A DNA stretch of 64,000 nt, from assembly GCA_052327205.1 (NCBI GenBank), contig CM126209.1, forward strand, positions 258,230,001-258,294,000, in the 5' to 3' direction. The translations under genes were made by a program, and so were the position numbers. The DNA comes from Somniosus microcephalus (taxonomy: Eukaryota). Positions 1-64,000 of the stretch are shown here, in pieces (position 1 is the first letter of the stretch; each line of letters opens with the position of its first letter). A model generated the notes under the pieces. It was not told the origin of the DNA. It did no database searches and saw nothing but the letters and a program-made list of their open reading frames with translations.

Positions 1-586
1 TTTCCAGCATCAACACTGGCAGCTTCTCGTCCCCACTGCGGGTCTCAATGTCGAGGGCGAAGTACTGGTTTCCAACCAGCCGATAGTTTTGCAGCGAGTT
101 GGTTCCAACGTCCGGGTCGTGCGCGCACTCGAGGGGGAAGCGCGCACCCGTCGCCGCCACTTCAGAGATTTCAAGGCGGATCTGGCTCTTTGGAAAACTG
201 GGAGCGTTGTCATTTACATCCCGAATCTCCACTTCAACTCGGTAGACGTTCAAAGGATTTTCGATCAGGGCCTCCATAGGCAATATGCAAGTGAGGCTCG
301 ACCCACAAAGCTGTTCCCTGTCAATTTTTTCCTTCACTAACAAAATCCCATTGTCCAGATTTACGGCCAAATACTTTTTCCTGGGACCGGGCACAATCCG
401 AAAATTCCGAGCTGCGAGCTCTTTCACATTTAAACCCAAATCGGCGGCGATATTCCCAACAAAGGCGCCCAGTTGCAATTCTTCAGGAATCGAGTAACGG
501 ATCTGTCCCGAAACCAGTGCACAGAAGCGGAATACACAGTACAACAGTTGCCATTTCATTAAGCAATATATTCTATTATATCCCAT
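1..586 (-). CDS. Clustered protocadherin variable exon V1, partial (signal peptide, EC1, part of EC2; runs off the left edge)
   Basis: Manual translation from ATG at 586: [47 protein letters not shown], collinear with the other paralogs. It is missing from the ORF track because no stop falls inside the window. Confidence 0.9.
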   Translation of the reverse strand, partial: MGYNRIYCLMKWQLLYCVFRFCALVSGQIRYSIPEELQLGAFVGNIAADLGLNVKELAARNFRIVPGPRKKYLAVNLDNGILLVKEKIDREQLCGSSLTCILPMEALIENPLNVYRVEVEIRDVNDNAPSFPKSQIRLEISEVAATGARFPLECAHDPDVGTNSLQNYRLVGNQYFALDIETRSGDEKLPVLMLE

Positions 587-788
587 TTCCAGCGAAAAAC
601 ATTTCAAATGCTTCAGCGCAGCACTGCTCCGTTCGCTAATTCGTCTCACTATACTTCTTTATATATCATTTTAACAGAGCTATAATTTGCAAAAATACCT
701 GCACTGTCTGAAAAGCCTGACATTATTTGTCCCAAATGTTCTTATTTCTTCTAAAATCATCCATAGATGCAGGTTCAAATCCTAATAT

Positions 789-1002
789 AGCGTTACGCCG
801 CTTGCTGTCCATTTTTACACTGTAGCTGATCTTACGTGATGGTGGATGGGGAGGGAAAGGGGGATCTCCAGACAACTTCGAGCTTCTGATTGGTGAACGT
901 ATGCATGTTCACATTCGACCAATCGCTGCCCGAAGCATTGCTTAAAGCTAGAACGGCCTTGTGAACTTCTGCGTAAAAAGCAATATTTATGGTTGTGCAA
1001 TC
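789..1002 (-). promoter_or_regulatory. V1 promoter module: CSE/CTCF-like element, inverted CCAAT pair, TTAAAGCT and TTGTGCAAT blocks
   Basis: Sense strand TACAGTGTAAAAATGGACAGCAAGCGGCGTAACGCT about 200-240 bp upstream of the ATG. ATTGG at 889-893 and CCAAT at 919-923. The same block order recurs upstream of all ten exons. Confidence 0.7.
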
Positions 1003-1329
1003 AAAAATATTTCCAGCCCTTTCCTTCAATATTTTAAATTATTTTCCCTATTAAACATTTTTTTTAAACTATGGGGCAGAATTTGCTGTCAAAATAACGG
1101 CACGGCTAATGGCGCGCGACGTTATTTATGGGTAAATGGTACAGCAATTTCTGGCGAGGAGCAGTTTAATGTGGATGTGTTAACCATACGCCACTTTTGG
1201 AGGACACCATACAAAACACACTTCTGGAGATTGTGTGTTAGGTAGAGTGATTCAAACAGCGATTTATCATTTCTACTGTCATAAGGTATTGATGTTTGTG
1301 TCTGTAATAATGGATTTCATTGTAACCTA

Positions 1330-1816
1330 TCCTAACTCACACCAAGTCTCGTTCACCCATCTCCCCTGTGCTCGCTGACCTACACTGGCTCCTGGTTAAG
1401 CAGCGCCTCGATTTCAAAATTCTTATCCTTGTTTTCAAATCCCTCCATGGCCTCGCCCCTCCCTAGCTCTGTAATCTCCTTCAGCCCCACAAACCCCCCG
1501 AGATATCTGCGCTCCTCTAATTTTACCCTCTTGAGCATCCCTGATTATAATCGCTCAACTTTTGGCGGCCGTGCCTTCTGTTACCTGGGCCCTAAGCTCT
1601 GGAATTTCCTGCCTAAACCTTTCCACCTTGTTACCTCTCTTTCCTCCTTTAAGACACTCCTTAAAACCTACCTCTTTGACCAAGCTTTTGGTCACCTGCC
1701 CAGTTTCTCCTTATGTGGTTCGGTGTCAAATTTCTTGTCTTAAAATACTCCTGTGCAGCGCCCTGGGGCGTTTTACTACGTTAAAGGCGCTATATGAATA
1801 CACATTGTTGTTGTTA
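1330..1816 (+). mobile_element. L2-clade LINE 3' fragment
   Basis: Encodes LHWLLVKQRLDFKILILVFKSLHGLAP and GGRAFCYLGPKLWNFLP...FKTLLKTYLF, typical of an L2 ORF2 C-terminus. Ends in AGGCGCTATA followed by a (TTG)n tail. Confidence 0.8.
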
Positions 1817-2079
1817 TTTTGCAATGCATCTTAAAAATAAGTTTATGCAGTACAACAATTAACACTATAAATAGCATGGATTAATTATAAAGGCAGTGGT
1901 AACCGAGCCTCTGGCTTTGAGCCTGGCCCAGAGATGCTGACCAAGAATTTAAATAGCGAGGAATATTGATAGCCTATGTAGGTATCTCTCTCATGCTCCA
2001 CGTGTTGAAATCCATAAGTCGACATGTGTACATCCGAATCAAACATATTTTGATTTCCGCCTTTAAAAGGGCGTCTCAC

Positions 2080-4539
2080 CTCGCTATTAACAGTGTTTCT
2101 ACAATTTGCAGAATTCGATGCCGGCGGCGAGTCTTCCTTCCCAATAGGGCCGGCATTGGTGTTATTCTTGCCAGCAGGTGAACTGTACATGTTGCGAAAC
2201 ATGAAGTCTCTCTTGACCGTCTCTGAAGTTGAACACGTCTCGTAGCGGAAACTCTGAGAAAGCGGGTCGCCCCCGAACACTTCAACGTAGTTCGGAGGTA
2301 TCTGAAGGCTCCGACTGGCCTTTTGAGTTCTTGCCTCTAAGCAGCAACACGTGCCCTGGCAAGAGGTACCCTCATCAAAGCCGAGTCTGTTTCTGTGAAC
2401 CTTAACGGCGAGGATGACTAAAATCACTAGAAAAATGACCGAAATTAACCCCAAAGATATGACTAAGTAAAAGCTTGTACCCGAAGCAATAGCAGGCCCT
2501 TCAGATAAACTGTCCACCTCGGATAACATTTCTCTTTTACTTTCTTCCACTGATATAATGATGGTCATTGTAGCTGACAGCGATGGCGCCCCATTGTCTT
2601 TTACTACAATGACCAACCTTTGCTTACTGAGATCCTTGTCCACGATGCCACGGATTGTCCATATTTCCCCTGAGTCCGATGAAATAGTAAAAAGTCCAGG
2701 GTCGGTGGCCAGAAAAATCTGGTAAGTGAGGCGAGCATTCTGGCCAGAGTCCGCATCGGTTGCGGTTACTTTAGCAACCAGGTAACCTGGCTCGGCGAAC
2801 CTGGATACAGTCTCCAGCGCCGTAGACCCGTACTCTGGTAATGGGTGTGCGATGACTGGGGCATTGTCATTTTGGTCCAGGGTAATAATGTCTACTGAAA
2901 CGTTGCTCGTCAGCGGTACAGTCCCAGAGTCCTGTGCTCGTACCTGGAGCTGAAAGTTTTTGAGCTGTTCGTAGTCAAAAGTTCTCCGAGAATATATGAC
3001 GCCAGTTTCTGAATTAATATGCACATAAGCGGATATTGGCAAGTCCTGATCCCGGGTTTCCAGGATGGAGTAGGACAGTCGAGAGTTCTGGTTTAAATCT
3101 GGATCAAAAGCTGTCACCGAGAAGATGGAAGACCCAATAACGTTGTTCTCCATCACGTAGGCTGTGTACGAAGGCTGCGTAAAGCGGGGCGCGTTATCAT
3201 TGATATCGGAAACCTCCACCCGGATGGATTTCTTGGATGTGAGAGGAGGGGTTCCTCTATCACTACATACGATTGTAACGTCGTACTTTGAGACATTTTC
3301 GCGATCGAGCGGCTGCCGAGTGAGCAATCTGTAATAGTTCTTCAAAGAAGAATCTAGTTTGAAAGGAGAGCCACTTGCAATTTGGCATTGGACCTGCCCA
3401 TTATCGCCCGAGTCTTTGTCTTCCACATTGAACAGGGCCACCACGGTCCCAGGCAGGGAGTCTTCACTAACAGGGCTGAACATAGAAGTCAAAGTCACCT
3501 CAGGCGCGTTATCATTGACATCAGTAACGTTCACCAGCACATCACAGTACACAGGGATTGCATGTGAACCCCTGTCCATCGCCTGGACGTTAATCTCAAA
3601 AATGCTACTTTCTTCATAGTCCAAATCTCCTTTGATCCTAATTTCCCCAGTTCTGGAATCCACACTAAACAGTTCGCGGACTCTGGCAGCGGCATGGCTA
3701 CTGAACGAGTACACAATCTCTCCATTGGGACCATCGTCTAAGTCAATAGCGTTTAGTTTGATTACCAGAGTTCCTTTGGGTGCATCTTCCGACAGCCTCA
3801 CCCTATAGACTGACTGTGGGAACACGGGCGCGTTGTCGTTAGCATCCTGCACTATAATAAGTATCTGAGCCGTTCCAGATTTTTCAGGGATCCCCCCGTC
3901 CTTGGCAATTAGCACTAACCTGTGGATCGTCTGCTTTTCTCTGTCCAGGGGCCTTTGCAGCACTAACACTGGCAACTTGCCATCTCCACTGCGCGACTGA
4001 ATGTCTATTGTGAAGTGTTCGTTCGCGACCAGCTGGTAGGTTTGTACGGAGTTGATTCCAACGTCCAGATCCTGCGCCGACTCCAGGGCAAAACGCGCTC
4101 CTTGCACGGCCACCTCTGAGATTTCCAAGCGAAATTGGCTTTTGGGGAAACTGGGAGCGTTGTCATTTACATCCGAAATCTCTACTTGAAAATGATACAC
4201 GTTCAGGGGATTTTCGATCACGGCCTCTAAGGACAGTTTGCATGTGGGGCTCGAGCCACAGAGCTGTTCCCGGTCAATTTTCTCCTTCACAAACAAAATC
4301 CCATTGTCCAAATTTACATCCAGATACTGCTTCCTGGGACCAGACACAATGCGAAAACTGCGAGCTTTGAGCGATTTCACGTCTAAACCCAAATCGTCTG
4401 CGATATTCCCAACAAAGGCGCCCAGTTGCAATTCTTCAGGAATTGAATAGCGAATCTGTCCCGAAACCAGCACCCAGGAGGATAGCACACAGTACAAAAA
4501 TGACCATTTTAACAGCCAATATATTTTAGAATATCCCAT
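2080..4539 (-). CDS. Clustered protocadherin variable exon V2 (820 codons to the splice donor)
   Basis: ORF 1885..4560 begins at TTG; first in-frame ATG is 4539. Six cadherin repeats (DRE, DxNDNAP, AxDxG), EC1 C-x5-C (CGSSPTC), TM FYLVISLGLISVIFLVILVILAV, donor GAG|GTGAGA at 2080/2079. Confidence 0.95.
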
Positions 4540-4747
4540 TTCCCGCACAAAGCATTCCAATTACTTCAGCGCGACACGCCATTCAGTAATTCCTTGGAAT
4601 AAGATGCCTTATAAACCATTTCTTAACGAGAAAAAGGGACAACATTGCATAAAGATACCTGTATTTTTCCAAAAATCACTGAGATTTCGTTCGAATCTTC
4701 TTATTTCTTTTAAAATGACCAATGTATGCGAATACAAAACCCGATAC

Positions 4748-4957
4748 AGCGCTACGCAGCTCGCTATGCGGGTTTTACACTGCATCTGTTCGTACGTAAT
4801 GGTGGATGGGGAGGGAAGGGGGCAGTCAAGATCTCCAGACACATTTCAGCCTCTCATTGGTGAACTGGCGCTCAACCAATCACCATACAGAACATTTCTT
4901 AAAGCTGGACTGTCTCTGTAAGCCTCTGTGTGATAGTTACATTTATCATTGTGCAAT
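4748..4957 (-). promoter_or_regulatory. V2 promoter module
   Basis: Sense TGCAGTGTAAAACCCGCATAGCGAGCTGCGTAGCGCT. ATTGG 4856-4860, CCAAT 4876-4880, then TTCTTAAAGCT and TTGTGCAAT. Confidence 0.7.
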
Positions 4958-5189
4958 CTAAATTTCTCCCATCTTTTCCTGCATTATTTTGGAAATTTCC
5001 TTTCCTCTGCCAAACTTTAGTAGATTTTCTAAGGATCACTTCTTCGGATCCCATTTAAAAAAGATTAACTTATGTTACCGCTTTACTTATGAGGCATTAC
5101 GTTACTTGACTCAAGCCTCAGAAGACCCTGCTTCATGCTCCCTTTCAATACAAATTACCAGGATCTTATTTTGGAAACTTGTAACATTT

Positions 5190-6620
5190 AATTACCATCG
5201 CCAAATCCCCCACCCTCAACATCCTGGGGGTCACCATTGACCAGAAGCTTAACTGGACCAGCCACATAAATACTGTGGCTAAAAGAGCAGGTCAGAGGCT
5301 GGGTATTCTGCGACGAGTGTCTCACCTCCTGTCTCACCAAAGCCTTTCCACCATCTACAAGGCACAAGTAAAGAGTGTGATGGAATACTTTCCACTTGCC
5401 TGGATGAGTGCAGCTCCAACAACACTCAAGTAGCTCGACACCATCCAGGACAAAGCAGTCCACTTGATTGGCACCCGATCCACCACCTTAAACATTCACT
5501 CCCTCCCACACTGGCACACTGGCTGTAGTGTGTACCATCTACAAGATGCACTGCAGCAAGGCTTCTTCAACAGCACCTCCCAAGTCCACGACCTCTACCA
5601 CCTAGAAGGGCAAGGGCAGCAGACGCATGGGAACGCCACCACCTCCAAGTCACACACCACTCTGACTTGGAAGTATATCACTGTTCCTTCATCGTCACTG
5701 GGCCACTGGCCCAGAAATTCGGGTCTCCACGGGTGAGTACGCACGGGGTACTCACCCGTAGGCCCAATGGAAGTGCCGGTTTCCTGCATGCACTGCGCAT
5801 GCGCTGGAAACCGGCACTTCCATTCCCCTGAACGAAGGGGTTCAGAGGTCGAATGCGTGCGCGGGAGAGGCTGCGCGTGCGCATTGAACTTACGTTTTTA
5901 TTGCAGGTTTTCCCAGGAGGGTACGTCTCCAGGAGTTACACTTTTAAAAAGCAGGCAAGGTAAGTGGTGAATTAATTAAAATTAAAACATTTTTTCCACA
6001 GGTTTATTATTTTTAAATACTTTAAACAAGGGTAAGTTTATTTTTAGCCCCGTTAGATAATAAAATTATTTTTTTCAAAAATTTAAATTATTGTTCAAAA
6101 TAGTTATTTCATGTAATTTATAGTTTATTTAAAAAATGTGATTTAAAAAAAAATTATTTGAAGATTTAGTGGTGTTTTGTGGCCCGTAGTATTTCTAAGT
6201 TTTGACAGCTCTTCCTGTCAAACTTATGAATGGAGCATTCCCTGCTCTGATTGGCTCCCCATGGCCCACATGATCCCAGGGGACGCATCGAACTAACTGC
6301 GCCCCTGGGATATGCAAGCACTGCATGTCGGCAGCTGGAGCAGGCCCAGGATCGGAATTCCACGGGGGCCCACAGCTCAACGGCCGGCGCGCAAGGTAAG
6401 TGCAGGTCGGGGGCTTGCACCCACGGGAAGCCCCTGAACCAAACTTCTGGGCCATTATCCTGGAACTCCCTACCTAACAGCACTAGGTTGGTACCTTCAC
6501 CACACGGACCGCAGCGGTTCAAGAAGGTGCCTCACCACCACCTTCTCAAAGGCAATTAGAGATGGGCGATAAATGCTGGCCTTGCCAGCGATGCCCGCAT
6601 CCCATGAACGAATAAAAAAA
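5190..6620 (+). mobile_element. CR1/L2-group LINE 3' fragment, split by a MITE at 5708-6453
   Basis: Reads ILGVTIDQKLNWTSHINTVAKRAGQRLGILRR...IYKAQVKSVMEY with an internal stop. Resumes after the MITE with TCCTGGAACTCCCT and ends in GGCAATTAGAGATGGGCGATAAATGCTGG plus an A-rich tail. Confidence 0.75.
5708..6453. mobile_element. Non-autonomous TIR element (MITE), copy 1
   Basis: Ends GGCCCAGAAATTCGGGT...ACCAAACTTCTGGGCC (imperfect TIR), flanked by ACT/ATT. Interrupts a LINE. Second copy at 14344-15087. Confidence 0.8.
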
Positions 6621-7164
6621 CTCTCCACTGATTCCATGTAATTACATATTCTGTTGACTGATTTCTGATTTGAGTCTTTCCCTGAGAAAAATGTGATTTT
6701 ATTATTGTCCATAGAAATGTAAATCCAACACTAGAGCTCATGGCAACAATATGGAGTACTGTCAACAGAGCACTGATACTTAATAGTTATAACCTCACAG
6801 ACCCTGGTGAAATACCATTATAAGCAATATTTCGTTTTTTACTTCTAATAAAGTATAGATAATAGCATATTGAAGGCGGTGCGTTAGGTTTGTGTGATTG
6901 TGATTTATCCACACATACTTCTCTAACTGCCACAATCAACTTAATGGTAAAACAATATGAACGCACCGAAGCACAAAATATTGAATAGCACAGGAGCTGG
7001 TCCAGGAATAGCGACTGGGAATTCAGATAGCAAAGGAATTGACAGGACTGACTCTTTGGCATCTCCTAAATCCGATCTCCATAATCGATAGGCTTTCAGT
7101 GAACATTTGTACATCCAAATCAAACCCATGAGGTGTTCTTTTCGCCCTCGAATAAGAACCTCAC

Positions 7165-9615
7165 CTCATTATTTACAGTGATCTTGTACTGCGCAGAGTT
7201 TGGCGTTCGTGGGGTATCTCCATTCCCCAAAGTGCCACTCGGGACGTTATTCTTACGGGTAGAGGTATTGCACTTGTGGGAAAAGGTGAATTCTCTCTTG
7301 GTGGAATGTGAAGTTGAGCAGGTATCGTAGCGGAAACTCTGAGAAAGAGGATCACCCCCAAACACTTCAACATAGTTGGGTGGTATCTGCAGGTTTCTGC
7401 CGCCTCTTTGAATTCCATGCAGCGAGTTTCTCGCTGTAAAACAGCCACACGTGTCTAGAGAAGAGCTTCTGTGGACCGTAATAGCGAGGATAATCAAAAT
7501 CACCAGGAAAATGGACGAGATGACCCCTAAAGTTATGACCACGTAAAAGCTGGTATCCGAAACGAACCCGGGGTCTTCAGACAAACTGCTTACATCGGAG
7601 AGCATTTGTTTATCGGTTCCCGCCACAGACAAGATGAATGTGGCTGTGGCTGTAAGTGGCGGCGATCCGTTGTCTTTAACACCGATTACCAACCTTTGCT
7701 TAGCGGCGTCATTATTCACAATGCTGCGGATTGTCCAGATTTCGCCCGTGTCTGGGGAAATAGTGAAGAGGCCAGCGTCAGTAGCTTGGAGAATCTGGTA
7801 GGTAAGCCGAGCATTCTGGCCTGTGTCGCCATCAGTAGCAGAGACTTTGGCAACCAGGTAGCCTGGCTCTGCGAACCGGGATAAGGACTCTGACACCGTG
7901 GAGCCGAACTCGGGCAATGGGTGCACGATCACGGGGGCGTTGTCATTCTGATCCAGGATAATTACATCCACTGAAGTGTTACCAGAAAGTGGTGCGACGC
8001 CAGAGTCCCGGGCCTGAACTTGGATCTGAAAGTTTTTGAGTTGCTCGTAGTCGAAAGTTCTCTGAGAATATATGACCCCGCTGCGCGAGTTAATAGAGGC
8101 GTAAGTGGACACGGACTTGCCCTGAATCGAAGTCTCTAAGATGAAGTAGGACAGGCGAGCGTTCTGACTTAAATCTGGATCGAAAGCAGTCACCGAGAAT
8201 ATGGACGCGCCGACAGCGTTGTTCTCCATCACGTAAGCTGTATATAAAGGCTGCGTAAAGTGTGGCGAGTGGTCATTTATGTCTGAAACCTCCACGCGGA
8301 TGGTTTTGTTGGATGTGAGAGGAGGGATTCCGCCATCAGTGCATACGACAGCGACGCTGTAGTTTGACACACGCTCGCGATCCAGCGCCTCCCGGGTAAC
8401 GAGCCTGTAATAGTTATTTGAGGATGAATCTAGTTTAAAAGGAAGTTCATTTGGGATTTGACAATGCACGTGTCCGTTTCCCCCCGAGTCTTTGTCTGTT
8501 GAGCTGATCAGCGCCACCACAGTCCCGGGGAGGGAGTCTTCGCCGATAGGACTGAATAAAGATGTTAGTGTCACCTCAGGTGCGTTGTCATTCACATCAA
8601 CTATGTCAACCACCACATGACAATACACAGGGGTTGCGTAGGGACCCTTGTCCTTTGCTTGTACATTAATCTCAAAAACACTGTTTTCTTCATAGTCCAA
8701 ATTCTTTTTAATTCTGATTTCACCAGTTTTTGAGTCCAGCCCAAACAGTTCACGGACTCGATTCGAGGTATGACTGCTAAACGAATACACTACCTGCCCA
8801 TTGAGACCAACATCCAAATCAGAGGCGTCTACTTTGATCACCAAGGTTCCTGTGGGTACATTCTCCCGCAAGCTGACCCTGTAGACCGACTGGGGGAAAA
8901 CAGGCGCGTTGTCGTTGGCGTCCTCCACTGCAATCAATATCTGAGCAGTGCCAGATCGCTCCGGGATCCCTCCGTCCCTTGCAATTAACACTAACCTGTG
9001 GCTGTTTTCCTTTTCTCTGTCCAGAGGTCTTTCCAAAACCAAGACCGGCAGCTTTCCGTCCCCGCCGCGCGTCTCGACATCCAGGGCGAAATAGTCGTTG
9101 GCCACTAGCTGGTAGCTTTGCACGGAGTTGCTGCCAACGTCCGGGTCGTGCGCGCACTCCAGAGCAAAGCGCGTTCCCGGGGCAGCCACCTCCGAGATTT
9201 CCAGACGAAACTGGCTCTCTGGGAAACTCGGAGCGTTGTCATTCACATCCAGAATCTCCACCTGACAATGGTACACATTCAAGGGATTTTCGATCACGGC
9301 TTCCAGGGACAACGTGCAAGTGAGGCTCGGCCCACAGAACAGTTCTCTGTCCATTTTTTCCTTCAAAAACAGAATCCCATTGTCTAAATTTACGTCCATA
9401 TACTGCTTACTGGGACCAGACACAATCTGAAAGCCGCGAGCCGAGAGCTCTTTTATATCCAAGCCCAAATCCTCTGCGATATTCCCAACAAAGGCACCCA
9501 CATTCAGTTCTTCAGGAATCGAATATCGTATCTGTCCAGAAACTGGTTCCCAGGAAGAGATGATACAATATAAAAGTTGCCATTTCAATAACCAATATAT
9601 TTTACAACACTCCAT
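7165..9615 (-). CDS. Clustered protocadherin variable exon V3 (817 codons)
   Basis: ORF 7120..9648, first ATG 9615. Six EC repeats, [29 protein letters not shown] motif, donor GAG|GTGAGG at 7165/7164. Confidence 0.95.
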
Positions 9616-9826
9616 TTCCAGCACAAAGCATTTCAAGTGATTGAGCACAACGCGGCGTCGTTGAATAATTCCTGGGAAAAAGAGTCCATTATGTTTCCAT
9701 TTTAACTAAAACGGCTAGATTGCCTAAAAAAACAAACGCACTTTTAAAAAAATCGGCGTAATTATTTCTGACAAACCTTCTTATTTCTTCTAAAATCGCC
9801 TTGGCTGAATGTAGAGAAGCTAATGT

Positions 9827-10041
9827 AGCGACACGCAGCTCGACCCAATGTTACACGGTATCTGGTCGTATCTAATGGCGGAAGGGGAGGGTAAGGCAGT
9901 AAGGATCTCCAGTCGCATTACAGCTTCTCATTGGTGAAAAGAGGCTGACTTTCATTCAGCCAATCACTGCACTGAGCATTTCTTAAAGCTGGACTGCCTT
10001 CCTAAGCCTTTGCGCAACATTTACATTTATTGTTGTGCAAT
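9827..10041 (-). promoter_or_regulatory. V3 promoter module
   Basis: Sense TACCGTGTAACATTGGGTCGAGCTGCGTGTCGCT (CGCT core). ATTGG 9930-9934, CCAAT 9960-9964, then TTCTTAAAGCT and TTGTGCAAT. Confidence 0.7.
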
Positions 10042-10809
10042 GTAAAATGTAACCGGCCCTTTCTTTCACTATGTTGGAGTTGCTTTCACTCTGTGACAAC
10101 TGATGATTACATTTTGAAGTAGATTTGAGACTTCATTGACACTTTATCAGAGCACTGATCAAACGATACACTACACTGAAAGCGTCATTGATGACCCATT
10201 TGTTTGATTCACAAAGCTCAGGTTTTCTGATTCATTTCTCCATTAAACATGTCTAATTCACTTGCACATTGCCTGTAATTATATCCGGCAATGCTACATG
10301 ATGTGGCTATCTGATGGCTAAAATACAATCGAGAGAAAAATAGGAAGTGTGAATTTTAATGAACTCTCCCTGAAAAGAAAAAAACATTTCAACGTGTTGC
10401 AACGGGATCTTTGCAATTGTGCTAGTACCCCATATTATGGACTTTGGATTCTCAACTGAAAAATGGGAACAGGAATGAAAAAATGCTGTTAAAGACAATT
10501 ATCGAGGCAATTGCAATCTTTTATATTTAGTCTTATAACCTACAGATGTTTTAGCTACAATAGTGATGCACCTAAACTAGCTTATGGTCCACTGTGTTGT
10601 AATGGGCATGCAGTACAGTGGCAGCTGCAACAGCTATTTAACTGTTAACGAATGTTAAAGTAACTATTTGACACTGCACATCTGGGCCGGTCTGTAAATG
10701 ATGATAAAGTATTACACAATAAGTAAAACAAGAGTTCTAACTCCCTGATACTGTTCTATCTGCATTTGTTCGATTAAGATTGACTTGTCTTTCCAGTCAG
10801 GCGCCTCAC

Positions 10810-13262
10810 CTCACTATGTGCAGAATTCTCAGAAATTGAGAATGATGCTATTCCTCCATTTGCAATGCTTTCACTCTTGGCGTGATTCTTCCCTGTCGAC
10901 GAACTGCACGTGTTGGGGAACAAGAAGTCTCCCTTCATCGAACGTGACGTTGAACATGTCTCATAGCGGAAACTTTGGGAAAGCGGATTGCCTCCAAATA
11001 CTTCAACATAGTTGGGAGGGATCCGAAGGTTCCAGCTGGCTTTCTGAATTCCATTCAGTGAATGCCTTGATTCAAAGCAGCCACACGGACCCAAAGCACA
11101 GTTGTGGCCGCCAAAGGCATTTCTGCTTTTATGAACTTTAACAGCTAGAATGATTAAAACCACCAGAAAAATGGACGAGATTATTCCTAAAGATATAACT
11201 AAGTAAAGGCTTGTATCAGAAGCGAAGTCAGGGTTTTCAGACAAACTGTTTCTGTCGGACAGCATTTCTGCATCGCCCTCTATCACTGACAATGTGATAG
11301 TCACTGTAGCGGAAAGTGCCGGTGCTCCATGGTCATTTACCAGGATGACCAACCTCTGCTTGGTTGCATCTGTCTTTGCAATACCACGGGTTGTCCATAT
11401 TTCGCCTGTATCCAGTGAAATGGTAAAAAGTCCCGAGTTAGTAGCATGGAGGATCCAGTAAGAGAGGCGAGCATTTTGTCAGAGTCGGCATCAGTGGCTG
11501 TCACCTTGGCCACCAGATAACCTGGTTCCGCGAACCGCAATACCGTCTCTGTCATTGTTGTCCCATGCTCGATTAATGGATGCACGATCACTGGGGCATT
11601 ATCATTCTGGTCAAGGATAATGATGTCCACGGCAACGTTGCTAGCGAGTGGTGGGACTCCAAGATCATGTGCCTGAACTTGGATCCGAAAGTTTTTTAAT
11701 TGTTCATAGTCAAAAGATCTATAGGAACATATAATGCCATTCTCTGAATTAATATAGATGTAATTGCTTACTGATTCACCCTGAACCTGACTGTCCAGGA
11801 TAGCACAGGATAGCCGAGCATTCTTGTCAATGTCCGCATCAACTGCTGTCACTGAGAAAATGGAGGCACCAATATTATTGTTCTCCATCACGAATGCTGT
11901 AAGGACAGGTTGCGGAAATTGTAGTGCGTTGTCATTTCTGTCTGAAACCTCAACCAGGATGGTTTGGTGGCTGTGAGAGGCGGGGTTCCTCCATCACTGC
12001 AGGTGACAGTAACATCATATGTGGAGGCGTGTTCGCAGTCCAGCAGGTCATGTGTGAGCAATCGTAAGTACTTCTTGGAGGACGAGTCCAACGTGAAAGG
12101 AAGATTATGTCCGATTTGACATTGCAGCTGCCCATTTTCACCGGAATCTCTGTCTGATGCACTGATCAGAGCCACGACAGACCCAGGCAGCAAGTCTTCA
12201 GGCACTGGGCTAGATAACGAAGTCAGTGTCACCTCAGGTGCATTAACATTTACATCAATAATGTTCAATAAAACGTGACAGTACACTGGGTTGGCGTTGG
12301 GTCCCTTGTCCTTTGCTTGTATAATAATCTCAAAACAATATTATCCTCATAGTCCAAATTCGCTTTAACTCTTATTTCACAACTTTTGGAATCCAAACTA
12401 AACAGTTCACAGACTCTAGCAGATGTATGGCTACTGAAATAATACACAATCTCTCTATTCGAACCATCATCCAAATCAGTGGCATTTACCTGCAGTACCA
12501 TGGTCCCTTTGGTCACGTTTTCAGGTAGGTCAAACCTGTAAACTGATTGAGGGAAAACCGGCGCGTTGTCATTGGCATCTTCCAGTACGATGTTGATCTG
12601 AGCAGTGCCAGACCTTTTGGGGACCCTGCCATCTTTGGCCAATAACAGTAATCGGTGGGTCGATTGCTTCTCTCTGTCCAGAGGCTTTTCCAGCCCTAAC
12701 ACTGGCAACTTCCCATCTCTAATACCCGCCTCAACATTAAGCACGAAGTATTCATTTGCAACCAGCTGGTAGGTTTGCACGGAGTTGGTCTCAACATCCG
12801 GATCGTGCATGCACTCGAAGGTGAAGCGGGCTCCCAGCGCAGCAAACTCAGAGATTTCAAGGCAGTACTGGCTCTTTGGAAAACTGGGTGCATTGTCATT
12901 TATATCCAGAATATCCACTTCGATTTGGTACAGGTTAAGAGGATTTTCAAGCACGGCCTCCAAAGACAAGATGCAAGTGAGGCTCGGCCCACAGAGCTCT
13001 TCTAGGTCAATTTTTTCCTTCACGAACAGAATCCCATTGTCGAAATTTACTTCCAAATACTGCTTTTTTGGACCTGACACAAGCCAAAAATTCCGAGCCG
13101 AGAGCTGCTTTACATTTAATCCCAAATCGTCCGCAATGTTCCCAATAAAGGCGCCCAGTTGGGAATCGAATAACGAATCTCTCCTGAAAGTAGTTTCCAG
13201 GAGATAAACATGCAATATAGCAGTTCCCATTTAAAAAAACAAAATATGTTATAACATCTCAT
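10810..13262 (-). pseudogene. Clustered protocadherin variable exon V4, pseudogene
   Basis: Full-length homology broken into four ORFs. A 10-nt deletion near 13161 removes the EEL codons, and 1-nt deletions occur near 12333, 11964 and 11478. Ca-binding motifs are altered (DRE to DLE/DCE, DVNDN to DVNVN). ATG at 13262 and donor at 10810/10809 are retained. Confidence 0.88.
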
Positions 13263-13480
13263 TGCCAGTGTTAAACATTCCAATTGCTTCAGCGCGGCTC
13301 CATGGCGTTCGGTTTAACCTTAGATTAAAATTATTGACGCCTAATTTCTTCACCAGAAAGGCTGCAGTATAGAAAAATACCTTTGCCTTTTAAGAAATCG
13401 TCGAGATTGTTTCAGAAAAGTCTCTGTTTTGTGGCTAAAATCCCCAATAGATGCAACCGCAAAAGCTGCTGCTACCCTGC

Positions 13481-13677
13481 ATAGCTCACTATTCCAATTT
13501 CACATTGTTTCGGGTCGTATGTGATGGTGGATGGGAAGGGAAGGGGCAGTCAGGATCTCCAGTCACATACCAGCTTCTGATTGGCGAACCCATGTTCAGC
13601 CAATCAGAATACTGTTCATTTCTTAAAGCTAGCATATCCTGCTAAAGCGTTATTATTTGCATTTATTGTTGTGCAAC
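13481..13677 (-). promoter_or_regulatory. V4 (pseudogene) promoter module, degenerate
   Basis: Same block order as the other promoters. CSE-like part eroded (TCACTAT for TCGCTAT; TTCACATTG for TTACACTG). ATTGG 13580-13584 and CCAAT 13600-13604 are intact. Confidence 0.6.
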
Positions 13678-13899
13678 CAAAAATGTAAATAACTTTTTTT
13701 TAATGTTTTGAATTTTTTTTTCTCTCTGCAAAACTATTTTTATAGAGCTGCTTTCCAATGATATCTTAAAAGTCACCCTGTTCATAGACTGAGGTAAGAA
13801 ACACATTTTCTAAGGTACTTAATTTTTGAGACACCGAGGGCACTCAGCTAAACCCCAATCTCTCTGATGTTATTGTTCGCTAAATAGATTTAATTGACA

Positions 13900-14290
13900 A
13901 AAATCTAGGCTGACACTCCAGTGCAGTACTGAAGGAGTGCTGCACAGTTGGAGGTGCCGTCTTTCAGATGAGATGTTAAACCGAGGCCTCGTCTGCTCTC
14001 TCAGGTGGATGTAAACAATCCCGTGGCACTATTTTGAAGAAGAGCAGATGAGTTAGCCCTGCTGTCCTAGGGCAATATTTATCCCTCAACCAACATCACT
14101 AAAAAAAACCCAGATTATCTGGTCTTTATCATGTTGCTTTTTGTGGGAGCTTGCTGTGCGCAAATTGGCTGCTGCGTTTCCTACATTACAACAGTGACTA
14201 CACTTCAGAATTACTTCATTGGCTGTAAACTACTTTGAGATGTCCGATGGTCGTGAAAGTTGTTATATAAATGCAAGTCTTTCTTTTCCT
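13900..14290 (+). mobile_element. Deu-domain SINE (AmnSINE1/SacSINE1-like), 5' truncated
   Basis: Contains GGTGCCGTCTTTCAGATGAGATGTTAAACCGAGG, recognised as the Deu-domain core, and an L2-type tail TATATAAATGCAAGTCTTTCTTT. A longer copy lies at 16172-16645. Confidence 0.7.
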
Positions 14291-14343
14291 TTTTAGTCTA
14301 CTCAATTATTATTTATAAATGGGCTGAGTTATCAGAAGATATT

Positions 14344-15087
14344 GGCCCAGAAATTCGGGTCTCCACAGGTGAGTACGCATGGGGTACTCACCCGTAAGCC
14401 CAATGGAAGTGCTGGTTTCATGCATGCACTGTGCATGCGCGGGAAACCAGAACTTCCGTTCCCTTAAAGGAAAGGGTTCAGAGGTCGAACGCGTACGCCG
14501 GAGAGGCAGCGCGTGCACATGGGACTTACATTTTTTTTGCAGGTTTCTCCGGGAGGGTAAGTCACATGTAAAAAGCAGTCGCAAGGCCTGCTTTTAACAA
14601 GGTAAGTGGTGAATTAATTAAAACATTTTTTCCACAGGTTTATTATTTTTAAATACTTTAAAGAAAGGTAAGTTTACTTTTAGCCCCGTTAGAAAATGTA
14701 ACTAATTTTTTCAAAAATTTAAATTATTGTTTAAAATAGTTATTTTATATAATTTATAGTTATTTTAAAAATGTGATGTTTAAAAAAAATATTTGAGGTT
14801 TTAGTGATGTTTTGGGGCTTATGGTATTTATAGGTTTGACAGCTCTTCCTGTCAAACTTATGAATGAAGCATTCCCTGCTACCACTGGCTCTCCATGGCC
14901 CACGTGATCCCAGGGGACGCATCATACTAACTGCACCCCTGGGATACGCAAGCACTGTACACCGGCCATTGGAGGAGGCCCAGGATCGGAATCCCACGTG
15001 GGCCCACAGCTCAACGGCTGGCATGCTAGTTAAGTGCAGGTCGGGGGCTTACACCCATGGGAAGCCCCCGACCAGAATTTCTGGGAC
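14344..15087. mobile_element. Non-autonomous TIR element (MITE), copy 2
   Basis: TIR GGCCCAGAAATTCGGGTC / GACCAGAATTTCTGGGAC with a 3-bp ATT direct repeat on both sides. Collinear with 5708-6453. Confidence 0.85.
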
Positions 15088-15574
15088 ATTGACTTGCAAT
15101 CCCCCCAGAAAAAAACCCCATTTCAGTCATTATAACAGTACATCTTCTTTACATTGAGAGATAAAATAGCAAAACTGACTATTGCTTGCATGATTAATAA
15201 CATTTTGATCAAAATTAAAATTCCCTCCAATTGTTTTGAGACAGAACAGAAACAAATATGATAAAACAATGATCCAAGGAAGCTCTCCAAATACAAAGAA
15301 CATGTAGTGTCACAATAACTGAAACGTACCTGTCCATCTGGATACTGGGCCATTTAATAAGATACACATTTGAGATTCTGGAGGGAAAGAACACATCACC
15401 GGTTTAGCACTAACTTTTTTTTAACATTTGAGACATGGATCCGAGTCCTGTCTAGACTGATAGCATGTGGAACCCTCACTGTTTGGGAACGACGTGCAAT
15501 CCGTTTAAGCAGAGTGAACCCAGTTCCTAATAGGTGCACTAATGGAGCTAAGGCTCATGCAACTTGGGAGAAAA

Positions 15575-15830
15575 CATCACAGAATCGTACAGCACAGAAG
15601 GAAGTAATTTGGCCCATTGTGCCTGTGCCGCCTATTTGAAAGAACTCTCCAGTTAGTCCCACTCCCCTGCTCTTTCCCCACAGCCCTGCAAATGATTCCT
15701 TTTCAAGTATATTTCCAATTCTTCTTTGAAATTCACTATCAAAACTGCTTCCACCACACTTTCAGGCACTGCATTCCAGATCATAACAACTCGCTGCATA
15801 AAAAAACTCATCTTCCCCCTGGTTCTTTTT
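15575..15830 (-). mobile_element. CR1 LINE 3'-end fragment
   Basis: ORF 15653..15835 FFMQRVVMIWNAVPESVVEA...FKEELEIYL...QGCGERAGEWD matches the CR1 ORF2 C-termini seen elsewhere in the window. Confidence 0.75.
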
Positions 15831-16171
15831 CCCAACTCCAGCTGTAGTGTACAGGTGGCTGTGCAATACCTAACGTAAGAGTACTTGATACTAACACTGA
15901 ATCGTTTAAATGGAACGTTGATCTAATCCCTAGCACTCAAGGCACTCAGAGGAAGTTAAGACATTTTAGGAACATAAAATGGCTACTTAACATAATAGGG
16001 TTGTTCATCTTCATATATCAACACCACCTACCGCTTTGTCACTATATCTTTCAATGTCTTCTCTTTATGCACTGTATTGCCTCTTGAATCTACTTTATTG
16101 TCCATCCACGCGGAAGTACACCCCCAATTCCTTTACCATTTGCCTGACTTTCTTTTTGACTTTCAACAAGT

Positions 16172-16645
16172 GTCAGCTGTGGCTCAGTTGGTAGCACTCT
16201 CGCCTCTGACCCAGGATATGGTGCCTTCATAGTCCCACTCCAGGGACCTGAGCACAAAAATATAGGCTGACACTCCAGCAGAGTACTAGAGGGAGTGCTG
16301 CACTGCCAGGGGTGCTGTCTTTCAGATGAGATGTTAAACCGAGGCCCTGTCTTTTCTTTCAGGTGGAAGTAAAAGACCTCATGGCACTATTTCAAAGAAG
16401 AGTAGGGGGGGTTATCCTCAGTGTCCTGGCCAATATTTATCCCTCAATCAACTTCACTAAAAAATATAGATTATCTGGTCAATATCACATTGCTATTTGT
16501 GGGAGCTTGCTGTGCAAAGATTCGCTGCCACATTTCCTTCATTACAACAGCTTCAAAAAGTACTTCATTGGCTGTAAAGCACATTGGGAAATTCGGTGGT
16601 CGTGAAAGGCGTTATACAAATGTAAGTCTGTCTTTCTTTTCTTTT
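16172..16645 (+). mobile_element. tRNA-headed Deu-domain SINE (SacSINE1-like), near full length
   Basis: A-box-like GTGGCTCAGTTGG head, Deu core GTCTTTCAGATGAGATGTTAAACCGAGG, and tail GTGAAAGGCGTTATACAAATGTAAGTC followed by (CTTT)n. Confidence 0.72.
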
Positions 16646-16653
16646 AACACTAA

Positions 16654-17357
16654 GGGCTAGATTTTCAGTATAGACAGTTTTGGGGCGCTAACCTTAGCGC
16701 CTGCCCGAAGTTAGCGCCCGCCCCAAAGTAGCGCTCCGTTGCCGGAAATTCAGTGGCTTCGCCCTAAGAGGTTGGTGGAGCGCTAAAAGAGGCGTTCCAC
16801 TACTATCTTTAGGCGCTAAGCCGGCGGTGCAGAGCGCAACACCCGAGCTCGGGCGCAGCGCACGGCAGACACTCTGGTGCCAGTGAGCTCTTAAAGGGGA
16901 AGGGTGCATGTGTTTTTTTCAAAGGCAGAGTCTGGGGGGGAAAACAGGAGGAGGAGGAGGAGGAGGAGGAAACATAAATACACCATTCACAACACACTGG
17001 ATCCTTCCACACAACACATGCAGACTGCCGTTTATAGTGCAGGGGGAGTGCCCTTTAATTTGCGCTCCCCAGGGTGTGTTGCATTCCATTTTACAAACGC
17101 TCTGGATGCCAGCCGCACAATGGGGCGGTCCGACTGAAGTTTGGATTCGGGGCGGCTAAAGGGCGTTGCACGAGGATGTGACGTCATTTTCTGCGCGCGC
17201 ATCCGGGCGGCCGCTAAACTTTGCGCCGGCGCTAACGGGAAACTTAATTTGGGGCGGGGCGCAAACTGCGCTGCGCCCGGGCGCTACACGCATAGCGCCC
17301 GAAAATCACTTCTCTTAAGGCGCTAACTGCTGGCGCAAGCAACTGAAAATCTAGCCC
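16654..17357. mobile_element. PIF/Harbinger-type MITE (704 bp)
   Basis: Perfect 16-bp TIR GGGCTAGATTTTCAGT, TAA target duplication (16651-16653 and 17358-17360), many subterminal GCGCTA/TAGCGC repeats, internal (GGA)n. Confidence 0.9.
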
Positions 17358-18009
17358 TAAATTTTTAACATGACTGTCCTGGTATTTGAAGCTATCTTCA
17401 TAATAAACAATTTACCTGGATTATGTTTGTCAAGCTCCTTCACAATTGCGAAGACTTCAGTTAAATCAGCTCAAAATCCTTTTATTTCCAAAAGTAACGC
17501 GCTTAAGTTTATTAGCCTTTCCTTATAACTTCAACTCCCGTTGCCCCAAATCTTCTTGTATGATGACTCTGCACTATTCTAAAGGCAATAGTATCCTTCC
17601 TGTGATCAGGTGCCCACAACTACACACGGCGTTCCGGAGAGAATATAGCCAATACACTTTACGCACAATATTTTCCTTTCTAATATATTTCTCTGACTAT
17701 CCAACCCAATACGTTTTTGCATGGTTAAACTGAAGCTAAACACCAGACTGTCCGCTTATAGATTTTATTCATCATTACACCGAGATACTTTTTTCTGATC
17801 AGCACATTGTTCCACAGTTTCAATCAGCATGCACTCCTCTCATCATCTTTCTCCTATTACAATTATTTTACACTTATTAACATTGAACTGCACCTGCCAC
17901 CTGTAGCTTCAGTTAACAAAATATATTTCAATCCATCTGAATACATGCTATAATGCTGTTCGTTATTTGCCTTGCCTTCTATTTAGGCATCACGTGATCG
18001 CACATGCGC

Positions 18010-18319
18010 NNNNNNNNNNNNNNNNNNNNNNNNNNNNNNNNNNNNNNNNNNNNNNNNNNNNNNNNNNNNNNNNNNNNNNNNNNNNNNNNNNNNNNNNNNN
18101 NNNNNNNNNNNNNNNNNNNNNNNNNNNNNNNNNNNNNNNNNNNNNNNNNNNNNNNNNNNNNNNNNNNNNNNNNNNNNNNNNNNNNNNNNNNNNNNNNNNN
18201 NNNNNNNNNNNNNNNNNNNNNNNNNNNNNNNNNNNNNNNNNNNNNNNNNNNNNNNNNNNNNNNNNNNNNNNNNNNNNNNNNNNNNNNNNNNNNNNNNNNN
18301 NNNNNNNNNNNNNNNNNNN
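18010..18319. other. Assembly gap (310 N)
   Basis: Run of N that hides the start of the 5' LTR. Confidence 1.
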
Positions 18320-18509
18320 TTTAAGAGCAATTATGGTGTATGTGCCTTTAAGAGCCCCAGGTGTGCGTAATGCCGGTAATTGCCACTTGGGCTATATAAG
18401 CCTGTGTATTGTGTATATCCTTTAGAAACCCCCCCCCCCAGACTTGCTTAGTAAATACCTATGAACCAAGTCCTGTCTTCAGTGTCTTTATCTACACACG
18501 GACACTACA
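18320..18509 (+). repeat. 5' LTR (visible part, ends in CA)
   Basis: Matches 23036-23215. Contains TATATAA and ends ACACTACA just before the PBS. Confidence 0.9.
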
Positions 18510-18510
18510 G

Positions 18511-18519
18511 TGGCGACGA
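18511..18519 (+). promoter_or_regulatory. Primer-binding site
   Basis: TGGCGACGA one base after the LTR, complementary to a tRNA 3' end (recalled as tRNA-Ser(GCU), ...UCGUCGCCA). Confidence 0.75.
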
Positions 18520-18943
18520 AGTGGAAACGGACTTACCTGCAATTCGGCAGCACCTCAAGGACATCGATTCCTCCAGCGTCCAGAAGACTCAGGGAAGTAA
18601 GAGAAACTGTGGTTTCACCAGCTGGCCAAGCTGGTGACAGGTACTGCGCTAATCCTTCCTGGGCATCAGGCTGGAGCTCCAGCGGCGAGCTCTACAGCTG
18701 AGACAGGCAGCAAAATCGGAGGCAAGCAATAACGGACTGGGAGGGTGCACTCGAGAGACGGCTGGCGCGGCAAGCAGGTCAGCATTTAGACCTCCGTCGG
18801 GAACGAGTCTCCAACAGTGAATAAACTGAAACCACAGTAAAACAGTGTTGTTATCGGTAGCAGCGGCGGGAAAGCGCGGGAAGCGCCATATCGTTGCTAC
18901 AGAGAGAAAAAAAAAGCACGGGAAGCGCCATATCTTTTCTGAA

Positions 18944-21900
18944 ATGCCTAAATCTGGTAATATTGAGGCTTTTGATGGCGAAATAGAAGATTGGACCACA
19001 TACGTGGAAAGAGTAGAGGTTTATTGCACTGCAAATGGAATAACAGATGAAAAAAAAGCTTCAGTACTTCTGAACTTAATGGGCGTGAAGGCATACGGGC
19101 TGTTACGAAATTTAATCACTCCAGCCAAACCAAAGGACAAGACTTTTAAAGAAATTGTTGATACCCTGCAGGAGCATTTAAACCCAACACCGCTGCTGAT
19201 AGCGGAACGATTCAAGTTCTTCAAGAGAAATCAACACAAGAATGAAAGTAACGCTGATTACCTAACCGAATTAAGAAAGCAATCAATGTACTGCCAATTC
19301 GGAGCAGGACTATCGGATTATCTTCGAGACAAATTTGTTTGCGGTCTCTTAAGTGAAGGAACACAAAAAAGACTGCTTTCTGAAAAAGATTTAACATTGG
19401 ACAAAGCTTTCAGTGTGGCTGTATCATACGAAGCAGCAGCAAAAGGAGCTGCAGAGATACAACAAGAGACACAGGACTTCGGCACCCATAAAATGACACA
19501 GGAGTTCGGAAGATGTTATCGCTGCGGCAGATCCACCCATAACCAGAGGGACTGCTGGTTCAAGGGCAAAGCATGCAGGCAATGTGGTAAGATTGGACAC
19601 ATTGCACGGGTATGCCAATCTGGACAAAATAAATCCACTGACAGAAAACAAAAAATCAATAAAGAAAAGTACAGGAAGGTACAAATGATGACGGACAATA
19701 GCTCCGAAGACCAGAATAGCGATAGCGACTCCGGAAACAAGAGACTAAGCTGTCTCAAATTACATAATGTACTTGCCAAAGAGGATTACCAAACCATTTG
19801 GGTTACCCTCACAATAGCAGGGTCCCCAGTTAAAATGGAGCTAGATACAGGATCAGCTCTAACCGTAGTAAATCGACGAGATTACGAGAGGCTATTTTCG
19901 CATATACCTCTAAAAGACACATCCATTATCTTAAAAACATATACGGGGCAGAAAGTCTACCCCAAAGGAAAAATAAGGGTGCCTGTGGTATACAACGGCA
20001 AAGAAATACAAAAGTTGTATTTATACATTCTACAAGATGGTGGTCCACCGTTGTTGGGACGTGAATGGATAAGGAAGATACGTTTAGACTGGCACTCCAT
20101 TCAGGCACTGACGGTGACCAGTAAGAAAAAAAACAATGATGACATCATACCTGAACGATTAAAAGACATCTTGGCCAACGCCAAAGAAGTGTTTCAAGAG
20201 AAACTAGGAACCTTGAAAGGCATCACCGCCTCAATAAAAGTGGAAGATACAGCAATTCCAAATTTTTTTAAGGCAAGACCGGTGCCATACGCAATACGTC
20301 CGGCAGTCGAGGCAGAGCTGAAGAATTTGGAAAAGGCAGGCGTATTATCCAAAATAAATTGGAGCGAATGGGCAACACCCATCGTTCCAGTCATGAAAAA
20401 AACATTGAAAAATAACTCTGAGGAACAGAGAAAAATTCGCATCTGTGGAGACTTTAAGGTGACTGTAAACCCGGTCCTTCACACGGTACAGTATCCTCTT
20501 CCGAGGATAGAAGATATTTTCGCCTCACTATCCGGAGGGAAACGTTTCACAAAAATTGACTTGGCACAGGCATATCTACAGATGGAGGTTGAGGAGACCT
20601 CTAAAAAGTATCTCACAATAAACACACACAAAGGCCTGTACCAGTACAATCGACTGGTTTTTGGAATAGCATCAGCTCCAGCTATCTGGCAAAGAGCTAT
20701 GGAGCAAGTCCTGCAAGGGATTCCGGGGACTCAATGCTACCTAGACGACATCCTTATAACAGGAGAAAACGACAACGAGCACCTTGCCAATTTGGAGCAG
20801 GTGCTCACTAGGCTGAAAGAACGGGGCCTACGAGCAAATCGCCCCAAGTGCGAATTTTTCCAAAATCAGATATCATATTGTGGCCACATAATTAATAAGG
20901 AAGGGTTGCATAAGTCACCTGAAAAAATTGAAGCAGTTATAAAAGCCCCAGCACCTGAAAATGTTTCACAATTAAGGCCATTCCTGGGATTAATAAATTA
21001 CTATCATAAATTTTTACCGAACTTATCAACTATTCTACACCCTCTTAATGATCTTCTACAGACAGGAGTGATTTGGAAATGGAACGAAGACTGTAAACGT
21101 GCCTTCCATAAATGTAAAGACTTAATCACATCCGAGAAAATTTTGGCTCATTACAACCCATCACTACCAATCAGACTGGCGTGCGATGCATCCCCTTACG
21201 GCATAGGAGTGGTATTGTCCCATAGATTCCCTGATGGCTCGGAACGGCCGATAGCTTTTGCGTCACGCTCATTGAACTCAGCTGAGCGTAACTATGCCCA
21301 GATAGACAGGGAAGCACTCAGCCTGGTATGGGGAGTGAAGAAATTCAACCATTACCTACACGGACAAAAATTTACCTTGCTGACTGACCATCAACCCCTC
21401 ATCTCCATATTCAACCCTAAAAAAGGTGTCCCCATTATGACAGCACAAAGACTACAGAGGTGGTCCCTTTTTCTAGGGGCACACCAATACAACATTGAAT
21501 ACAAAGGGTCAAAACAGCATGGGAATGCTGATGGTTTATCACACCTACTGTTGCCAACGATAGAAGAGGCACCTACAGTAGACCCAGTAGAGATATTCCA
21601 CTCTACCATAGTGGAATGTCTACCGGTGACAAATTCTGCCATTGAAAGGGAGACAAGAAATGACCCTACTCTCTCACGGGTCTACGATTTAACAGTGAAG
21701 GGATGGCCAGCACATGGCGAACCACTGTTGCCAGCATTCTCGCAAAGAAGAGAACAGCTGTCAGTGTGCCGAGGAACCTTGATGTGTGGATCCAGAGTGG
21801 TGATTCCACCCAAACTCCAGGATAAAGTGCTAAAGGAGCTTCACGAGGGGCATCTGGGTGGAGTGAAAATGAAGAACCTAGCTAGGGCGTTTGTATGGTG

Positions 21901-22930
21901 GCCAGGTATCGATGGAGACATCGAAGACATGACCAAGAGCTGCCTAGGATGCCAGAAGGTCCAAAATGCTCTGCCACAGGCCCCTCTACATCCATGGGAG
22001 TGGCCCTCATCTCCCTGGCAAAGGGTGCACATCGACTTTGCTGGTCCATTTTTGGACTCAATGTTCTTAATCGCAGTTGATGCACACTCCAAGTGGCCGG
22101 AGGTAATAAAGATGTCCTCCACCACCACGGAAAAAACCATCACAGTATTAAGGACCATATTTGCCAGGAATGGGCTGCCGGAGCAGATATGTTCTGATAA
22201 TGGACCGCAATTTGTGTCCAAAGAATTCAGAAAGTTCTTAAAGAACAATGGGGTAAAGCACTACACGTCCGCCCCATACCATCCCGCCACCAATGGATTG
22301 GCTGAAAGGTTTGTCCAGACCTTCAAGAAGGCCATCAAGGCCATGGGTAATGAAGATATAAAACTTCAGCACAAGGTGGATAACTTCTTATTTGCATATA
22401 GGAATGCAACGCATATGGTTACTAACCAAACTCCCGCCATGATGTTCTACAATAGAAACCTAAGATGCCGGCTGGATTTGGTCAAGCCCAACATCCGAAG
22501 GGACGTGGAGAACCGGCAGTTTCAGGGCATGAATGAAAGGCCAACTAGGGCCTTCCAGATAGGCCAACCGGTTTTGGCCCGGGACTACCGTACCGAGAAA
22601 TGGCAGCCTGGAACTATCTGCACACGATTAGGACCACTGATGTATACTGTGGACATCGGAGACAGCATAATAAGGTGCCATGCTGACCAAATCATCAAGT
22701 CATCCGAAAAGGGACAACCTACACCACCACTCTATACATCTAACGATGAAGTAGAGATACCCATATCTACCTCCGATCCGGTGATACTGGAGCCCGATGA
22801 ACCCGACACTGGCCTTCAAGCCGAATCAGCCTTGCCAGAAGTACCTACTACACCACCAGAAACTACTACACCCCCGAGACGTTATCCGGACCGAGTCAGG
22901 AAGCCTCCTGAGAGGCTAACTTATAATTAA
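18944..22930 (+). CDS. Gag-Pol polyprotein (two CCHC knuckles, aspartic protease, RT, RNase H, integrase)
   Basis: First ATG 18944 within ORF 18845..22930. Motifs: CYRCGRSTHNQRDC, CRQCGKIGHIARVC, LDTGS, YLDD, CDASPYG, HEGH..CLGC, HIDFAG/SDNG/AERF. No stops or frameshifts. Confidence 0.95.
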   Translation: MPKSGNIEAFDGEIEDWTTYVERVEVYCTANGITDEKKASVLLNLMGVKAYGLLRNLITPAKPKDKTFKEIVDTLQEHLNPTPLLIAERFKFFKRNQHKNESNADYLTELRKQSMYCQFGAGLSDYLRDKFVCGLLSEGTQKRLLSEKDLTLDKAFSVAVSYEAAAKGAAEIQQETQDFGTHKMTQEFGRCYRCGRSTHNQRDCWFKGKACRQCGKIGHIARVCQSGQNKSTDRKQKINKEKYRKVQMMTDNSSEDQNSDSDSGNKRLSCLKLHNVLAKEDYQTIWVTLTIAGSPVKMELDTGSALTVVNRRDYERLFSHIPLKDTSIILKTYTGQKVYPKGKIRVPVVYNGKEIQKLYLYILQDGGPPLLGREWIRKIRLDWHSIQALTVTSKKKNNDDIIPERLKDILANAKEVFQEKLGTLKGITASIKVEDTAIPNFFKARPVPYAIRPAVEAELKNLEKAGVLSKINWSEWATPIVPVMKKTLKNNSEEQRKIRICGDFKVTVNPVLHTVQYPLPRIEDIFASLSGGKRFTKIDLAQAYLQMEVEETSKKYLTINTHKGLYQYNRLVFGIASAPAIWQRAMEQVLQGIPGTQCYLDDILITGENDNEHLANLEQVLTRLKERGLRANRPKCEFFQNQISYCGHIINKEGLHKSPEKIEAVIKAPAPENVSQLRPFLGLINYYHKFLPNLSTILHPLNDLLQTGVIWKWNEDCKRAFHKCKDLITSEKILAHYNPSLPIRLACDASPYGIGVVLSHRFPDGSERPIAFASRSLNSAERNYAQIDREALSLVWGVKKFNHYLHGQKFTLLTDHQPLISIFNPKKGVPIMTAQRLQRWSLFLGAHQYNIEYKGSKQHGNADGLSHLLLPTIEEAPTVDPVEIFHSTIVECLPVTNSAIERETRNDPTLSRVYDLTVKGWPAHGEPLLPAFSQRREQLSVCRGTLMCGSRVVIPPKLQDKVLKELHEGHLGGVKMKNLARAFVWWPGIDGDIEDMTKSCLGCQKVQNALPQAPLHPWEWPSSPWQRVHIDFAGPFLDSMFLIAVDAHSKWPEVIKMSSTTTEKTITVLRTIFARNGLPEQICSDNGPQFVSKEFRKFLKNNGVKHYTSAPYHPATNGLAERFVQTFKKAIKAMGNEDIKLQHKVDNFLFAYRNATHMVTNQTPAMMFYNRNLRCRLDLVKPNIRRDVENRQFQGMNERPTRAFQIGQPVLARDYRTEKWQPGTICTRLGPLMYTVDIGDSIIRCHADQIIKSSEKGQPTPPLYTSNDEVEIPISTSDPVILEPDEPDTGLQAESALPEVPTTPPETTTPPRRYPDRVRKPPERLTYN

Positions 22931-23006
22931 TTAATACAGCAATGTATATTATTTTGCATATAACAGGTAATTAATAATTACTTAAAATATGATGTACTAG
23001 TTAGCT

Positions 23007-23019
23007 AGAAGGGGAGGAA
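23007..23019 (+). promoter_or_regulatory. Polypurine tract
   Basis: AGAAGGGGAGGAA one base before the TG start of the 3' LTR. Confidence 0.85.
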
Positions 23020-23020
23020 T

Positions 23021-23215
23021 TGTGGTGTATGTGCCTTTAAGAGCAATTATGGTGTATGTGCCTTTAAAAGCTCCAGGTGTGCGTAATGCCGGTAATTGCC
23101 ACTTGGGCTATATAAGCCTGTGTATTGTGTATTGTGTATATCCTTTAGAACCCCCCCCCCCCCAGACTTGCTTAGTAAATACCTATGAACCAACTCCTGT
23201 CTTCAGTGTCTTTAT
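23021..23215 (+). repeat. 3' LTR (visible part, starts with TG)
   Basis: Starts TGTGGTG, has an internal 27-bp-period repeat, and matches the 5' LTR with a few substitutions and small indels. Confidence 0.9.
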
Positions 23216-23740
23216 NNNNNNNNNNNNNNNNNNNNNNNNNNNNNNNNNNNNNNNNNNNNNNNNNNNNNNNNNNNNNNNNNNNNNNNNNNNNNNNNNNNNN
23301 NNNNNNNNNNNNNNNNNNNNNNNNNNNNNNNNNNNNNNNNNNNNNNNNNNNNNNNNNNNNNNNNNNNNNNNNNNNNNNNNNNNNNNNNNNNNNNNNNNNN
23401 NNNNNNNNNNNNNNNNNNNNNNNNNNNNNNNNNNNNNNNNNNNNNNNNNNNNNNNNNNNNNNNNNNNNNNNNNNNNNNNNNNNNNNNNNNNNNNNNNNNN
23501 NNNNNNNNNNNNNNNNNNNNNNNNNNNNNNNNNNNNNNNNNNNNNNNNNNNNNNNNNNNNNNNNNNNNNNNNNNNNNNNNNNNNNNNNNNNNNNNNNNNN
23601 NNNNNNNNNNNNNNNNNNNNNNNNNNNNNNNNNNNNNNNNNNNNNNNNNNNNNNNNNNNNNNNNNNNNNNNNNNNNNNNNNNNNNNNNNNNNNNNNNNNN
23701 NNNNNNNNNNNNNNNNNNNNNNNNNNNNNNNNNNNNNNNN
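23216..23740. other. Assembly gap (525 N)
   Basis: Run of N. Confidence 1.
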
Positions 23741-23747
23741 TATGTGT

Positions 23748-23770
23748 GTCTCTATCTATCTATCTATCTA

Positions 23771-23821
<51 letters not shown>

Positions 23822-23826
23822 CTATA
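23748..23826. repeat. Compound microsatellite (TCTA)n(TC)n(TCTA)n
   Basis: Directly visible next to the gap. Confidence 0.95.
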
Positions 23827-24357
23827 GTACTGCTGTTATACCAACACGCCTACACCAAAAGGAATTTAAACTAATCAAAACTAAACAGCATTCCTTAATA
23901 TAGCACATATTATCAAGCTGTGAATTGTTTTTGTCCTACATCAAATATAGATCAGTAATATTTTGATATCAAGTTCAATTCTGACCAGTAAGTAGCCGCT
24001 GGGTGGACATCTACCCTCTGTCTGAGAGCAGTGCAGCTTTATCTTGTACAACGAATTGATGTCAAGTACAATGCACAGTAACCAATTAATGGGGGCTGTA
24101 ACGCTGGGGCAAAGCAGATAAAGAGCCACAATTATTTCACCTTACGGTAATACGGAAGCTTTCTGACGGATGCCACACAAAGTATGGAGTTTGTTCTCCG
24201 CATTACAAACCAGAAGAGAAAAGTGAGATTTAAGAAGCTTACTTATCTATTACAATTCAGCGCTCCCACAGAAACAGACAGTACACTTCGACGAAGTTTA
24301 CAGTAGATATTTGCGGACTCAGGTATAACCGATCAAGCTATATTACAACTGTCTCAC

Positions 24358-26808
24358 CTCACTAATGTTCCTACAATTGGGAGAATGTGATGCTTGTGGC
24401 TTTTTATTCCATGTAGTTGCGTTGCCGACATTCTTGCCGGTAGATGAACGGCACCTGTTGGAGTACAAGAACTCTCCTTTGGTCGAATCTGAAGTCGAAC
24501 AGGTCCCGTAGCGGAAACTTTGGGAAAGTGGATCGCCCCCAAATACTTCAACGTAGTTCGGAGGGATCTGGATATTCCTACTGGCTTTCTGAATCCCATT
24601 CAGCGAGTTCCTAGCTCGAAAGCAACAGCACATATCCAGGGCACAGGTAGAGCCACCATAACCACTCCTGTTTTTGTGGACGGTAATAGCAAGAACAATT
24701 AAAACGACAAGAAAAATGGACGAGATTATCCCTAAAGATATAACTAAGTAAAAGCTTATATCATGAGTCAACCCAGGATCTTCAGATAAATTGCTCACAT
24801 CGGAGAGCATGTCTGTATCGCCCTCCACCACTGAGAAGAGGAGTGTCACTGTAGCAGAAAGCGCCGGTGCCCCATTGTCGTTGACCACGACAACCAGCCT
24901 CTGCTTATTCGCATCTCTGCCCGCGAAGCCACGGATTGTCCAGATCTCTCCTGTATCAGACGAGATGGTGAACAGTCCAGGGTCAGTCGACTGGATAATC
25001 TGGTAAGAGAGCCGAGCATTCTGGCCCGAGTCAGCATCGGTGGCCGTTACCTTAGTAACCAGGTAGCCCGGCTCGGCAAACCTGGATACTGTCTCCAACG
25101 CTGTCGAGCCGTACTCGGTGAAAGGATGCACGATCACCGGGGCATGGTCATTCTGATCCAGGACAACCACATCCACCGAAACGTTGCTGCTGAGTGGCGG
25201 GACTCCAGAGTCCCGGGCCTGGACCTGGATCTGAAAGCTTTTGAGCTGCTCGTAATCAAATGTTCTCTGCGAAAATATGACACCATTTTTGGAATTGATG
25301 TTGACGTAGGTGGACACCGGCTCGCTCTGAACCTGGCTCTCGAGGATAGAGTAGAATAATCGGGAGTTCTGGTTTAAATCTGGATCAAGAGCCGTCGCTG
25401 CGAAAATTGAAGTCCCAATCACGTTGTTCTCCATCACGTAAGCTGTATAGGAAGTCTGCGTAAAGCGTGGCGCGTTGTCATTTATATCCGAAATTTCCAC
25501 TGGGATGGTTTTCCTGGATACGAGAGGAACAGACCCTGAATCAGTGCAGATGATAGAAATGTCATACTTTGAGATATTTTCTCGATCCAGCAGCTGGTTA
25601 GTGAGCAATCTGTAATAGTTCCTTAACGAAGAATCTAGGCTGAAAGGCAGGTTGTTTGCGATTTCACATTCTACCAGCCCATTCTGCCCCGAATCTTTGT
25701 CCGATACACTGACCAGAGCAACCACAGTCCCGGGCTTGGCGTCTTCACTGACAGGACTGAACAAAGAAGTTAGTGTCAGCTCAGGTGCGTTATCATTGAC
25801 ATCGATAATGTTAATCAGAATGTGACAGTATCCTGGAATTGGATTCGGGCCCTGATCCATTGCTTCTATGTTAATCTCAAAAACACTGTCTTGTTCATAG
25901 TCCAAATTTCCTTTAACTCTGATTTCACCAGTTTTAGAATCCACACTGAACAACTCACGGACTCTAGCAGAGGTATGACTACTGAAAGAGTACAATATCT
26001 CTCCATTGGGGCCATCATCTAAATCGGTGGCATTTAATTTGATAAGCAATGTTCCTTTGGGTGCGTTTTCTAACAGACTAATTCGGTAAACTGAATTTGG
26101 GAAGACGGGCGCGTTGTCGTTTGCATCCTGCACTCCAATTATTATTTCAGCAGTGCCCGACTTTGCAGGAATCCCGCCGTCCTTGGCAATTAGTCCTAAC
26201 CTGTGGGTCGCTTGCTTTTCTCTGTCCAAGGGCCGTTCCAGCACTAATACTGGTAACTTCCCGTCCCCCCCGCGCGAATCAATATTTAAAGCGAAATATT
26301 CGTTAGCAACCAGCTGGTAGGTTTGCAGCGAGTTGGTTCCAACGTCCGGATCGTGCGCGCACTCCAGGGCGAAGCGCGCTCCCGGCGCAGCAAGCTCCGA
26401 GATTTTAAGGCGAAACTGACGGTTCGGAAAACTGGGAGCATTGTCGTTTACATCGAGAATCTCCACTTCAATGTGATAGACGGTCAAGGGATTTTCGACC
26501 ACGGCCTCCAAAGACAACATGCATGCGAGGCTCGACCCACAGAGCTGTTCCCTGTCAATTTTTTCTTTCACAAACAAAATCCCATTGTCCAAATTTACCT
26601 CCAAATACTGCTTCCGGGGACCGGGCACAATCCGAAAATTGCGAGCCGAGAGCTGTTTTGCTCGTAATCCCAGATCGTCTGCGATATTTCCAACAAAGGC
26701 GCCTAGTTGCAGCTCTTCAGGAATCGAATAGCGAATCTGTCCAGAAACCACAACCCAGAGGAAGAACGTACAATACAACAGTTGCCAATGTATTTGATAA
26801 TATCCCAT
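24358..26808 (-). CDS. Clustered protocadherin variable exon V5 (817 codons)
   Basis: ORF 24343..26862 begins at TTG; ATG at 26808. Six EC repeats, CGSSLAC, TM, conserved cytoplasmic motif, donor GAG|GTGAGA at 24358/24357. Confidence 0.95.
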
Positions 26809-27015
26809 CGCCAGCACAAAGCATTCCAATTGCCTCAGCGCTGTACGGCGCCGTTGATTCAATCCTGAAAATTAAGTTCTTTATATGCCATTTTCTTGCG
26901 GAAGAGGAGCTTCGATGCATTAAAACACCCGCACGCTTTGCGCCTCGCTGAGATTATTTTCGACAATCCTCCTTATTTCTCTGAAAATTCTCAGCAGTAG
27001 CATAGACCTAACATA

Positions 27016-27232
27016 TGTTACGCCGCTCGCCATTCAGTTTTACACTGTATCTGATGGTGTGTGATGGTGGATGGGGAGGGAAGGGGGCAGTCAAGATCTC
27101 TGGTCACATTTCAGCTTCTGATTGGTTAACGGAGCCCTCGCACGTTCAACCAATCACTGTACTGAGTATTTCTTAAAGCTAGAATGTCTTGGCAAATCTT
27201 TTGGTTAAAATTAACATTTATAGTTGTGCAAT
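27016..27232 (-). promoter_or_regulatory. V5 promoter module
   Basis: Sense TACAGTGTAAAACTGAATGGCGAGCGGCGTAAC. ATTGG 27121-27125, CCAAT 27150-27154, then TTCTTAAAGCT and TTGTGCAAT. Confidence 0.7.
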
Positions 27233-27794
27233 TAAAAATCTGGTCATCCTTTTCCTTCATAATTTAAATTCTCTCTGCTAAAGTGTTCCTTGTGAAATGT
27301 TTTGCAGTGAATATCCCAAGGAACAATTCCATCTCTATCTACAAAACACATTTTTTTGGACACTTTACCTGTTATGTGAACCCTTAATTTTTCTGCTTTA
27401 TTCTCCATTAAATGCAGTTAATTCAATTTAACCTTACACAGGGTAACACATAATATTTAGTGTATGCTCAACCAGAGTGGTAGAATTTTATGACTTAATA
27501 ATGGGATTGCTTCGAAAAGAGGAAAGGTTGAGGAGTATGATTTCAGTGACTGATCCCAGACCAAGGTGGATCTTGGGTGGCATTGTATACGCTACGGAAG
27601 GAGCGATGGGCCAGTTAGAAAATGTAGAGTACATCGTTTGTGAGCACATGGTGTAACTCCTCTATCGTTCTTGTTATTATTTGGCAAATATGAAATAGAT
27701 GGATACAATGCCACCAAAAGGACCTGCATTTATATAAAACCCCATCATGTGGGTCTGGTACCATAGTGGATATGTTACTGGACTAGTAATCCTA

Positions 27795-29430
27795 GAAAAA
27801 GAAACATAGAAACATAGAAGATAGGAGCAGGAGTAGGCCATTTGGCCCCTCGAGCCTGCTCCGCCATTCAATGCGATCATGGCTGATCACTCAAATTCAG
27901 TAACTGATCCCTGCTTTCTCCCCATACCCCTTGATCCCTTTAGCTTTAAGAAATATATCCAACTCCTTCTTGAATATATTTACTGAATTGGCCTCCACTG
28001 CCTTCTGTGGTAGAGAATTCCACAGGTTCACCACTCTCTGGGTGAAGAAATTGTTCCTCATTTCTGTCCTACATGGCTTACCCTTTATCCTTAGACTGTG
28101 ACCCCTGGTTCTGGACTCCCCGACCATCGGGAACATCCTTCCTGCATCTAGTCTGTCCAGTCCTGTCAGAATTTTATAAGTTTCAATGAGATCCCCTCTC
28201 ATTCTTCTAAACTCCAGCGAGTATAAACCCAATCGACCCAATCTCTCCTCATACGTCATTCCTGCCATCCCAGGTATCAGCCTGGTGAATCTTCGCTGAA
28301 CTCCTTCCATGGCAAGAACATCCTTCCTCAGATAAGGCGACCAAAACTGCACACAATATTCAAGATGTGGTCTTACCAAGGCCCTGTACAACTGCAGCAA
28401 GACATCCTTGTTCATGTACTCAAACCCTCTCGCTATGAAGGCCAACATACCATTTGCCTTCTTAACCACCTGCTGCATCTGCATGCTTACCATCAGCGAC
28501 TGGTGCACAAGGTCACCCAGGTCTCGTTGCACTTTCCCTTCTCCCAATCTATTGCCATTCCGATAATAATCTGCCTTCCTGTTTTTGCCACCAAAGTGGA
28601 TAACCTCACATTTATCCACGTTATATTGCATCTGCCATGCTTCTGCCCAATCACCCAACCTGTCCAAATCATCCTAGAGTTTCTCTGCACCCTCCTCACA
28701 GCACACACGCCCACCCAGCTTTGTGTCGTCTGCAAATTTGGAGATATTACATCTAGTTCCCTTGTCTAGATCATCAATATCACAGATCACAGAAATCACA
28801 GAAACCCCACAGTGCAGATAGAGGCCATTTCGGCCCATCGAGCCTGCACCGACACATATCCCACCCGATCCCCGTAACCCCTACACCAACACATATCCCA
28901 CCCTATCCCCATAACCCCACGTATTTAATCCCCCTAACACTAAGGGTCAATTTATCATAGCCAATCATCCTAACCCGCACATCTTTGGACTGTGGGAGGA
29001 AACCGGAGCACCCGGAGGAAACCCACGCAAACACGGGGAGAATGTGCAAACTCCACACAGACAGTCACCTGAGGCCGGATTCGAACCCGGGTCCCTGGCG
29101 CTGTGAGGCAACAGTGCTAACCACTATGCCACCGTGCTGCTATATATATTGTGAATAGCTGGGGTCCAAGGACCGATCCCTGTGGTACCCCACTAGTCAC
29201 TGCCTGCCACTCGGAAAAAGAGCCGTTTATTCCAAATCTTTGCTTTCTGTCTGCCAACCAGTTCTCTATCCAAGTCAATACCTTGCCCCCAATCCCATGT
29301 GCCTTAACTTTACACGCTAATCTCTTATGCGGGACCTTATCGAAAGCCTTCTGAAAGTTCAAATACACCAGATCCACTGGTTCTCCCTTATCTATTTTAC
29401 CAGTTACACCCTGAAAAAATTCCAGTAGAG
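27795..29430 (-). mobile_element. CR1 LINE, 5'-truncated RT fragment
   Basis: ORFs 29117..29464 (FQKAFDKVPH...GVPQGSVLGP) and 27897..28667. Octamer tail (TTTCTATG)n at about 27800. Confidence 0.9.
28781..29140 (-). mobile_element. V-SINE (shark HE1-like), full length, nested in the CR1
   Basis: Minus strand carries A box TGGCATAGTGG, B box GGTTCGAATCC, V-domain TGTGGAGTTTGCACATTCTCCCCGTG...CCGGTTTCCTCCCACAGTCCAAAGA, an internal tandem repeat and a CR1-like tail. The uninterrupted target is visible at about 50761-50790. Confidence 0.88.
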
Positions 29431-30455
29431 GCCTGGAGTAATGATCTGTGAGACATGAGTTCAAATCCCACCACGGCCACTGGGGAATTTAAATTCAGGT
29501 AACTAAATAAATAAGTAATGGTTTGTCATAATACCCATCTGGTTCACTAATGTCCTTTAGGGAAGAAAACCTAATGTGAGTGGTCTAACTTAACATCTTG
29601 ATATGAGCCTTTCCTTGGTTCAAGAAGTTGGCCCAGCACCTTCTGAAGGGCAATTAGGGGTGGGCAATAAACGCTGGTCTTGCCATTGATGCCCACATCC
29701 CAATAGAAAAAAATCAAGTTTTTTAGGAAAGTCTCAAAGTACTACATTCGCTCCCAGGTGTAGTGACTTCATTTATGGAGGCAAAACGGTAACCTATTTA
29801 TGCATAAGAGGATCCCACATGAATATGATAAGTTATTATTTTTGCGGTACTAATGGCGGGGAGCGGAATTTTAGTCAGGTTCCTCTAAAACTTCCAGATT
29901 GTCTTTTATTGGTTCTACACCAGATCCAGCTATTAAGTAGGCTAATTATAAACCCTGCTTGGAACTGCAATTCTGCTGCCAGGGGAAATTCTCTACACTT
30001 GCTTGGTAGCATGCATGCTCAAAGTTCCTCATTAAGTAATTAAAATGTAAATGTTTAGAGTGTGGGACAATGCCTACACTTTCTATACATTTAAATAGAA
30101 ACATCATACAAATTTACGGAACAGAAGAGGGCAATGCAGCACATTGTGTATGTGCTGGAAATAAAATTCAGTGGGTTTGAATAGTATCCAAGGATTCATG
30201 TGGACCTGCTGAACACTTGTTAAACCTGATTTCACAATGCATTGGAGTTACACGTAACTGCAAAGGATTGTAAACATATACAGGGAGATACCAGTACATA
30301 GCAAAGACTCGAAATGGAAAAAGCACAGAAAACTGAAAATTGTGCATTTAAGGTATCACTCCCATCCCTCGTTTACAAGTGCTAGATTGTCCTAAATATA
30401 ACTGCACATCCAAAACAAACCTGAGGATTTTCACCTCTTTTTAGAAGCGCCTCAC

Positions 30456-32924
30456 CTCATTGTTTACAGTGTTGTTGTAATTTACAGAATTCATCATTCC
30501 AGGATTTTCTTTCCCGGTAGATTCATTCTGGACATAATGCTTGTCTGTAGAAGATCTGCAGGTGTTGGGGGTGATAAAGTCTCTCTTCGTCGACTGCAAT
30601 GTTGAACATGACTCATAGCGGAAACTCTGAGAAAGCGGATCACCCCCGAATACCTCAACGTAGTTCGGTGGTATCTGAAGGTTTCTACTGGCCTTTTGAA
30701 TTCCATGCAGAGAATTTCTTGTTTCAAAGCAGCAACAAACACCCAGGGAACAGTGCTGTCCTCCTGAACCATTTCTGCTTTTACGAATCTTAACAGCCAG
30801 GATAATCAAAATCACTAGAAAAATGATAGAAATGATCCCTAAGGCGATTACCAAGGAAAGGCTCATATCAGGATTGAATCCAGGGTCTTCAGGTAAATCA
30901 CTCACATTAGAAAACATTTCAGTAGCGCTTCCCACCACAGATAGGATGATAGTCACAGTGGCCGAAAGGGATGGTGTTCCATTGTCTCTTACCACAATCA
31001 CTAATCTTTGCTTAGAGGCATCTTTATTCGCAATACGACGGATAGTCCAAATTTCTCCAGTGTCTGGTGAAATAGTAAAAAGGTTATGATGGGTGGCCTG
31101 AAAAATCTGATAAGAAAGACGAGCATTCTGACCGGCGTCAGCATCAGTGGCCGATACCTTGGCAACCAAGTAGCCTGGTTCTGCAAGCCTGGATATTGTC
31201 TCTGTTGCTGTCGACCCATACTCGGGTAATGGGTGCACGATCACTGGAACATTGTCATTCTGATCAAGGATAATAACATCGACTGAAACGTTACTGGCGA
31301 GTGTTGGGACTCCAGAATCCTGGACCTGAACTTGGATCTGAAAGTTTTTCAATTGCTCGTAGTCAAAAGATCTCTGAGCAAATATGACGCCACTCTCTGA
31401 GTTTATAGCGACATAACTGGCTGCTGAGGCGCCCTGAACTTGAGTCTCCAGGATAGAGTAGTTCAGTTGAGCGTTCTGTCCTACATCTGGATCGAAGGCT
31501 GTCACTGAGAATATGGAAGTCCCAATGACGTTGTTCTCCATCACGTTTGCCGTGTATAAATGCTGCGTAAACCTTGGTGCGTTGTCATTTATATCCGAAA
31601 CCTCTACCCGAATGGTTTTCTTGGATGTGAGAGGAGGATTTCCCGCATCCCGGCATGTTATAATAACGTCATACCTGGAGATTTGTTCGCGGTCCAGTAG
31701 ATGCTGAATCAGCAGTCTATAATAGTTCTTCAAAGATGAATCTAGTTTAAAGGGCAGTTTATCTGAAATTTGACATTGTACTTGTCCGTTTAGACCCGAA
31801 TCTTTGTCTGCTGCGCTGAACAGAGCCACTACCGTCCCAGTTGCAGCATCTTCTGACACTGTACTTGACAAAGACCTCAACATCACTTCAGGTGCGTTAT
31901 CATTCACGTCAATAATATGCACCAGTACATTACAGTGCCCAGACATTGCTTCAGAACCCTTGTCCATTGCTTGTATGTTAATCTCAAAAATATTGCTTTC
32001 TTCATAGTCCAAATTCCTTTTCACTTTGATTTCGCCAGTTTTGGAATCTACGCCAAACAGTTCACGGGCTCTAGCGGCAGTATGGCTACTGAGCGAGTAC
32101 ATTATCTCCCCATTGGAGCCATCGTCCAAGTCAGTGGCGTTTAATGTGATTACCAGGGTTCCTGTGGGTGCAGTTTCCAACAGGCTGACCCTATAAACCG
32201 ACTGGGGAAAAACCGGCGCGTTGTCGTTAGCATCCTTTACGATGATTGTAACCTGAACAGTGCCCGATCTTACAGGGATCCCGCCGTCCTTGGCTATTAG
32301 CGTTAACCTGTGGGTGGATTCCGTTTCTCTATCCAAGGACCTCTGCAACACTAACACTGGCAACTTTCTTTCCCCGCTGTGAATTTGTACATCGAGAATA
32401 AAATAATCGTTCGGGAGGAGCTGGTAGGTTTGTATTGAGTTGTTTCCAATGTCCGGATCGTGCGCGGACTCGAGGGGGAAGCGCGCTCCCGGCGCAGCAA
32501 GCTCGGAGATTTCAAGGCGGATCTCGTCCTTTGGAAAACTGGGAGCATTGTCATTTACATCGAGAATCTCCACTTCAACCTGATACAGTTTGAGGGGATT
32601 TTCAAGCACAGCATCGAAGGTTAACACACAAGTGAGGCTCGGACCGCAAATCCGTTCTCTGTCAATTTTATCCTTGACAAACAAATTTCCATTACCTAAA
32701 TTTACGTCCAAATACTGTTCGCTGGGCCCGGCCACAATCCGCAAACTGCGAGCCGAGAGCTGCCTCACATCTAAACCCAAATCGGCGGCGATATTCCCAA
32801 CAAAGGCGCCCAGTTGTAATTCTTCAGGAATCGAATAATGAATCCTCCCAGAAACGAGATCCCACGAGGAGAACACACAGAACAATAGTTGGCATTTCAG
32901 CAACCAATATATTTTAAATCTCAT
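30456..32924 (-). CDS. Clustered protocadherin variable exon V6 (823 codons)
   Basis: ORF 30441..32945, ATG 32924. Six EC repeats, TM, donor GAG|GTGAGG at 30456/30455. Confidence 0.95.
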
Positions 32925-33122
32925 TTCCAGCGTGAAACATCCCAATTGTTTGCGTACGTTTCTGTACCATTAATTATGCTTTTTACAGTAATTTGAATTT
33001 TTTTAATTCAACGTACTACGATGTAACAAATACCTGCACATTTTGCGAATCGCTCGGCTTTGGTTCATTTAAATCTTCTCATTTTGTCTCAATTTGTCAC
33101 TGGATTCTTGCACAAATCGTTC

Positions 33123-33332
33123 GGAGCTGCTCGCTATCCAATCTTACACTGCGTCTGATCTAACGTGTTGGTGGCTGGGCAGTGAAGGGGGCAGGCCGGA
33201 TCGCCAGTCACATCTCAGCTTCTGATTGGTGAACAGAGGCACATTGAAATTCAACCAATCAGAATACCGTTCATTTCTTAAAGCTGGAAGGTCTCAAACA
33301 GACGCAGATATTTATATTTATTGTTGCACAAT
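33123..33332 (-). promoter_or_regulatory. V6 promoter module
   Basis: Sense CGCAGTGTAAGATTGGATAGCGAGCAGCTCC. 11-bp inverted repeat TTCTGATTGGT (33220-33230) / ACCAATCAGAA (33254-33264). TTGCACAAT. Confidence 0.75.
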
Positions 33333-33566
33333 TAAAAATTGAATTAAGTTTTTCTTTCATTCTGTATATTTCTGTCTGTTGCGAAAAGTTAGCTCTAGAT
33401 CTGAATTACAACGAATATCTTAATGGTCAGCTATGAGGGATCTGCATACAAGAAATAAATGCATAAGAACGGAAGGAGCCAGCATAACACTTTGAGCCCA
33501 TCAATACAATTCCTTTTAAAATCCATTTATGATTATTCCTTGAAGGTTTTCCAACTGCAAACAACT

Positions 33567-34580
33567 ATTTCCAGTGGTGTACCGCAGGGATCGGTGCTGG
33601 GTCCTTTGCTGTTTGTAGTGCACATTAATGATTTAGATATGAATGTAGGAGGTATGGTCAGTAAGTTCGCAGATGACACGAAAATTGGTGGAGTGGTAAA
33701 TAGCGAGGAGGCTACAGGACGATATAGACATGTTCGTCAGATGGACAGAACATTGGCAAATGGAATTAAACCCTGAAAAGTTTGAGGTGATGCATTTTGG
33801 GAGGCCTAACAAGGCAAGGGAATACACAATGAATGGTAGGACCCTAGGGAGGATAGAGGATCAGAGGAAACTTGGTGTGCATGTACATAGACCCCTGAAG
33901 GCAGCAGGACAGGTAGATGATGTGGTTAAAACGGCATATGGGATACTTGCCTTCATTAGCCGAGGCATAGAATATAAGAGCAGGGAGGTTATGATGGAGC
34001 TGGAGAAAATGCTAGTTAGGCCACAGCTGGAATACTGTGTGTAGTTCTGGTCGCCACACTATAGGAAGGATGTGATTGCATTGGAGAGGGTGCAAAGGAG
34101 ATTCACTAGGATATTACCTGGGCGGGAGCGCTTCAGCTATGAAGAGAGCCTGGACAGGCTGTGGTTGTTTTCCTTACAACAGAGAAGGCTGAGGGGGGAC
34201 CTGATTGAGGTGTACACAATTATGAGGTGTATAGATAGGGTAGATAGAAAATAACTTTCCCCCTTAGTAGAGGGGTCAATAACCAGGGGGCTAAGTTTCA
34301 AGGTAAGGGGCAGGAGGTTTAGAGGGGATTTGAGGAAAAACCTTTTCATCCAGAGGGTGGTTGGAATCTGGAAATCACTGCCTGAAAGGGTGGTAGAGGC
34401 AGGAACCCTCACAACATTCAAGAAGCATTTAGATGAGCACTTGAAACGCCATAGCATACAAGGCTATGGACCAAGTGCTGGAAAATGGGATTAGAATTGG
34501 AAGGGCTTGATGGCCGGCATGGACACAATGGGCCGACGGGCCTTTTTCTGTGCTGTATTACTCTATGACTCTATGACTCT
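33567..34580 (+). mobile_element. CR1 LINE 3' fragment, degenerate
   Basis: SGVPQGSVLGP...FADD...RPQLEYCV...LERVQRRFTR with frameshifts, and a (CTCTATGA)n tail. Same insertion point as 40161. Confidence 0.9.
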
Positions 34581-34699
34581 AGCAGTTGATTCCTAGTTAA
34601 GGAAGACTCAACTTTATCCGCATCCTCCCATAAAGATCAATTGGCACTATTCAGATTTCTATAATGCTCTTCCTCTCTTCCAAATGGAAGCTAGCTGTC

Positions 34700-35745
34700 T
34701 TATTAAGCTGTTATAGCACATAGAATAAAATGCATTCTCTGCGCCACACGATCACTAACCTGTTAAAAAGGCATTTTCTAATCTCTAAGAGTACTTGGTC
34801 ATTGCGAATTTTCTGCTTAACTCCCCTATTTTTACACTCAGGTCCAAGTTAAGCAGTTTGATATCTTCAGTTTTATATATAGCTTTCAATATTTTAAAGG
34901 CTTGCATGCGTAAACCCCCTATCTTCGTTTCTAAAGTGCAAAGAAATGCAGTTATCTAAGCCGTTAGTCAAAACTTAATGCCAAAGGCCTAAGATCATCC
35001 TGGTCACCCTTCAAACTCTTTCTAATGCAGGTATGATATTTTTGACCAACACTGCAAGCCATACTCCGGAATTGGCCGTAATCTTATTTGTGCAATTTCA
35101 GCATAAGTTGTCAGGACTTGAAAACCAGTACTTTTCAGTTAATGCTCCATTCTCAAGTTGTCATATTACAACCTCTTTCCCATTGACTAGACACGTTCAG
35201 TGTATAATCCACGATCACTCCCATATCTTTTAAAAAACTTTTTCAGCCTATGCCGGTGGAGATTTTTTCTTGTATACATGCTTGCTGATACTTGATGATA
35301 TATAGATGATATTACTTTTATCCACATTAAAGACATATTTCCATTTACTTAATTGGCAAATGTCATTCTGCAAATAATCATATTTCTTCCACCTCATTAC
35401 CCGCATATCTTTGTGTCACTAGGTAAAGTAATAATACAACTACACCATGCCCATATGATTTGCAAATATTGTTAATGGTAGAGATCCAAGAAAGGATCCT
35501 TGAAGAATATGCCAGGAAATAGTAACCACCGACTTCTGTCTTCTGCCACTAAGTCAATTTTCATTCCATTTAGATAATATGCAATCTATTCCATGAGCCT
35601 TAATCTCATCTACCAGTCTAACGTTTGGACTGTTGTCACTTGTCCATTGTAAATCTAAGTAAACTACATCTATTGATATAATCTAGCTTAGTTATCTCTC
35701 AAAGAATTCCATTATAGTGGTAAGGTGCAACCTTTCATTTCTAAA
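34700..35745 (-). mobile_element. Ancient CR1-like relic embedded in the duplicated spacer
   Basis: Minus strand near 35645-35670 reads DVVYLDLQ (compare CR1 DVVYLDFQKAFD). Highly decayed; boundaries approximate. Also recognisable in the V7-V8 and V9-V10 spacers. Confidence 0.4.
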
Positions 35746-37049
35746 ACAATTTTAAGGATACCTGTGCTCCCTGGCTCTCATTTGGAGCAACCTGCAAATG
35801 GTTCTCAAGTGTCTTCCCACTTTGGACCTTAGGTGAACTGTTGTGTTATTACCGGTATAGTGCCTTACTTCTTTTTGTAATGTTGAAATTGCATTACATA
35901 TCCTTAGGACCCGAGGTGCTGTATTTATAGAATTTGGAAAAGTATCAACAGGTCTCAATGAATATTTCATTGGGACCTTGTTGTGGTGATTCAGCCAAAC
36001 CTACAATCTCATGTTCTAATTGCCCACTTTGAAATTGGCTGTGCAACCGTTGGATGGTAATTTCAATGTTTGCTCACTAAAATTCACATCCAGGAGAGAA
36101 GATTGGCACTTTGCATTAACACACTAACCTTTTTGCTCTCGTGCATGGGCTTCAATTCCGCTCAGACTAAGTGGCTGACATTATCATCTCTCTTTCTGCG
36201 GTCACTGTCCAGAAATATGTAGGTACAAATCTCCTACCATATCTATAGAGCGCGATGGGGTGTGAGGGAGTGACTGGAGTTGAACGGTGGTCTCCACTGC
36301 AGTCTTTCCAGACACAATGATATATTTTCCATGTGGTTATGCATCTGGACAGAACTCCATTCACTAGTATCGAAATATTACTTTGAAGAGATCTGACGTA
36401 CACACTGATTCCCTGTTGACACTAAAAAGATTCAAAATTAATATTTTAAGATATTTAACAGATCTAAAGGAAGTTTTTCTGCAATTTGTGTGATGTCCAA
36501 CAATACAACACGACCTGATTAATTTAGGATGATCTGAAACGCAGAAACATACTGATATTAATTAGTTGCAACTAACATGCTGACACCATGACAATTAGGG
36601 TGTAACCAACAGTTACAGTACCTGACTATAATTCTTATTCTACTGCCAAGGAAAGGACTTGCACAGTTTCTCGCAAGATAGTTAAATGTAAACGTTTAGA
36701 GAATGTGGGACAATGTCAAACTTCGTATACATTTAAATAAACTCCATTTGGTTTGGAAAGTGCCCACAGTATCATATGGGGCTCCAGCACACTTGTTAAA
36801 CCCGGGTTGACAATGCATTGGAGTTACATAAAATCAAAAAGAAACATAAACACATCCTATGAGATACCATTATATAGCAACGCGACAGGCATGTTGACTA
36901 GCAATAGAAATAGTGCAGGAAACTGAGAATTTTGCCCTTAAGATATTACTTGCATCCTATTCATTTGAATGAGCTGGCTTTTCCTAAATGTATCTGTACA
37001 CCCAAATCAAACCTGTGGGGATCTTCTTCCAATTTTAGAAGCACCTCAC

Positions 37050-39518
37050 CTCATTGCTCACATTGTTGCTGTAATTTTCAGAATTCATCATGCCTGGGTT
37101 TCCTTTCCTGATAGATTCATTCTGGACATAGTTCTTGCCTGTAGATGATCTGCAGGTGTTGGGGGTGATAAAGTCTCTCTTTGTTGACTGCAATGTTGAA
37201 CATGATTCGTAGCGGAAACTCTGAGAAAGTGGATCACCCCCGAATACCTCAACATAGTTTGGTGGTATCTGAAGGTTTCTACTGGCCTTTTGAATTCCAT
37301 TCAGAGAATTTCTGCTTTCAAAGCAGCGACAAATACCTAGGGAAGTGTGCTGTCCCCCCAAACCATTTCTGCTTTTATGAACCTTAACAGCCAGGATAAT
37401 CAAAATCACTAGAAAAATGATAGAAATTATCCCTAAGGCGATGACCAAGGAAAGGCTCATATCAGGATTGAATCCAGGGTCTTCAGGAAAATCACTCACA
37501 TTAGAAAACATTTCAGTATTGCTTCCCACCACAGATAGGATGATAGTCACAGTGGCAGAAAGGGATGGTGTTCCATTGTCTCTTACCACAATCACCAATC
37601 TTTGCTTAGAGGCATCTTTATTCGCAATACGACGGATAGTCCAAATTTCTCCAGTGTCTGGTGAAATAGTAAAAAGGTTATGATGGGTGGCCTGAAATAT
37701 CTGATAAGAAAGACGAGCATTCTGACCGGCGTCAGCATCAGTGGCCGATACCTTGGCAACCAAGTAGCCTGGTTCTGCAAGCCTGGATATTGTTTCTGTT
37801 GCTGTCGACCCATACTCGGGTAATGGGTGCACGATCACTGGAACATTGTCATTCTGATCAAGGATAACAACATCGACTGAAACGTGGCTGGCGAGTGTTG
37901 GGACTCCAGAATCCTGGACCTGAACTTGGATCTGAAAGTTTTTCAATTGCTCGTAGTCAAAAGATCTCTGAGCAAATATGACGCCACTCTCTGAGTTTAT
38001 GGCGACATAACTGGCTGCCGAGGCGCCCTGAACTTGAGTCTCCAGGATAGAGTAGTTCAGTCGAGCGTTCTGTCCTACATCTGGATCGAAGGCTGTCACT
38101 GAGAATATGGAAGTCCCAATGACGTTGTTCTCCATCACGTTTGCCGTGTATAAATGCTGCGTAAACCTTGGTGCGTTGTCATTGATATCCGAAACCTCTA
38201 CCCGAATGGTTTTCTTGGATGTGAGAGGAGGGTTTCCCGCATCCCGGCATGTTATAGTAACGTCATACCTGGAGGTATGTTCGCGGTCCAGTAGATGCTG
38301 AATCAGCAGTCTATAATAGTTCTTCAGAGATGAATCTAATTTAAAGGGCAGTATATTTGAAATTTGACATTGTATCTGCCCGTTTTGTCCCGAATCTTTG
38401 TCTGCTGCACTGAACAGAGCCACTACAGTCCCAGTTGCAGCATCTTCTGACACTGTACTTGCCAAAGACGTCAACGTCACCTCAGGTGCATTATCATTCA
38501 CGTCAATAATGTTCAGCAACACATCACAGTGCCCAGACATTGCGTCAGAACCCTTGTCCATTGCTTGTATGTTAATCTCAAAAATATTGCTTTCTTCATA
38601 GTCCAAATTCCCTTTCACTCTGATTTCGCCAGTTTTGGAATCTACGCCAAACAGTTCATGGGCTATAGCGGCAGTATGGCCACTGAGCGAGTACATTATC
38701 TCCCCATTGGAACCATCGTCCAAGTCAGTGGCGTTTAATGTGATTATCAGGGTTCCCGTGGGTGCAGTTTCCAACAGGCTGACCCTATAAACCGACTGGG
38801 GAAAAACCGGCGCGTTGTCGTTAGCATCCTTTACTATGATTGTAACCTGAACAGTGCCCGATCTTACAGGGACCCCGCCGTCCTTGGCTATTAGCGTTAA
38901 CCTGTGGGTGGATTCCGTTTCTCTATCCAAGGACCTCTGCAACACTAACACTGGCAACTTTCTTTCCCCGCTGTGAATTTGTACATCGAGAATAAAATAA
39001 TCGTTCGGGAGGAGCTGGTAGGTTTGTACTGAGTTGTTTCCAATGTCCGGATCGTGCGCGGACTCGAGGGGGAAGCGCGCTCCCGGCGCAGCAAGCTCGG
39101 AGATTTCAAGGCGGATCTCGTCCTTTGGAAAACTGGGAGCATTGTCATTTACATCGAGAATCTCCACTTCAACCTGATACAGATTGAGGGGATTTTCAAG
39201 CACAACATCCAAGGTTAACACACAAGCGAGGCTCGGCCCGCAAATCTGTTCTCTGTCAATTTTATCCTTGACAAATAAATTTCCATTGTCTAAATTTACC
39301 TCCAAATACTGTTCGCTGGGCCCGGCGACAACCCGCAAACTGCGAGCCGAGAGCTGCCTCACATCTAAACCCAAATCGGCGGCGATATTCCCAACAAAGG
39401 CGCCCAGTTGCAATTCTTCAGGAATCGAATAATGAATCCTCCCAGAAACGAGATCCCACGAGGAGAACACACAGAACAATAGTTGGCATTTCAGCAACCA
39501 ATATATTTTAAATCTCAT
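37050..39518 (-). CDS. Clustered protocadherin variable exon V7 (823 codons)
   Basis: ORF 37035..39539, ATG 39518, donor GAG|GTGAGG at 37050/37049. Confidence 0.95.
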
Positions 39519-39716
39519 TTCCAGCGTAAAACATCCCAATTGTTTCAGTATGTGTCTGCACCACTAATTATGCTTTTTACAGTAATTTGACATTTTTTAA
39601 CTCGACGTACTACGATGTAACAAATACCTGCACATTTTGCGAATCGCTCGGCTTTGGTTCATTTAAATCTTCCCATTTTGTCTCAAATTGTCACTGGATG
39701 CTTGCACAAATCGTTC

Positions 39717-39926
39717 GGAGCTGCTCGCTATCCAATCTTACACTGCGTCTGATCTTACGTGTTGGTGGCTGGGCAGTGAAGGGGGCAGGCCGGATCGCCA
39801 GTCACATCTCAGCTTCTGATTGGTTGAATTTCAATGTGCCTCTGTTCACCAATCAGAATACCGTTCATTTCTTAAAGCTGGAAGGTTTCAAACCAGCGCA
39901 GATATTTATATTTTTTGTTGCACAAT
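39717..39926 (-). promoter_or_regulatory. V7 promoter module, with the inter-CCAAT segment inverted
   Basis: As V6, but 39825-39847 is the reverse complement of the corresponding segment in V6, V8, V9 and V10. Confidence 0.75.
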
Positions 39927-40160
39927 GAAAAATTGAATTAAGCCTTTCCTTCAGTCTGTAGGTTTCTGTCTTTTGCGAAAAGTTAGCTCTAGAACTGAAT
40001 TGCAACGAATATCTTAATGGTCAGCTATGAGGGATCTGCATACAAGAAATAAATGCACAAGAACGGATGGAGCCAGCATAACACTTTGGGCCCATCAATA
40101 CAACTCCTTTTATAATCCATTTATGATTATTCCTTCAAGGTATTCCAACTCCAAACAGCT

Positions 40161-43125
40161 ATTTCCAGTGGTGTACCGCAGGAATCGGTGCTGGGTCCTT
40201 TGCTGTTTGTAGTGTACATTAATGATTTAGATATGAATGTAGGAGGTGTGATCAGTAAGTTCGCAGATGACACGAAAATTGGTGGAGTGGTAAATAGCGA
40301 GGAGGGAAGCCTCAGGCTACAGGACGATATAGACAGGTTGGTCAGATGTACAGAACAGTGGCAAATGGAATTTAACCCTGAAAAGTGTGAGGTGATGCAT
40401 TTTGGGGGACTAACAAGGCAGGGGAATACGCAATGTATGGTAGGACTCTAGGAAGGTCAGAGGATCAGAGGGAACTTGGTGTGCATGTACATAGACCCCT
40501 GAAGGCAGCAGGACAGGTAGATGATGTGGTTAAAACGGCATATGGGATACTTGCCTTCATTAGCCGAGGCATAGAATATAAGAGCAGGGAGGTTATGATG
40601 GAGCTGTACAAAATGCTAGTTAGGCCATAGCTGGAATACTGTGTGTAGTTCTGGTCGCCACACTATAGGAAGGATGTGATTGCTTTGGAGAGGGCGCAGA
40701 GGAGATTCACCATGATGTTACCTGGGCTGGAGTGCTTCAGCTATGAAGAGAGACTGGACAAGCTGGGGTTGTTTTCCTTAGAGCAGAGAAGGCTGAGGGG
40801 GGACCTGATTGAGGTGTACACAATTATGAGGGGCGTAGATAGGGTAGATAGAAAGGAACTTTTCCCCTTAGTAGAGGGGTCAATAACCAGGGGGCATAGT
40901 TTCAAGGTAAGGGGCAGGAGGTTTAGAGGGGATTTGAGGAAAAAAAAATTCATCCAGAGGGTGGTTGGAATCTGGATATCACTGCCTGAAAGGGTGGTAG
41001 AGGGAGGAACCCTAACAACATTCATAGAGTCATAGAGTCATAGAGTTTTACAGCACAGAAAGAGGCCCTTCGGCCCATCGTGTCTGCGCCGCCCATCCAT
41101 CCCTGTCCAGTCTAATCCCATTTTCCAGCATTTGGTCCATAGCCTTGTATGCAATGGCATTTCAAGTGCTCATCCAAATGCTTCTTGAATGTTGTGAGGG
41201 TTCCTGCCTCTACCACCCTTTCAGGCAGTGAGTTCCAGATTCCAACCACCCTCTGGGTGAAAAGGTTCCTCCTCAAATCCCCTCTAAATCTCCTGCCCCT
41301 TACCCTGAATCTATGCCCCCTTGTTATTGACCCCCCTACTAAGGGGAAAAGTTCCTCTTTGTCTACCCTATCTATGCCCCTCATCATTTTGTACACCTCA
41401 ATCAGGTCCCCCCTCAGCCTTCTTTGCTCCAAGGAAAACAACCCCAGCCTGTGTAGTCTTTCTTCATAGCTGAGGCGCTCCATTCCAGGTAACATCCTGG
41501 TGAATCTTCTCTGCACCCTCTCCAAAGCAATCACATCCTTCCTATAGTGAGGTGACCAGAACTGCACACAGTACTCCAGCTGTGGCCTCACCAGCGTTTT
41601 GTACAGCTCCATCATAACCTCCCTGCTCTTATATTCTATGCCTCGGCTAATGAAGGCAAGTATCCCATATGCCTTTTTAACCACCTTATCTACCTGTTCC
41701 GCTGCCTTCAGGGATCTATGTACATGTACACCAAGGTCCCTCTGACCCTCTGTACTTCCTAGGGTCCTACCACTCATTGTGTATTCCCTTGCCTTATTTG
41801 TCCATCCAAAATGCATCACCTCGCACTTTTCAGGGTTAAATTCCATTTGCCACTTTTCCGCCCATCTGACCAACCCGTTTATATCGTCCTGTAGCCTGAG
41901 GCTTTCCTCCTCGCAATTTACCACCCCACCAATTTTCGTGTCATCTGCGAACTTGCTGATCATACCTTTTACATTCTCATCCAAATCATTTATGTAGATC
42001 ACAAACAACAAGGGACCCAGCACCGATCCCTGAGGTACCCCACTGGACACAGGCTTCCAGTCACAAAAGCAACCTTCGACCATCACCCTCTGCCTCCTGC
42101 CACTCAGCCAGTTTAGGATCCAACGCGCCAAGGCACCCTGGATCCCATGGGCTCTTACCTTCTTGACCAGTCTCCTATGCGGGACTTTGTCAAAAGCTTT
42201 ACTGAAGTCCATGTAAACCACATCCACAGCATTTCCCTCATCCACCCCCCTAGTCACCCCCTCGAAAAATTCAATCAGATTTGTCAGACATGATTTACCC
42301 TTGACAAAGCCATGCTGACTATCCCCGATTAATCCTTGCCTCTCCAAGTGGAGACTAATTTTGTCCCTCAGAATTTTTTCCAATAATTTCCCTACCACAG
42401 ATGTTAGGCTCACTGGCCTGTAGTTCCCTGGTTTATCCCTGCTACCCTTCTTGTGTAATGGTACTACATTAGCTGTTCTCCAGTCCTCTGGTACATCCCC
42501 TGTGGCCAGAGAGGTTCTGAAAATTTGTGTCAGTGCCCCTGCAATCTCCTCCTTTGCCTCCCACAGCAGCCTGGGATACATCTCGTCCGGGCCTGGGGAT
42601 TTATCCACTTTTTGGCCTGCTAAAACCGCTAGCACCTCCTCCCTCTCGATGCTAATATGTTCAAGTATGTCACAGTCCCCTTGCCCGATTTCTATGTCCG
42701 CATCGTCTTTCTCCATAGTGAACACAGATGCAAAAAATTCATTTAAAACCCCGCCTACATCATCTGGCTCTACACACAGATTGCCACTTTGGTCCCTAAT
42801 GGGCCCTACCCTTTCCCTGGTTATCCTCTTGCCCTTAATATACTTATAAAACATCTTAGGATTTTCCTTTATTTTGCTCGCCAGTGTTATTTCATGGCCC
42901 CTCCTCGCCCTCCTAATTTCTTTTTTAAGTATGCCCCTGCACTTTTTATACTCCTCTAGGGCTTCTTCCGTCTTTAGTTGAGCACTTGAAACGCCATAGC
43001 ATACAAGGCTATGGACCAAGTGCTGGAACATGGGATTAGAATTGGAAGGGCTTGATGGCCGGCATGGACACGATGGGCCGAAGGGCCTCTTTCTGTGCTG
43101 TATAACTTTATGACTCTATGACTCT
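40161..43125 (+). mobile_element. CR1 LINE 3' fragment (paralog of 33567-34580), split by a younger antiparallel CR1
   Basis: Flanked by AGCT at 40157-40160 and 43126-43129. The host sequence stops at about 41024 and resumes at about 42978. Confidence 0.88.
41025..42977 (-). mobile_element. Young CR1 LINE, 5'-truncated, with an uninterrupted RT reading frame of about 620 aa
   Basis: ORF 41112..43031, whose first ~18 aa come from the host: KSPGPD, NYRPVSLTS, QHGF, DFSKAFD, GVPQGSVLGP, FADD. Tail (CTCTATGA)n at about 41025-41046. Confidence 0.93.
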
Positions 43126-45525
43126 AGCTGTTGATTCCTAATTAAGGAAGACTCAACTTTATCCGCATCCTCCCATAAAGATCAATTGGCACTATTCAGA
43201 TTTCTATAATGCTCCTCCTCTCTTCCAAATGGAAGCCAACCGTCTTATTAAGCTGTTATAGCACATAGAATAAAATGCATTCTCTGCGCCACACGATCTA
43301 TAACCTGTTAAAAAGGCATTTTCTAATCTCTAACAGTGCTTGGTCATTGCGAATTTTATGCTTAACTCCCCTATTTTTACACTCAGGTCCAAGTTAAGCA
43401 GTTTGTTATCTTCAGTTTTATATATAGCTGTCAATATGTTAAAGGCTTGCATGCGTAAACCCCCTATCTTCTTTTCTAAAGTGCAAAGAAATACAGTTAT
43501 CTAAGCCGTTAGTCAACACTTAATGCCAACGGCCTAAGATCATCCTGGTCAGCCTTCAAACTCTTTCTAATGCAGGTATGATATTTTTGACCAACACTGC
43601 AGGCCATACTCCGGAATTGGCCGTAAACTTATTTGTGCAAATTCAGCAGAAGTTGTCAGGACTTAAAAACCAGTACTTTTCTGTTAATGCTCCATTCTCA
43701 ATTTGTCATATTACAACCTCTTTTCCATTGACTAGAAGCATTCAGGGTGTAATCCACGATCACTCCCATATCTTTTAAAAACTTTTTCAGCCTATGCCGG
43801 TGGAGATTTTTTTATTGTACACATGCTTGCTGATATTTGATGATATATAGATGATATTACTTTTATCCACATTAAAGACATATTTCCATTTACTTCATTG
43901 GCAAATGTCATTCTGCAAATAATCATGTTTCTTCCACCTCATTACCTGCATATACACATCTTTGTGTCACCAGGAAAAGTAATAACACGACTACACCATG
44001 CCCATATGATTTACAAACATTGTTAAAGGTAGAGATCCAAGAAAGGATCCTTGAAGAATATGCCAGGAAATAGTAACCACCGACTTCTGTCTTCTGCCAC
44101 TAAGTCAATTCTCATTCCATCTAGATAATATGCAATCTGTTCCATGAGCCTTAAACTCATCTACCAGTCTAATGTTTGGACTGTTGTCACTTGCCCATTG
44201 TAAGTCTAAGTAAACTACATCTATTGATATAATCTAGCTTAGTTATCTCTCAAAGAATTCCATTATAGTGGTAAGTTGCAACCTTTCATTTCTAAAACAA
44301 TTTTAAGGATACTTGTGCTCACTGCCTCTCAGTTGGAGCATCCTGCAAATGGTTCTCAAGTGTCTTCCCACTTTGGACGTTAGGTGAACTGTTGTGTTAT
44401 TACCAGTATAGTGCCTTACTTCTTTTTCTAATGTTGAAATTGCATTACATATCCTTAGGTCCCTAGGTGCTGTATTTATAGAATTCGGAAAAGTATCAAC
44501 AGGTCTCAATGAATATTTCATTGGGACCTTGTTATGGTGATTCAGCCAAACCTACAATCTCATGTTCTAATTACCCACTTTGAATTTAACTGTGCAACCG
44601 TTGGATGGTAGTTTCAATGTTTGCTCACTAAAATACAAATCCAGGAGAGAAGATTGGCACATTGCATTAACACACTAACCTGTCACTGTCCAGAAATATA
44701 TAGGTACAAATCTCCTACCATATCTATAGAGCGCGATGGGGTGTGAGGGAGTGACTGGAGTTGAACGGTGGTCTCCCCTGCCATCTTTCCAGACACAGGG
44801 ATATATTTTCCATGTGGTTATGCATCTGGACAGAGCTCCATTCACTGGTATCGAAATATTACTTAGAAGAGATCTGACGTACACACTGATTCCCTGTAGA
44901 CACTAAAAAGATTCAAAATTAATATTTTAAAGATATTTAACAGATCTAAAGGAAGTTTTTCTGCAATTTGTGTGATGCTCAACAATACAACACGACCTGA
45001 TTAATTTAGGATGATCTGAAACTCAGAAACGTACTGATATTAATTAGTTGCAACTAACACGCTGACACCATGACAATTAGGATGTAACCAACAGTTACAG
45101 TACCTGACTATAACTCTTGTCCTACTGCCAAGGAAAGGACTTGCACAATTTCTCGCAAGATAGTTCAATGCAAACGTTTAGAGAATGTGGGACAATGTCA
45201 AACTTCGTATACGTTTAAATAAACTCCATTTGGTTTGGAAAGTGCCAACAGTATCATATGGGGCTCCAGCACACTTGTTAAACCCGGGTTGACAATGCAT
45301 TGGAGTTGCATAAAATCAAAAAGAAAGATAAACACATCCTAGGAGATACCATTATATAGAAACGCGACAGGCATGTTGAATAGAAATAGTGCAGGAAACT
45401 GAGAATTTTGCCCTTAAGATATTACTTGCATCCTATTCATTTGAATGAGCTGGCTTTTCCTAAATGTATCTGTACACCCAAATCAAACCTGTGGGGATCT
45501 TCTTCCAATTTTACAAGCACCTCAC

Positions 45526-47994
45526 CTCATTGCTCACAGTATTGCTGTAATTTTCAGAATTCATCATGCCTGGGTTTTCTTTCCCGATTGAGTTATTCTG
45601 GACATAGTTCTTGCCTCTAGATGATCTGCAGGCGTTGGAGGTGACAAAGTCTCTCTTTGTTGACTGCAATGTTGAACATGATTCGTAGCGGAAACTCTGA
45701 GAAAGTGGATCACCCCCGAATACCTCAACATAGTTTGGTGGTATCTGAAGGTTTCTACTGGCCTTTTGAATTCCATTCAGAGAATTTCTGCTTTCAAAGC
45801 AGCGACAAATACCCAGGGAACAGTGCTGTCCCCCCAAACCATTTCTGCTTTTATGAACCTTAACAGCCAGGATAATCAAAATCACTAGAAAAATGATAGA
45901 AATGATCCCTAAGGCGATGACCAAGGAAAGGCTCAAATCAGGATTGAATCCAGGGTCTTCAGGTAAAGCACTCACATTAGAAAACATTTCAGTAGCGCTT
46001 CCCACCACAGATAGGATGATAGTCACAGTGGCAGAAAGGGATGGTGTTCCATTGTCTCTTACCACAATCACTAATCTTTGCTTAGAGGCATCTTTATTCG
46101 CAATACGACGGATAGTCCAAATTTCTCCAGTGTCTGGTGAAATAGTAAAAAGGTTATGATGGGTGGCTTGAAAAATCTGATAAGAAAGACGAGCATTCTG
46201 ACCGGCGTCAGCATCAGTGGCCGATACCTTGGCAACCAAGTAGCCTGGTTCTGCAAGCCTGGATATTGTCTCTGTTGCTGTCGACCCATACTCGGGTAAT
46301 GGGTGCACGATCACTGGAACATTGTCATTCTGATCAAGGATAATAACATCGACTGAAACGTTACTGTCGAGTTGTGGGACTCCAGAATCCTGGACCTGAA
46401 CTTGGATCTGAAAGTTTTTCAATTGCTCGTAGTCAAAAGATCTCTGAGCATATATGACGCCACTCTCTGAGTTTATGGCGACATAACTGGCTGCTGAGGC
46501 GCCCTGAACTTGAGTCTCCAGGATAGAGTAGTTCAGTCGAGCGTTCTGTCCTACATCTGGATCGAAGGCTGTCACTGAGAATATGGAAGTCCCAATGACG
46601 TTGTTCTCCATCACGTTTGCCGTGTATAAATGCTGCGTAAACCTTGGTGCGTTGTCATTGATATCCGAAACCTCTACCCGAATGGTTTTCTTGGAAGTGA
46701 GAGGAGGGTTTCCCGCATCCCGGCATGTTATAATAACGTCATACCTTGAGGCATGTTCGCGGTCCAGTAGATGCTGAATCAACAGTCTATAATAGTTCTT
46801 CATAGAGGAATCTAATTTAAATAGCTGTTTATTTGATATTTGACATTGTACCTGCCCGTTTTGTCCCGAATCTTTGTCTGCTGCACTGAACAGAGCCACT
46901 ACAGTCCCAAGCGGAGCATCTTCTGAAACTATACTTGACAAAGACCTCAACATCACCACAGGTGCGTTATCATTCACGTCAACAATGTCCACCAAAACAT
47001 CACAGTGCCCAGACATTGCGTTCAAACCCTTGTCAATTGCTTGTATGTTAATCTCAAAAATATTGCTGTCTTCATAGTCCAAATTCCCTTTTACTCTGAT
47101 TTCTCCAGTTATAGAATCTACATCAACTATTTCACGGGCTCTAGCAGAACTATAGCTAGTGAGCGAGTACTTTAACTCCGCATTGGGACCATCGTCCAAG
47201 TCAGTGGCGTTTACCGTGATTATCAGGGTTCCTGTGGGTGCAGTTTCCAACAGGCTGACCCTATAAACCGACTGTGGGAAAACAGGCGCGTTGTCATTTT
47301 CATCCTTTACTATGATTGTAACCTGAACAGTGCCCGATCTTACAGGGACCCCGCCGTCCTTGGCTATTAGCGTTAACCTGTGGGTAGATTCCGTTTCTCT
47401 ATCCAAGGAACTCTGCAACACCAACACTGGCAACTTTCCTTTCCCACTGCGCATTTGCACATCGAGAATAAAATAATCGTTCGGGAGGAGCTGGTAGGTT
47501 TGCACTGAGTTGGTTCCAATGTCCGGATCGTGCGCGGACTCGAGGGGGAAGCGCGTTCCCGGCGCAGCAAGCTCGGAGATTTCAAGGCGGAACTCGTCCT
47601 TTGGAAAACTGGGAGCATTGTCATTTACATCGAGAATCTCCACTTCGACCTGGTACAGGTTGAGGGGATTTTCAAGCACAGCATCCAAGGTTAACACACA
47701 TGTGAGGCTCGGCCCGCAAATCCCTTCTCTGTCAATTTTATCCTTGATAAACAAAATTCCATTGTCTAAATTTACGTCCACATACTGTTCGCTGGGCCCG
47801 GCCACAATCCGCAAACTGCGAGCCGAGAGCTGCTTCACATCTAAACCCAAATCGGCGGCGATATTCCCAACAAAGGCGCCCAGTTGCAGTTCTTCAGGAA
47901 TCGAATAATGAATCTTCCCAGAAACGAGATCCCACGAGGAGAACACACAGAACAACAGTTGGCATTTCAGCAACCAATATATTTTAAATCTCAT
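45526..47994 (-). CDS. Clustered protocadherin variable exon V8 (823 codons)
   Basis: ORF 45511..48015, ATG 47994, donor GAG|GTGAGG at 45526/45525. Confidence 0.95.
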
Positions 47995-48192
47995 TTCCAG
48001 CTTGAAACATCCCAATTGCTTGAGTACGTTTCTGCACCATTAATTATGCTTTTTACAGTGATTTGAATTTTTTTTAACTCGACGTACTACGTTGTAACAA
48101 ATACCTGCACATTTTGCGAGTCGCTCGGCTTATTTCATTTAAATCTTCCCATTTTGTCTAAAATTGCCAGTGCATTCTTACACAAATCCTTC

Positions 48193-48403
48193 GGAGCTGC
48201 TCGCTATCCAATGTTACACTGCGTCTGATCTTACGTGTTGGTGGCTGGGTAGTGAAGGGGGCAGGCCGGATCGCCAGTCACATCTCAGCTTCTGATTGGT
48301 GAACAGAGGCACATTGAAATTCAACCAATCAGAATACCGTTCATTTCTTAAAGCTGGAAGGTCTCAGACCAGCGCAGAATATTTATATTTATTGTTGCAC
48401 AAT
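48193..48403 (-). promoter_or_regulatory. V8 promoter module
   Basis: CSE-like block at 48193-48225; inverted repeat arms at 48290-48300 and 48324-48334. Confidence 0.75.
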
Positions 48404-49064
48404 GAAAAATTGAATGAAGCTTTTCCTTCAGTCTGTGTATTTCTGTCTGTTGCGAAAAGTTAGATCTTAGAACTGAATTACAATGAATATCTTAATGGTC
48501 AGCTATGAGGAATCTGCATACAATAAATAAAAACTTAAGAACGGAAGGAGCCAGCATAACACTTTGGGACATCAACACAATTCCATTTATGATCCATGTA
48601 TGATTATTCCTTCATGGTTTTCCAACTCCAAACAGCTGCTGATTCCTACTGAAGGAAGACTAAATTTTATCCGCATCCTCCCATAAAGATCAATCGACAC
48701 TATTCAGATTACTATAATGCTCCCCCTCTCTTTTAAACGGAAGCTAGCCGTCGTATTATGATGTTATGTCACCTAGAATAAACTGTATTCTCTGCGCCAC
48801 ACGGTCACTAACCTGAGAAAAGGGCATTTTCTAATCTCTAAGGATGCTTGGTCATTGCGAATTTTATGCTTATCTCCCCTATTCTTACACTCAGGTCTAA
48901 TTAAGCAGTTTCAGTTTTATAAATAGCTTTCAATATTTTAAAGGCTTACATGCGTAAACCCCTCGATCATCTTTACTAAAGTGCAAAGATATGCAGTTAT
49001 CTAAGCTGTCAGTCAAAACTTAATGCCAAAGGCATAAGGTCATCTTGGTCACCCTTCAAACTCT

Positions 49065-49607
49065 TTTTGGTCACCTTATCTGAGGAAAGATGTTCTTGCC
49101 ATGGAGGGAGTGCAGCGAAGATTCACCAGACTGATACCTGGGATGGCAGGAATGATGTATGAGGAGAGATTGGGTCGATTAGGCTTATATTTGCTAGAGT
49201 TTAGAAGAATGAGAGGGGATCTCATTGAAACTTATAAAATTCTAACAGGACTGGACAGACTAGATGCAGGAAGGATGTTCCCGTTGGGGGAGCCCAGAAC
49301 CAGGGGTCACAGTCTAAGGATAAGGGGTAAACAATTTAGGACAGAGATGAGGAGGAATTTCTTCACCCAGAGAATGGTGAACCTGTGGAATTCACTACCA
49401 CACAAGGCAGTTGAGGCCAATTCATTAAATATATTCAAGAAAGAGTTAGATATATTTCTTAAGGCTAAAGCGAGCAAGGGATATGGGGAGAAAGCAGAGA
49501 GAGGGTACTGAATTTGGATGATCAGCCATGATCTCATTAAATGGCAGAACAGGCTCGAGGGGTCGAATGGCCTACTCCTGCTCCTATCTTCTATGTTTCT
49601 ATGTTTC
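49065..49607 (+). mobile_element. CR1 LINE 3' fragment
   Basis: ORF 49101..49511 (EGVQRRFTRLIPG...). Tail CTATGTTTCTATGTTTCT. Inserted into CAAACTCTTTCTAATGC, which is intact in the other spacers. Confidence 0.9.
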
Positions 49608-49792
49608 TTTCTAATGCAGGTACAATATTTTTGACGAACACTGCAGGCCATACTCCGGAATTGGCCGTAAAGTTATTTGTACAATTTCAGCATAATTTGT
49701 CATGTCTTGAAAACCAGTGCTTTTCAGTTAATGTTCCATTCTCAATTTGTCATGTTACAACCTTTTTCCCATTGACAAGACGCATTCAGGGT

Positions 49793-51010
49793 ATAGAAAC
49801 ATAGAAACATAGAAGATAGGAGCAGGAGTAGGCCATTCAGCCCCTCGAGCCTGCTCCGCCATTCAATGAGATCATGGCTGATCATCCAAATTCAGTACCC
49901 TGTCCCTGCCTTCTCCCCATATCCCTTGATCCCGTTAGCCTTAAGAAATATATCTAACTCCTTCTTGAATATATTTAATGAATTGCCCTACACTGCCTTC
50001 TGTGGTAGAGAATTCCATAGGTTCACCACTCTCTGGGTGAAGAAATTCCTCCTAATTTCTGTCCTAAATGGCTTACCCCTTATCCTTAGACTGTAACCCC
50101 TGGTTCTGGACTCCCCGGCAATCGGGAACATCCTACCAGCATCTAATCTGTCTAGTCCTGTTAGAATTTTATAAGTTTCAATGAGATCCCCTCTCATTCT
50201 TCTAAACTCCAGCGAGTATAAGCCCAATCGACCCAATCTCTCCTCATACGTCATTCCTGCCATCCCAGGTATCAGTCTGGTGAATCTTCGCTGCACTTCC
50301 TCCATGGCAAGAACATCCTTCCTCAGATAAGGCGACCAAAACTGCACACAATACTCAAGATGTGGTCTCACCAAGGCCCTGTACAATTGCAGCAAGACAT
50401 CCTTGTTCCTGTACTCGAACCCTCTCGCTACAAAGGCCAACATACCATTTGCCTTCTTAACCGCCTACTGAACCTGCATGCTTATTTTCAGCAACTGGTG
50501 CACAAGGACACCCAGGTCTCGTTGCACTTCCCCTTCTCCCAATTTATTTCCGTTCAGATAATAATCTGCCTTCCTGTTTTTGCTACCAAAGTGGGTAACC
50601 ACGCATTTATCTACATTATATTGCATCTGCCATGCTTCTGCCCAATCACCCAACCTGTCCAAATCATACTGGAGTTTCTCGGCATCCTCCTCACAGCACA
50701 CCAGCCCACCCAGCTTTGTGTCGTCTGCAAACTTGGAGATATTACATTTAGTTCCCTCATCTAGATCATTAATATATATTGTGAATAGCTGGGGTCCAAG
50801 CACCGATCCCTGCGGTACCCCACTAGTCACTGCCTGCCACTCGGAAAAAGACCCATTTATTCCAACTCTTTGCTTCCTGTCTGCCAACCAGTTCTCTATC
50901 CAAGTCAATACCTTGCCCCCAATCCCATGTGCCTTAACTTTACACGCTAATCTCTTGTGCGGGTCCTTATCAAAAGCTTTCTTAAAGTCCAAATACACCA
51001 CATCCTCTGG
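49793..51010 (-). mobile_element. CR1 LINE 3' fragment, same subfamily, opposite orientation
   Basis: ORFs 50465..51181 (DVVYLDFKKAFD...FADD) and 49988..50443. Tail at 49793-49812. Confidence 0.9.
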
Positions 51011-52219
51011 AGCTGTTGTGTTATTACCAGTATAGTGCCTTACTTCTTTTTGTAATGTTGAAATTGCATTACTTATCATTAGGCCCCTAGGTGCTGTATT
51101 TATAGAATTCGGAAAAGTATCAACAGGTCTCAATGAATATTTCATTGGGACCATGTTGTGGTGAATCAGCCAAACCTTCAATCTCCTGTTCTAATTACCC
51201 ACTTTGAATTTAGCTGTGCAAACGTTGGATGGTAGTTTCAATGTTTGCTTAGTAAAATTCAAATCCAGGAGAGAAGATTGGCACATTGCATGAACACACT
51301 GGCCTATTTGCTCTCGTGCATGGGCTTCAGTTCCGCCCAGTGGCTGACATTATCATCTCTCTTTTTGCTGTCACTGGCCAGAAATATATAGGTATCAATC
51401 TCCTACCATATCTATAGAGCGCGATGGGGTGTGAGGGAGTGACTGGAGTTGAACGGTGGTCTCCCCTGCAGTCTTTCCAGACACAGGGATATATTTTCCA
51501 TGTGGGTACACATCTGGACAGAACTCCATTCACTGGTATCGAAATATTACTTAGAAGATATCTGACGTGCACACCGATTCCCTGTTGACACTAAAAAGAT
51601 TCAAAATTAATGTTTTAAAGGTATTTAACAGATCTAATGTAAGTTTTTCTGCAATTTGTGTGATGCCCAACAATACAACACGACCTGATTAAGTTAGGAT
51701 GACCTGAAACTCAGAAACCTACTGATATTAATTAATTGGAATGAACACGCTGACACCATGGCAACTAGTATGTAACCAACAGTTACAGTACCTGGCTAGA
51801 ACTCTTATTCTATTGCCAAGGAAAGGGCTTGCACAGTTTCTCGCAAGATAGTTAAATTTAAACGTTTAGAGAATGTGGGACAATTTCAAACTTCCTATAA
51901 GTTTAAATAAACACCATTTGGATTGGAAAGTGCCAACAGTATCATATGGGGCTCCAGCGTACTTGTGAAACCCGGGTTGACAATGCATTGGAGTTACATA
52001 AAAGCAAAAAGGAACATAAACACAACTTAGGAGATACCATTATATAGCAACGCGACAGGCGTGTTGCCTAGAAATAGAAATAGTGCAGGAAACTGAGAAT
52101 TCTGCCCTTAAGATATTACTTGCATCCTATTCATTTGAATGAGCTGGCTTTTCCTAAATGTATCTGTACACGCAAATCAAACCTGTGGGCATTTTCTTCC
52201 AATTTTAGAAGCACCTCAC

Positions 52220-54688
52220 CTCATTGCTCACATTGTTGCTGTAATTTTCAGAATTCATCATGCCTGGGTTTTCTTTCCCGATAGATACATTCCGGACATT
52301 GTTCTTGCCTGTAGATGATCTGCAGGTGTAGGGGGTGATAAAGTCTCTCTTTGTTGACTGCAATGTTGAACATGATTCATAGCGGAAACTCTGAGAAAGT
52401 GGATCACCCCCGAATACCTCAACATAGTTCGGTGGTATCTGAAGGTTTCTGCTGGCCTTCTGAATTCCATTTAGAGAATTTCTGCCTTCACAGCAGCGCC
52501 AAATACCCAGGGAACAGGGCTGTCCTCCCAAATCATTTCTGCTTTTTTGAATCTTAACAGCCAGGATAATCACAATCACTAGAAAAATGATAGAAATGAT
52601 CCCTAAGGCGATGACCAAGGAAAGGCTCATATCAGGATTGAATCCAGGGTCTTCAGGAAAATCACTCACATTAGAAAACATTTCAGTAGCGCTTCCCACC
52701 ACAGATAGGATGATAGTCACAGTGGCCGAAAGGGATGGTGTTCCATTGTCTCTTACCACAATCACCAATCTTTGCTTAGAGGCATCTTTATTCGCAATAC
52801 GACGGATAGTCCAAATTTCTCCAGTGTCTGGTGAAATAGTGTAAAGGTTATGATGGGTAGCCTGAAAAATCTGATAAGAAAGACGAGCATTCTGACCGGC
52901 GTCAGCATCAGTGGCCGATACCTTGGCAACCAAGTAGCCTGGTTCTGCAAGCCTGGATATTGTCTCTGTTGCTGTCGACCCATACTCGGGTAATGGGTGC
53001 ACGATCACTGGAACATTGTCATTCTGATCAAGGATAACAACATCCACTGAAACGTTGCTGGCGAGTGTTGGGACTCCAGAATCCTGGACCTGAACTTGGA
53101 TCTGAAAGTTTTTCAATTGCTCGTAGTCAAAAGATCTCTGAGCAAATATGACGCCACTCTCTGAGTTTATAGCGACATACCCGTCTACTGAGGCGCCCTG
53201 AACTTGAGTCTCCAGGATAGAGTAGTTCAGTCGAGCGTTCTGTCCTACATCTGGATCGAAGGCTGTCACTGAGAATATGGAAGTCCCAATGACGTTGTTC
53301 TCCATCACGTTTGCCGTGTATAAATGCTGCGTAAACCTTGGTGCGTTGTCATTTACATCCGAAACCTGTACCCGAATGGTTTTCTTGGATGTGAGAGGAG
53401 GGTTTCCCGCATCCCGGCATGTTATAATAACGTCATACCTGGCGGTATGTTCGCGGTCCAGTAGATGCTGAATCAGCAGTCTATAATAGTTCTTCAAAGA
53501 GGAATCTAATTTAAAGGGCCGATTATTTGATATTTGACATTGTACCTGCCCGTTTTGTCCCGAATCTTTGTCTGCTGCACTGAACAGAGCCACTACAGTC
53601 CCAGTTGCAGCATCTTCTGACACAATACTTGCCAAAGACGTCAACGTCACCTCAGGTGCGTTATCATTCACGTCAATAATGTTCACCAACACATCACAGT
53701 GCCCAGACATTGCGTTTAAACCCTTATCGATTGCTTGTATGTTAATCTCAAAAATATTGCTGTCTTCATAGTCCAAATTCCCTTTCACTCTGATTTCTCC
53801 AGTTATAGAATCTACATCAACTAGTTCACGGGCTGTAGCAGAAGTATAGCTACTGAGCGCGTATATTATCTCCCCATTGGGACCATCGTCCAAGTCAGTG
53901 GCGTTTACCATGATTATCAGGGTTCCTGTGGGTGCAGTTTCCAACAGGCTGACCCTATAAACCGACTGTGGGAAAAGAGGCGCGTTGTCATTTTCATCCT
54001 TTACTATGATTGTAACCTGAACAGTGCCCGATCTTACAGGGACCCCGCCGTCCTTGGCTATTAGCGTTAACCTGTGGGTAGATTCCGTTTCTCTATCCAA
54101 AGACCTCTGCAACACCAACACTGGCAGCTTTCCTTTCCCACTGCGCATTTGTACATCGAGAATACAATAATCGTTCGGGAGGAGCTGGTAGGTTTGTACT
54201 GAGTTGTTTCCAATGTCCGGATCGTGCGCGGACTCGAGGGGGAAGCGCGCTCCCGGCGCAGCAAGCTCGGAGATTTCAAGGCGGAGCTCGTCCTTTGGAA
54301 AACTGGGAGCATTGTCATTTACATCGAGAATCTCCACTTCGACCTGGTACAGATTGAGGGGATTTTCAAGCACAACATCCAAGGTTAACACACAAGTGAG
54401 GGTCGGTCCGCAAATCTGTTCTCTGTCAATTTTATCCTTGACAAATAAAATTCCATTGTCTAAATTTACGTCCACATACTGTTTGCTGGGCCCGGCCACA
54501 ATCCGCAAACTGCGAGCCGAGAGCTGCTTCACATCTAAACCCAAATCGGCAGCGATATTCCCAACAAAGGCGCCCAGTTGCAGTTCTTCAGGAATCGAAT
54601 AATGAATCCTCCCAGAAACGAGATCCCACGAGGAAAACACACAGAACAACAGTTGGCATTTCAGCAACCAATATATTTTAAATCTCAT
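52220..54688 (-). CDS. Clustered protocadherin variable exon V9 (823 codons)
   Basis: ORF 52205..54709, ATG 54688, donor GAG|GTGAGG at 52220/52219. Confidence 0.95.
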
Positions 54689-54884
54689 TTCAAGCGTGAA
54701 ACATCCCAATTGTTTCAGTATGTGTCTTCACCATTAATTATGCTTTGTACAGTTATTTTGATTTTTTAACTCGACGTACTACGATGTACCAAATACCTGC
54801 ACATTTTGCGAATCGCTCGGATTATTTCGATTAAATCTTCCCATTTTGTCTGAAATTGCCACTGGATTCTTGCACAACTCGTTC

Positions 54885-55090
54885 GGAGCTGCTCGCTATC
54901 CAATGTTACACTGCGTCTGATCTTACGTGTTGGTGGCTGGGTAGTGAAGGGGGCAGGCCGGATCGCCCGTCACATCTCAGCTTCTGATTGGTGAACAGAG
55001 GCACATTGAAATTCAACCAATCAGAATACCGTTCATTTCTTAAAGCTGGAAGGTCTCAAACCAGCGCAGATATTTATATTTTTTGTTGCA
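54885..55090 (-). promoter_or_regulatory. V9 promoter module
   Basis: CSE-like block at 54885-54917; inverted repeat arms at 54982-54992 and 55016-55026. Confidence 0.75.
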
Positions 55091-57694
55091 GAATTAAAAA
55101 TTGAATGAAGCATTTCCTTCAGTCTGTAGCTTTCTGTCTGTTGCGAAAAGTTAGCTCTAGAACTAAAATACAACGAATATGTTAATGGTAAGCTATGAGG
55201 AACCTGTATACAATAAATAAAAACATAAGAACGGAAGGAGCCAGCATAACACTTTGGGACATCAACACAGTTCCATTTATGATCCATATACGGTTATTCC
55301 TTCATGGTTTTCCAACTCCAAACTGCTGTTGATTCCTAATTAGGAAAGACTAAATCTTTTCTGCATCCTTCCATCAAGATCAATCAACAAAATTCAGATT
55401 TTTGTAATCCTCCACCTCTCTTCCAAACGGAAATCCAGCTAGCCATCTTAGTAAAGTATTATGTCACCAATAATAAACACCATACTCGGCGCCACACAAC
55501 CACTAACCTGTGAAAAAGATGTTTTCTGATCTCTAAGAGTGCTTCGTCATTGCGAATTTCATGCTTAACTCCCCTATTCTTACGATCAGGTCCAAGTTAA
55601 GTACTTTGTTATCTTCAATTTTATCTATAGCTTTCAATATTTTAAAGGCTTGCATGCGTAAACCCCACTATCTCCTTTTCTAAAGTTCAAATAAATGAAG
55701 TTATCTAAGCCGTTTGTCAAAACTTAATGCCATCATCCTGGTCACCCTTCAAACTCTTTCTAATGCAGGTATGATATTTTTGACCAACACTGCAGGCCAT
55801 ACTCCGGAACTGGCCGTAAACTTATTTGTGCAATTTCAGCAGAAGTTGTCAGGACTTGAAAACCAGTACTTTTCAGTTAATGCTCCATTCTCAATTTGTC
55901 ATATTACAACCTCTTTCCCATTAATTAGATGCTTTCAGTGTATAATCCACGATCACACCCATATCCTTTAAAAATAGTTTCCAGCCTATGCCAGTGGAGA
56001 TTTTTTCTTCTTTTGCACATGCTTGCTGATAATTGTTGATATATAGATGATCTTACTTTTATCCACATTAAAAACATATTTCAGTTTTCATCATTTGTAA
56101 ATGTCATTCTGCAAAAGATCATGTTTCTTCCACCTCACTACCTGCATTCACAGACCTTTGTGTCACCAGGAAAAGTAATAACACGACTACACCATGCCCA
56201 TATGATTTACAAACATCGTTAAAGGTAGAGATCCAGGAAAGAATCCTTGAAGAATATGCCAGGAAATAGTAACCACTGACTTCTGTCTTCTGGCACTAAG
56301 TCAATTCTCATTCCATCTAGATAATATGTCATCTATTCCATAAGCCTTAAACTCCTCTACCAGTCTAACGTTTGGACTGTTGTCACTTGTCCATTTCAAA
56401 TCTAAGTAAACTACATCTATTGATATAATCTAGCTTAGTTATCTCTCAAAGAACTTCACTATAGTGGAAAGGTGCAGCCTTTCATTTCTACAAGGATTTT
56501 AAGGATACCTGTGCTCCCTGGCTCTCATTTGGAGCATCCCGCAAATGGTTCTCAAGTGTCTTTCAACTTTGGATGTTAGGTAAACTGTTGTGTTATTACC
56601 AGTATAGTGTCTTGCTTCTTTTTGTAATGTTGAAATTGCATTACAACATTACAATGAATATTTCATTGGGACCATGTTGTGGTGATTCAGCCAAACCTTC
56701 AATCTCCTGTGCTAATTACCCACTTTGAAGTTAGCCATGCAAACACATTGGATGGTAGTTTCAATGTTTGCTTACTTAAACTCAAATCCAGGAGAGAAGA
56801 TTGGCACATTGCATTAACGCACAGGCCTTTTTGCTATCGTGCGTATGCTTCAATTCCGCCCAGACTAAGTGGCTGACATTTTATCATCTCTCTTTTTGCT
56901 GTTAGTGGCCAGAAATATAAAGTAACCAATCACCTACCATATCTATAGAGCGCGATGGGGTGTGAGGGAATGACTGGAGTTGGATAGTGGTCTCCCCTGC
57001 AGTCTTTCCAGACACAGGGATATATTTTCCATGTGGTTACACATCTGGACAGAACTGCATTCACTGGCATCTAAATATTACTTTGAAGAGAACTGACGAA
57101 CACACCGATTCCCTGTTGATACTACAAGATTCAAAATGAATATTTTAAAGATATTTAACAGATCTAAAGTAAGTTTTTCTGCAATTTGTGTGAAGCCCAA
57201 GAATACAAGAGGAGCTGATTAACTTAGGATGATCTGAAACTGAGAAACCAACTTATATTAATTAGTTGGAACTAACACACTCACACCATGGCAACTAGGA
57301 TGTAACCAACAGTTACAGTACCTGGCTAGAACTCTTATTCTACTCTCAATGAAAGGGCTTGCACAGTTACGTGTATGCTCAGAGTTTCTCTCAAGTTAGT
57401 TAAATTTAAACGTTTAGAGAGTGTGGGATAATGTCAAACTTCCTATATGCTTAAATAAACTCCATTTCGAGTTACATATAATCAAAAAGAAACATAAATA
57501 CATCCGAGGAGATACCATTATATAGCGAAGCGACAGCCATGTTGACTAGAAATAGAAATAGTGCAGAAAACTGAGAATTTTGTCCTTAAGATATTACTTG
57601 CATCCTATTCATTTGAATGAGCTGGCTTTTCCGAAATGTACCTGTACACCCAAATCAAACCTGTTGGGATCTTCTTCCAATTTTAGAACCTCAC

Positions 57695-60163
57695 CTCATT
57701 GCTCACAGTGTTGCTGTAATTTTCAGATTTCATCATGCCTGGGTTTTCTTTCCCGATTGATTCATTCTGGACATAGCGCATGTCTGTAGAGGACCTGCAG
57801 GTGTTGGGGTTGATGATGTCTCTCTTTGATGGCTGCAATGTTGAACATGACTCATAGCGGAAACTCTGAGAAAGTGGATCACCCCCGAATACCTCAACAT
57901 AGTTCGGTGGTATCTGAAGGTTTCTACTGGCCTTTTGAATTCCATTCAGAGAATGTCTGGTTTCAAAGCAGCAACAAACACCCAGGGAACAGTGCTGTCC
58001 TCCTAACCCATTTCTGCTTTTATGAACCTTAACAGCCAGGATAATTAAAATTACTAGAAAAGTTATAGAAATGATCCCTAAGGCGATGACCAAGGAAAAG
58101 CTCATATCAAGATTGAATCCAGGGTCTTCGGTCAAACTACTTACACTGGAGAAGGTTTCAGTGTTACTGTCTACCACAGATAATACTATAGTCACAGTGG
58201 CAGAAAGGGCTGGTGTTCCATTGTCTCTTACCACAATCACCAATCTTTGCTTAGAGGCATCTTTTTTCGCAATACGACGGATAGTCCAAATTTCACCAGT
58301 GTCTGTTGAAATAGTAAAAAGGTTATGATGGGTAGCCTGAAAAATCTGATAAGAAAGACGAGCATTCTGACCGGCGTCAGCATCAGTGGCCGATACCTTG
58401 GCAACCAAGTAGCCTGGTTCTGCAAGCCTGGATATTTTCTCTGTTGCTGTCGACCCATACTCGGGTAATGGCTGCACGATCACTGGAACATTGTCATTCT
58501 GATCAAGGATAATAACATCCACTGAAACGTTACTGGCGAGTGGTGGGACTCCAGAGTCCTGGACCTGAACTTGGATCTGAAAGATTTTCAATTGCTCGTA
58601 GTCAAAAGATCTCTGAGCAAATATGACGCCACTGTCTGAGTTTATAGCGACATAACTGGCTGCTGAGGCGCCCTGAACTTGAGCCTCCAGGATAGAGTAG
58701 TTCAGTCGAGCGTTCTGTCCTACATCTGGATCGACGGCTGTCACTGAGAATATGGAAGTCCCAATGACGTTGTTCTCCATCACGTTTGCCGTATATAAAT
58801 GCTGCGTAAACCTTGGTGCGTTGTCATTTATATCCGAAACCTCTACCCGAATGGTTTTCTTGGATGTGAGAGGAGGGTTTCCCGCATCGCGGCATGTTAT
58901 AGTAACGTCATACCTGGAGGTATGTTCGCGGTCCAGTAGATGCTGAATCAGCAGTCTATAATAGTTCTTCAAAGATGATTCGAGTTTAAAGGGCAGTTTA
59001 TCTGAAATTTGACATTGCACCTGCCCGTTTTGTCCCGAATCTTTGTCTGCTGCACTGAACAGAGCCACTACAGTCTCAAGCGAGGCATCTTCGGAAACTG
59101 TAATTGATGAAGACCTCAACATCACCTCAGGTGAATTATCATTCACATCAATAATATCCACCAACACATCACAGTGCTGGGGTATTGCGCCTGAACCTTT
59201 GTCCATTGCTTGTATGTTAATCTCAAAGACACTGCTTTCTTCATAGTCCAAATTCCCTTTCACTCTGATTTCACCATTTTTGGAATCAACTGCAAACATT
59301 TGACGGGCTCTAGCGGCAGTATGGCTACTGAGCGAGTACATTATCTCCCCATTGGAACCATCGTCCAAGTCAGTGGCGTTTAATGCGATTACCAGGGTTC
59401 CTGTGGGTGCAGTTTCCAACAGGCTGACCCTATAAATCGACTGGGAGAAAACAGGCGCGTTGTCATTTTCATCCTTTACTATGATTGTAACCTGAACAGT
59501 GCCGGATCTTACAGGGACACCGCCGTCCTTGGCTATTAGCGTTAGCCTGTGGGTAGATTCCGTTTCTCTGTCCAAGGTTCTCTGTAACACTAACACTGGC
59601 AACTTTCTTTCCCCGCTCCGCATTTGTACATCGAGAATAAAATAATCGTTCGGGAGGACCTGGTAGGTTTGTACTGAGTTGTTTCCAATGTCCGGATCGT
59701 GCGCGGACTCGAGAGGGAAGCGCGCTCCCGGCGCAGCAAGCTCGGAGATTTCAAGGCGGAGCTCGTCCTTTGGAAAACTGGGAGCATTGTCATTTACATC
59801 GAGAATCTCCACTTCAACCTGATACAGATTGAGGGGATTTTCAAGCACAGCATCCAAGGTTAACACACAAGTGAGGCTCGGCCCGCAAATCTGTTCTCTG
59901 TCAATTTTTCCCTTAACAAACAAAATTCCATCGTCTAAATTTACGTCCACATACTGTTTGCTGGAGCCGGGCACAATCTGCAAACTGCGAGCCGAGATTT
60001 GATTTACATCTAAACCCAAATCAGCGGCGATATTCCCAACAAAGGCGCCCAGTTGCAATTCTTCAGGAATCGAATAATGAATCTTCCCAGAAACTAGATT
60101 CCACGAGGAGAACACACAGAACACCAGTTGGCACTTCAGCAACCAATATATTTTAAATCTCAT
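57695..60163 (-). CDS. Clustered protocadherin variable exon V10 (823 codons)
   Basis: ORF 57683..60184, ATG 60163, donor GAG|GTGAGG at 57695/57694. Confidence 0.95.
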
Positions 60164-60360
60164 TTCCAGCGTAAAACATTCCAATTTGCTCAGTACGAGA
60201 CCGCACCATTGATGTTCCTTTTAAAAGTTAATTGGATATTTAAAAACAATCGGTTAGCGACGATGTACCAAATACCTGTATGCTTTGCGAATCGCTCGAA
60301 TGGTTTCATTTAAATCTGCTCATTTCGCCGAAGATTGCCAGTGTAATCGTGAACAAAACC

Positions 60361-60567
60361 TGCTGCCCGCTATCCAATGTTACACTGCGTCTGATCTTAC
60401 GTGATGGTGGCTGGGTAGTGAAGGGGGCAGGCCGGATCACCAGTCACATCTCAGCTTCTGATTGGTGAACAGAGGCACATTGAAATTCAGCCAATCAGAA
60501 TACCGTTCATTTCTTAAAGCTGGAAAGTCATAATCCTGAGCAGAAGACTCATTTATTGTTGCACAAT
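60361..60567 (-). promoter_or_regulatory. V10 promoter module
   Basis: Sense CGCAGTGTAACATTGGATAGCGGGCAGCA; arms at 60456-60466 and 60490-60500 (one mismatch). Confidence 0.75.
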
Positions 60568-61819
60568 TAAAATTGTATTAAGCCTTTTTACAGCTTTATG
60601 GATATTTCTGCCTGTTGGGAAAAATGTATCTCTAGAGCAGGATTACAATGAATAGTTTAAGATCAGATAAAAAGGAGGGAATATTTCGGGGGGTCAGCGG
60701 GCGTGTTTGGTGGCGGGGTCGGTTGGGAACCTGCTGTCAACCCACCGCCACTTTAGTTTCCCAAATGTTGGGTCTGTCATCGCTGAACAGACCCGACACC
60801 AAGCGGTGGGGGAGGCAATTTAGATGAGTATGAGCTCGTTAACAGGCACTTAAAATCTATTTTGAGCTCACATTTAAATTTTACCAGGTCGCCCACGGCT
60901 TCCCTGCTGCTTGGGGATCACGTCAGGTAAGCAGGCTGGGAGTTATGTCACCATGATACCATTTCAGTACTTGACAGCTGCAAATGTGCTACAAAAGCCC
61001 CCATCCCATAGTTGTTCACTTTCATAAGCTGAGAAACTGTTGCTTACTGCATTTGGAAGACAGATTGAACTTTATGCAGGTTGCAAGTGTTTGGATCAAA
61101 CTCTCTATCCAGTGTCACCTCATTGGAACAACCTCTCTCACCATTGACAGATCACTTCTGTCATTTCAACTTCACCTGCCATCAATTACATCAGCATCGG
61201 TGCCTTTGAAACTATCTGACATTGGTCCTCAGGATCCCACCACGATCAGTCCCAACACCAGCAGCACCAAGCACACCAGCAGCACCAACAACAACACCAA
61301 ACTTCTCTGCAATTAACTGACGCTGCACAGGACACAGGGCATCAGTACCTGATCACATTTCTGCCCGGGAGGCCAGGGACGCCCTTACCATGGCCACATT
61401 TACTTCACTTGACTCTGTACACCCTAGCTACCACATGATGCGTCAGGTTGGCACCATGCCACACCAACACCATAAAGCATCCCTACAATCCCCAAGGCAT
61501 TCTTTCCACACTCATCACCATTGCGGGGTACCGTTATGTCTCACCATTCATTGCAGCTCACTAAGCCGCATCCAAAAGTGCACACAAATCTGTCCAAGAA
61601 CGCAAAGTGTTGAAAATAGATATTTCAATTTTGACAGCACGTTAACAAAAATCCACACATGAACATTGGCTAAACACCCAACTGCCTACCGTTATGTCTT
61701 ATTAGTTGGTATGATTGGACTAGGATGAGAATGAGTGTGAGGGGAGTCTCGTGAGATGGGGAACTGATAATGTAGATATAGAGGGATAGGTGGCGGTGCA
61801 AGGTTAAGTTGATATGATT

Positions 61820-62748
61820 AAGACAATAGCAAAATACTGCGGATGCTGGAAATTTGAAATAACAACAGAAAGTGCTGGGAACACTCAGCAGGCCAGGCAG
61901 CACTGAAGAGAGGAGAAACAGAGTCAACGTTTGGGGTCGAACCCTTCATCAGAACTGGAAAAGGTTAGAGAGGAGAGATTTTTAAGCAGGGGCAGGGAGG
62001 AGGGGAGGAAAGAACAATGGGATGATCTGTGATGAGATGGAAGGCAGGAGAGATTGAATGACAAAAGGGATGATAGTGTAAGGCAAAAGGAGAGGTAATG
62101 GGACAAGTTAAGAAGCAAAAGCTGGCTCTAGATGATGTGTGGATGATGATGGCAGCATCATTAACAGCTACCATGTGAGGAACCGAGAAAAAAATAGAAA
62201 GAACTGCAGGGGTTAATTTATAGGCTGAAATGGTTGAACTCGATGTTGAGTCCAGAGGGCTGTAAAGTGCCTAATAGAAAGATGAGGTGCTGTTCCTCGA
62301 GCTTACGCTGAGCTTCATTGGAACAGTGTAAGAGTCTGAGGATGGAAAGATCAGAGTCGGAGTGGAGGGGAGAATTAAAGTGACAGTGACCAGAAGCTCG
62401 GGGTCATGCTGGCGGACTGAACGGAGGTGTTCTGCAAAGTGGTCACCCGATCTGCGTTTTGGTCTCCCCAATGTAGCGAGACCACATCGTGAGCAGCGAA
62501 TACAGTATACTAGATTGTAAGAAGTACAAGTAAATCGCTGTTTCACCTGGAAGGGGTGTTTGGGGCCGTGGGCGGTGGGAAGGGAGCAGGTAAAAGGGCA
62601 GGTGTTGCATCTCCTGCGCTTGCATGGGAAGGTGCTGGGCAAAGGGGAAGGGTTGTTGGGGGTGAGAGAGGAGTGGACCCGGCTGTCGCAGAGGGTGCGG
62701 TCCCTTCGGAATGCTGAAGGGGGGGAGGGCAAGATGTGTTTGGTGGTA
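61820..62748 (-). mobile_element. Penelope-like retroelement 3' fragment (GIY-YIG endonuclease remnant plus terminal region)
   Basis: AFRRDRTL...FPCKRRRCNTCP...FTCTSYNLVYCIRCSRC, then frameshifted YIGETK and FAEHLRSV: the GIY-YIG signature with a Cys-rich linker. Confidence 0.8.
61921..61958 (-). ncRNA. Degenerate minimal hammerhead ribozyme motif of the Penelope terminal repeat
   Basis: CTGATGA-A-GGGT-TCG-ACCC-CAAA-CGTTGAC. CUGAUGA and stem II are present; the GAAA box reads CAAA (61933). Confidence 0.5.
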
Positions 62749-62854
62749 GGAGGTATGATATGAGTAAGGATGTGCAGGAGTAGTGTAGGGAAGGCAGAGT
62801 GATGGGGATGTGATGAGTGGCACAGCAGGATGAGGTTGAGTTTGACTTTGCAGT

Positions 62855-63085
62855 AACGTTTCGTGATCTACTGAGATCATTGAAAGGTTTGTGCCACTTC
62901 AGCCTGATCCTCCTAACGATATCCCTGCTGGTGTCCTCCAGTGCAATGTGCAACCAGGCTGCGCTGATCACCTGGGGAGGTCTCTTCCGCCCATGTGAAG
63001 GGAAGAGGACCTCCCTGCTTGCTGTGACCCCCTCCATAAGCATATGGAGGGAGTCATGGGAGAGCCTGGGTGTAGGGCTGCAACG
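62855..63085 (-). pseudogene. Myb/SANT-like DNA-binding domain remnant (Harbinger accessory protein)
   Basis: PRLSHDSLHMLMEGVTASREVLFPSHGRKRPPQVISAAWLHIA...RRIRLKWHKPFNDLSR resembles the MSANTD pattern PRFS..EL..L...V......LF...AW..IA...R...Q.RK.FNDL.R. Confidence 0.6.
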
Positions 63086-64000
63086 TTGTTCCGTGCTTGT
63101 CAGTGCTTGCAGCACCTCAATGCTGTAGAACACTGGCAGTAAAGGTGTCAAAAAAATTTGCACATGGTCCGTTTAAGCAAAATGGCTGATGACGCATCAT
63201 CAAGTGACGTCATCAGATCCGCTTTGTTCAGTTGGCTGGGAAAAGCGCTGGGTGGGCTTAACAAGCCCAATTAACGTAAGATCACTTTGGACGGAGGGCT
63301 GGAGATAACAGCGAGGTCGCACCCTGCCACCGACTCCGGCCGCACTTGGACACGCTGAGGTAGGGGATATCACGGCCAAAGAATCTGCTTAGAAGAAATA
63401 AAGACACAAGAACTTAAGGAGCCAACATAAATCGTTGGGCACATCAGTTCAATTCCATTTATACTCCAGCTATGATCATTCCATCATCGCTTTCCAAATC
63501 ATCACCACCTGCTGATTACTACTTAAGGAAGATTAAATTATTTCCCCATCTTGCCATAAAACAATCAATTGGTACTATTAAGATTTCTATAATTCTCCGC
63601 CTCTATTCAGAGGTCCGTTCAGTCGCCTTATAAAATTGTTCTTTGACCTCGATTCAACTCCTGTCTCTGTGCCGCGCATCCAGTAACCTGTGAAATAGCT
63701 TTTTTAAATCTGTAATCTTGCCCAATTATTGAGAACTTTATACTTACCTCACCTAATCTTACAATCAGTGTCCAAGTTAATGAGGTTGTTATATTTAATT
63801 TTATCTCGAGCTTTCAATATTTTAAAGACGTACATGCATGTATAAAAAATTATTCTGGTGTCTTTAATCAAAAACGTACTCCAGAAGGCCTGAAATCATG
63901 TTCAGTCTTCAAACTCTTTCTAATGCAAGTATAGCTTTTGATGAAATCTGCAGGCCGTTCTCCAGAGCTGGCCATAGGATTAATTTGTACAATGTCAGTA

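What the first reader, a model, noticed from the sequence alone, without database searches (positions are those of the whole stretch)
39814..39858. Exact 23-bp inversion between the inverted CCAAT boxes of the V7 promoter: a possibly flippable promoter cassette
Seen: V6, V8, V9 and V10 read TTCTGATTGGT-GAACAGAGGCACATTGAAATTCA-(A/G)CCAATCAGAA. V7 reads TTCTGATTGGT-TGAATTTCAATGTGCCTCTGTTC-ACCAATCAGAA, where 39825-39847 is the perfect reverse complement with no base gained or lost. The arms are an 11-bp perfect inverted repeat made of the two CCAAT boxes, extendable by GAA/TTC with one bulge, so box spacing is preserved. Established: short inverted repeats promote micro-inversions by template switching, and invertible promoter segments drive phase variation in bacteria. 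Inference: most simply a single germline event. However, V6-V10 all carry the same substrate in a locus built for stochastic promoter choice, so recurrent, polymorphic or somatic flipping is worth testing. No recombinase is encoded in this window.
Basis: partly seen in the sequence, partly recalled or inferred. Interest (0 to 1): 0.75.

Follow-up and report, generated by a model that had tools for sequence, protein, structure and literature searches.

The report
Micro-inversion in shark protocadherin promoter
One of ten related promoters in a shark brain cell-adhesion gene cluster carries an exact 23-letter flip between two mirror-image CCAAT boxes, most likely an ordinary one-off inherited copying accident rather than a genetic switch, though it swaps the better-matching and worse-matching box and might fine-tune that gene.

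Summary
The 45-bp block 39814-39858 in the V7 promoter is the exact reverse complement of the block in V6, V8 and V9 (45/45) and V10 (44/45); the minimal inverted core is 39825-39847, between 11-bp arms built from two opposed CCAAT boxes. The locus is a shark clustered-protocadherin array (best curated matches: elephant-shark Pcdh-nu). Nine of ten promoters share one orientation, outgroup promoters polarise V7 as derived, its likely sister V6 is unflipped, and it is the only clear inversion in the five duplicated units. Size, purity and abutting inverted repeats match published vertebrate micro-inversions (17-33 nt), ascribed to replicative template switching; the loop is too short for a site-specific recombinase. 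The CTCF-like element lies outside the flip. One predicted consequence: the distal box fits the NF-Y consensus in nine of ten promoters, and only V7 has the pair swapped. Contigs of four related organisms show the common orientation; raw DNA reads were not available, so polymorphism, recurrence and somatic flipping remain untested. Verdict: real, most likely a single tolerated germline event of a known class; a phase-variation-like switch is unsupported.

The parts
39825..39847 (.). Minimal inverted core (23 bp) of the V7 promoter
   Evidence: Exact reverse complement of the core in V6, V8, V9, V10
39814..39824 (-). Gene-proximal arm (11 bp) with CCAAT box reading on the sense strand (ATTGG at 39819-39823 on +); in V7 it fits RRCCAATSR
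   Evidence: Sequence; arms; consensus test
39848..39858 (+). Gene-distal arm (11 bp) with CCAAT box reading on the + strand (39849-39853); in V7 alone it fails RRCCAATSR (C at -2)
39720..39749 (-). Conserved promoter block about 200 bp upstream of the ATG, candidate CSE/CTCF site; outside the inversion and in the same orientation as in the paralogs
   Evidence: Conserved across paralogs; CTCF identity is inferred from position (PMC4978886) and a recalled motif, not tested
37035..39518 (-). V7 variable exon: intact 827-codon protocadherin frame with six cadherin repeats, transmembrane segment and GAG/GTGAG donor
   Evidence: closest named proteins are shark protocadherins (84-85%), curated matches Pcdh-nu (68% to nu17)
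33220..33264 (.). V6 double-CCAAT block, common orientation (likely sister of V7)
48290..48334 (.). V8 double-CCAAT block, common orientation
54982..55026 (.). V9 double-CCAAT block, common orientation
60456..60500 (.). V10 double-CCAAT block, common orientation, 10-bp perfect arms
13575..13609 (.). V4 (frameshifted exon) double-CCAAT block, 11-bp perfect arms, 20-bp box spacing, common orientation, strongest hairpin (-15.6 kcal/mol)

Best explanation
The V7 promoter carries an exact inversion between two opposed CCAAT boxes, most likely a single inherited replication accident (likely template switching at the 11-bp inverted repeat) after V7 split from V6, and probably tolerated. The repeat exists because two palindromically placed, likely NF-Y-bound boxes are conserved in all ten promoters; it is a by-product substrate, not a switch. 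Because the arms are symmetric the flip equals turning the whole double-box module round in place: box spacing (30 bp) and hairpin energy are kept, the CTCF-like element and everything nearer the ATG are untouched. The only predicted change is that the consensus-matching box becomes proximal and the weaker box distal, which may shift V7 strength or start site modestly (inferred).
For: Shown: exact, length-neutral inversion with arms abutting its borders. 1 of 10 promoters flipped; V1 and V3 spacers match the V6 orientation at 17/25 each, the V7 orientation at 7/25 and 8/25; V6+V7 group at 83/87 and 92/94 support. It is the only clear inversion in the five 3.2-3.4-kb units. V7 exon intact, dN/dS 0.34-0.52 in all six whole-exon pairs among V6-V9, V7-specific changes (8 syn, 14 nonsyn) like V8 (10, 25) and V9 (11.5, 18.5). 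Known class: 59 human-chimp micro-inversions of 17-33 nt, all flanked by abutting inverted repeats, 45 pure; template switching fits those with longer perfect arms, recombination and recombinases are argued out (PMC8755829); spacer inversion by inter-strand switching (PMC5453318 passages); such events are enriched in TF-binding sites (PMC7954356 passage). All 4 of 4 laid runs of related organisms show the common orientation as loose ends.
Against: The mechanism is inferred from anatomy only; break-induced repair is an alternative for this class (PMC8755829 abstract). Neutrality is not shown: the spacer lies in a core with 7 variable columns of 150 among V6, V8, V9, V10 against 131 of 350 outside (summed), it is as conserved as its flanks in distant paralogs (17/25 versus 18-27/32), and the strong-distal/weak-proximal asymmetry is kept in 8 of 10 promoters. 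On the genome-wide rate in PMC8755829 only about 0.02 inversions would be expected in these units (my arithmetic: 3400 bp x 0.25 substitutions per site x 2e-5), so this substrate is probably a local warm spot; one flip gives a rate of about 4 times the per-site substitution rate, 95% interval 0.1-22, biased upward by ascertainment. Gene conversion or selection could hide earlier flips.
Confidence: 0.78

Rival explanations
1. The double-CCAAT hairpin is a recurrent germline flip site: the same inversion arises repeatedly across paralogs, individuals and shark species, and the two states differ in promoter output, giving heritable tuning of protocadherin isoform usage.
For: A conserved functional palindrome keeps the substrate alive in six promoters with arms of 10 bp or more; conserved stem-loops allow recurrent inversions in chloroplasts (PMC3123225 passage); human template-switch events are often polymorphic (PMC5453318); the flip swaps the consensus and non-consensus box; among the six promoters with long arms 1 of 6 flipped does not reject random orientation (p 0.22).
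Against: 9 of 10 promoters share one orientation (p 0.02 under random orientation, paralogs not independent), including V4 with the most stable hairpin and a broken exon; the common orientation is what is seen in 4 of 4 laid runs; avian micro-inversion hotspots were not linked to stem-loops (PMC3123225).
Confidence: 0.14
2. The segment flips somatically in neurons as a programmed or semi-programmed switch that contributes to promoter choice, like bacterial phase variation.
For: Only context: a multi-promoter neuronal locus with a shared inverted repeat. No positive sign.
Against: No site-specific recombinase among six non-cadherin ORFs scanned and no RSS heptamer or nonamer in 39501-40150 (motifs recalled); a 23-45 bp loop is below what synapsis allows (PMC8755829 Discussion); template switching needs replication; mammalian choice is explained by CTCF/cohesin looping and methylation (PMC7811963, PMC8787164 passages); both states keep both boxes, so there is no evident on/off logic.
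Confidence: 0.02
3. The flip is an assembly or library artefact and V7 really has the common orientation.
For: Inverted repeats can produce chimeric reads (recalled); the window has two N gaps; no raw reads of the source were seen.
Against: The flip needs 38 junction 31-mers found nowhere else in the window, which an assembler cannot make from an 11-bp repeat (inference); V7 flanks carry their own private letters; comparable human events were confirmed in reads by two technologies (PMC5453318).
Confidence: 0.05

Closest known systems
Inverted-repeat-flanked micro-inversions of primate genomes (Potapova et al. 2022, PMC8755829; four-point template-switch model, PMC5453318, PMC7954356)
   Same: Length 23 bp within 17-33 nt, pure reverse complement, arms abutting the borders, arms over 8 nt as in about 39% of their cases, single derived lineage.
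   Different: Here the comparison is between paralogs, the arms are themselves conserved transcription-factor boxes repeated in every promoter of an array, and the flip swaps a consensus and a non-consensus box.
Hairpin-loop micro-inversions of chloroplast spacers (as summarised in PMC3123225)
   Same: A conserved stem keeps an invertible loop available over long times.
   Different: Those flip recurrently; here one flip is seen among ten promoters.
Bacterial invertible promoters (phase variation; fimS, hin, Bacteroides invertons; recalled)
   Same: A promoter segment between short inverted repeats found in two orientations.
   Different: No dedicated recombinase in the window, a loop of 23 bp rather than hundreds, no directional element inside, and the two orientations sit at different paralogs rather than mixed at one site.
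Paired inverted CCAAT boxes in human promoters (CENP-B preprint 10.64898/2026.04.10.717743, passages)
   Same: [quoted passage not shown]
   Different: That work concerns hairpin binding in human cells and, in the passages read, not inversion; nothing similar was tested here.
Clustered protocadherins, elephant-shark nu subcluster
   Same: Tandem 2.4-2.5 kb variable exons, each with its own promoter and splice donor; 68% identity to Pcdh-nu17.
   Different: Known promoter element is the CSE/CTCF site; a paired CCAAT module was not found described in my searches.

Membership tests
IR-flanked micro-inversion | Segment of 15 nt or more that is the (near) exact reverse complement of its homolog | tested here: met
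   23-bp core, 45/45 over the block
IR-flanked micro-inversion | Inverted repeats whose inner edges abut the inversion | tested here: met
   11-bp perfect arms 39814-39824 and 39848-39858
IR-flanked micro-inversion | Derived state assigned to one lineage by outgroups | tested here: met
   V1 and V3 spacers 17/25 to the V6 orientation, 7-8/25 to V7; trees
IR-flanked micro-inversion | Origin by template switching rather than break-induced repair | not testable with these tools
   Both leave the same product (PMC8755829)
Phase-variable invertible promoter | Dedicated site-specific recombinase | tested here: inconclusive
   None among six non-cadherin ORFs scanned (reverse transcriptases, a retroelement integrase, three without family); rest of the genome not held
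Phase-variable invertible promoter | Loop long enough for synapsis of the repeats | tested here: not met
   23-45 bp against the argument that under 33 bp is physically impossible, persistence length about 145 bp (PMC8755829)
Phase-variable invertible promoter | Directional promoter element inside the invertible segment giving on/off states | tested here: inconclusive
   Both boxes and their spacing survive the flip and the CTCF-like block lies outside; start site not mapped
Phase-variable invertible promoter | Both orientations of one site coexist in a sample | not testable with these tools
   No raw DNA reads among the 19 runs listed
Clustered protocadherin variable exon | Tandem single exons encoding six cadherin repeats, transmembrane and short cytoplasmic part, each with promoter and splice donor | tested here: met
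   Ten exons, donors in V2-V10, Pfam cadherin domains
Clustered protocadherin variable exon | Splicing to shared constant exons | not tested
   Not looked for; shark homologs of about 1040 aa extend beyond the exon
Pcdh-nu subcluster | Groups with elephant-shark nu rather than mu or epsilon | tested here: inconclusive
   The five hits of the 120 listed that carry a subcluster name are all nu; no tree with mu or epsilon was built
NF-Y CCAAT box | RRCCAATSR consensus (PMC11802806) | tested here: met
   At least one box fits in 10 of 10 promoters: distal 9 of 10, proximal 2 of 10
NF-Y CCAAT box | NF-Y binding and effect on transcription | not testable with these tools
   Needs EMSA, ChIP or reporters

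The most novel reading that the evidence does not exclude
The paired CCAAT boxes of shark Pcdh-nu promoters form a built-in two-state toggle: template switching flips the module recurrently, moving the strong NF-Y site between distal and proximal position, so that each paralog's odds of being chosen in neurons are retuned by a reversible heritable (and perhaps progenitor-somatic) DNA flip without a recombinase.
Probability: 0.07. Interest if true: 0.75.

Novelty: new member of a known kind. Interest (0 to 1): 0.25.

Why it matters
As a single event it is an ordinary, clean example of a known mutation class, useful as a lineage marker and as a natural test of whether the order of a strong and a weak CCAAT box matters. 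If flips proved recurrent and changed output, it would show that a transcription-factor palindrome can double as a reversible regulatory toggle in a neuronal identity locus, a vertebrate echo of phase variation. The side result, a conserved pair of opposed CCAAT boxes 20 or 30 bp apart in every promoter of this shark cluster, may be of more lasting interest for how protocadherin promoters evolved.

Tried and rejected
Own genome: not held, so the rest of the cluster could not be surveyed. Sequencing runs: 19 listed, best share of words 0.53, no RNA holder listed; I laid 4 of the 19 (X1, X2, X4, X8; all contigs; 145 records laid). No strand-changing joint was listed and none of the 32 pieces shown (114 more not shown) crosses the V7 spacer. 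In X2 a contig runs five unfitting letters past 39824 and overlaps the next common-orientation contig by 30 letters, so no V7-type branch is evident there, but X2 also lacks the V6/V7 letters at 39737 and 39774; contigs drop minority variants, so this is no evidence of absence. X1 and X2 hold V7-like upstream pieces (0 differences over 136 letters, 1 over 128) yet differ at other V7-private letters, and 31-mer contigs cannot link those letters to the spacer. Metagenome scan for the box pair: 16 loci, 0 of 16 similar to the window by BLAST at E 1e-4. Scan for other inversions in V6-V10: one further 10-bp hit at the ragged start of the alignment (45211-45220 against 57404-57413), set aside as chance. 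DECA-CCAAT composite (10.64898/2026.02.16.706105, passages): 0 of 10 promoters. RSS-like motifs near V7: none. An earlier arm-perfecting switch (outer TTCTG only in V4 and V6-V10): V4 placement unsupported (45/26), so one origin suffices. My early note that the spacer is not conserved in distant paralogs was wrong. Earlier findings of the scan: nothing in three look-ups. Literature: no paper with protocadherin, shark and NF-Y; listings showed no title on CCAAT pairs or inversions in protocadherin promoters. The elephant-shark cluster paper (Yu et al. 2008) was seen only as a citation and may describe these motifs; supplements were not read.

Full report
Observation. The V7 block 39814-39858 is the reverse complement of the corresponding block of V6, V8 and V9 at 45 of 45 positions and of V10 at 44 of 45, while same-strand identity is 24 of 45. 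Any symmetric inversion from 23 bp (39825-39847) to 45 bp reproduces V7 from V6 with no other change, so the event can be read either as a flip of the core or as a flip of the whole double-box module. The flanks of V7 align with the paralogs without disturbance. The perfect arms are 11 bp in V4 and V6-V9 and 10 bp in V10; six of the fifteen perfect inverted repeats with arms of 10 bp or more and loops of 3-40 bp in the window are these promoter pairs. Both orientations fold alike, -9.6 to -10 kcal/mol.

Locus. The window holds ten tandem protocadherin variable exons on the minus strand, interspersed with LINE-type reverse transcriptase frames and one LTR-retroelement polyprotein. V7 encodes an intact 827-codon frame ending at a splice donor. 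Its closest named relatives are shark proteins (84-85% to sawshark, about 80% to white shark and catshark), and the hits with a subcluster name are elephant-shark Pcdh-nu. Cartilaginous fishes have delta, epsilon, mu and nu subclusters (PMC2764143, PMC4978886, passages). Stochastic promoter choice through CTCF, cohesin and methylation is documented for mammals (PMC7811963, PMC8787164, passages); that it holds here is an inference.

Why the repeat exists. All ten promoters carry an ATTGG...CCAAT pair, about 335-350 bp upstream of the ATG in the eight where this was measured, spaced 30 bp in seven, 20 bp in two and 29 bp in one; a further 20-bp-spaced paralog appears as a loose end in three of four laid runs. 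Steps of one helical turn suggest two phased protein-binding sites, most simply NF-Y, whose site is RRCCAATSR (PMC11802806 passage); binding is inferred. Opposed CCAAT boxes forming inverted repeats are common in human promoters (preprint 10.64898/2026.04.10.717743, abstract and passages). The repeat therefore needs no explanation as a recombination substrate.

History. V1 and V3, distant paralogs with the same spacing, match the V6 orientation at 17 of 25 positions and the V7 orientation at 7 and 8 of 25. V6 and V7 group together in unit and exon trees (83/87 and 92/94), though the promoter-only tree leaves V6-V9 unresolved. One flip on the V7 branch explains all ten promoters. A scan of the five 3.2-3.4-kb units found this as the only clear inversion, besides one 10-bp edge hit set aside. 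Random orientation is unlikely over all ten promoters (p 0.02, not independent) but is not rejected for the six with long arms (p 0.22).

Mechanism. Human-chimpanzee comparison gave 59 definite micro-inversions of 17-33 nt, all flanked by abutting inverted repeats and mostly pure; the authors exclude homologous recombination (needs 50 bp or more) and site-specific recombinases (loop too short) and accept template switching for longer perfect arms, proposing break-induced repair as the general alternative (PMC8755829, abstract, first parts of Results and Discussion). Spacer inversion by inter-strand switching is described in PMC5453318 and PMC7954356 (passages). V7 fits this class in every feature that could be tested. 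Which of the two routes made it cannot be told from the product.

Consequence. Spacing and both core pentamers are kept, and the conserved CTCF-like block at 39720-39749 lies about 65 bp outside and is unchanged (CTCF identity inferred). The flip is not invisible, however: the distal box fits the NF-Y consensus in 9 of 10 promoters and the proximal in 2 of 10, and V7 alone has weak-distal, strong-proximal. The spacer also sits in a strongly conserved core (7 variable columns of 150 versus 131 of 350 outside, summed) and is no less conserved than its flanks in distant paralogs. The V7 exon shows no sign of decay, which suggests tolerance, but a young flip would not yet have left a trace.

Other genomes. 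Of 19 runs listed, none offered raw DNA reads. Contigs of four organisms (4 of the 19 runs) all show the common orientation as loose ends at the block borders; whether any holds the V7 orientation could not be read from the cut tables, and contigs do not show absence. A metagenome scan gave 16 unrelated loci. Polymorphism, recurrence and somatic flipping thus remain open but have no positive support.

Verdict. A real, exact micro-inversion of a known class, most likely one germline event (0.78); recurrent functional hotspot 0.14; artefact 0.05; somatic switch 0.02. I found no paper on this inversion or on CCAAT pairs in shark protocadherin promoters, but the main elephant-shark paper was not read. 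Interest 0.25.

Noticed in passing
window 884-60500, all ten promoters: Opposed CCAAT boxes are spaced 30 bp (7 promoters), 20 bp (2) or 29 bp (1), steps of about one helical turn, with a conserved strong-distal, weak-proximal asymmetry; not found described for protocadherin promoters in my searches.
   Followed up: partly
window 10774-13262 (-): V4 exon is broken by frameshifts, yet its promoter keeps 11-bp perfect arms and the most stable hairpin (-15.6 kcal/mol, z -7.5) in the common orientation.
   Followed up: partly
window 13600-13609 and 33255-60500 distal arms: The outer arm letters TTCTG that perfect the repeat occur only in V4 and V6-V10; other paralogs differ there, which could be an older arm-perfecting template switch. 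The tree does not show two origins.
   Followed up: partly
window 18944-22930 (+): Intact 1328-codon LTR-retroelement polyprotein (protease, reverse transcriptase, RNase H, integrase) inside the cluster, flanked by two N gaps (18010-18319, 23216-23740).
   Followed up: partly
window 33570-34420, 40164-41024, 41112-43031: V6 and V7 share a LINE-type insertion just upstream of their promoters, in keeping with their being the youngest pair; a longer reverse-transcriptase frame follows upstream of V7.
   Followed up: partly
window 39720-39749 and paralogs: Conserved CAGTGTAA...GCGAGC block about 200 bp upstream of each ATG, a candidate CSE/CTCF site; the CGCT letters lie on the non-coding strand here.
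   Followed up: no
window 5729-5824: Two adjacent perfect inverted repeats (12-bp arms with a 7-bp loop, 19-bp arms with a 21-bp loop) between V2 and V3, origin not examined.
   Followed up: no
V6-V9 exons, codons 450-660: Synonymous divergence is lower (0.02-0.06) than in codons 130-350 (0.06-0.17), the pattern reported for gene conversion of the membrane-proximal repeats.
   Followed up: no
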